A DNA stretch of 54,192 nt from Candidatus Aminicenantes bacterium (GTDB lineage: Bacteria; Acidobacteriota; Aminicenantia; UBA2199), in assembly GCA_024644125.1 (NCBI GenBank), contig JAHELQ010000001.1, forward strand, positions 1-54,192, read 5' to 3'. The notes beneath the pieces are model-generated. The model was not told the origin of the DNA, made no database searches, and saw only the letters and a list, made by a program, of their open reading frames with translations. This document shows, one piece after another, positions 1 through 54,192 of the stretch. Made by a program: the position numbers and the translations under genes. The stretch's first letter is position 1. Each line of letters begins with the position of its first letter.

Positions 1-3000
1 TACAAAATCGAATTCGACCCGGAATTGACCGGGCGACTGGCAGAGGCGGCACGGGAATCGGGAGCCACTCTGAATGCGCTCGTCATGGCGATGTGGGGGA
101 TATTGTTGGGTCGATTGCTTCATCGCTCCGACGTGATGTGCGGGTGCGTCGTGTCGGGGCGGCCGGCGGAGATTCCCGGTATCGGACAAATGGTGGGACT
201 CTTTATCAACACCATCCCGGTACGTATCCAGACGACGAATCCTGCGATGCCGTTTTGCCGCTTTTTGGAGCAATTGCAAGAGCGCATCCTTCTCTCACAG
301 GCATACGAATTTGTGCCATTGGTGGAGATCATGGCGCAAACACCGCTGTCGCGAGATCTTTTCGATCATATCATCGGATTCGAGAATTATCCCCTGGAGC
401 GGAACAACCAACCGTTTGCAAGCAAGGGATCGACCTTTACCATTAGAGGATTGCAATTTTTTGAACAAACCAATTACGATCTCGCCATCATTGCCATCCC
501 CACCGATACGATTCGCGTCCGTTTCAAATACAATGAATCCGTTTACCGGAGAACACTCATCGAACAAATGGCGAATGCCCTGAAATATCTGGCATTGCAA
601 GTGGCGGCGGAGCCGGAGCTTCCCCTTCACGACCTGAGGCTGCAAGCGGAAGAGCAGTCTCTCTTCAATGGAAGCGATGCGCCGTTCGAGACCTTTCTTC
701 CTTTTATTATACGGCATTTGAATGAAGCCAGGAATAGCGTTTGCGCCATCGATGCCAGCGCGAAAACGGATCGCTCTCTCGAACGGGCGATGACCTGGGG
801 TTTTTTGCAGGAAAAGAGCCGAGCTGTATCTAAAAAATTGCTGGCTTCCGGTTGCCGTCCGGGAGATATTGTGGCTGTGAGTTGCAGTCGGTCATTGGAA
901 TGGGTCATTTTCATCAATGGTATTTTGCAGGCCAATTCCATTTATATGCCTGTAGATAAAAACTTACCTGAAGAACGGAAGCGATTCATGGCTTCGGATA
1001 GCGGAATCAAGATGTTGCTATCGGATCACGTGGCCCAATGGGTAGGCGAGTGCGTCCGGCAGGTTATATTTGACAGATCATTGGAAGATGAGGATGATGG
1101 TGATAACGCTTGGAAGCTTCCATCGCCGGGAGACCCGGCATATTTGATTTATACCTCTGGCTCCACCGGTAGGCCCAAAGGTGTGCTGATCCCGCATGGA
1201 TCGGCAGCCAATTTTTATATTGCGGTTCAGAAGGTTTATGGGAAGGGGTTTTCGAGCTACGATCGCTGCCTGGTTTCAACAGGTATAGGTTTTGATGTGA
1301 GTGTGGCCGAATGGCTGATGCCTCTTTGCTCGGGCGCAGCCATGGTTCTGTTTGCCGATCATTGGCAGAAGGACGCGCAGGCGTTGGCTCGATTGTTGGT
1401 CAAGGAGAGCGTTACGTTTTGTTATATACCGCCGGCTTTATTGGCGGATGTGCGGAAGAACTTGTCGCGGAGCGGTCTCAAGATTGCCCTTGACAAATTG
1501 CTGGTGGGGGTCGAGCCGATCGAGGATTCCGTTCTGGATGGGTTTGTGCGCTTGAATCCTTCGATGGCGGTGATCAATGGTTATGGTCCCACAGAAGCCA
1601 CCATTTGCGCCACCATGTTCCGTTTCACCGGCGGATATTCGACCGGTCGTCGCGTTCCTATCGGAACGCCGCTTCTGCATACCGGCATCGTATTGAAGGA
1701 TCTGTTCCATCACGGGGTTCCAGATGGCTTGCCGGGCGAAATTTACATATCCGGGCGCCAATTGGCCATTGGGTACTTGAACAATCCTGAATTGACGGCG
1801 GAACGGTTTGTGCAAGAGAGTGGGCTACCGCGCATGTACCGGACCGGCGACAGGGCGTTCGTCCTTGAAGATGGGAATATCGAGTTTATTGGTCGCTTTG
1901 ACAATCAGGTCAAAATCAGAGGCTTCCGCATCGAGTTGGGGGAGATCGAAGGTGTTCTCTTTCGCTTTCCGGGCGTTCAAAGCGCGGCAGTAACCGTTGT
2001 CGAGGCGCCTTCGGGAGATCCCATGCTCTGCGCCTATGTTGTCGCCGTGGATGATGAACTCCTCGAAGATGAGGATTTGCGTCTTCATCTGGTAAACTCG
2101 CTTCCTGAGTATATGATTCCCGTCTCCATTATGAAGCTCCACTCGTTGCCGCTGACGCCCAACGGCAAAATCGATCGCCGGGCGTTGCCGTTGCCGTCCG
2201 AAAAAAACTCGCGATCGCATGTACCGCCGGAAGGCCCAGCGCAGATTGCGTTGGCGAAGATCTGGTCGGAGGTTCTCGATGTATCGCAGCCTTCCATCGG
2301 TATCGACGACAACTTCTTCTTGCTGGGAGGCCATTCTCTCAAGGCAGCGGCGGTAGTTTCCAGAATTTACAAGGATCTGGAGGTAAAATTTCCCCTCCGC
2401 CAATTGTTCCGGCAACCTACCATCCGGGCAACGGCGCGGTTCATCGAGGAGCAATCGCAGACCCGGTTCGAGGGAATTCCGGTTGCTGAAAAAAGAGATT
2501 ACTACCCTCTCTCCAGCTCTCAAGCACGGTTGCTGGTGGTGACCCGGTTGGCAGCCGAAAACACCTCGTACAACATGCCATACTTCCTGGAATTGAAGGG
2601 AGAGCTCGATATACAGCGATTGCAGGATTCCTTCGGCAAGTTGGTGATGCGACACGAAAGTCTGCGCACATCGTTTCGTTTATTGGAAACCGGAATGGTC
2701 CAGAAAATCGCGGAGAAGGTGGAGCTCGATATCCCTGTCTTCCGGCGCGGTCAGTGGCAGGAGCCGTTGGAAGAGAATTTCGTACGCCCCTTCGATCTCG
2801 AAACCGCCCCCCTCTTGCGTGTGTGCCTGGTGCAAATGGAAGGGGACAGGCACCTCATGATGATCGACATGCATCACATCATTACCGACGGCACCTCGAT
2901 CGGGATATTGATAAAAGAATTTATGATTCTGTATAGCGGCGGCTCACTTCCGGAGATTCGGATCTCGTACCGCGATTATGCTCTCTGGCAAGCGGCGAGC

Positions 3001-6000
3001 GCCAGAAGCGATGATCGGTTGCGGCAGGAAAGGTTCTGGCTGGAGCAATTCAGCGATCCGCCGCCGGTCATGAATCTCCCGCATGATTACCCGCGACCGC
3101 AGGTTAAGGATTTCTCAGGAAGCGATATTCGCTTCCAATTTGAATATGCGGGCAAGCAATTTGAAGCGACCCTGTTTACTGTGTTGCTAGCGGTCTACTA
3201 TGTGTTATTGTATAAATTGTCGGGGCAACAGGACATCGTAGTGGGAATCCCCACCGCAGGCCGGCCTCATCCGGACCTCGAACCGGTCATCGGCATGTTG
3301 GTCAATACATTGGCTTTACGGAATTTTCCTTCGCCTGAAGTCCGGTTCGAAGATTTTTTGATTCAAGTGGCTGCAAACGCCATCCAGGCTTTTGAGAACC
3401 AGGATTTCCAGTTGGAAGAATTGGTAGCCAAACTTCCGGGTACTCGCGATCCAGGACGGAATCCACTGTTCGATGTGTTCTTCGTCTTCCAGAACATGGA
3501 GATGCCGGAGTTTGCTCTTGAGAAGCTGCAGATCAAACCCTATCCGCACTCAAAGACAACCGCGAAATTTGACCTATTGTTAGAAGCCACAGAAGCGAAC
3601 GGGACGATATACTTTGCTCTGGAGTACAGTACAAGCTTGTTTTCCAGGAACACGGCGCAGCGAATCGCCGGATATTATCAGACTATTTTGAATGCACTAC
3701 TGGATCATCCGCACGCGCTCATCGGCGATATCGACATCCTATCGCCGGAGGAGAAGCTAGATATTTTGCTGTCGGCATGCGGCCCGGCTGAGGAATCGCT
3801 TCCTTATCACACGCTTCACGAATGGTTCTCGGCAACCGCCCAAACCATGACAGACAGGATTGCCGTCATCGACCACGAGCTCAATCTCAGTTATTCCTGT
3901 ATCGAGCACATCTCGGACCGGGGAGCCAGAACGATTGCATCCGGAAGCCCGCCTGCCGAAGCGGTCATCGGCCTTTTGGGAGATGCCGGGGCATTGTTGG
4001 TGACGGGGATCCTCGCCATCTTGAAGGCCGGTTGTGTGCACTTGCCCATCGATCCACAATACCCCGCCGAACGCAAGCGTTATATGGTTGAGGATAGCGC
4101 CGCGTTCGCTATTTTGAGTGGCAGAAGGGATTACGATCTTCTCTGGCTGTCCGGGAGCGTACCAACCTTATCTTGCGAAATTTTCATCGATGAAGGCGAG
4201 CCATCATCGTATCATTCGCGATCACTTCCTCGCGGCGACCGTAACTCGGCCTTGTATGTGATTTACACTTCCGGGTCCACCGGATTTCCCAAAGGGGTGA
4301 TTATCGAGCACGGTAACCTGATGAACCTGATCCTTTTTCAAATGAAGCATACATGCATCGACTCCCGACGTGTTCTTCAGTTTGCGAGTCCCGGCTTCGA
4401 TGTATCGATGCAGGAAATCTTCTCGACGTTGGTTTGCGGCGGATGTCTTTGCTTTATGGATCACAGCAAAAAGAGCGAACCGCAGGCTCTGGCGGCCGCC
4501 ATTGCCCGCTATCAGATCCATACTGTTTATTTACCCACTTCGTTCTTGAAATTTTTATTCGGCAAGGGGCAGGAAGAGACGAATCTCCCTTCGGCAGTGT
4601 CCCATATTGTGACGGCCGGAGAGCAACTGGTCATCTCCCCTCGATTGCAGCGTTTTCTCGAATCTCGGCAAGTGACGTTGCACAACCATTATGGTCCCAG
4701 TGAAACGCATGTGGTGACTGCTCTTTCCATTGGCGTGAAAGACAGGAAGCCGGCGATCCCCTCCATCGGAAGGCCTATTGCCGGAACCGCGGTCTATATT
4801 CTAGACCGGAACCTTTGTCTTCAACCGCGGGGGGTGCCGGGAGAACTATGCGTCGCTGGACTGGCGGTGGGGAGGGGTTATCTGAACCAGCCACAGTTGA
4901 CCGAAGAGAAATTCGTAAAACTATCTCTCTCTCGAACAACCCACAAACGTGCGTACAGGACTGGAGATCTGGCCCGGTTTCAAAATGATGGGTCCATTGA
5001 ATTCTTAGGGCGCATCGACAACCAGGTGAAAATTCGCGGTTTCCGGGTGGAGCCGGGAGAGATCGAGAGTCTCCTCTCAGGTCATCCGTCGCTCAAAGAG
5101 GCGGCGGTAATTCATCGCATCACCCAAAGCGGCGAGAATTATCTCTGCGTATATTTTACAAGCAATCCTTCCTCGATCGGCGTAACGTCAGCCGAATTAA
5201 AATCTTTTTTAGCAAGCCACGTCCCAAATTATATGATTCCCGCCTTCTTTGTCCAGTTGGAAACGATTCCTCTGACGGTCAACGGTAAGGTGAATCGCGC
5301 CCTTCTTCCTGAGCCCGTTCTACAGAGGGATGAAGCGAATCCTCCGAAGCCCGGGATCGAGGCGAAGATGGCCGAGATTTGGGCGGACATTCTCGATATG
5401 GATGTCTCGACCCTCTATCGCGACGCGGACTTCTTTGCGAGCGGAGGTCATTCGCTGAAAGCGACGATGTTGATTGCCCGTATCCACAAAGCCTTCGAGG
5501 TGAAGCTCCAATTGCAGGAGATCTTCACGCATCCGACCATCAAAGCCCTGGCAGAAGCGGTAATTGCCTCGGCCTCTGATCGATTCAAAGCCATCCCTCC
5601 GCTCGAAAAAAGAGACTATTATCTTTTATCCAGCGCTCAGAAGCGGATGTTTGTGCTCAATCAATTAAAGAAAGGCCATATCAGCGACAATATCTCGTTG
5701 GCGGTGTTGGTGGAGGGAGAGCTCGATAAAAAAGTTATCATGGAAGCGTTTCAGAGTCTATGCTCCCGGCATGAAGCATTGCGTACTTGTTTTGAGGTAT
5801 GGGAGAGACTACCGGTTCAGAGAATACGTGATTATATTCGGGTGGAATTGGAAGATATGGATGGCGTCAATCGCGATGAGGCATTCGCTGCGTTTATCCG
5901 GCCCTTCTCCCTGGAATCGCCGCCTCTTTTCAGGGTAGGATTGCGGAGAGAGGATCGCCTTCATCATATTCTGATCATGGATATGCATCATATCATCACC

Positions 6001-9000
6001 GACGGTCTCTCGATCAAACTAGTGCTCCGAGAATTCATCGGGCTCCTAAAGAATCTTCGGCTTCCGGAATTGAGAATTCAATATAAGGAGTTTGCCCATT
6101 GGCAAGACCTCTCGCTGAAACAGGGGATCTTGAAGGAGCAGGAGGAGTTCTGGCTCGAGGTGTTTTCGCAGCCGCCGCCGGCAGTGGAACTTCCGCATGA
6201 TTATCCCCATTTGGAAGAGCGAGATTATGAAGGCGGTAATATCGATTTTTGCTGGGACGGACAATTGGCGGTGGAGATTTACGATGTCCTCGATTCGAGC
6301 GGAACGACACTGTACATGATATTGTTGGCATTGTTCAATATTCTATTAGCCCGCTATTCAGGAGAGGAAGATATTGTCGTGGGAAGTCCGGTTGCCGGAA
6401 GGCGTCATCTGGATTTGGAAGGGATTGTCGGCTTCTTTGTGAACACACTGGCCATGAGGAACCGCCCTTCGGGGCAAAAAAACTTCCTCTCGTTTCTGGA
6501 TGAGGTGCGGGAGCGCACGATTCTGGCTCTCCAAAACCAGGATTACCAATTTGAGGAATTGGTAGGCCGTTTGGGGTATATCGGCAGCTATCGCCGTAAT
6601 CCGCTGTTTGAGGCGATGCTCTCGATAGAGAATACCGGCCTTTCAGAAGGGATTGATCTCGAAGCCCCAATCACAGGCCTATCGTTCACGCCGATTGATT
6701 CGGGAAAACGAGTAACACAATTCGATATTACGATTCAGGCATATGAAATCGAGGGGCAGATCCGATTCAATTTTCGTTACAGCGTGGGACGTTTCAAGCA
6801 GCGAACTATCCATCGGTTCATTCGCAGTTTCACCTTGATTGCCGAGGCTGTCTCGACGAAGCCGGAAATCGTGCTTAAAGACATAGATGTTATCTTGCCG
6901 GACGAACGGAAGTTCTTGCAGGAAGAATTAAATCGCAACGAACTAGCCTTCGATTCATCGGCCATCGTTCCTTTTCTATTTGAACGGCAAGTTGAACAAA
7001 CTCCGGACCGAACGGCAATGATGGCTCCTGCGGATGAAGGAAATCTTCAAGGGATCATCCAGATCTCGTTCAGGGAATTGAAGCGTAGGATCGCTTCGAA
7101 GGCTGAGGTTTTGAGAGAACGGGGAATCGGGCCCGGTTTTATCGTCGCCTTCATGATGGAGCCTTGCCTCGATATGGTGATGGCCATCCTCGCCATCCTT
7201 GAAGCGGGCGGGGCTTATTTGCCTATCAGCGCTTCTTTTCCCCCAAAGCGCGTTCAGTATATTTTGCGAGATAGCTCTCCCCGGTTGCTGATCACCGGCA
7301 AAAGCCAGGAGATCGATTGGGGAGTTACCACTACCTCCATCGAAAAATTATCGGAGCGCGTCGATAAGAGAGCGAAGCATTCAGCGCCGCCATACCCTTC
7401 AGCCGCACCGGAAAATCTCGCTTACATCATCTATACCTCAGGTTCGACTGGTAGACCCAAAGGTGTAGCGGTTCGGCACGACAATCTTTTACTTCAACTG
7501 ACCGGTTTTATTCACCGGTTCGATTTGGGGACAGGCAACCGCATATTATTATCTACATCGGTGACGTTCGACGCTTCAGTGATTTTAATTTTCCCTCCGC
7601 TTCTGAGTGGAGGCTCATTGTTTGTGGTTTCTGAGAGCGTTCGTAAAGATCCGCGAAAGATGTGGCTCGCCATTGAGAGGGAAGCCATCAATACGATGTG
7701 CGTAGTTCCCGCCTATTTTCAGGCATTGTTGGAGAACTCAGATCCACAGAGTATTCGCTTCCAACTTCTTCTCCTTGGCGGCGACGTGTTTCCCACCGCT
7801 TTGTATAACAAATTGAGGAATAATTCCAATATAAAACGACTGGTCAATATCTATGGGCCAACCGAAGCGACGGTCGATGCGATGGCGTTCTCATGCGCCG
7901 CCGAAGGCAGATTCGAGACATCCTCGCTTCCGATAGGAAAAGCCATGCCAAATTACCATATCGCTATTCTAGACCACAATCGACGGCAGGTTCCCATCGG
8001 TGTCGCGGGGGAGATCTGGATCGGAGGTGGCGGAGTGGCGGCCGGGTATTTGAATCATCCTGAAACCACCGCCGAAGTGTTCATCGATGACACCAATCAT
8101 GGACGTATGTATAGAACCGGCGATCGAGGCCTTGTTCAGGAAGACGGCAACGTTTTGTTCCTTGGGCGTATGGATTTTCAAGTGAAGATCCGGGGCTTCA
8201 GGATCGAAACCAGCGATATCGAAGCCATTTTACTCGATAATCCCTCGATAAAAGATGCGGCTGTGGTGGCGGTTGCTGGTAACGAAGGGGACAATCAATT
8301 GCATGCATTTATTTTGGCTTATAGGAAGGAAGAGCTCGATGCAGAGTCGATTCTCGAAGCCCTGTCGGCTGAATTGCCGGATTACATGATTCCCCGGCAC
8401 ATCACGTTCATCGATGAGTTGCCTCTCAATTCCAACGGGAAAGTGGATAGGCATGCATTGGTTAAGTTGGCCGGGAAAGAACGAAGCGATAAATCGATTG
8501 ACACTCCGCCGCAAACACGAGGCGAACTATTGCTGGCCCGGTTATGGGCGGAGGTTCTGGGTTTCGAAGAGGGAATCATCGGTCGGGACGATAACTTCTT
8601 CCATTTGGGAGGTCATTCTCTGAGCGCCGCTGTTTTATGCGCCCGAGTACGCAACCGTTTGGAAGTTGAATTGCCGCTGCTTGAATTGTTCAAGAATCCA
8701 ACGCTGCGGACAATGGCTCTTTATCTCGACAGGGTCTCGAAAAGCGGCGAACAGGCAATCGATGCCGTCGAAAAACGTGATTATTATCCTTTATCGTCGC
8801 CGCAGAAAAGGTTCTATTATATACAACAATCAAACCCAGGAACTATTTCATACAATATGGCTGTACTGAACAGGGTGACTGGAAGCCTGAATCGATCGCT
8901 TCTGAAGCGGGCGATCGACCGACTCTCTGCGAGGCACGACTCATTCCGTACTTGTTTTGTCATGGCTGAGGGACAACCGGCGCAACGAGTGCGCGAATCG

Positions 9001-12000
9001 GTGAATATAAAGATTGAAGCGCTTGAATGCAAAACACCGGATGAGGGGGTGCGTGCTTTTATCCGACCCTTCGTTCTTGAAGAAGCGCCTCTTATAAGAG
9101 TCGGAATCATCCCCATCTCGGACGAAGACTGCATCCTGGCCTTCGATATGCATCACATCATCGGCGACGGAGTCTCGATGGGGGTGATGATCACTGAATT
9201 GACTGCTCTGTATGAAGGAGAAGCTCTGCCTCCGCTTTCCATTCAATACAGGGATTTCTCCCTCTGGCAAGAGAGGACGCTTCAGAGCAAGCGATTTCAA
9301 AAGCAAATCGAATTCTGGAAGAAGAGACTCTATTCTCCGCTTCCGGTTCTCGACCTCCAGCCGGACTTCAAGCGACCGTTGGTATTCAATAACAAAGGAA
9401 GATCGTTTCGATTTTTTCTGGATCGAGAGGTATTCGAAAAGCTATCGATTCTAGCGCAACAATTGAACGCCACGATGTACATGATTCTTGCAGCCATATT
9501 CGCTGTACTTCTCGAGAAATATTCGCAGCAAGAGGACATCCTTTTCGGAAGTGTGGTCGCCGGACGGCTTCATGAACAATTGGAAGCTGTTATCGGTCTC
9601 TTCACCAATACCATTCCACTGAGATTCTCCGTGGAGCCCGGGCTTCCTTTTACGGATTTTGCGCGACAAGCGGTTCGAGATTGCATCGAAGCCTTCGATA
9701 ATCAGGATGTGCCATTCGAGGAGTTGGTTTCGGCGTTGAACCCTCTACGCGATCCCTCCCGTAATCCATTGTTCGATGTGGGCTTCGGAATGGTGTATGC
9801 GGCATCGGTTGCCAAACCGCTTCACGAAATTACCTTCACCCCTTATTCATTTGAAGCGGGTACTTCGAAATTCGATTTATCCCTTCTGGCGGAAGAACAG
9901 ATCGACGACCTCTCGTTCCTTATGGAATACCGAACAGGCCTATTTAAAGAGAACACGATTCAATTGATGGCCAGCCATTTTGTTCGCCTTATCTGTCAGA
10001 TCACCTCCGAACCAGGCTTCGCCATAGAAGAATTCTCGCTGCTTGGGGACGATGAGAAGTCGGTAATATTGGAAGAATTTAATCATGACACTGATAAGGA
10101 TATTCCGCAGGCTACATTCCGGGAGCTGTTTCTTCAAACGAAAAACGCCGCTACCGACGCAATCGCTGTAACAGATCTCGCAGATTGGCCTCTTCATTTA
10201 TTTTGGAAATCGGCGGGGGACAGGCACCTGACCTATAAGGCGTTGGGAGACCTGGCATCGCAATTTGGGGATTTCCTTCTTCATTATTATCACTTACGAG
10301 AAGAAGATCGAATCGGAATAATGATGGAACCGTCACTGGAATGGGCGGCGACGGTCTTGGCGGTGATGATAGCGGGCTGCGCGGCAGTGCCGCTTGAACC
10401 GGAACTGCCTGAGGAGAGAATTCGCTTCATGCGCGAGGATTCGTCGGTAGCCTTGGTGATCGACCGAGAGTTCTCACTCGGCTGTATTCACAGCTTCCGT
10501 AGCAAACAGCCGGCGAATGCTCCATCGATAAATTTTGCGACAGGGGATGATGTGAACTACCTTGCTTATGTGATTTACACCTCAGGTACCACCGGCTTGC
10601 CCAAAGGTGTGGCGGCTACGCACCGTGGATTTGCGGGATTGCGGTGTTTCCAAAGGGATGAACTGGGGCTCCGCGGAGATGACCGGGTGCTGCAATTCGC
10701 GCGAATTTCTTTTGACGGAGCCATGTTCGAGCTGACGTCGGCCTTTTTCAATGGAGCCGCTCTCTGTATTCCCCGTCGAGATATCATCGGAAACTACGCA
10801 TTGATGGAGAGCTTTCTTAAGAAAGCTGGAATTACGGTGGCTGTCATGCCGCCGCCGTATCTTACGCATCTTTCAGCAGATCTAAATCATCATATCAGGA
10901 TTCTAGTGAGCGCTGGCAGCGAATCGAATGATGCGTTGGTGCGGCGCTGGGGGGCCGTTGTCCGCTACTTCAATGGATATGGGCCTACCGAAGCGACAGT
11001 CGCTGCCACAGTTTGGCGGTACTCAGAATCAGTTGATCTCGATACCCTCAAGAGCATTCCCATCGGAAAGCCGATTCCTGGAACCAGGATTTTCATTATG
11101 GATCGCAATCATCGACTTCTTCCCCCTTTAGTTCCTGGTGAATTATGCATCGGGGGTTCGAGCCTGGCTCGAGGGTACTTGAACAATCCTGAATCAACAG
11201 CTCAAGCATTTGTAAATACAGATGAAGGGTTTGTCTATAAGAGCGGAGATCTTGCTCGTTTTTTGTCCGACGGAAATCTAGAATTTTTGGGGCGTATCGA
11301 CCAACAGGTAAAAATCAGGGGGCAGCGGGTGGAATTGCAGGAGGTCGAGCATCAGATTCTCCAATTCCCAAAAGTCACAGCGGCCACAGTCGTGTTATGG
11401 AGCCAATCCGAAGGGGACAATCGCCTGGTAGCCTATATCGTTCCGGTCGAACCAAACTCGGAAGCAGCCACTCTAGTTGATGAGTTGAACGTTCATCTTG
11501 CCAAACGGTTGCCGGCGTTTATGAAGCCGTCTTATATCATCCCCATCGGAGGGATACCTCTCACTGTCAATGGCAAAATCGATCGATCGGCACTTCCGCT
11601 GCCTCAATTGCATGCGACGAAAGAATCAATCCGTGAACCGGAAAACGAAACTGAATCGCGTCTGGCCGAAATCTGGTCCGAGATATTGGAGATTCCTCTC
11701 TCGGCCATCGGGACGGAGAACGATTTCTTCCAATTAGGAGGGCACTCTCTAAAGTTGACAATACTTTTGAGCCGCGTCCTTAAAGAACTAAAGATCGCAA
11801 TCCCATTGGTGACGGCGATCGCAAGTCCCACAATCAAGAATATGGCGCTTTATATTATCCAGTACCGCGAAGAATTCTTCACATCCAAAAACGACCGGAT
11901 TATCCTTCTGAAAAAAGGGAGCGGGCAAAATCGCCATTTATTCTTTGTGCACGACGGGTTCGGCAGGATTGACGCTTATAGGGAGCTGGCTCTCCAGGAA

Positions 12001-12606
12001 AATGGAGACCAATGGATCTGGGGCATCGAGGCGAATTTTCCTTGCGAAATGGAATCGAGGGAAACCTCGATTCAAGACATCGCCGCCTCATACATCCGCA
12101 TAATCGATAACATCAAGGGCTCTAACCCCTTCGTTATCGGAGGTTGGAGCCTCGGCGGCATTATCGCATTCGAAATGGCCCACCAACTGGAGAACAGGGG
12201 AGAAGGTCCTGAAAAAATCATCCTTTTCGACACAATTCCGCCTACTAAGGAATCTTCATTGCAAATCACTTTGCTTGAGGAAGGATTCATGGATGACCAA
12301 ATGATTCCGGAATCGTTCCTTAATGCGATCCCCAATGCTAGACAATTGGATCGGAAGGATATCAAAAAGATCATCAGCTCCATCCGCATATTGATGAATG
12401 CATGCGACCGTTACTCACCAGCGTACGCCATAAACACCCCGGTCCTGTTTGTCGATGCGATTCAATCGCCGCATCCAGCAAAAATCTATTGGAAGACATT
12501 CTGCGACGGCCACTTTCAATCACTCTCCATCGATTGTACGCATCACGAATTATTTCAGAAACACAACATAGAAACAATCTTCGACTATATACTACATCTG
12601 CGCTAA
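1..12606 (+). CDS. Non-ribosomal peptide synthetase, 5'-truncated by the window edge: (partial C)-A-T-C-A-T-C-A-T-C-A-T-TE
   Basis: Frame 1 is open from nt 1 (YKIEFDPE precedes the TTG at 25), so the gene continues upstream. There are four A3 motifs: [14 protein letters not shown] at ~1141, [14 protein letters not shown] at ~4258, [14 protein letters not shown] at ~7423 and [14 protein letters not shown] at ~10564. Four carrier motifs GGHSL have Ser codons at 2335, 5452, 8617 and 11746. Three condensation motifs MHHII(T/G)DG have HH at 2872, 5986 and 9151, each preceded by EKRDYY(P/L)LSSxQ (LCL-type). The C-terminal thioesterase is GGWSLGG (Ser codon 12148) with a downstream DCTHHELF. Confidence 0.95.
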   Translation, partial: [4201 protein letters not shown]

Positions 12607-12689
12607 GCTGTGGCTTTCCTTTGTTATCAAATATTTTCCACTTTTTATGCTAGATGAATTTGATAAATTATTTTTTTCCCGCTCTTATA

Positions 12690-12719
12690 TTGGATTTGAG
12701 GATTCGCTAGGTGTATAAT
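12690..12719 (+). promoter_or_regulatory. Candidate sigma70-type promoter upstream of the SbnA-like gene
   Basis: TATAAT at 12714-12719 is directly preceded by TG. A weak -35-like TTGGAT sits at 12690-12695 (18-nt spacer) in an AT-rich 180-nt intergenic region. An AAGGAAG Shine-Dalgarno lies ~10 nt before the ATG at 12786. Confidence 0.35.
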
Positions 12720-12785
12720 GAGAATTTCATTTACCAAGTGTAAGATCAAATTCTAGAAGGAAAAAAATAAGGAAGAACCCAAGTC

Positions 12786-13742
12786 ATGATTTTGAACGAT
12801 TATCTTGAATTTGTAGGCAACACTCCAATGTTGCATTTCCAGCTCGATGGGGCATCGAATATAGATATTTACGCAAAACTGGAGTTCTGCAATCCCACCG
12901 GCAGTGTTAAAGACCGGGCTGCAAATCATATCATCCGTAAATTGCTAGACTTGAAGGAAATAAACAACGATACCACCCTGATCGAATCCTCATCAGGTAA
13001 TTTTGGGATCGCCCTGGCAGCCTACTGCAAAAAATACAGGCTAAAATTCATCGCGGTGATCGATCCATGCATCAACCCTATCAATGAGACGTTGATGAGG
13101 TCATTCGGAGCTACAGTTATCAAAGTGGAAATCCCTGATTGCAATGGCGGTTATTTACTAAACCGAATTGAAAAAGTGAAACAATTGAAGGAAGAAATCA
13201 CGAACTCTTATTGGGTCAATCAATACGGAAACCCATATAACGCCGAAGCATATTATAAAACCCTGGGCACCGAGATCTGCGAAAGTGTCGATAATATCGA
13301 TTATGTGTTCTTGGGAATTAGCTCTGGAGGAACCATTACTGGAGTATCGCAAAAAATCAAAGAATCCTATCCCACCGCTAAAGTGGTGGCGGTGGATATC
13401 TACGGTTCAGTTATTTTTGGAAATCCACCAAAAAAAAGATTTATCCCCGGCATAGGTTCCAGTATGGTACCGGATATTATCAATCAGGCGAAAATAGACG
13501 ATGTAGTAATGGTGGATGAAGTAGCCACCATCGATATGTGCCACGAATTATTAAGCAAACACAATATTTTCGCCGGAGGATCGTCCGGTTCCGTTTTGGC
13601 TGGAATCAAAAAATATTTCGCAGGAAAACCTGCGTCAAGCCCCCAAAAAGTCGCCACAATTTTTCCCGATAGAGGAGACCGTTACGCAACTACAGTCTAC
13701 AATAACGACTGGTGCCTGGATTTTCGGGGCAGACAAAAATAA
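12786..13742 (+). CDS. PLP-dependent beta-substituting enzyme of the cysteine-synthase fold, SbnA-like (N-(2-amino-2-carboxyethyl)-L-glutamate synthase family)
   Basis: The PLP-lysine motif is NPTGSVKDR. Other blocks match my recollection of Staphylococcus SbnA better than CysK/CysM: LIESSSGNFGIALA, VIDPCINP..., YWVNQYGNPYN, VVAVDIYGSVIFG, PGIGSSMVP, FAGGSSGS and FPDRGDRY. Confidence 0.75.
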   Translation: MILNDYLEFVGNTPMLHFQLDGASNIDIYAKLEFCNPTGSVKDRAANHIIRKLLDLKEINNDTTLIESSSGNFGIALAAYCKKYRLKFIAVIDPCINPINETLMRSFGATVIKVEIPDCNGGYLLNRIEKVKQLKEEITNSYWVNQYGNPYNAEAYYKTLGTEICESVDNIDYVFLGISSGGTITGVSQKIKESYPTAKVVAVDIYGSVIFGNPPKKRFIPGIGSSMVPDIINQAKIDDVVMVDEVATIDMCHELLSKHNIFAGGSSGSVLAGIKKYFAGKPASSPQKVATIFPDRGDRYATTVYNNDWCLDFRGRQK

Positions 13743-13771
13743 CTAATTCAATAAAAAAAGCGAATTAGTTG

Positions 13772-13801
13772 TTGCATTTGTTCTGCAATATTGGATATAA
13801 T
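13772..13801 (+). promoter_or_regulatory. Candidate sigma70-type promoter of the aro operon
   Basis: TTGCAT (13772-13777), an 18-nt spacer, then TATAAT (13796-13801). A short inverted repeat TTGCAAT...ATTGCAA overlaps the -10. The AGGAG SD lies 6 nt before the GTG start at 13889. Confidence 0.4.
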
Positions 13802-13888
13802 TGCAATTGGCTTTACTTCCTGTGCAAAAGTTACGAATTGTTTAGCTGTTTATATGAGTTGCGCTACAAATTGAAATAGGAGAAAGGA

Positions 13889-14917
13889 GTGAAAACCATT
13901 GATATAAAAGGTATTCAAACGAGTTCTTCAATCTTGATCGGAGAAAAGCTGGACAGCTTGCAAACCTATGTACCCCCAGGCAAAGCAGTCATTATAACAG
14001 ATACAAATGTCCGTGAATACTACGCCGCGCAATTCCCACCCTATCCAGTCATCGAGATCGGATTGGGAGAATCCAATAAAACCCTCGATACAGTAGAATC
14101 TATCTATAGACAACTTCTGGAAGTGGGTGCCGACCGGTCCACCTTCGTTATTGGGATCGGCGGAGGAATTGTCTGCGATATAGCCGGGTTCGCCGCATCC
14201 ACATACATGCGGGGCCTCGATTTCGGATTTGTCTCCACCACATTGTTGTCACAAGTGGATGCCAGCGTCGGTGGGAAAAATGGCGTCAATTATCAGTCTT
14301 ACAAGAATATCATTGGTACCTTCAATCAGCCCCGGTTCGTGATTTGTGATCCAACAATGCTAAAAACATTGCCGACGAACGAATTGGCTTGCGGCTTTGC
14401 GGAAATAATTAAACATGGCGCCATTGCCGACGAGGCCTACTTCGCTTATATGGAGAGATATGCCTCACGAGCGTTGGCGCTGGATGACGAGGTCATCGCA
14501 CGGCTGGTACACGATTCCGTTTCTATCAAAGCCGCCATAGTCAACCGGGATGAACGGGAAAAAGGAGAACGCCGTAAACTCAATTTTGGCCATACTTTTG
14601 GACATGCAGTGGAAAAAATCACGGGGAAGCCCCATGGCGATGCTGTGAGTATTGGCATGGTAGTGGCTGCGGCCCTTTCCAAAGAACGAGGGTTGCTCGA
14701 CGGTCAAAGTGTGGATAGGTTGATTGCATTATTGAAAAAAGTGAATTTACCGGTACACATTCAAATGGATCGCGACAAAGTGCTGGACGCACTAAAAAAG
14801 GACAAAAAGCGTGAAGGGAATCAAATCAACTTCATCCTCCTCGATAAAATCGGTGAAGCTGTAGTCGAAGAGATTTCGATAGCTGAATTGGAGAACGTGC
14901 TCAATGATTTGCGTTAG
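13889..14917 (+). CDS. aroB: 3-dehydroquinate synthase
   Basis: 342 aa with GTG start. The nucleotide-binding block is GIGGGIVCDIAGFAASTYMRG. VDASVGGKNGVN and the metal-binding region LNFGHTFGHAVE follow. It is the first gene of an overlapping aro operon. Confidence 0.9.
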   Translation: MKTIDIKGIQTSSSILIGEKLDSLQTYVPPGKAVIITDTNVREYYAAQFPPYPVIEIGLGESNKTLDTVESIYRQLLEVGADRSTFVIGIGGGIVCDIAGFAASTYMRGLDFGFVSTTLLSQVDASVGGKNGVNYQSYKNIIGTFNQPRFVICDPTMLKTLPTNELACGFAEIIKHGAIADEAYFAYMERYASRALALDDEVIARLVHDSVSIKAAIVNRDEREKGERRKLNFGHTFGHAVEKITGKPHGDAVSIGMVVAAALSKERGLLDGQSVDRLIALLKKVNLPVHIQMDRDKVLDALKKDKKREGNQINFILLDKIGEAVVEEISIAELENVLNDLR

Positions 14918-15557
14918 TATCGCTGAACCGAAACTGGAAATCATCCACACAATTTTAGAGTCTCTTAGAGAGGGCGAAATCGCTGAAATCAGGTTGGATC
15001 AAATGGAATTGAGTCTCGATGAGATTCAGGGAATTTTTTCCCAACCTTACCATGAACTCATCGCCACCTGTAGGCCCGGAAAATATGATGATTACATTAG
15101 GATGTCCCAACTCAAAACTGCAATATCGGCAGGTGCAGAATATATTGATGTCGAATTGGAATCGAAACTTGATTATATGAAGGAATTGATCTCTTTCTGC
15201 CGGAAGTATGACTGCCGGATTATCGTCTCACACCACGATTACCAGAAAACGCCCTCATTGAACCGATTGCGTGAGATTATAGATGAATGTTTTGCTTGTG
15301 GTTGCGATATCGCCAAAGTGGCATGCATGGCTGCATCCAACGTCGATAGTAGCCGTTTGTTGGCTTTGTACGAAGACCAACGGAAATTGGTGGCAATCGG
15401 TATGGGTCCCTATGGAACAATCACCCGCGTGGCCGCACCATTGTTAGGAGCCCCGTTTACATTCGCATCCCTTGGAAGTGGCTATGAAACAGCTCCTGGA
15501 CAATTGGACCGTACAGCGATGGCACGGATCTTAAAGGAATTGAGGTATGGAATCTAA
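14904..15557 (+). CDS. aroD: 3-dehydroquinate dehydratase, type I
   Basis: 217 aa. It has the type I signature IIVSHHDYQKTP and the Schiff-base lysine context DIAKVACMA. It overlaps the aroB stop by 14 nt. Confidence 0.85.
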   Translation: MICVSIAEPKLEIIHTILESLREGEIAEIRLDQMELSLDEIQGIFSQPYHELIATCRPGKYDDYIRMSQLKTAISAGAEYIDVELESKLDYMKELISFCRKYDCRIIVSHHDYQKTPSLNRLREIIDECFACGCDIAKVACMAASNVDSSRLLALYEDQRKLVAIGMGPYGTITRVAAPLLGAPFTFASLGSGYETAPGQLDRTAMARILKELRYGI

Positions 15558-16869
15558 AAAACTACTGGCAGTGACTGGAAATCCTGTTCTCCACAGCAAA
15601 AGTCCTTTATTATTCAACAAGATGTTTTCTACTGAACAAATTAACGCAACATATTTCAGGATCGCTGCTGATTCTGCCACCGAAGCCATGTTTCTATTCC
15701 GCGAAGCAGGACTGACGGGCATGAATGTCACGGCTCCCTTTAAAAAAGATATCATGGCGGAAGTCGATCTTGTAGATCCCGCTGCAACTAAAATAGGCGG
15801 TATTAACACCATAACCAATCGCTCAAATGGCATTATAGGATACAATACCGACTACACCGGCGTGGCGCGTTCCATCGAAGAGAAAGTAGGAACTTTAGAG
15901 GGCAAAAAATGCATTGTTCTGGGAGCTGGCGGCGCCGGAAGGGCTGCCGCATATGGTCTAATTGCCAAAAGCTCCATCGTTGTGATTGCCAACCGCACTA
16001 TCGCCAAAGCCCAGGAGGTTGCCGGTCAACTAGGATGTGAAGCTGCCAAGCTCGATTGCCTGGAAGAATTGTTGTCCCACGCAGATATTCTGATTTCTAC
16101 ATTGTCTACCGGAGTTGAAGTTGTAGAAGAAGCATGGCTGCGCCCCAGCCTTGTTGTCCTGGACGCCAATTATAAATCCTCGGCTTTAGGCAAAATGGCG
16201 CTGAACCGCGGTTGCACGTTGGTTAAAGGAGAAGATTGGCTGCTGTATCAGGCAATTCCTGCCTATACACATTTTTTACAGTCGCAGCCCAACGAGAATT
16301 GTATGCGGGAAGCTCTCGATGAAGCTTCAAAACCATTATCGTCAAAAAAAGATGTAATCTCGCTAACGGGATTTATGGGAACCGGTAAAAGCTCGGTCGC
16401 CAAAATACTGGCAAAAAAAATGGGATACCACGTTCTTGACTCCGATTCACTAATCGAAGAGAAGGCAGGAATCACTATCCCGGAGATCTTCCGCACCAAT
16501 GGCGAAAAAACGTTTCGCAAGCTTGAAAAAGAGATCCTGAACAGTTTACTGGATGCCGATCATAAAAAAATTATCATCGCTTGGGGCGGCGGCATTGTTC
16601 TTGATCAAGAAAACAGACTGAAGATAAAAGAAAAAACACTGAGTATTTGGTTGTTTGCCAGGCCATGGAAGAATCTGTCCCTCATCAAAGATGGCTCCCG
16701 GCCGCTGTTGAACGTCGAAAATCCGGGAGAAACCGCTCGCAAGATCTTCCTCCAAAGACGCGGCTTTTATGCGGAGACAGCAGATTTGATGGTCAATTCC
16801 GATTGCGAATACCATAATCCAGACTCAATAGCGGAGAAGATTTATGAAGAAATTTGTAAAACCTTCTAG
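15547..16869 (+). CDS. Bifunctional shikimate dehydrogenase / shikimate kinase (AroE-AroK fusion)
   Basis: 440 aa. The N-terminal ~270 aa are AroE-like (VTGNPVLHSKSPLLFN, NTDYTGV, VLGAGGAGRAAAYGL). The C-terminal ~160 aa are shikimate-kinase-like (P-loop GFMGTGKSSVAKILAKKMGY, DSDSLIEEKAGITIPEIF, GEKTFRKLE). Confidence 0.85.
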   Translation: MESKKLLAVTGNPVLHSKSPLLFNKMFSTEQINATYFRIAADSATEAMFLFREAGLTGMNVTAPFKKDIMAEVDLVDPAATKIGGINTITNRSNGIIGYNTDYTGVARSIEEKVGTLEGKKCIVLGAGGAGRAAAYGLIAKSSIVVIANRTIAKAQEVAGQLGCEAAKLDCLEELLSHADILISTLSTGVEVVEEAWLRPSLVVLDANYKSSALGKMALNRGCTLVKGEDWLLYQAIPAYTHFLQSQPNENCMREALDEASKPLSSKKDVISLTGFMGTGKSSVAKILAKKMGYHVLDSDSLIEEKAGITIPEIFRTNGEKTFRKLEKEILNSLLDADHKKIIIAWGGGIVLDQENRLKIKEKTLSIWLFARPWKNLSLIKDGSRPLLNVENPGETARKIFLQRRGFYAETADLMVNSDCEYHNPDSIAEKIYEEICKTF

Positions 16870-18094
16870 AATATCAGGTTCAGTGAAGGCTCCACCTTCA
16901 AAAAGCATGATGCAGCGCGCATTAGCTGCGGGATTATTGGCCGAAGGGACCTCGATTATCCGGAATCCCTCATTTTGCAATGATGCCCTGGCGGCTATGA
17001 AAATAGTCGAAGGCCTAGGCGGTAGCGTCAATTATACTAAAGAAGAGGTAGTAATCGACGGCGGCTTCAATCCATTTGCAAAGGTCCTTGACTGTGGGGA
17101 ATCCGGGCTGGCGATTCGCATGTTCACTTCTATTGCAGCGTTGCACGACGCTCCCATCACTTTAACGGGCAAAGGTTCCCTTATGAATCGTCCGATGAAT
17201 ATGATAGGGGAGTCATTGCAAAATCTTGGTGTGGAATACACATCAAACAATGGTTGCATTCCCATCACGGTTAAAGGCCCTTTGAAGGGCGGGTTGGCTA
17301 CAGTTGACGGCTCCACTAGTTCCCAGTTTCTTACTGGATTACTTATGTCCCTCCCACTGGCACCGGAGAAATCCGAACTGCGTGTGGAGGATCTCAAAAG
17401 CAGACCCTACATCGATCTGACAATGCAAGTGCTTCGAGATTTTGGTGTCAATATTCAGCACCAACAATATGCGACATTTTTTATTGACGGCGGCCAACAT
17501 TATCAACCCTGTACCTTTACGGTTGAAGGTGATTGGAGCGGTGCTGCGTTTCTACTGGTTGCCGGAGCCATCGGCGGCGAAGTCGAAGTACTGTCGTTGA
17601 ATCCGTATTCGCGGCAAGCAGACCGGGCAATCATTGAGGCTCTTGAAAAATCAGGAGCAAAAGTGAGTTTCACTGAAAACTCAGTATCCGTAAAAAAAGA
17701 CAAACTTCGCCCCTTTGAATTCAACGCCACCGAGTGCCCCGATTTGTTCCCTCCGTTGGTTGCCCTGGCGGTTCATTGCGAGGGTACCTCGTTGATCAAA
17801 GGTATTGGACGATTAATTCATAAAGAGAGCAATAGGGCGCAAGTATTGCAGGCCGAATTCTCCAAACTCGGTGCTGTGATTGAATTGGCCGGAGGGAGCA
17901 TGGTTATTCGCGGGGGCGGACTGAAGGGCGGAATCATCCATTCCAATAATGATCACCGTATTGCGATGGCAGGCGCAGTGGCAGCTTGCGCCTCAAATGG
18001 CCCTATCATAGTAGAAGCGTTTGAAGCGGTTAACAAATCTTACCCGGAATTCGCCAGTGATTTTATTGCATTAGGAGGGTGTGCATGTGAATAG
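16844..18094 (+). CDS. aroA: 3-phosphoshikimate 1-carboxyvinyltransferase (EPSP synthase)
   Basis: 416 aa with KAPPSKSMMQRALAAGLLAEG, CGESGLAIRMFT, VDGSTSSQFLTGLLM, KESNRAQ and NDHRIAMA. It overlaps both neighbours. Confidence 0.9.
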   Translation: MKKFVKPSRISGSVKAPPSKSMMQRALAAGLLAEGTSIIRNPSFCNDALAAMKIVEGLGGSVNYTKEEVVIDGGFNPFAKVLDCGESGLAIRMFTSIAALHDAPITLTGKGSLMNRPMNMIGESLQNLGVEYTSNNGCIPITVKGPLKGGLATVDGSTSSQFLTGLLMSLPLAPEKSELRVEDLKSRPYIDLTMQVLRDFGVNIQHQQYATFFIDGGQHYQPCTFTVEGDWSGAAFLLVAGAIGGEVEVLSLNPYSRQADRAIIEALEKSGAKVSFTENSVSVKKDKLRPFEFNATECPDLFPPLVALAVHCEGTSLIKGIGRLIHKESNRAQVLQAEFSKLGAVIELAGGSMVIRGGGLKGGIIHSNNDHRIAMAGAVAACASNGPIIVEAFEAVNKSYPEFASDFIALGGCACE

Positions 18095-19058
18095 TTTTGG
18101 CAGACATTTTCGAGTCACTATATTTGGAGAATCTCACGGATATGGCGTAGGAATAGTTGTTGACGGCTGCCCTCCAGGAATCCCTCTCGAAGAAAAAGAT
18201 TTCGAGGCGGATCTCTCGCGACGCAAAAGCGGTTCAAAAGGCACGACTCCAAGAAAAGAGCCCGATCTCCCTCAAATCCTATCAGGAGTTTATAATAATC
18301 ATACCACCGGAGCTCCATTGACGATCCTGTTTGCCAATACAAATACACGCTCACGCGACTACGAAGCCCTCAAACACATCCCCAGGCCAGGCCATGCAGA
18401 TTTTACCGCATCAAAAAAATACGGCGGCTTCCATGATCCTCGCGGAGGTGGCCATTTTTCTGGCCGTTTGACTCTTGCAATTACTGCCGCCGGTGTGATT
18501 GCTAAAAAAATCATCGTTCCAATCCAGATCGAGGCAACTCTTCAAGAAGCCGGAGGGAATTTAAATATTTCTGAAGCTATTGATCAAGCAATCGAAGCCA
18601 AAGATTCCATCGGAGGCGTCGTCCAGTGCCGCGCCACAGGCGTTCCCACCAGCCTTGGCGAACCGTTTTTCGATTCAGTTGAGTCTCTCACCAGCCACAT
18701 GATGTTCTCGATCCCCGCCATCAAGGGAATCGAATTCGGCTCAGGGTTTCAAGCGGCCTCCATGAAGGGTAGCATGAATAATGACCGGATCATCTCCATC
18801 ACTGGAAAAACCGCCACCAATCATGACGGTGGAATAAACGGCGGCATTACAAATGGCAACGACATCGTGTTCCGGGTAGCTGTAAAACCCACACCATCCA
18901 TTTCTTCTCCCCAGGAAACCATCAATATCAAAACTAACCAAATGGAACGATTGATCATCGATGGCCGGCACGACGCCTGCATTGCACTTCGGATCCCGGT
19001 AGTGGTGGAAGCTGGTTTCGCAATCGTATTAGCAGATTTACTGCACCTCCAGAAATGA
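18081..19058 (+). CDS. aroC: Chorismate synthase
   Basis: 325 aa with FGRHFRVTIFGESHG, RPGHADFT, RGGGHFSGRLT and GGINGGITNG. It is somewhat short for the family. Confidence 0.88.
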   Translation: MHVNSFGRHFRVTIFGESHGYGVGIVVDGCPPGIPLEEKDFEADLSRRKSGSKGTTPRKEPDLPQILSGVYNNHTTGAPLTILFANTNTRSRDYEALKHIPRPGHADFTASKKYGGFHDPRGGGHFSGRLTLAITAAGVIAKKIIVPIQIEATLQEAGGNLNISEAIDQAIEAKDSIGGVVQCRATGVPTSLGEPFFDSVESLTSHMMFSIPAIKGIEFGSGFQAASMKGSMNNDRIISITGKTATNHDGGINGGITNGNDIVFRVAVKPTPSISSPQETINIKTNQMERLIIDGRHDACIALRIPVVVEAGFAIVLADLLHLQK

Positions 19059-19215
19059 TTTCCTAAATCTGCATTTTTTCAAAAGTTAACCAGATAGGGG
19101 ATAGAAGTTCATAATTTTCAGTATTTCAATCATTCTGGAAGTATGTTAAAAAATATCTTGATCTGATATGGTTTTCAAAACCCACAGAAAATTTCCATTT
19201 TAAAGGACATTTACA

Positions 19216-19593
19216 ATGAACGTACACCAGCAATCGGCAAATAATATCGCATGCTTCATCTTAAGGCAAAAAGGTTCCAATCTCGCAAACTTGTCAATGG
19301 AGAGTCTGGCAAAAACTTTTAAACTGAACATAAACGAGCTTCGCGAAATAACCCTTGACAATGATGGAACCTCTATCGATAAATTCCTGAATCTCCAGAA
19401 AGTATTCCTTGCAATGAAAACATTGGAAAAGAACCCTCAAATCACTACAAAAGACCTTGCAGCTAGTTGCGGTTTCACCGATCACGATACTTTTACTAGA
19501 GAATTCACCAATTACTTTCTCATAGATCCGCAGAAATGCATCGATATCAAAGCAAATGCGCCATTCCTTAAAAGACTGTACAACGACTTATAA
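19216..19593 (+). CDS. Small AraC/XylS-type helix-turn-helix protein (DNA-binding domain only)
   Basis: 125 aa. The pattern LSMESLAKTFKLNINELREI ... KTLEKNPQITTKDLAASCGFTDHDTFTREFTNYFLIDPQKC matches the two-HTH layout of AraC C-terminal domains. No ligand or dimerisation domain is present. AAAGGA lies 9 nt upstream of the ATG. Confidence 0.55.
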   Translation: MNVHQQSANNIACFILRQKGSNLANLSMESLAKTFKLNINELREITLDNDGTSIDKFLNLQKVFLAMKTLEKNPQITTKDLAASCGFTDHDTFTREFTNYFLIDPQKCIDIKANAPFLKRLYNDL

Positions 19594-19967
19594 TAAACAT
19601 TGGATATCTAAAAATTGCATTTCACTCATGCAGTTGCGTCATCCTTGATATCATTTTTGATCATACCCCGCAGGAAATTCTTCTTCGGACTTAACTATAT
19701 AGTAAAAAACACCACCAGGCATAGTTATATAAAGATTTAAGAAAAACAGATTTCCCCAAAGCTTTCCGTAAATAAATATAGCAACACCCCTTACCGAAGG
19801 CACCCTTGAGGATCACTGAGAATAGCTCAGGATCGTCGATCGCACCAAAAGAATATTTAATTCCTTGCGCCCGAGCAGGATTCCCGTCAACCCCGAAAAG
19901 GTTACCCATAGGTACCAAATAAAATCAAAAGATTACTAAATATAGTGTAAGTGTAAACAATATATTC

Positions 19968-19982
19968 CGTATGTCGGATACG
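19968..19982. repeat. Palindrome CGTATgtcggATACG containing the TATGTCGG word, downstream of parB
   Basis: Read directly: 5-bp arms around a 5-nt centre, 70 nt beyond the parB stop. It shares the TATGTCGG core with two inverted repeats upstream of parA. Confidence 0.5.
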
Positions 19983-20051
19983 TCATATTATGTTAACAAG
20001 AAATTAGGTTTCAAAATTCTCAAAATTTTATGAAATCATATTATAAAAAAG

Positions 20052-20927
20052 CTAGTTCAGAGTCTCTAAATCGAATTCTTTAATACGGTTTTCTTTGATG
20101 TCGAGAATCAATTTCTCCAGGGCTACAATTAGTTTCACTCGATCGTAACTCCTGGCATTGATTTTAAAATCTATTTTTACAGCCTTATCCTCAGTTATAA
20201 ATTTGAATTTGAACAAATTCTTCGATGGACTGTGCTTGGAAGGATTTTCGCTATTTTCTTCTTTTCTCTGTTCTTTTATTTTGTCTCTAGAAAATGGTTC
20301 TTCCTGGTATTGATCCAGAACATCAGACATTTTATCTATCTCTTCAAGTTTTACCAATTCGAGGAGAAATGTCTTCGATTGAATGTTCAGATCCATGCAA
20401 CGTTGGGCAATCTCCGCAGGCAAATCTGTAATGCGAATCAGCTCCGTGACTGTTACGCGGGATTTTCCTATTTTTTGAGAAATTTCTTGATGAGTATATC
20501 CATATATTTCGGATAGCGTTTTTAAAGAATATGCTGCTTCCAGAATTGTTAAATCTTTTCTCTGGACATTTTCTACAATCGAAATCTCCAAAGCTTCATT
20601 GTCTGGAATATCATACTCAATTGACGGTACTTCCTTGAGTTCGGCCAATTGAGCTGCCCTAAAACGGCGTTCTCCAGCGATTATTTCAAACTTCCCATCT
20701 TTCGGCCTTACGATGATAGGTTCGATGATTCCTTTCTCTCGAATTGAATCTGAGAGTTCCTGTAAATCTCCAAAATCTTTTCGCGGTTGCAAAACATTCG
20801 GGATAATTTTGTCTGTAGGGATATTTCTAATGATTGTGGTCTTCGTACGAAAGGCGATTTCATCTACCAGGTGGTTGTCGTGTTTTAATCTGATGGAACT
20901 GGGAAGTCCTTTTTTAGCTTTAACCAT
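20052..20927 (-). CDS. parB: Chromosome-partitioning protein ParB/Spo0J
   Basis: 291 aa. It has the ParB box QPRKDFGDLQELSDSIREKGIIEPIIVRP and GKFEIIAGERRFRAAQLAE, plus the HTH GYTHQEISQKIGKSRVTVTELIRI. It overlaps the parA stop by 8 nt. Confidence 0.9.
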   Translation of the reverse strand: MVKAKKGLPSSIRLKHDNHLVDEIAFRTKTTIIRNIPTDKIIPNVLQPRKDFGDLQELSDSIREKGIIEPIIVRPKDGKFEIIAGERRFRAAQLAELKEVPSIEYDIPDNEALEISIVENVQRKDLTILEAAYSLKTLSEIYGYTHQEISQKIGKSRVTVTELIRITDLPAEIAQRCMDLNIQSKTFLLELVKLEEIDKMSDVLDQYQEEPFSRDKIKEQRKEENSENPSKHSPSKNLFKFKFITEDKAVKIDFKINARSYDRVKLIVALEKLILDIKENRIKEFDLETLN

Positions 20928-21675
20928 GATTCAACACTTCCTCCGCTAACTTTTGGTATTCAATGGCACCCCTTGACTCAGGGGCAAATGTAAATATTGA
21001 TTCTTTATAAGCGGGGCTTTCCTCCAGCCTGACATTTTTGGAAATAATAGTTTTAAATACTTTGTTTCCGAATAACTGCTTGATATGATCTTCACTGTCC
21101 TTGGCAATAATGGTTCGCTTATCATATAGTGTGATTAATACTCCAAGGATTGCGAGATCTGGATTGCTGCGACTTTTTACCTTTTCATAGGTTTCCAGCA
21201 AATCATCAGTTCCTTCCAAAGCGTAATAGGACGCCTGAATTGGAATCAACAGATGCGATGCTGCAACAAGTGTATTTATTGTGATCAAACCAAGCGTCGG
21301 CGGGGTATCTACAATGATGATATCGTATTTGTGCTTAAGCGATTCAATACGATCTTTAAGGCGGAAGTGACCATCGATCTCCCCTATCAATTTGGATTCA
21401 AGTTTGGCCAGGGATATCGATGCCGGAATAATATCGAGATTTTTTATATTTGTGGGATGAATGACGTCCTCTATACTGATTTCCGTACTCTCAAGAAGAT
21501 CAAAGACTGTGTATTTGATCCCATGGGGATCGATAAACGATACAGTAGAGTTGGCCTGCGGATCCATATCGACGACTAATACCCGTTTTCCCATAAAAGC
21601 AAGTCCAGCAGAGAGATTCACAGAGGTGGTAGTTTTTCCGACGCCACCTTTTTGATTTGCTATCGTAATAATCAC
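20920..21675 (-). CDS. parA: Chromosome-partitioning ATPase ParA/Soj
   Basis: 251 aa with the deviant Walker A IANQKGGVGKTTTSVNL. VLVVDMDPQANST and IIIVDTPPTLG are also present. Confidence 0.9.
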   Translation of the reverse strand: MIITIANQKGGVGKTTTSVNLSAGLAFMGKRVLVVDMDPQANSTVSFIDPHGIKYTVFDLLESTEISIEDVIHPTNIKNLDIIPASISLAKLESKLIGEIDGHFRLKDRIESLKHKYDIIIVDTPPTLGLITINTLVAASHLLIPIQASYYALEGTDDLLETYEKVKSRSNPDLAILGVLITLYDKRTIIAKDSEDHIKQLFGNKVFKTIISKNVRLEESPAYKESIFTFAPESRGAIEYQKLAEEVLNHG

Positions 21676-21826
21676 AATTCAGCTCCTCTTAATTTTCAGT
21701 GATAATTCAAAAAACCATTAACATGGTCATGCAAATTAATATTATTCCACTTGTGCCGATTTGTCAAGATTCGGCAAATGAGTAAAATTATTTTTCAAAT
21801 ATTTTTATCATTTCAAATATTTAGAT

Positions 21827-21850
21827 TGTATTTCGGCACACCGACATACA
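21827..21850. repeat. Imperfect inverted repeat TGTATtTCGGca/caCCGAcATACA upstream of parA
   Basis: Read directly; 9 of the 10 outer positions pair. It lies in the 239-nt der-parA intergenic region. Confidence 0.55.
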
Positions 21851-21871
21851 ATTCATGTTTTTATTTTTGTA

Positions 21872-21893
21872 TTATGTCGGCATGTCGACATAA
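21872..21893. repeat. Perfect inverted repeat TTATGTCG-gcatgt-CGACATAA upstream of parA
   Basis: Read directly: 8-bp perfect arms with a 6-nt spacer. No U-run follows on the minus strand, so it is not a canonical intrinsic terminator for der. Confidence 0.6.
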
Positions 21894-21914
21894 CAAAATT
21901 CGATGAAGACAGCC

Positions 21915-23246
21915 TCAAAGGGAATATTTTTTATTTATGGAAGCCGATATTTTGAAAAAGATCGGGATACCTTCAAGGTCGAGTTCTTGTTGAATTCGCC
22001 GCTTCAACCAGGTTTCGTCCGAAGTTTTTAATCGATCTGTACTTTTTGAAAAGAAATTAATGAAAAAAGGTCGGTATGATTCAATTGAAGCATACTTCGA
22101 TACAAATTTATTATTGGCTTCGGTAAGTATTTTTTTCTCATGCAGAATATGTTGAATAAGTTCATTCAGATTGGCGGCTTTGATCTTTGTGATCAACCGT
22201 TGATTGATTAATTCCGCCTTATCTATCACCTGGAAGATATTCTTACCAGAAGAGGCGGACGTCAATACAAAAGGGGCGAAGTAGAAAAAATTGAAACGCT
22301 CCTTCAATTTTCTTACGAATGAATCCGCTTTTTGTTGATCTAACACAAGATCCCACTTGTTACATGCGACAACGACCGGCTTTGCGGATTTCAAGATTTT
22401 TTGCGCGATAAACAAATCATTTCTGTCGATTTTTCTGGATATATCAATAACAAAGATAATAATATCGGCGTTTTTGATGTCTTTTTCAGCACGAATCACG
22501 GCTGCGCTCTCAGTATCTTCTTTTACCTTTTGAAGCTTTCGGATTCCGGCATTGTCAACAAGAATGAACGTCTTGTTGTTCCGTTTGATTTCTAAATCCA
22601 CAGAATCCCTGGTCGTTCCGGGCAGCGGGCTGACGATAACATATTCGTCATTTAGAATACGATTGATGATTGATGATTTACCGACATTCGGCTTGCCTAT
22701 GATACTGATCCGGGTGGGAGCTTCCTCTTCTTTGCCTATTTCGCCAGCGGAACCGGGAAAATACACCAACACTCGATCTAATAGTTCTTCTATACCGTTG
22801 TTATGTTCGGCTGATATAAAAACAAAGTCCTGCTTCAAAGCGTAATAGGATGACGAGGGTAGAAATTTCTCCGGGTTATCGATCTTGTTGATGACAGGAA
22901 TTATGTTTGAATTCAATTTTACGATATCCAGATAGAGATCTTTCTCGTACCCTATCAGATCTCGTTTCCCGTCGAATAAAAAGATGACTAGATCAGATTT
23001 TTCGGCCTCACGTAATACCCTTTTATTTATTTCCTTCGTTATAATATCACTGTCATCAAAAAAGCCGCCGGAATCCTGGAGATAAAATTTCCGCCCGTTA
23101 ATATCCAGCGGTTTTTTATAAATATCACGGGTCATTCCGGGATCGTGGTGTACTAACGCTTTTCGCTTGCCGATTAATTTGTTAAATAATGTTGATTTTC
23201 CTGTGTTGGGCACGCCAACTATTGTTATTAATGGTATTTTACTCAT
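21915..23246 (-). CDS. der: Ribosome-associated GTPase Der (EngA), double GTPase domain
   Basis: Two G domains are present (GVPNTGKSTLFNKL..DSGG and GKPNVGKSSIINRIL..DNAG..NKWD), followed by a KH-like C-terminus. I chose the start at the ATG of MSKIPLITIVG (23246), 2 nt after the ispF stop. The ORF-track start at 23285 would overlap ispF by 37 nt. Confidence 0.9.
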   Translation of the reverse strand: MSKIPLITIVGVPNTGKSTLFNKLIGKRKALVHHDPGMTRDIYKKPLDINGRKFYLQDSGGFFDDSDIITKEINKRVLREAEKSDLVIFLFDGKRDLIGYEKDLYLDIVKLNSNIIPVINKIDNPEKFLPSSSYYALKQDFVFISAEHNNGIEELLDRVLVYFPGSAGEIGKEEEAPTRISIIGKPNVGKSSIINRILNDEYVIVSPLPGTTRDSVDLEIKRNNKTFILVDNAGIRKLQKVKEDTESAAVIRAEKDIKNADIIIFVIDISRKIDRNDLFIAQKILKSAKPVVVACNKWDLVLDQQKADSFVRKLKERFNFFYFAPFVLTSASSGKNIFQVIDKAELINQRLITKIKAANLNELIQHILHEKKILTEANNKFVSKYASIESYRPFFINFFSKSTDRLKTSDETWLKRRIQQELDLEGIPIFFKISASINKKYSL

Positions 23247-23248
23247 GT

Positions 23249-23740
23249 TTAAGTTGTTTTCCTGACCATGGATACGCAGAAGCATTCGATAGCTTCTCCC
23301 CTGCCTACCGCATCGGTCTCAATTTTTTCTTTTGTTTTAGCCTTTACATTTATTGAAGCGAATGGGATGTTTAAAAGCGAAGCCAATGTCGTACGGATGG
23401 CATCCTTGTGAATACTAATTTTGGGTTGCTCCGCCACCAGGACGCAATCGACGTTCATGATTTCGAAGTTCTGTTCGCGTAGTAACCGGGTGGTCTCTTC
23501 AAGTAGTATCTTACTGTCTATGTTCTTGTATTGGGGGTCGGTATCGGGGAACTGTTGACCGATATCGTCTTCCCCGATAGCTCCCAATAATGAATCGATC
23601 AAGGCGTGGATCAACACATCACCGTCTGAGTGGGCGATGAATTTCAGTTGATCCGAAACCTTGATACCGCCTATGTAAAGCCCGCTACCTACTGTCAATC
23701 GATGAATATCGTAACCAATACCGGACCTTATCTTCAACAT
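23249..23740 (-). CDS. ispF: 2-C-methyl-D-erythritol 2,4-cyclodiphosphate synthase
   Basis: 163 aa with IGYDIHRL, AHSDGDVLIHALIDSLLGA and DIGQQFPDTDPQYKNIDS. Confidence 0.9.
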   Translation of the reverse strand: MLKIRSGIGYDIHRLTVGSGLYIGGIKVSDQLKFIAHSDGDVLIHALIDSLLGAIGEDDIGQQFPDTDPQYKNIDSKILLEETTRLLREQNFEIMNVDCVLVAEQPKISIHKDAIRTTLASLLNIPFASINVKAKTKEKIETDAVGRGEAIECFCVSMVRKTT

Positions 23741-23742
23741 AC

Positions 23743-24723
23743 TTATATCTTTTTACCAAAAATCATTTTCCCGGTGGTGGACTGCAACACCGATGTCACT
23801 TCAATTTCTACATTTTTTCCAATATCGTATTTCGCATCGTCAATAACAATCATCGTACCGTCATCAAGATACGAGATTCCCTGCTTCTTCTCTTTTCCTT
23901 CTTTGGAGATGTGAACTTTCAAATGCTCACCGGGATAAACGATCGGCTTCAATCCGAAGGCTAATTCGTTGACATTTAATACTTTAACATCCTGCAATTT
24001 GGCAATTCGGCTGAGGTTTACATCATTGGTGATCACCTTGTAATTGTTTTCTTTTGCCAGTAACACCAACTTCTGGTCGACCTCTTTTACATTTGCAACA
24101 TTCTTGTTAAGAATGGTAACCCTTGTATTGCTATTTTTCTGCAATTGTTCGATTACGTCCAAACCACGTTTTCCCCTGATCTTTTTATTGGGATCGTTTG
24201 AGTCAGCTATCAATTGAAGCTCCGCAAGAACGAATTGGGTGACGATGAGTTCCCCCTCAATGAATCCTGTCTGAATGATAGGAACGATTCTGCCATCGAT
24301 AATCGCGCTGGTATCTAGAATAAAAGTCTCTGTAAAGGCGCTGCTGCCTCTAAAGAATTCCTTGATATTCAGGGGCGCGAACAAGTTCGGTTTATGAATG
24401 CCGATAAAGAGACCTGTAACCGGCAAACCAAATAAAAAGAGAGACTTGAAGAAAATGTAAGCGGAAAAGGACATAGTGAGTAAATCGAATAACCGGAACA
24501 TGACATACCCAAGCACCACTCCACCCAGAATACCGATGGTGACACTCCACACATATTTTAACTCCGTTTTTTTTATCCTTAGAGCTAAAACCGATAGAGC
24601 GAGAGCGCAGGCGCCTCCGATAAGGGCTCCCAATAAATTGTTATCCATCTGAAACGGCGGATGTCTGTATCCAATTAATGCAAAAATAGCTATAAAGACT
24701 AATTTATAAAAATAGATTAGCAT
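23743..24723 (-). CDS. Membrane-anchored PIN + TRAM domain protein (YacL-like)
   Basis: 326 aa with about four N-terminal hydrophobic helices. The PIN-like core is FILDTSAIIDGRI...VLAELQLIADS...ITNDVNL. The C-terminal TRAM-like beta segment is GEHLKVHISKEGKEKKQGISYLDDGTMIVIDDAK...VEIEVTSVLQ. It sits immediately upstream of ispF, as yacL does in Bacillus. Confidence 0.75.
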   Translation of the reverse strand: MLIYFYKLVFIAIFALIGYRHPPFQMDNNLLGALIGGACALALSVLALRIKKTELKYVWSVTIGILGGVVLGYVMFRLFDLLTMSFSAYIFFKSLFLFGLPVTGLFIGIHKPNLFAPLNIKEFFRGSSAFTETFILDTSAIIDGRIVPIIQTGFIEGELIVTQFVLAELQLIADSNDPNKKIRGKRGLDVIEQLQKNSNTRVTILNKNVANVKEVDQKLVLLAKENNYKVITNDVNLSRIAKLQDVKVLNVNELAFGLKPIVYPGEHLKVHISKEGKEKKQGISYLDDGTMIVIDDAKYDIGKNVEIEVTSVLQSTTGKMIFGKKI

Positions 24724-24848
24724 TTTTTTCTCCTTCTATAATAAATATTGTTATAATTTTACCAGATTGTACACAAATTTTCTACCCTTTGATAACCAAA
24801 GCTATTATATTTGTTCATTTATTACGTTAATATTCAACAATTAAGGGG

Positions 24849-26066
24849 TTATTCCACCGAAATCACAATCCGATCGTTCTTAAATTTATCAACCGAAACC
24901 AGCTTAATATAAGCATATTGCTTCGTTTCATCAATGGTGATTTCATAGTCCTGGTCCTTTTTATAAAATTTCGGGAATACAGTTATTTTTTTGATTTTTT
25001 TCAATTCAAACTGTTTCGCTGAAATTTCAATGTTACTGATTTCACGTAAATCCATGGAATTGTTAAAAATCTCAGGGGAAATATTCTTCAAGCGCGGGGA
25101 ACGCAGGAAGCCACCCTTGATAATCTTTTTTTCCAGAAGATTTTTCTTTGTATCCAGCATATAATGCACTGAATTAATGGTTGTTTGCATCTCCGAATTC
25201 TTCTCTCCGAGATCGCCAATCTTAACCATGAGATTCTGTTTTTCCTGGTTTAAGTCATCCACCTGGCCGATTATTTGATCTCTTTTTTGTTCAAGAACCT
25301 TTATATCATCTGCTAGTTTGTCTTTTTCCGCAATAGCGTTATCCCGGGCATCGACTAACTGTTGCTTCGCTTTTCTACGAATGGCGTTCGGAGAAATAGG
25401 CGCGCCTCCCTGCGTGATGAATGTTCCGTATTCTTCTCCCGAATAGAAATTCCATACTTTGAAGCCGGGAATCAATGGTTCAAACATGGCTGTACGTTCA
25501 ATGAGCTGGAGGGCGCGGCTCTTTTCGACGCCTTTTTCGTTCAACAAAAAGTCCATGGCGATTTGATAATGGTTTTCTCCCTGAGTCACAACGTGGGGCG
25601 ACGGCAGCAATGCTTCCAGGATTTTTATCTTCCCCTGTAGCTCAGAGATTTCATCGTTTTTTTCCAGTATATCCCCTAACAGGGTTTTGATAGATACATC
25701 CTTTTCGTTTTGGATCTTTGCTTCCAGCAATTGTTTTTCATCATCGGTCAGATTGAGTCCATCCATCGTGGGCAATGTCTCGCCTGTTTTTTCGCGATAA
25801 TCCTTGATAAGCTCAATAATCTCGCCTTGTTTCTGATTTACGTCTGTCTCCAGGTTCCGGATTTTGGCAACCAATTTGTGCATCTGCTTGACTTTTGGGG
25901 AACCTGTACTTTTATCTTTAAACACTCCAAAAACAAGAATCAACGACAATGCCACCACAATGACTCCAAGTATTGCGATAACAGCATACAGAGCCTTAGG
26001 CTTTCTTTTTTCCTCCCCGATCATGGTGGTAGGTTGGGCATCGATTCTTTTTGTTTCATCCGACAT
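24849..26066 (-). CDS. Hypothetical membrane-anchored coiled-coil protein
   Basis: I chose the start at MSDETK (ATG 26066) because GGAGG lies 5 nt upstream. There is one TM helix (ALYAVIAILGVIVVALSLILVFGVF) and long heptad-like charged stretches. I recognised no catalytic motif. Confidence 0.55.
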   Translation of the reverse strand: MSDETKRIDAQPTTMIGEEKRKPKALYAVIAILGVIVVALSLILVFGVFKDKSTGSPKVKQMHKLVAKIRNLETDVNQKQGEIIELIKDYREKTGETLPTMDGLNLTDDEKQLLEAKIQNEKDVSIKTLLGDILEKNDEISELQGKIKILEALLPSPHVVTQGENHYQIAMDFLLNEKGVEKSRALQLIERTAMFEPLIPGFKVWNFYSGEEYGTFITQGGAPISPNAIRRKAKQQLVDARDNAIAEKDKLADDIKVLEQKRDQIIGQVDDLNQEKQNLMVKIGDLGEKNSEMQTTINSVHYMLDTKKNLLEKKIIKGGFLRSPRLKNISPEIFNNSMDLREISNIEISAKQFELKKIKKITVFPKFYKKDQDYEITIDETKQYAYIKLVSVDKFKNDRIVISVE

Positions 26067-26158
26067 ATTAACCTCCGTAATATACAAAAATGATTATATG
26101 TCAACAATCGTAATTATGTCAAGGAAACAAGCCCTGCAAAAGTACGGTTATATTGCGT

Positions 26159-26971
26159 TTATGATCCGAAGACGCCGTCAATTCCAAATAATTTCACCAG
26201 ATAGTGAGCCACCCCTTCGGAATATACGTCACTGGCCTTCATGGAGAATTGTTCTAGCAACGTCGGGACTGCGTTTCGCATCACTACGGGGTGCCCTACC
26301 AATTTTAGAGTTTCAAAATCGTTGTAATTATCCCCGAAATAAATCGCTTCTTGTACAGAGATGCCGGTTTGCAGGCACAATCTCGCGAGCGCTTTATCTT
26401 TGCGCGCATACGGAGGAGTCACTTCCAACCAGGACTCCTCCTTTCCTTCTGAATAGATCAATTGATACCGCTCCCCTACCAACTCCGAGAGCCCGCTCTT
26501 CAGGTCCTGCACCAGATAATTAGGTATCAAAGTGGAGATTCCGGTAATTCCGTCGAAGGAGGTAATCTCATCCAATTGCTCAAAGTAAGAACGTTTTTTC
26601 GTTTCGCCATGGCCTTTGTACAATACCTTGAAATCGCCGTTTTTTCCATTATATACAATGATGGGAACCTGTTGCTGGTCGAGGAAGTGGTAGATGGGAG
26701 CCACATCTTCAGCTTCGATTCCCATCTCCCAAACGATGGAGCCGTTCTGTTCACACAAGGTTCCGTTCTGTACGATGACTGTGATGTTTGGATCGAGGTT
26801 GCGGATATAATTGCGGGTGGTCAGGTAGTTGAAGCCGGTAATCAAGGCAATAGGAATTCCATTTGCCGAAAGTTGGTTCAATACATTGCACGTGAATTCG
26901 GGAATCACATGCTCACCGTAAGTTAGCGTTCCGTCGATATCCGATGCTATTAATCTCGGTAATTTGCTCAT
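26159..26971 (-). CDS. HAD-superfamily hydrolase, Cof-type sugar phosphatase-like
   Basis: 270 aa. HAD motif I is LIASDIDGTL. A cap-domain-sized insert is present. Motif IV is IYFGDNYNDFETL. Confidence 0.8.
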   Translation of the reverse strand: MSKLPRLIASDIDGTLTYGEHVIPEFTCNVLNQLSANGIPIALITGFNYLTTRNYIRNLDPNITVIVQNGTLCEQNGSIVWEMGIEAEDVAPIYHFLDQQQVPIIVYNGKNGDFKVLYKGHGETKKRSYFEQLDEITSFDGITGISTLIPNYLVQDLKSGLSELVGERYQLIYSEGKEESWLEVTPPYARKDKALARLCLQTGISVQEAIYFGDNYNDFETLKLVGHPVVMRNAVPTLLEQFSMKASDVYSEGVAHYLVKLFGIDGVFGS

Positions 26972-27151
26972 ACCTAATTATAGCGTATCGAGGTGCCATG
27001 ATCAAGCACTCTATCATCTACATCACGAGACGTCGATTGGAATTCGAGAGAACTCCGATGAAGCGGCTTTCGCCGAAGGACGGTTTGCCCGCGACCGGCA
27101 TTTTTTTTGCAGAGATGCATCGTCTCTTTTCAACGAACAATAAATGGTATC

Positions 27152-27180
27152 TTGACAGGTTGGGGCGTGTCTGGTAGAAT
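27152..27180 (+). promoter_or_regulatory. Sigma70-type promoter of tRNA-Ser
   Basis: TTGACA (27152-27157), a 17-nt spacer, then TAGAAT (27175-27180). The tRNA 5' end lies 12 nt downstream. Confidence 0.65.
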
Positions 27181-27191
27181 TAGTCTTTCAA

Positions 27192-35997: not shown

Positions 35998-38900
35998 GTC
36001 GCGCTCCTTTTTTCTTGTTCAAACGCTGCCGTTTCAAATCTTTGCCTCTCGTCATCGAATCGATCCTCGTTTTTTCGATATCCGCGGCCTGCTGTCCGTG
36101 GGATTCTCCAGTTAGAAATTTCGATAAAGAATAGATAGATGGAAACCTGAACAGGGTTGTGACCGAAACATCCTTCCCCAACCTCTCTTTCAACTTTTCG
36201 TGCAGAGTGACGATTTTCAGGGAATTCCCGCTGATTTCAAAAAAATTGTCGTGAATGCCCACCTTTTCCAATCCCAAAACCTCTTTCCAGGCCTCGGCGA
36301 TGGCAGTCTCCAAATCGTCGCGGGGAGCCACAAATTGTCTGGAAGAATCCATGCGCGTTCCCGATTGTTTCAGTTTGGCGATATCCACTTTCCCTCCGAC
36401 TGTGAGAGGCATAACGTCAAGACTGACAAATTCGGCGGGAATCATATATTCGGGAAGTCTCTCCCCGAGCCAGGCCCTCAACGAACCGGTTTCGAGTTCT
36501 TCGCTCATTACGATATAGGCCCTAAGGAACTTTTCTCCATTTTCAACGATGGGTAATACCTTGGTCTGAAGAATAGACGGATTATGATGAAGGCAGGTCT
36601 CGATCTCTCCGGGCTCGATACGGTATCCACTAATTTTTATTTGTTTGTCGATTCGTCCTAGAAACTCGATGTCGCCGTTATCCAGCCACCGGGCCAAATC
36701 TCCGGTCCGGTAAAGATATCCATTTGAGCCGAACGGGTCGGTTATGAATTTTTCCGCTGTGAGATCAGGATGGTTCAGATACCCTCTGGCCACACCGTCG
36801 CCCCCTACCAGTAATTCGCCGGCCAAACCCGGCGGGCATAAAGAACTATTCCGGTCCACAATATAGGCTGTGGAATTGGCAATGGGCCTTCCAATAGGAA
36901 CTATCCCCTCCTTCACATCTTTTATCCGGCAAAAAGTCGAATATGTCGTGTTTTCTGTAGGCCCATACATGTGAATGAACGAGGTAGCCGGCGCCATGTG
37001 AAGTTGGCGTTTCACTTTCGCAGGATCGATAACATCGCCTCCCACCAGGATAGATGAAAGGGATGCAAACAATTCCGGTTCCTGATCGGTCAAGCGCATG
37101 AACAACGGTGTTGACATGAAGAGAACGTCGATTGCCAATCGCCGGAGCTCGATCTTCAAACGGGACGCTTCGAGTATGGACTCTTTATCTATTAAACAGA
37201 GACGCATACCGTTGGCGAGCGATCCCCATATTTCAAACGTGGACGCGTCGAACTCCAGCGCCCCAGTCTGCAACAAATGTGTGCCGGGTGAAAATTCCAG
37301 GTAATTGGTATTCCGTATCAACCTGACGATATGTTTATGGTTCACCATCACGCCTTTGGGATTTCCAGTGGAACCAGAAGTATAAATGATGTATGCCAAT
37401 TGAGACGGATCTCCGGTAAGTTCCAAATCTCTCTTCTCCGGCTCTGCCGTCATTTGGGAAATTGAATACTGTTCGACGACCAGTTCTTCACCGCTATGTT
37501 GATGAGTGGTGAGCAAAAGCTTCGCCTTTGTATCCGCCAGCATGAATTTTTGGCGGCCGGAGGGGTAAGATGGATTGACCGGTAAATAGGCGGCCCCAAC
37601 CGTCAGAATCGCAAAGATGCCGACAATCATCTCCAGACACGGCCCAGACATGATGGCGACAATATCCCCTGCTTCGATTCCTTTTTGAACCAATACCGAG
37701 GACAGCGTCCGTGCTTGATCCGCCAGCTCACGGTATGTCAATTGCCCGCCGCCATACGAAACCGCAATCCAATCGGGAAATTCTTCGACTTGTTCCCATA
37801 CCAGTCGATGCACAGTGCTTTGCCGTGGGTATTCTGTAGCAGTGTGATTCAGATCTTCCAAAATCCACTCCTTCGCCTCCGGCGACACTATGTCGATGTC
37901 TCCGATTTTCAGATGGTGATTTGCAAATACCGCGTTCAATATATCTTTGTAAATCCCGGCAAATCTCTCGATACTTTGGGGACGGTACAGGGTGGAAGTA
38001 TATTCTACCGTCAAGAATAGTTGATCGGTCATTTCTGTCATCGTGAAGTTCAAATCGAATTTTGATCGATTCAGATTGATTCGCTCCGCCTGCTGCCGGT
38101 TCACTTTGTCGGATGATTTTTTTATGAGATGATAGGAGAAAACCACATCAAACAAGGGATTACGGCTGGTGTCCCGTTGAAGTTCAAGGTGTTCCACCAG
38201 ATCCTCAAATGGATATTCCTGGTTCTCCATGGCCTGGAGCAAAAGTTTTTTGACCTGCTGGAGGAATTGAGCGAAGGGAATGTCGTCCTTCACAGTGATT
38301 CGCAACGGCAATGTATTGACAAACATTCCGATGATATGTTCGAGATCGTCATGACGCCTCCCTGCCACCGGAGTTCCGACCACCAGGTCTTGCTGGCCGC
38401 TCAGCTTATATAATAGTATATAATATGCAGCCAACGAAGCCATAAATCCTGTGACTTCCTGCCTGGCGCATAGCTCCTGAAGTCTGTTCAATTCATCCCC
38501 CCCCCAGGGAAACCGCTTTGTATCCCCGGAGAAATCCCGGATAACAGGCCTTGGGTAATCGGTTGCCATATCCAATGTCTGCATGGGGCTATCGAACGCT
38601 TCCAACCAGAATGCCTTCTGCTTTCCCAGGGTATCACGATGCATTTCATTGGCCTGCCAGAGCGCGTAATCCACATAGCGAACCGGGAGCTCCGGCAACG
38701 GCTGGCCCCGGTGAATCGATAAGAAATCACGTTGCAGGATATCCAACGATAATCCGTCGGCGATGATGTGATGCATATCCACCAACAATTGTAGTCTACC
38801 GTCGTCTCCTTCCAGCAATCCGACCCTGAACAATGGCGGATGGGCTAAATCGAATGGCCGGATAAATTCGTCATAGGACTGAACCCTCCCGATAAAGACA

Positions 38901-40930
38901 TCGATACGGTCAACTACACGTTGCACCGGTCGTCCGTTATGTATAGTGATATAGGTTCTCAAGCCATCGTGCCGTTCAACCAACTTCCCGATGACTCTAC
39001 CGATGGTAGCCGGATCTCTCCCTTCGGGCAACAGAATGATTTGAGGAAGATTGTAACTGGCGCCCACCCCGTCCATTTTTTGCAATACATACAACCGTGA
39101 CTGAGCCGGCGTGAGAGGGTAATAGTCTCTTTTTTCGGTTGCGGTAATGGGAGTGAATTCTTCACGGGCCATATCTTTTATGAGGAGAGCTTGCTTCTCG
39201 ATGGTATTTTGCTTGAACGCGGCGCCCAGCGATAATTTGAGATTGAAGCGGCTATGGATTTTCGTTATGAGGGTCATCATGTTTAACGAATTGCCTCCAG
39301 CGTTGAAGAACGTGTCGGTGACTCCGAATTTGTCTGTTTTCAATACCTCGGCCCAAACGCTCTTTAGATCCTCTTCAATCCGGTCGCGGGGTTCTACGAA
39401 GTCCTCGTCCGACGGCACAAGTTCCGCAAGAGCGGTAAAATCGATTTTTCCGTTCGGCTTCCGGGGAAACGTTTCCAGTTTGACAATTTTCGCCGGAATC
39501 ATGTAGTCTGGAAGCTGCCGCCGCGCATCCACCATCAACTGCCGCTCTATTTGGGCAGTTTCTCCGGTATTGATTACAAACGCGACCAAACGGTGATTCT
39601 CCCCAGGGAGTTCCTGTTTGATTACCGCCACCTCCCGCACATCATTCGATCGCGCGAGAACGCTCTCGATCTCTTCCAGCTCGATGCGCATGCCCCGAAT
39701 CTTGACTTGCCGGTCCACACGGCCCGTCAATTCCAGATTGCCGTCCGGCAACAAACGCCCCAGATCGCCGGTTTTATATATCAAATCACCGGGATCGTCG
39801 CTGAAGGGATTTGGAATAAAACTTGCTCGGTTTAATTCAGGATTGTTCAGATATCCCAACGAGCGGTACGGAGTACGAATATACACTTCCCCCACCATTG
39901 ATTGCTGGCAAATTTCCATCTGTTCATCCAATACAATCACGCGCGAGCCGGGAATCGGTTTTCCCACCGGCATATTGGAGCGGAGTACATCGTCCGCCGA
40001 GATCCGGTAAAAAAGTTTTGCCAGAGTGGTCTCTGTGGGACCGTATATATTGACCAATTGCACCCGGGAACCGATCCGCGCATACCATTGGCCCAATTCC
40101 GATGGGATGATGCGTTCGCCTGCCATCAACACATACCGCAATTGAGGAAATTGGTTCTGCCGCAAATTGCCGTTATTTACAATGCGAAAAATCGAAGGGA
40201 CACAATGGATGAGGCGTACGCCGGATTGTTCGATCCATTGGCTCAGGAGTTCTCCGTCGTAAACAATGTCTTTTTTTGGAGGTATGCACACTGCGGCTCC
40301 AGCGCACAGCGGCATCAGGACATCGCGCATATAGACATCAAATCCCGGAGTCGTCAACTGACTGACCCGGAAGGATTCATCGACTCCAAACTCTTCGATT
40401 TCCCACTCGATAAAATGGAGTAGCCCTTTGTTTCTACCGACCACCCCTTTGGGCGTCCCGGTGGTGCCCGAGGTAAAATATATATAAACCGGCCCCTCCC
40501 GATCGAAACTCGGAGGCTGGTAGGACGTACTCTCAGTATCGGACGCAGAATCGATCACATCGTTGAACATCAGGCATTGGGCAATCGGAGGATGTTCCAG
40601 GCGGCCGCAGATGACGGTTCGCAAATCAACGGCTTCGATCAGGGCCCCCAGCCGTCCGTCGGGCAGGGCGGTATCCAGCGGCACAAACGCGCACCCGGCC
40701 TTGAGGACCCCAACCAGGGCGACAATCAAATTCATCTTGTCTTCCATTAACAAACCGATGAAGGTTCCGGGAACAATGCCGTTTTTTTGCAAGCTTGCGG
40801 CAATCCTTCCGGCTTTCTCGTCCAGCTCGGCATAGGTCATCACCCGCTCGCCGCATTCCAGTGCAATATTCTTAGAGTGGGCGGATAGGCTATTCAGCAG
40901 TTTTTCTTCAATGGTGTTCACTTTCATCAT
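35987..40930 (-). CDS. Non-ribosomal peptide synthetase A-T-C-A-T
   Basis: I chose the start at ATG 40930 (MMKVNTIEEK) because AAAGGAGAG lies 3-4 nt upstream. The first module has A3 YIYFTSGTTGTPKGV followed by LLHFIEWEI, then T FFNAGGNSL. The C domain has EKRDYYPLTPAQSRLY and MHHIIADGLS. The second module has A3 YIIYTSGSTGNPKGV and T FFEISGNSL. The stop overlaps the PKS start by 11 nt. Confidence 0.9.
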   Translation of the reverse strand: MMKVNTIEEKLLNSLSAHSKNIALECGERVMTYAELDEKAGRIAASLQKNGIVPGTFIGLLMEDKMNLIVALVGVLKAGCAFVPLDTALPDGRLGALIEAVDLRTVICGRLEHPPIAQCLMFNDVIDSASDTESTSYQPPSFDREGPVYIYFTSGTTGTPKGVVGRNKGLLHFIEWEIEEFGVDESFRVSQLTTPGFDVYMRDVLMPLCAGAAVCIPPKKDIVYDGELLSQWIEQSGVRLIHCVPSIFRIVNNGNLRQNQFPQLRYVLMAGERIIPSELGQWYARIGSRVQLVNIYGPTETTLAKLFYRISADDVLRSNMPVGKPIPGSRVIVLDEQMEICQQSMVGEVYIRTPYRSLGYLNNPELNRASFIPNPFSDDPGDLIYKTGDLGRLLPDGNLELTGRVDRQVKIRGMRIELEEIESVLARSNDVREVAVIKQELPGENHRLVAFVINTGETAQIERQLMVDARRQLPDYMIPAKIVKLETFPRKPNGKIDFTALAELVPSDEDFVEPRDRIEEDLKSVWAEVLKTDKFGVTDTFFNAGGNSLNMMTLITKIHSRFNLKLSLGAAFKQNTIEKQALLIKDMAREEFTPITATEKRDYYPLTPAQSRLYVLQKMDGVGASYNLPQIILLPEGRDPATIGRVIGKLVERHDGLRTYITIHNGRPVQRVVDRIDVFIGRVQSYDEFIRPFDLAHPPLFRVGLLEGDDGRLQLLVDMHHIIADGLSLDILQRDFLSIHRGQPLPELPVRYVDYALWQANEMHRDTLGKQKAFWLEAFDSPMQTLDMATDYPRPVIRDFSGDTKRFPWGGDELNRLQELCARQEVTGFMASLAAYYILLYKLSGQQDLVVGTPVAGRRHDDLEHIIGMFVNTLPLRITVKDDIPFAQFLQQVKKLLLQAMENQEYPFEDLVEHLELQRDTSRNPLFDVVFSYHLIKKSSDKVNRQQAERINLNRSKFDLNFTMTEMTDQLFLTVEYTSTLYRPQSIERFAGIYKDILNAVFANHHLKIGDIDIVSPEAKEWILEDLNHTATEYPRQSTVHRLVWEQVEEFPDWIAVSYGGGQLTYRELADQARTLSSVLVQKGIEAGDIVAIMSGPCLEMIVGIFAILTVGAAYLPVNPSYPSGRQKFMLADTKAKLLLTTHQHSGEELVVEQYSISQMTAEPEKRDLELTGDPSQLAYIIYTSGSTGNPKGVMVNHKHIVRLIRNTNYLEFSPGTHLLQTGALEFDASTFEIWGSLANGMRLCLIDKESILEASRLKIELRRLAIDVLFMSTPLFMRLTDQEPELFASLSSILVGGDVIDPAKVKRQLHMAPATSFIHMYGPTENTTYSTFCRIKDVKEGIVPIGRPIANSTAYIVDRNSSLCPPGLAGELLVGGDGVARGYLNHPDLTAEKFITDPFGSNGYLYRTGDLARWLDNGDIEFLGRIDKQIKISGYRIEPGEIETCLHHNPSILQTKVLPIVENGEKFLRAYIVMSEELETGSLRAWLGERLPEYMIPAEFVSLDVMPLTVGGKVDIAKLKQSGTRMDSSRQFVAPRDDLETAIAEAWKEVLGLEKVGIHDNFFEISGNSLKIVTLHEKLKERLGKDVSVTTLFRFPSIYSLSKFLTGESHGQQAADIEKTRIDSMTRGKDLKRQRLNKKKGARHES

Positions 40931-40949
40931 AAGCTCTCCTTTAGAGGTT

Positions 40950-42326
40950 CTATTCCAGAGGTTGATTGAAGTCGTCAATCAAAACCTTACGTTGTTGAGG
41001 CCGCCCGGCGATCTCCAATTGACCTACCAGTATCTCTCCTGCGGTCAACACCTGGCGGATAATGCTCATCAATTGCTCCCCTACCTGGGACATCACACGG
41101 CGATCGATTGCCAACGCGTTGAAATCCAGGCGCACAAGGAAATTCAAATCCGGCACCACCTTCACGCTTAAATCAAAACTGGTATGGGCGAAGGAATCGA
41201 TATTCATTAATTGCGTTCCCTTATTTTCACGATTTTTTTCTACAGGATAACTGTCGAAGGAAACGATATGGTCGAACAAATCTTGCTTATGGGGTGTCAA
41301 TGCCTGGATATCCCCCAAAGGGAAATAATGGTGCGCCTCACCCTCGATGTGTTCGTTTTGTACGTTTTGCAAGACGTGAACAATCGTCATGCTGTCGTCA
41401 AAACGGATCCGCCGGGGAACAGTGTTGATGAACAACCCCAGCATCGTTTCTATGCCCGGTATTTCACCAGGGCGCCCGGAGACGACTGATCCGAAGATCA
41501 CATCGGTCACTCCATTGAATTTTGCCAGCGTGATCCCCCACATCGTTTGGGAAAAAATATTCATGGTGATTCGGTTGTTACGGACAAACCGTTGCAATAA
41601 CCGCAGATGATCTTGATCCAGGTGATATGACAACATTGCCTTCTTGTATCCGCTGCTCTGCCCTTGCAGCAGTGTTCTTCCCGGAGCCCCGGTTAGTTTG
41701 TTGTAATGAGCGAGATAGCGTCGCCAATATTCGCGGGAGGTAAGCCGGTCCTGCTTCTCCAACCATTCAATGTAATTGCGGAACGGAATGGCCGCTGCCA
41801 GGTTTGGTCGCCGGTTTTCCCGCATACTATTGTACATTTCAAAGAACTCGGACACGATAATTCCGGTACACCAGCCGTCCATCAAAATATGATGGTGGCT
41901 CCAGACAAACTCAAATTCCCGGTTTCCAAGATGGAACACCGCCACCCGCATCAACACATCCTTCGTTAAGTGGAATGGCTTGTGCACATCGTCCAGTCTA
42001 TATTTTTCAAGGAAGAGTTGCCGCTCGCGCCCGGTACCCATAGTCGCCAGATCTTCGTAATGAAACAGACATTTACGGCGATTCAACACCACTTGCAGAG
42101 GTTTCTCCCGGTCCTGGTAAACAAAGGCCGTGCGTAGAATATCATGCCTCTCGAACAACGCATCGAGACTTTTCTCGATTAGATCCGGTTCAAATTCGCC
42201 TTGAAGCCGGAACGAAGCTTGCTCGAAATAGGCTGTGCTATGCTCTTCCATCACGGAGTGCAGAAGCATCCCCTCCTGCATTGGGGTCAATGGGTAAATA
42301 TCCTGTATATTTCCTTTTGGTTTCAT
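40950..42326 (-). CDS. Free-standing condensation-domain protein (DCL-type signature)
   Basis: 458 aa. It starts IQDIYPLTPMQEGMLLHS, the N-terminal motif typical of C domains that follow E domains. The active site is HHILMDGWC, and GLFINTVPRRI is present. It has its own stop (TAG 40950-40952), and the next gene has its own SD and ATG. Confidence 0.85.
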   Translation of the reverse strand: MKPKGNIQDIYPLTPMQEGMLLHSVMEEHSTAYFEQASFRLQGEFEPDLIEKSLDALFERHDILRTAFVYQDREKPLQVVLNRRKCLFHYEDLATMGTGRERQLFLEKYRLDDVHKPFHLTKDVLMRVAVFHLGNREFEFVWSHHHILMDGWCTGIIVSEFFEMYNSMRENRRPNLAAAIPFRNYIEWLEKQDRLTSREYWRRYLAHYNKLTGAPGRTLLQGQSSGYKKAMLSYHLDQDHLRLLQRFVRNNRITMNIFSQTMWGITLAKFNGVTDVIFGSVVSGRPGEIPGIETMLGLFINTVPRRIRFDDSMTIVHVLQNVQNEHIEGEAHHYFPLGDIQALTPHKQDLFDHIVSFDSYPVEKNRENKGTQLMNIDSFAHTSFDLSVKVVPDLNFLVRLDFNALAIDRRVMSQVGEQLMSIIRQVLTAGEILVGQLEIAGRPQQRKVLIDDFNQPLE

Positions 42327-42344
42327 ATTCGTTTCCCGATGACC

Positions 42345-45300
42345 CTACTCCCCTACAAGAGAACCGATATGCTCCAGATCTTCCATCGAAAGGTCTTTGT
42401 ATGAAAAATCCGCCGGAGTCATCTCTCTCTCGCCTCGGGAAGAACAGAAATCGATCGTCTGCTTCAATTGCCCGGCAAACGTATCCAACAATCTTTCAAT
42501 ATCGTCGCCCTGAAATAGTTTTTCGCTGAACGAGGCGGTGATGTGCAGTTTACCTCCAATCACGATGCAGATGATATCCAATAAATATTCCCGTTGCTGA
42601 TCGAGGCTATGAGCCTGGCCGGTTGTGCTGTCCGCGATGACGCGGAAGGGCAATTCGGTGGTGTCCCTGTCGAATTGTCCCAGGTAATTGAAACTGACCT
42701 GGGGACCGGTTGTTGCCTTTAACGAAGACTTCGTCCCGGAACTCAAATATTTTAAAATCCCATAACCGATACCTTTTCGGGGGACCCGGCGCAACATCTC
42801 CTTTGTGTCGATAATATGGCGATCCAGCGATTGTGTCCCGTCTGATGTGAGCGACACCGGAAACACGCTGGTAAACCATCCGACAGTGCGCTGAACAGCG
42901 ATCTCTTCGAACAATTCTTCGCGTCCATGCCCTTCCAGGGCCACCAACAACCCGCTCTGCCCCCAGTGTTCGTTCACCGCGAGAGCCAACGCCGCCAACA
43001 GCAAATCGTTCATCTCAGTTCCAAACGCTTCATGCGCTCCGGTCAGGAGCGCTTCGGTATGTTCGACATCGAGCGCCACTGTTTTAGTTTGTTGATCTTT
43101 TACGAAATTCTCGGATTCATTGGCCTCCACAGGCAAATGGGCGCCGCCGGCATTCAAGACTCTGTACCAATAATCGAATTCTTCCTGTAGCGAGGACTCA
43201 TCTGCAAATTGCCGCAGCCGGTTTGCCCACGCTTTGATGGAAGAAGATTTCGACTGCAATTGCAGCGGCGTGCCCTGTTTGAGTTGGAGGTACAACTCAG
43301 CGATGTCTTCGAATAAAATTCGCCAGGACACACCGTCCACCACTAAATGGTGGATGACAATCAAAAGCCTATCCCCTTCATCCAGATGGAAGAGCCCGAT
43401 CTTCATCAACGGACCGTGTTCCAGATTGATTCGAGCTTGAACACCGTTCGCTTTTTCCACCAATGCCGCAGTCGGATCGCATTCATCCCGGAGATCGAAC
43501 TCTTCGATATGGACCGGCATCAGGTCATCGACAATCTCTGCGACTATCACCCCTTCATGTTCCCGAAACACCGTTCTAAGGGCGTCATGGTGTGACTGCA
43601 GGCGCTTGAATATCTTTTCCAACTTGGCTCGATCTAAACGCTCCTCCAGTTGAAGCGCCACCGCCTGATTGTAATGATGCTTGTCGATGATGATTTTTTC
43701 GAAGAATTCCGCCTGGCTGGGAAGGAGGGGAACGGACCCGGAGATTACGCCTGATTCTTTTTTTTGTGTGTTTGCAGTCACCATCGGCGCCAACTGCGCG
43801 ATGACCGGATGCCGGAACAGATCGCTCATTTTGAGTTTATATCCCGCTTTGTTCAAACGCGAGATGATCTGGATGGCTTTGATAGAATCGCCGCCAATGG
43901 AGAAGAAGTTTTCGTTGATTCCGATCTCTTTTCGTCCCAACACCTCTTGCCAGACTTTGGCCAACTCCTTCTCGACCGGCGACTGTGGCTCTTGAAAATC
44001 TTCGCCCGCCGTTCCAGTTGCGGAAATATCCATATTCGCCAATGCCCGGCGATCCAGTTTGCCTCCGGGAGTTTTGGGCATTTCATGCAAATATAGAAAC
44101 GATACCGGAATCATATACTCCGGCAACCGTTCCCGGCAATATGAAGCGAGATCATATTCATCCAGAGGATTTTTCGCTGTATAAAAGGCAACCAGGAACG
44201 CTCCGCCGGTTTCATCTTTGCGGTCCATCACCACAGCGTCATCCACGAACTTATATTCCCGTATTCTATTCTCTATCTCCCCCAATTCAATGCGAAAGCC
44301 GCGAATCTTCACTTGATGATCGATCCGCCCATGGAAAACCAATACCCCAGATTGGGAAAACGCCGCCAGATCTCCGGTTTTGTAGAGCCTTGCAAAGCAG
44401 CCATCATTGCCTTCGGCGAACGGATTTTCGATAAATTTATCATGTGTGGCTTCAGGATTGTTAAGATACCCGCGGCACACTCCGGCGCCGGAAATAACCA
44501 GCTCGCCGCGAATCCCAACCGGTTGAAGACGGAGATATTTGTCAACCACGTAACATGTGGTGTTGGCAATGGGTCTTCCCAAACTCACAGATTCAGGTCC
44601 ACAAGAGCATGCGACGGCATCGATGGTCGTCTCGGTCGGCCCATATTGGTTGAAGAGCGGATATCCCAATTCCAGCAATTGGTCTTTGACATGATTATCC
44701 AGCTTTTCTCCGCCGGAAATCACCACCTTCAACGCCGGAAGGCGCTTTTCGCCCAGGAGCATTTCTTTCAATAACGACGGTACGGCGTTGATGATTTCGA
44801 TCTCGTTCCGGCGCATGAAAGTGAGAAATTCCTCTTTATCGGTCAACAACCTCCGGTTGGTGAGAAACACGGTACCTCCATGCGCCAGAGTACCGAAGAT
44901 CTGTTCGACGCTGGGATCAAACGTATAACTGGTCATCGTCAAAACCTTTGTCCCATTGCCGACCTTATAGGTATCGCCATACCAGAGAAGGGTGTTGGCG
45001 GCGTTGCGCTGCTCGATCATCACCCCCTTCGGCGTACCGGTGGACCCCGATGTATAAATTATGTACGCCAGATCGGCTGCTTCGCCCGCATCCGGCGGAT
45101 CATGTTCAGGATACGAGGCGATGACCTCTTGCAATTGATCTTGCAATACGATCTCCCTTGCGATTCTCCTGTCCTTTTTTTGATCCCGCCGAACAAACGC
45201 GATGCCCGGGATTGTCTCCAATATATCGTCTGAAGGCAACGATCGCCCATTCTCGATATATTTTACCACCAACTCCGTAAACACGGTTTCCCCTTCGCTA

Positions 45301-47936
45301 AACACCAGACAATCGATGTTGGGGTCCTGAAGCAATGACTCGGAGTTTCTGGTGGCATACGGGCCTCCCGCCACGATGGGGCAACCGAATCCCCATTGGC
45401 GGATGAGGGCGATTGTGGAATGGAAAAAATCCCTATAAAACGTCAGGCTGCGGGCCCCGATAATATCCGGTTTGAATGATTCCAGAAGCTCCTTCAACCG
45501 GCTATGGCTATCGAAGTCGATTCGGGACTTCAAAATTTTGCCGTTTATCCTGTCGCCCAATCGCTCGTTGAGATAGGTCATCACGTACACCGCCCCCAGA
45601 GGAGGTTCCACCACATCATACAGCAGGTCTGTATCGCTACTGTAATGTTGGGACAGGTCCAACATCAAGATCTTCACCGCGTCGGCGGAGGGCTGCCGGG
45701 CTGGGAACTGCCGTTTGAGTTTTTGATTCAAATCCGGAACCCGGAATGTGTCGTCGTCAACAAAGCCCCGCCCCCCGAGTTCGCTTCGTTCCAATCCCAG
45801 GAATTCCAACAAGGAGTCAAAGTTATCGAGTTCTTCGGGAAAATAACTATCATACTTTTGCACTATCTCATCTTCGGTCATCACGCTCATTTGCACAGGT
45901 AGGACCTTGAGAAGCCGCTCTTTGTCGAGAAAATATTCGTTGATGAATTCCGCCTGGTAATTGGCGGTGAAGCTCTTGTCGAAAGGCGACGTGGGCGACG
46001 GTTCATGAAACGCCATGTTCTCCGAGCGGTAGATGTCTTCTTCGGCGATTCCGTTCTTCATGGCCAGATCCGCCATCCCGGTGTGCGGGTAAATTTTCAG
46101 GTTGAAGATATAGGGAAAGTGGACCCAATGCAGACTCTTGATAAAATCCAGAGTCATACGCGCCTCTTCTTCAGTTTCAGTTGGAAAGCCATGGATGGAG
46201 AATAGTTCGAGAATCACCTGCGGGTGCTTTTGGCAGAAGTATTCGATGTTTTCCCGGAATATATCCAATTTCAGGTTTTTCTTGATGAGGGTTTGCAAAC
46301 GGGGCGACGCCGTTTCGAGCGCCAGGGCGGTGGCGGTGAGTCCGGCCTCCACCAGGAGATCGATGTAATCTTTTGTCAGAAGATCTCCTCGTAACCCATT
46401 GGGAAAAAACAATTGCACATCCAGGTTGTTTTTTACGATCATCTCTAAAAATCGCATCCCATTCTCACGGTTCAAGTTGAAGATATCGTCGAATATGGAA
46501 AACCGCCGGACTCCCATGTCGTAATAGAGTCTCATCTCTTCGAAGATGCTATCGGCGGAGCGGAATACATGGTTACGCCCCCATATTTTACTGCAGTAGG
46601 CGCACTGGTAGGGACAGCCGCGGGCGGTTTGCAGCGAGATGGTGTTTTTCACCATCACCTGCCCGATATAATTGCAGTATTTTTCCAGATCGATCATTGA
46701 TCGGTCCGGGAATGGCAAACTGTCTAAATCGGTGATCTGCTGAGCCGGCTGCGTGACAATGGGTTGCACGCGGCGTCGATCCAATCCCTGAAGTTTTGTA
46801 TATTGATTTTTTTTCAAGGTGTTCTGGTTTGTCAAGAGAACCGGAGCTTCGCAATCATCCAGCATGGTGCAAACGCGATCGCTGGGCAATCCTGGATCCA
46901 CCGGCAGATACGCGCCGCCGGCCTTCATAATCCCAAGCAACCCTGGAACCATGTCCGGTGATGGTTCCATCATGACGCCGGCGATCGTATCCTCCCCCAC
47001 CCCTTTTTCCTTCATCATCCAGGCGATACGATTGGCTTTTTTATTTAATTCCCCATAGGTCAGAGAATGCCGCTCGCCGCTCTGGGTGTTTTCAAACACC
47101 AGCGCGATTCCCTCCGGCTGCGTTTCCACCTGTCTCTTGATCAATTGGGGAATAGTATGCTCCTCCGGAAAGTTTTTATTGGTATCATTAAATTCTTCAA
47201 GTATGCGGACGCGCTCACCGCCGGCCAGCAATTGAATGTTTACCAACGGCTCGTCTAGAGTTTCGACAGCATGTAGCAGAAGTCGGCAAAAGTGTTCCTG
47301 AATGGATTTCGTAAGACCTGTCGAATACAAGTCGCTGTTGAATTCCAGTGTGAGGCGAAGCTCCTGCTCGTGCCGTTGAAAAATAAACCTGATATTCAGC
47401 GGAAGCCCCGCTAGATCGTCTTTGCGATGAATATTCTCCAGCAATACCGCGACATCGAACAGGGGAAAATGGTTTCCCGACACTGGAAGATTCAATTTGA
47501 ACAGCAACGTCTCCAGAGGGTAGTTCGAATGTTCGTCCGCCTCGATGATCGATTGCCGCGCTTCGAGAAGCAACTCTTTGAACGACATCGTTTCGGTGAG
47601 TTTGGTTCGAATGGCGAGGGCGGTGTTGAGATATTCCTCATCTTCTTCGTGTCGATAGATTGGTATTCCGACAATGATATCGTCCATTCCCGAATATTTC
47701 TTCAATAAAGCGATCACCGCCGTAACCAGGATCATATGAAGCCTGTGATCCGATTGATTGCTCATCCGAAACAAACGTTCCGACACGTCGGCCTGCATAT
47801 CGATCGAGATCTCCATCATCTGCGGCGGCGTATCGCCGGCGGAAATTTGCAGGTCCGGTGGAAATGCCGCCAGGGCGAGTTCTCCAGATAGTTTTTCCAG
47901 CCAATAGGTTCCCTCGGGGGTAGTATGTTCTGTCAT
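42345..47936 (-). CDS. Non-ribosomal peptide synthetase: C-terminal half of a C domain - A domain interrupted by radical SAM + B12-binding didomain - T - E
   Basis: I chose the start at ATG 47936 (MTEHTTPEG), with AGGAGG 6 nt upstream. The N-terminal ~240 aa align only to the C4-C7 region of C domains and lack HHxxxDG. A1/A2 are LTYGELN and [11 protein letters not shown]. The insert carries CPYQCAYC and a B12-type Rossmann block. The A domain resumes with A3 [17 protein letters not shown], A5 NQYGPTE, A7 YKTGD, A8 [20 protein letters not shown] and A10 PGGKLDR. The T motif is FFSIGGDSI. The E domain has [10 protein letters not shown] (43323-43352). The C-terminal tail is [24 protein letters not shown]. 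Confidence 0.9.
   Translation of the reverse strand: [1863 protein letters not shown]
45093..46775 (-). other. In-frame radical SAM (CxxxCxxC) + cobalamin-binding-type didomain inserted between A-domain core motifs A2 and A3
   Basis: [14 protein letters not shown] has its Cys triad at nt 46593-46616, and [11 protein letters not shown] is present. Next comes [46 protein letters not shown] (nt ~45213-45674). The borders are approximate. Confidence 0.8.
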
Positions 47937-47952
47937 GTGCATCCTCCTCTTT

Positions 47953-50676
47953 TCAAAAAGTGAAATCCCCATCCAGATCGCGGGTGCGGGGAGCTCGTTT
48001 CAGTTTTTTCACCTTGTGCCTGTCATCCACACGCGATCCCCTGTCCTCGAACTCCTCGAACGAAGGGACGGCGTTTTCATGCAAGCGTTTCCAGCGTTGA
48101 TCCGCCTTGTACAATTCGTGAACAGTAAAGGGATTGGGGACTCCCAAAGTCTTGCAATGCTCGGCGAACCGGTTCATCCGCCGGTACGCCTCTTCCCGCG
48201 ACGGCATACAATCCGCCACCCAGGTATCGATCCGGAGCATGTCCCGGTGGCGTTCTGGGTAGAGCGAATACCGCCTGTCCGCCCAGGCGCGGGTATCGAC
48301 CTGTCCGGTGGGATAATAATAGAATGGGCATCCCCAGACCTCGTAGATGTGATCTTGCAATTCCTCGATCAAATTCAATGTCTGCTGGAAGTCCTCTTCG
48401 GTTTCTCCGGGAAATCCGATCACCCAGCACGTGGATGTTTTGATGCCCGCGTCCGCCAAACTGATGACCGCCTCCTTCACCTGGTCCACTGTGATCTTTT
48501 TATTCATCAAATCCAATACCCGCTGCGAACCACTTTCGATTCCAAGTTTCGCCTTATAAAACCCGCCCCGCCGCCACATCAATGTGGTCTCCCGGTCGGT
48601 GACCGGTTTATCGGCCCTGAGATACCCATCCCAATAAATGGCCTGCTCCTCGTCTATCAATGTGTTCGCCAGGTCGGTGGCCACGGGATTGAGCAAAGAA
48701 TCGCACAGCAGAAAAAGTTGCCTGCCGCTTTTTTGATGGAGATATTTGAGTTCCGCGGCGATTTGTTTGCCGCCTTTTTTCCGAAAATTCCCCCATTGAA
48801 CGGTTTCGGAACAAAATTTACATTGAAACGGGCAACTGCGCGATCCATAACTGGCGGCCATCAAATAAGCGTCCAGATCAAAATCATCAAAATCCGGCAC
48901 CGGGGCTTCGGCCAACGGCAATGTCTGATTTCCGATGTCCTGGATCGAGTAGATATTTTTGTCCTTAGGTAGTTCGTTCTGAAGATATTTCAAGAGCAGG
49001 AGCTCTCCTTCGCCGATGAAGAAGGCGTCGATACAATCGTTTTTCGCCAAAAACAGATCCCAATTGGGAGATCCCGGCGCCAATTGTTCGGAAAAAACAC
49101 CGCCCCCCATCACTGTCCTAACAGCGGGATTTTTCTCGCGGGCCAGGCGCGCTACAAAAATCGATGTGGGAAGATTGGTCTCAAACACCGAAAAACCGAT
49201 GACATCGGGAGCTTCACGTTCGAGTATATGATCGAAAAAGAGTTCAAGGCCGGCGTAGAATTCCTGTACCAACCGGATCATTTCTTCGATCACCAGCCGG
49301 TCTATATCGGTATAAAACGTTTTGGCCACAAGAATTTTAACAAGCTCCCTGTATTCATCCGGATCGGTGAAATGGAGATGGGCCATCAAATGATTCTGCA
49401 ACACATCCTTTCCGGTGACAAAATAATTTCCCCATTTGTTTTCAGGTACGACGCGCGCCAACGTTTCAAAATAGGCGCTATGAAACTGCCGGAATCTATC
49501 TTCGATATTCGCGTCAACCGTGGTTACCGGATATCCGTACCGGGTCAGAAAACTCTTGAGGCAAGCGATCCCCAACGGCGGAATCAGAGGCGACCAAAAC
49601 GGCAACATGACCAGAAGGATTTTCTCCTTCGAGTGCGAATCGAGATGCCCCAGATCGAAATGGATTTCGGTTGCCAATTTCTCCAGCATTCCGTCTGGAG
49701 GATTGAGTTCCAGATCTTTCAGAGCTTGCTCTCGGGTGATTTCCCCGGAACGGATCAGTGTCGAGTACTCGTCATGATAGTGGGTGTAACCGCGTACATT
49801 CAGATCCCGGAAGGAATTGAGCCAGATCATGTCGCAGTTTGTGGTGCGGGTTGGATAACTGGCTTTTATCGGCCGCCAATCGAACCGTTTCCGGCAAATG
49901 GCCTGCAATTCTTGTTTATCTGTTTTGTAGAATTTGAATACGAAAAAAGGTACAAAAAGAATTTTCCCTGAGTTGACCGGATTTTCAAGATCCCGTCGTT
50001 CCCGGTAAATCACCTGTTTTTTCAATATATTCCACTTATTTTGAAATTTTTCGAAGAATTCCTGATCGCCGCTATTCATGGCGATTTCAATCATTTTGGA
50101 GAACCATTGATGCGCCTTGTAGTCGTCATGCATCATCGCGGCCTGCCCTTTGGAGTATCCATTGATCACCAGAGGGATATCAAAATGATCCGCCAATTCC
50201 AGACCGTTCAAATACAACATGTTGCCGCAAGCGAAGCACGGACTCACCTCGGTTTCATTGGACTCATTGAAGTACTTGAACAATTTGCGCATGAAGCCGA
50301 GATCGTTCTTCCAGATCACCAGATCGACATCCAGCTCCTTGCAGAGCTTCTCGACATTCCTGGTGGCTTCGGGATCGTCCCAGCCATGATCGCTATGGAA
50401 TGCCAGCGGCCGCAATTGATAGTTTTCTACCAGGGTAATCAGCGTAAAACAGCTATCCACACCTCCGCTTAACGGCACCAGCACATCGTATTGCCTTCCG
50501 GGGTTCCGGTATTTTTGCAGAGCTGATTTCACTTCGGCCTCGCTGGTAAAATCAGTGGTCGAGCCGCCTTCGGCGGCCACTTTATATTCATTGCAAAAAT
50601 TACAAATCCCTCCCTCATCAAATTGGATCCCGGGAAATGTCTCGGGTAACACACACTTTTTGCAGGTTTTCATCAT
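47953..50676 (-). CDS. Tri-domain fusion: PP-loop ATP pyrophosphatase (N-acetyl-sugar amidotransferase/WbuX-like) + B12-binding domain + radical SAM domain
   Basis: 907 aa with AAGAGGAG SD. The N-terminus CKKCVLPETFPGIQFDEGGICNFCNEY is followed by the PP-loop PLSGGVDS (50452-50469). The B12-type block is KILLVMLPFWSPLIPPLGIACLKSFL..VIGFSVF..VMGGGVF..FIGEGE. The radical SAM part has SRSCPFQCKFC (48811-48834), GIESGSQRVLDLM and VIGFPGETEEDF. Confidence 0.85.
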   Translation of the reverse strand: MMKTCKKCVLPETFPGIQFDEGGICNFCNEYKVAAEGGSTTDFTSEAEVKSALQKYRNPGRQYDVLVPLSGGVDSCFTLITLVENYQLRPLAFHSDHGWDDPEATRNVEKLCKELDVDLVIWKNDLGFMRKLFKYFNESNETEVSPCFACGNMLYLNGLELADHFDIPLVINGYSKGQAAMMHDDYKAHQWFSKMIEIAMNSGDQEFFEKFQNKWNILKKQVIYRERRDLENPVNSGKILFVPFFVFKFYKTDKQELQAICRKRFDWRPIKASYPTRTTNCDMIWLNSFRDLNVRGYTHYHDEYSTLIRSGEITREQALKDLELNPPDGMLEKLATEIHFDLGHLDSHSKEKILLVMLPFWSPLIPPLGIACLKSFLTRYGYPVTTVDANIEDRFRQFHSAYFETLARVVPENKWGNYFVTGKDVLQNHLMAHLHFTDPDEYRELVKILVAKTFYTDIDRLVIEEMIRLVQEFYAGLELFFDHILEREAPDVIGFSVFETNLPTSIFVARLAREKNPAVRTVMGGGVFSEQLAPGSPNWDLFLAKNDCIDAFFIGEGELLLLKYLQNELPKDKNIYSIQDIGNQTLPLAEAPVPDFDDFDLDAYLMAASYGSRSCPFQCKFCSETVQWGNFRKKGGKQIAAELKYLHQKSGRQLFLLCDSLLNPVATDLANTLIDEEQAIYWDGYLRADKPVTDRETTLMWRRGGFYKAKLGIESGSQRVLDLMNKKITVDQVKEAVISLADAGIKTSTCWVIGFPGETEEDFQQTLNLIEELQDHIYEVWGCPFYYYPTGQVDTRAWADRRYSLYPERHRDMLRIDTWVADCMPSREEAYRRMNRFAEHCKTLGVPNPFTVHELYKADQRWKRLHENAVPSFEEFEDRGSRVDDRHKVKKLKRAPRTRDLDGDFTF

Positions 50677-50691
50677 AAATCTCCTCTTTTT

Positions 50692-53600
50692 CTATAGGTC
50701 GAATTGAAAATCGCCCTGTTCTTGAATTGTTTTCCGGACAGGAAGTTGCGGGCCTGAATCCAGATCGCCGATGGGCCGGTCGCAATTCTCGATTACGCTC
50801 TTCACCAAACTTTTGTATTTTTCTGCGATGATCTCGATTGTCCGGCGTTTATATAAATCGGTGGCATAGATGATCATAAAAGCCATTCCCTTGTTGGTTT
50901 CGAAGCCCATCCAGTCCATGTCTATTTTGGTGGTCTCCTGAAAAATCTTGTAATAAGAAATATCAAGCCCTTCCAGATTCATCGCTTCATTCTCGAATGT
51001 ATTGACATCCTGATTCCGTACTTCAAATATTGTGTCAAACAACGGGTTCCGGTTACTGCCGCGATGTTTCCAGACCTTGTTCACCAAATTTTCAAATGGA
51101 TAGGCCTGATTTTCATAGGCTTTGAACGAACGATTTACAACTTCGCGCAAGAAATCGCGGAATGTTTTTCCCGGCGTTGGGAAATTTCGCAACGCGATGG
51201 TATTGATGAACACTCCCGCCACGGGCTCGAGCTCCTTATTGATACGGCCGACTACGGGAATTCCCACGGAAATGTCGTTCTTACCGGAAAGACGCGCCAG
51301 CAACACATAAAATACCGCCAACATCACAATATGAATGGTTCCCCCTTCGTTTGCGGCCAATTTCAGGACGAGTTCCCGTTCGTTTGTATCAAACCTCAAT
51401 TCCACAAAACTTCCTTTGTTGCCGGGTTTCGCCAGAGGAGCATAATCATAGGGATAATCCAACAACGACGGAGCTTCGCGATATTCATTGAGCCAAAAAT
51501 CCTCTTGTTTCTGGATGAGTTCCCGATACGCCTCGCTATTTTGCCATTCGGAGTAATCCTTGTATTGAAGGGGCAACTCCGGGAGCTCCAGCCCCTTGTA
51601 AAGTTGCAAAAACTCGCGGAAAATATTGTTCTGGGTCATCACGTCCGAAATAATGTGGTGGGTATCGATGACCATGATATGTTTCCGTTCTCCGGTTTTG
51701 ATGAGAGCGGCCCTGATAAGCGGGGGTCTCTCCAGATCAAACGGGCGGATATATTGACGGATCACCGGGTCCGGGGAACCTTCCGGATAAAACCAATCGA
51801 TGTTGAATTCCACATGGGAGTGGATTTTTTGTACGGGAGAATCCCCTTCCATGTGAAACGAAGTTCGTAAACTCTCATGCCGCTGAATGAGTATTCGAAA
51901 AATCTCCTGGAATCGTTGCGCGTCGAAATCCCCTTCCAACAAGACATTCATATAGATATTATAGGCGACGGAATCATCCTCCATTTGCTGAATGATATAT
52001 AGCCGTTGTTGAGCCGAAGAGAGCGGATAGCTCTCTTTTTGAGGGGCCCGTGGAATCATGATCGCTTGCTGTTGATTCCTGCCCCGGATAACGATCGCCA
52101 ATTCCCGGATGGTGGGTTTGGAAAAAATTTCCGCTAGAGTGATCTCCACGTCCAGGCGATTGCTGATGCGGGCGATGACCTGATTGGCCTTTAGCGAGTG
52201 GCCGCCCAACTGGAAGAATTCATCCTCGATACCGATTTTTTCCTCCGGGATCTCCAGCACTTCGGACCAGATCTTTACCAACACCCGTTCGACTTCATCC
52301 CCCGGCGGCACATGATTGGAATTTTTTTCCGCTCGAGGAGCGGGAAGCAATGCTCGGTCCACTTTACCGTTTATATTAAGGGGCATGTTATCCAGTTGAA
52401 TGAAATAGGTCGGGACCATATACGACGGTAATTCTGCCGACAGGAATTTTCGGATTTCGCGGGAATCGAGGCTGTCTTCCCCCGCGGTGATATACGCGCA
52501 CAAATGTTTTTCCCCGGTATCATCTTCAGTCGCCAAAACCACCGCTTCGGTGATAGCGGGAAATCTCAACAATTGATTCTCGATTTCTCCAGGCTCGATA
52601 CGGGTCCCCCTTATTTTGACCTGCCCGTCGGTACGGCCTGAAATCTCCAGGTTTCCGCAAGGTAACATCCGTCCTAGATCACCGGTTTTATAAACAATAT
52701 CCATTGGATTGGCGCTGAACGGATTGGGGATGAAGACCTGCTCGGTCATTTGGCGATCGTTAAAATATCCTGATGTCATGAACGGCGTCCTGATATAAAT
52801 CTCTCCCCGTTGACCCGGCTCGCACCGCTGCATCCTGCTATTCAAAAGCAAGGCCTGACTTCCCTGAATGGGTTTCCCCACAGCGACAACAGGCTTATCT
52901 TTATCCTCCGGCTGGATTCTGTAAAAGAATTTCACCATCGTGGTTTCGGTAGGCCCGTATAAATTCACCAATTGGATGCGGTCGTCGAACAATTCGATAA
53001 ACCTGCGAATATCATTGCCTCTCAGCAATTCTCCCGCCAGAAGAATATATTTAACATGCTTGAGTTGACTTGAAGCGGACAAATGTCCGGTCATCTCTTT
53101 GAACAACGATGGAACCATATGAATGAGATTAACCTCTTCCTCATCGAGCCATTGGATCAATTTGTCCATATCCCTCAGAACTGCCGGTTGGGGAATGCAA
53201 CATGTGCCTCCGCATGACAACGGAACAAAAATATCCCGGAGAAAAGGATCAAACGTTGGAGGCGTCAATTGACTGACCTTGAAGCTCTCATCGATTGCAA
53301 ACTCCCCTATCTCCCATTGGATGAAATGCGCAAGGCTAATGGTGCGCCCCAATATTCCTTTAGGAACACCGGTCGATCCTGATGTAAAATATACATAGCA
53401 GTGCTTGTTATCCATTGGTACAATTGATTCCAGTAGTTCGGTACCAGTGGAAATATCTTCATACTCTACAATTTCCGGGGGATCAACCATACCTTCCAGA
53501 ATTCCGCTCAACATATTTAGATGGTCTGTGGATGTGATCAGGAGAGCTGGCTTCAATTCATCCAACATTCGCTTGATTCGGTTCTCGGGTAAAAAAGGGG

Positions 53601-54192: not shown

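Follow-up and report, generated by a model that had tools for sequence, protein, structure and literature searches.

A PP-loop ATPase fused to a B12-binding radical SAM enzyme as a candidate thioamidating and C-methylating tailoring enzyme of nonribosomal peptide synthetases in Candidatus Aminicenantes

Analysis of a 54,192-nucleotide stretch of DNA from Candidatus Aminicenantes (hereafter, the window) revealed a single gene, located at 47953..50676 (-), that by its reading frame, domain matches and conservation encodes a PP-loop/Fe-S-type ATPase fused to a B12-binding radical SAM (rSAM) enzyme. The gene lies between genes for nonribosomal peptide synthetases (NRPSs). We put at about one half (0.5) the probability that its product acts as an in-line tailoring enzyme of two domains for the hybrid NRPS-PKS at 27455-53847 (-), one that, judging from sequence, would dock there, thioamidate its substrate and C-methylate it.

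Read directly, 47953..50676 (-) is one 907-aa frame without an internal stop, and the domains of the protein follow each other in the order Zn ribbon, PP-loop domain (aa 1-346), B12-binding domain and radical SAM core (CX3CX2C). This is the architecture that had been described in a first-pass annotation made from the sequence letters, namely a CxxC...CxxC PP-loop ATPase running into a B12-binding domain and a radical SAM core, and it was borne out: the 907-aa frame and the CKKC, CNFC, SGGVDS and CPFQCKFC motifs are all where that annotation had placed them, KILLVMLPFWSPLIPPLG, GIESGSQRVL and VIGFPGETEEDF are all found in the protein, and the HMM domain calls that it had proposed as a check returned matches far beyond chance for the PP-loop, B12-binding and Radical_SAM models. 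The TAG of the upstream NRPS gene is at 50694-50692 and the ATG of the fusion gene follows 15 nt later at 50676, with an AGAGGAG Shine-Dalgarno sequence between the two; the TGA of the fusion gene is at 47955-47953 and, after a gap of 16 nt, the next NRPS gene begins with an ATG at 47936 that is preceded by GGAGGA. The spacing and the separate Shine-Dalgarno sequence are therefore as first described, and gaps of this size support the suggestion that the gene is co-transcribed with the NRPS genes on both sides.

The full-length fusion is kept in ten further homologues (P0002-P0011; 49-84% identity) from about 10 independent clusters, which come from NCBI, JGI, ENA and Logan assemblies and have variable linkers. 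Split versions are present in L007, L008 and L017, and the pairing of PP-loop and rSAM proteins is found fused, split, or split with the order reversed. Split versions are also what would be seen if two genes had been joined here by a sequencing or assembly error, but that explanation is refuted by the conservation data and we give it next to no credence: the frame is continuous, the ten further fusions are from independent assemblies, and where a separate PP-loop gene is followed by an rSAM gene, the PP-loop protein has a (D/E)FxF C-terminal tail of its own, which is absent at the junction of the fused proteins. Because full-length copies recur and the split forms occur in either gene order, the fusion is not an assembly artefact, and we conclude that it is a genuine single gene. 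Literature searches agree with the original remark that the fusion is not a described family.

The N-terminal PP-loop domain (49639..50676 (-)) combines the fold of N-acetyl sugar amidotransferases (NASATs) with a CtaC-like cysteine triad. Its best HMM is TIGR03573 (WbuX; E 1.7e-46 to 1.4e-45, profile positions 1-314 of 344), and the top PDB match of its AF2 model (pLDDT 93) in Foldseek is 8WEX (LpNASAT, TM 0.66), followed by the [4Fe-4S] thiolases TtuA and NcsA; mmLarE-[4Fe-4S] ranks lower in the structure search, behind asparagine synthetase-type enzymes and YcfA. The 8WEX profile matches the family over its full length (E 5e-29), and hhalign of the PP-loop family against genuine NASATs gave E 1.3e-27. 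Both NASAT-defining features are present: the SGGxDS PP-loop (SGGVDS, S70-S75, 50452..50469 (-)), invariant in alignments A1, A2 and A4, and the Zn-ribbon tetracysteine (C5KKC8...G23-I-C25-N-F-C28, 50593..50664 (-)), which fits the NASAT Zn-site motif CXXCXn[GN]XCXXC (PMC10607449) and is invariant or near-invariant in alignments A2 and A4. The domain also shares the C-terminal helical region of WbuX, WbpG and 8WEX and, presumably, the adenylation of an amide oxygen.

These likenesses are the support for a NASAT-like reading, in which the oxygen of an amide (or N-acyl) carbonyl would be exchanged for ammonia or an amine, giving an amidine, possibly a cyclic one if the attacking amine is that of a side chain, and the rSAM half would then methylate. 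Two acidic residues, E239 and D331, in the pocket of the interrupted A domain described below would suit a diamino acid that forms such a cyclic amidine. We nevertheless consider this chemistry unlikely. The N-domain scores 159.3 bits, under the TIGR03573 curated cut-off of 203.2, against 295.1 bits for a genuine plasmid NASAT, and because TIGR03573 is also the best match of a CtaC orthologue (125.1 bits), the match cannot separate amidation from thioamidation. Genuine NASATs in L028 and L029 adjoin hisH, AglZ/HisF2 and neuC, whereas a Pfam scan covering window ORFs of 150 aa or longer brought up no HisH/HisF-type glutaminase or ammonia partner, and the scanned neighbours of the fusion gene are NRPS/PKS genes, not sugar-nucleotide genes. 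Finally, the domain has three additional conserved cysteines that are absent from all of the genuine NASATs examined (those with hisH/AglZ or neuC neighbours) and from 8WEX. The first-pass assignment as a WbuX/WbpG-type amidotransferase thus stands for the fold, and probably does not hold for the chemistry.

The three additional cysteines are the predicted ligands of a [4Fe-4S] cluster. C147 and C150 (C147-F-A-C150, 50227..50238 (-)) are invariant in alignment A4, which has 113 family members, and C281 (RTTNC, 49834..49836 (-)) is conserved in at least 90% of it; among 148 newly returned relatives, 129 representatives are full-length (at least 300 aa), and 111 of these have the triad, as do 17 of the 19 that reach at least 600 aa. 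In CtaC of Ruminiclostridium cellulolyticum, D77, S78, C154, C157 and C284 are required for PCP-dependent thioamidation (PMC6772006). We measured homology not against CtaC itself but against an orthologue (L032:2506-3615) from a metagenome cluster that resembles the closthioamide one. The orthologue is ~23-26% identical to the PP-loop domain, matches the N-domain in BLASTP at E 8e-18, and is aligned with the family by hhalign at 98.7% probability (E 2e-16, 293 columns). In that alignment the Zn ribbon, PP-loop, CxxC and third cysteine are all in register, with the spacing preserved: D74 and S75 fall on the orthologue's PP-loop and correspond to CtaC D77 and S78, C147 and C150 align with its CFFC (CtaC C154 and C157), and C281 aligns with its SSGC (CtaC C284). 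Because a near-invariant triad that is absent from NASATs aligns with the CtaC [4Fe-4S] ligands, thioamidation is favored over amidine formation, and the PP-loop domain most likely replaces a backbone oxygen with sulfur. Amidation, amidine formation and thio-substitution had all been offered in the first-pass annotation, and it is thio-substitution that the aligned triad supports best. By overall similarity the domain is closer to NASATs than to CtaC (hhalign E 1.3e-27 versus 2e-16; TM 0.66 to 8WEX), and the triad could instead have a structural or other role. We saw no sulfur-donor gene in the cluster, and the CTA cluster likewise has none (PMC6772006).

CtaC works on carrier-bound peptides, and the genomic position of the PP-loop domain here would allow it to do the same. 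CtaC homologues beside NRPS/PKS genes in anaerobes were already reported in the CtaC paper, where rSAM is among the gene types in the legend of the representative-cluster figure (PMC6772006). CtaC itself is a stand-alone enzyme that acts iteratively on poly-beta-alanine in an NRPS-independent pathway (PMC6772006), whereas the present domain is fused to a B12-rSAM, is encoded inside a canonical modular NRPS and comes with a candidate docking tail. TtuA, TtcA, NcsA and Methanococcus LarE also combine a PP-loop with a three-cysteine cluster site (predicted in our case), TtuA shares the N-terminal Zn finger, and alignment with mmLarE-[4Fe-4S] pairs its CYNC with C147/C150; this likeness is weak (TM about 0.4, and E 1e-5 to 0.5 at the sequence level), and these enzymes act on tRNA or a nicotinate cofactor and not on peptides bound to a carrier.

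The C-terminal half consists of a B12-binding-type Rossmann domain with a helical insert (aa ~353-590, 48907..49620 (-)), as recognized by PF02310, TIGR03975 and the AF2 model, and a radical SAM core (aa 612-770, 48367..48843 (-); PF04055, E 1.6e-16). The cluster motif of the core, C615-PFQ-C619-KF-C622 (C615-x3-C619-x2-C622), is at nt 48811-48834, and CX3CX2C is found in 120/120 family members. Pfam B12-binding (PF02310) scores 37.7 bits against a cut-off of 32.1 over residues 484-558. The RiPP C-methyltransferase family TIGR03975 covers residues 353-886 with E 6e-31, at a score (107.5 bits) that is under its cut-off of 281.85 and so places the protein outside the curated methylases; other NCBIfam matches are far under theirs, and the rSAM half is below every NCBIfam cut-off. 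The AF2 model of this half (pLDDT 92) best matches MgmA, TsrM, OxsB and AprD4, then CysS and TokK, and the non-methylating class-B members BchE, OxsB and AprD4 are also among the matches. The CysS and TokK structures were solved with pantetheinylated substrates, and these two enzymes act on pantetheine-linked substrates, as we propose for the fused rSAM. On the strength of sequence and model, we assign the C-terminal half as a class-B radical SAM enzyme, probably a C-methyltransferase. It shares an N-terminal B12 domain and the CX3CX2C core with PoyB/C-type TIGR03975 proteins, MgmA, CysS, TokK and TsrM; unlike them, it is fused to a PP-loop domain, ends in a (D/E)FxF tail, and belongs to a distinct clade of ~565-aa proteins that are encoded between NRPS/PKS genes, mostly in Ca. 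Aminicenantes.

The upstream NRPS (A-T-C; 50692..53847 (-)) ends in GDFQFDL, and its C domain retains HHIISD. In the downstream NRPS (42345..47936 (-)), Pfam, the sequence itself and NCBIfam matches on the insert delineate a half C domain, an A domain interrupted by rSAM and then B12, a T domain and a C domain. The insert is ~540 aa long and located between motifs A2 and A3 (45168..46805 (-)), with the rSAM core (CPYQCAYC) ahead of the B12-binding domain; the Pfam matches on the 1875-aa frame are at 449-611 for rSAM and at 789-901 for B12-binding, which is a permuted order. It is 54-93% conserved across loci, and its rSAM is only 25% identical to the fused rSAM. Interrupted NRPS A domains are known with methyltransferase, ketoreductase or oxidase inserts; the inserted tailoring domain acts on the tethered building block, and the a2-a3 site is known for some methyltransferase inserts. 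The present A domain likewise has a tailoring insert, but one in which an rSAM core leads into B12-binding in permuted order, and in L026 it is the PP-loop domain that has been inserted. A literature search returned no description of an NRPS A domain with an insert made of an rSAM core and then a B12-binding domain.

Co-occurrence with an NRPS of this interrupted type, which had been suggested at the outset as a check, was seen in 9 of the 13 informative PP-loop loci (this NRPS comes directly after the PP-loop gene in 8 of them and one module later in the ninth), and the interrupted A domain has one conserved, unrecognised code, DPENIG[QH]IDK, with E239 and D331 as its acidic pocket residues. 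That the PP-loop gene most often accompanies an A domain with a single code would fit a reading in which the PP-loop domain adenylates the side chain of this building block, not the backbone, and the two rSAM units remodel that residue; examples would be conversion of a carboxylate to an amide, nitrile or thioacid in the manner of QueC or AsnB, or thionation of a side-chain amide. The same reading could draw on weak Pfam QueC matches to the family, on the name "QueC" that PGAP gives to plasmid homologues, and on L013, where transposase remnants, and no NRPS, lie upstream of the PP-loop gene and an apparent first module follows it. Because of L013, a nascent peptide bond is not generally proven as the target. 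The QueC matches are marginal, however (about 21 bits), PP-loop genes are also found upstream of ordinary A domains (L010, L016) and PKS genes (L019, L020), and cis fusions of the form T-C-PPloop (P0243, P0244, P0247) place the PP-loop domain directly after a C domain, which fits a condensation product. We therefore judge side-chain chemistry to be improbable.

At E <= 1e-3 there are 3471 representative PP-loop relatives, counting genuine NASATs and other distant relatives; close members of the family number several hundred, mostly from uncultured Ca. Aminicenantes. Relatives stand alone, are fused after terminal C domains or lie within A domains, always in NRPS/PKS lines. In addition to the T-C fusions and the A-domain insert, the PP-loop domain ends a C-A-T-TE-PPloop protein (P0245), lies ahead of a C domain (L027), and appears to sit between A and T domains in P0242. 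In the window and at nine loci (L001, L003, L006, L007, L008, L009, L012, L015 and L016), an NRPS gene of the type "...T-C" precedes the fusion or its adjacent halves, and one of the type "half-C-A..." follows. This conserved synteny, together with PP-loop domains covalently built into NRPS proteins, supports the earlier proposal that the enzyme tailors carrier-bound intermediates.

The fusion protein ends in an acidic-aromatic tail, GDFTF-COOH (47956..47970 (-)), which is a candidate docking peptide. In a tail census, (D/E)FxF was found in 11/11 fusions, in 64/109 stand-alone rSAMs, and in 51/60 long and 0/59 short PP-loop proteins; downstream of tail-bearing proteins are trans enzymes, or NRPSs that start with a half C domain. 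From this distribution, the shared tail looks like a docking signal. Its presence on the stand-alone forms of both halves is also consistent with halves that are chemically unrelated and happen to be fused because both dock at the same inter-protein junction, with no coupled reaction. Each half is indeed common alone in NRPS/PKS clusters (~110 stand-alone rSAMs and ~120 stand-alone PP-loop proteins), and junctions with only an rSAM (L003, L005) or only a PP-loop gene (L010, L016) occur. Against this, the pairing recurs in its fused, split and split-reversed forms, and a B12-rSAM unit lies next to the PP-loop gene, or is embedded in an NRPS gene just downstream, at 11 of the 13 informative loci. 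We regard unrelated halves as possible, if doubtful, and as compatible with the explanation that we favor in all but the claim that both act on the same residue.

The explanation that we favor, thioamidation and C-methylation of a tethered peptide, would proceed as follows. A peptide bond would first be made by the C domain that terminates the upstream A-T-C protein, leaving the intermediate on the carrier domain of the next module, and the enzyme would probably dock through its (D/E)FxF tail, perhaps on the half-C domain that opens the downstream NRPS. The PP-loop domain, with a [4Fe-4S] cluster predicted from the conserved residues to be held by C147, C150 and C281, would adenylate the amide carbonyl oxygen with ATP, and cluster-bound sulfide would replace the oxygen with release of AMP; the product would be a thioamide, as CtaC makes on PCP-bound peptides. 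The cobalamin-dependent rSAM domain would, from what is known of its family, methylate an unactivated carbon of the same or a neighbouring tethered residue.

More tentatively, the B12-rSAM and the PP-loop/Fe-S domain to which it is fused may combine with the rSAM-B12 unit of the A domain into a single in-line tailoring module of modular NRPSs, a composite with a docking code (the (D/E)FxF tail binding the extra half C), a dedicated building block (DPENIG[QH]IDK) and a new backbone modification. That modification would be new to nonribosomal peptides, for example a C-methylated thioamide, or a thioamide converted by radical/cobalamin chemistry, and the composite module would be widespread in uncultured Aminicenantes and present also in the cultured Clostridium frigidicarnis DSM 12271.

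Closthioamide, the product of a non-modular pathway, is essentially the sole compound from which nonribosomal thioamides are known (PMC6772006). If our reading is true, canonical modular NRPS/PKS lines would introduce both backbone thioamides and radical C-methylations as the chain grows, using enzymes that stand alone, fuse to each other or sit within synthetases. The automated labels "N-acetyl sugar amidotransferase", "QueC" and "TilS" are misleading for this PP-loop clade; for genome mining, a handle is provided by three features together, namely a triad-bearing PP-loop domain, the (D/E)FxF tail and an A domain interrupted by rSAM. The gene indicates that uncultured anaerobes have a large family of assembly-line tailoring enzymes that has gone unstudied, and, with one cultured host among its members, the family offers enzymologists a testable system.

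The fusion gene (47953-50676, minus strand) is a single open frame of 907 codons, read without interruption. All of the motifs quoted in the first-pass annotation were found at their positions in the translation: the CKKC and CNFC pairs at the N-terminus, the PP-loop SGGVDS (nt 50469-50452, minus strand), KILLVMLPFWSPLIPPLG, the cysteine motif CPFQCKFC (nt 48834-48811, minus strand), GIESGSQRVL and VIGFPGETEEDF. The domain calls that it had proposed as a check returned the PP-loop, B12-binding and Radical_SAM matches alike: NCBIfam TIGR03573/WbuX at residues 2-323 (E 1.4e-45) and TIGR03975 at residues 353-886 (E 6e-31), and Pfam B12-binding at residues 484-558 (over its cut-off) and Radical_SAM at residues 612-770 (E 1.6e-16). 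Frame, motifs and profile matches therefore confirm that one continuous reading frame joins a PP-loop half (N-half, residues 1-346) to a B12-binding radical-SAM (rSAM) half (C-half). The upstream NRPS stops at TAG 50694-50692 and the fusion ATG lies 15 nt further on, with a Shine-Dalgarno sequence, AGAGGAG, in the gap; the fusion ends with TGA at 47955-47953 and the ATG of the next NRPS (47936) follows 16 nt on, preceded by GGAGGA.

A homologue search covering 5.8 billion proteins identified ten more full-length fusions (49-84% identity) in NCBI, JGI, ENA and Logan assemblies, and an alignment of the fusions (A1) shows both halves to be conserved and the linker to vary in length. Each half also occurs as a stand-alone family, a B12-rSAM protein of about 565 aa (50-58% identity to the C-half) and a PP-loop protein of 345-380 aa (48-73% identity to the N-half), both annotated mostly as Candidatus Aminicenantes or "hypothetical". 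The majority of relatives are Ca. Aminicenantes; L006, the closest locus, bears the label "uncultured Clostridia". Stand-alone plasmid homologues of the PP-loop protein in Bacillus carry the PGAP name "QueC". The two halves are neighbouring separate genes in PP-loop to rSAM order in L007 and L017, and in the reverse order in L008. Because fused, split and reversed arrangements form a classical Rosetta-stone pattern, an assembly artefact joining two genes is excluded by the ten further fusions and the adjacent split pairs elsewhere; the sequencing error that the first-pass annotation had raised against its own proposal did not hold. A 912-aa protein, P0243, was considered as a reversed rSAM-PP-loop fusion and rejected, as Pfam gives T-C-PPloop instead. 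An alignment of the fusions with both stand-alone families (A3) placed rSAM N-termini on the PP-loop domain, and the halves were accordingly modelled separately (alignments A4 and A5).

The N-half had been proposed to be a WbuX/WbpG-type amidotransferase. Its best family match is TIGR03573, the N-acetyl sugar amidotransferases (NASATs); its family profile matches the Legionella NASAT 8WEX over the full length (E 5e-29), and its AF2 model (pLDDT 93) has 8WEX as best structural match (TM 0.66). NASATs are defined by a PP-loop and a zinc site, CXXCXn[GN]XCXXC (PMC10607449), and both are found in the N-half. As judged from sequence and model, then, the N-half has a NASAT fold, and to this extent the proposal stands, but score and gene context place the protein outside the family proper. 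The N-half reaches 159 bits against a TIGR03573 cut-off of 203, a plasmid NASAT adjoining hisH and AglZ/HisF2 scores 295, and no ammonia-delivery genes of the hisH or AglZ/HisF2 type were found among the window ORFs of at least 150 aa scanned against Pfam. On sequence grounds it is an atypical member of the NASAT fold.

The N-half also carries three cysteines, C147-x-x-C150 (SPCFACGN) and C281 (RTTNC), that are predicted [4Fe-4S] ligands and are absent from genuine NASATs in the alignment. Among 113 family members C147 and C150 never vary, and at least 90% keep C281. An exhaustive HMMER search with the PP-loop domain gave 3471 representative relatives. Of the top 150, 148 were new, and 129 of these are full length (at least 300 aa); 111 of the 129 keep the whole triad, among them 17 of the 19 that reach at least 600 aa. 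These are the sequence characters of a CtaC/TtuA-type Fe-S PP-loop enzyme. CtaC, the thioamide synthetase of the closthioamide pathway, belongs to the PP-loop (AANH) enzymes and carries a [4Fe-4S] cluster; it needs D77, S78, C154, C157 and C284, and its peptide substrates must be attached to the carrier protein CtaE to be thioamidated (PMC6772006). Spacing is much alike in the two enzymes: from the PP-loop Asp to the first Cys it is 77 residues in CtaC and 73 in the N-half (D74-C147), and from the second to the third Cys it is 127 and 131 (C150-C281), respectively.

For alignment, three peptide stretches of CtaC were rebuilt from the mutagenesis primers in the supporting information of PMC6772006. 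A word-index protein search with them gave no match; a metagenome scan with their 50-aa concatenate yielded an orthologue, L032:2506-3615, bearing VMLSGGKDSVYVAYLLSK, DCSQICFFCGRLLK and YISSGCKLAK, which stood in for CtaC in all alignments. It lies in a closthioamide-like cluster fragment (L032 92-5872, JGI contig Ga0079226_10000695) among genes that, judged by eye, resemble those for an acyl-CoA-synthetase-like protein, an aminotransferase(-like) protein and an ATP-grasp protein. The N-half family profile matches this orthologue over 293 columns (probability 98.7%, E 2e-16) with the Zn ribbon, PP-loop, CxxC and third Cys in register, and BLASTP gives E 8e-18. In Foldseek searches with the N-half model the [4Fe-4S] thiolases TtuA and NcsA come next after 8WEX, with mmLarE-[4Fe-4S] (8CNZ) further down; in a sequence-profile search the mmLarE CYNC aligns to C147/C150. 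Profile-profile comparison sets the CtaC orthologue (E 2e-16) further from the N-half family than a genuine NASAT (E 1.3e-27). The orthologue too has TIGR03573 as its best family match, sub-threshold at 125 bits, and so a "WbuX-like" call cannot tell nitrogen chemistry from sulfur chemistry. We favour placing the N-half in a triad-bearing, natural-product-associated clade that is predicted to work like CtaC. Thiotemplated biosynthetic genes occur in the vicinity of about 75% of CtaC homologues, and NRPSs near many; rSAM is among the gene types in the legend of the representative-cluster figure for these homologues (PMC6772006).

The C-half has a B12-binding domain and a CX3CX2C motif that is present in 120/120 family members. 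TIGR03975, a family of RiPP C-methyltransferases, matches along its entire length, and all curated NCBIfam cut-offs are missed; the C-half thus shows the class-B rSAM motifs and belongs to no curated subfamily. The structures nearest to its AF2 model (pLDDT 92) are MgmA (the MCR glutamine C-methylase), TsrM, OxsB, AprD4, CysS and TokK, those of CysS and TokK both being with pantetheinylated substrates, and stand-alone relatives of the C-half are located between NRPS/PKS genes. MiaB and RimO are also among the fold matches, and a MiaB-like methylthiotransferase was considered; we dropped it because C27 is the sole conserved Cys in the N-terminal domain of alignment A5, which leaves that domain without the three-Cys auxiliary cluster site. 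The best-supported prediction for the C-half is that it C-methylates a tethered intermediate, and a non-methylating class-B chemistry is possible.

The cluster around the fusion gene runs on the minus strand, and its Pfam domains place NRPS1 (A-T-C, 50692-53847) directly ahead of the fusion and NRPS2 (42345-47936) directly after it. These are followed by a free-standing C domain of 458 aa (40950-42326, HHILMDG) directly after NRPS2, an A-T-C-A-T protein (35987-40978), a KS-AT-KR-T-TE protein (30565-35997) and, last in the NRPS-PKS cluster, a beta-lactamase/ABC-ATPase fusion (27455-30538). NRPS2 itself closes with a complete C domain (HHLVVDG), and the free-standing C domain makes a second tandem-C junction. 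The last protein (1027 aa) has a beta-lactamase fold at residues 39-354 and an ABC-transporter ATPase at 834-965, and may act in export, self-resistance or product release.

Elsewhere in the window, a second, unrelated four-module NRPS with TE (25-19058, plus strand, 4193 aa) reaches the window edge. Behind it lie a gene for a PLP-dependent (PALP) enzyme and then those for dehydroquinate synthase, dehydroquinase, a shikimate dehydrogenase-kinase fusion, EPSP synthase and chorismate synthase. This run of shikimate-pathway genes beside the NRPS suggests that the second cluster has its own, dedicated chorismate supply. The G+C content is 39-42% in the housekeeping stretch at 18000-27000 (parAB, der, ispF, PIN-TRAM, HAD) and 47-53% in both biosynthetic clusters, a gap that could come from horizontal acquisition or from compositional bias of megasynthase genes.

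At its start NRPS2 has a C domain reduced to the C-terminal lobe, about 240 aa (about 47211-47921; Pfam Condensation profile positions 192-452), and its T domain carries a Ser within GGDSI. An insert of about 540 residues (about 45168-46805, minus strand) separates motifs A2 and A3 of its A domain and comprises an rSAM core (CPYQCAYC) and then a B12-binding domain: a class-B rSAM with permuted domain order, merely 25% identical to the fused rSAM. The insert is kept in at least ten loci (54-93%). The fusion or a split pair is followed by a half C domain and an rSAM-interrupted A domain in L001, L003, L006 and L007, and a lone PP-loop gene lies immediately ahead of an interrupted NRPS in L009, L012, L015 and L013, the last being the cultured strain Clostridium frigidicarnis DSM 12271 (NZ_FOKI01000060.1). 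In L013 (1-5900) the contig stops within the NRPS and only transposase fragments lie 5' of the PP-loop gene, so that the 5' part of the cluster may be missing. Other arrangements are a reversed split pair, an ordinary C-A-T-C module and then the interrupted NRPS (L008), ordinary modules after the PP-loop gene (L010, L016) and adjoining PKS genes (L019, L020). The interrupted A domains have one unassigned specificity code in common, DPENIG[QH]IDK. Codes were pulled by a crude regex, with positions 299 and 301 read by eye; the procedure is partly validated in that, for other modules, it gave the canonical codes of Asp, Phe, Gly and Gln. The L003 cluster, on a JGI contig, includes a PP-loop-rSAM fusion and also an NRPS with a ThiF-family domain interrupting its A domain (4357-9960), after a stand-alone B12-rSAM gene.

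All 11 fusions (11/11) end in (D/E)GDFxF, and so, by a strict pattern, do 64 of 109 stand-alone rSAMs; among PP-loop proteins the tail closes 51 of 60 long ones and no short one (0/59). The NRPS/PKS proteins immediately upstream share the tail, NRPS1 ending in GDFQFDL; in the window the (D/E)FxF-COOH tails are encoded at 47956-47970 and 50692-50715 (minus strand), and they recur across loci L001-L023. Thirty tail-bearing proteins are followed by a PP-loop gene (12), a B12-rSAM gene or rSAM-interrupted NRPS (10), an NRPS starting with a half C domain (7) or one starting with a full C domain (1). Tail-less proteins are followed mostly by A-start, full-C or KS-start proteins. We propose the tail as a candidate docking peptide and the extra C-lobe as its candidate receptor; as a pair they resemble a docking code special to assembly lines of this kind. 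In the open-access literature we found no description of the PP-loop/B12-rSAM fusion, the rSAM-interrupted A domain or the tail, which agrees with the earlier view that the fusion is not a described family.

The PP-loop domain also has close relatives that are built into NRPS proteins. They form T-C-PPloop proteins (P0243, P0244, P0247) and a C-A-T-TE-PPloop protein (P0245), and in P0242 the PP-loop match falls between an A and the T domain. On a Roseovarius pelagicus plasmid (NZ_CP106737.1, L026 6415-14463) the domain lies within an NRPS A domain, past an A8-like motif and ahead of AMP-binding_C, and on a plasmid of Streptomyces sp. NBC_01216 (L027 8938-11118) an A-T protein is followed by a PPloop-C didomain. 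These in-cis domains bear the cysteine triad, and their hosts include cultured bacteria, the proteins with T-C-PPloop or TE-PPloop termini being metagenomic. The commonest in-cis place is directly behind a terminal C domain, the same slot that the stand-alone or fusion gene occupies, and the upstream C domains retain HHxxxD. From this position and the intact motif, the simplest reading is that the substrate is the condensation product on the next carrier domain. The fusion enzyme would then modify the upstream condensation product while it is held there, a timing that we infer, combining CtaC-like thioamidation by its N-half with class-B rSAM methylation by its C-half.
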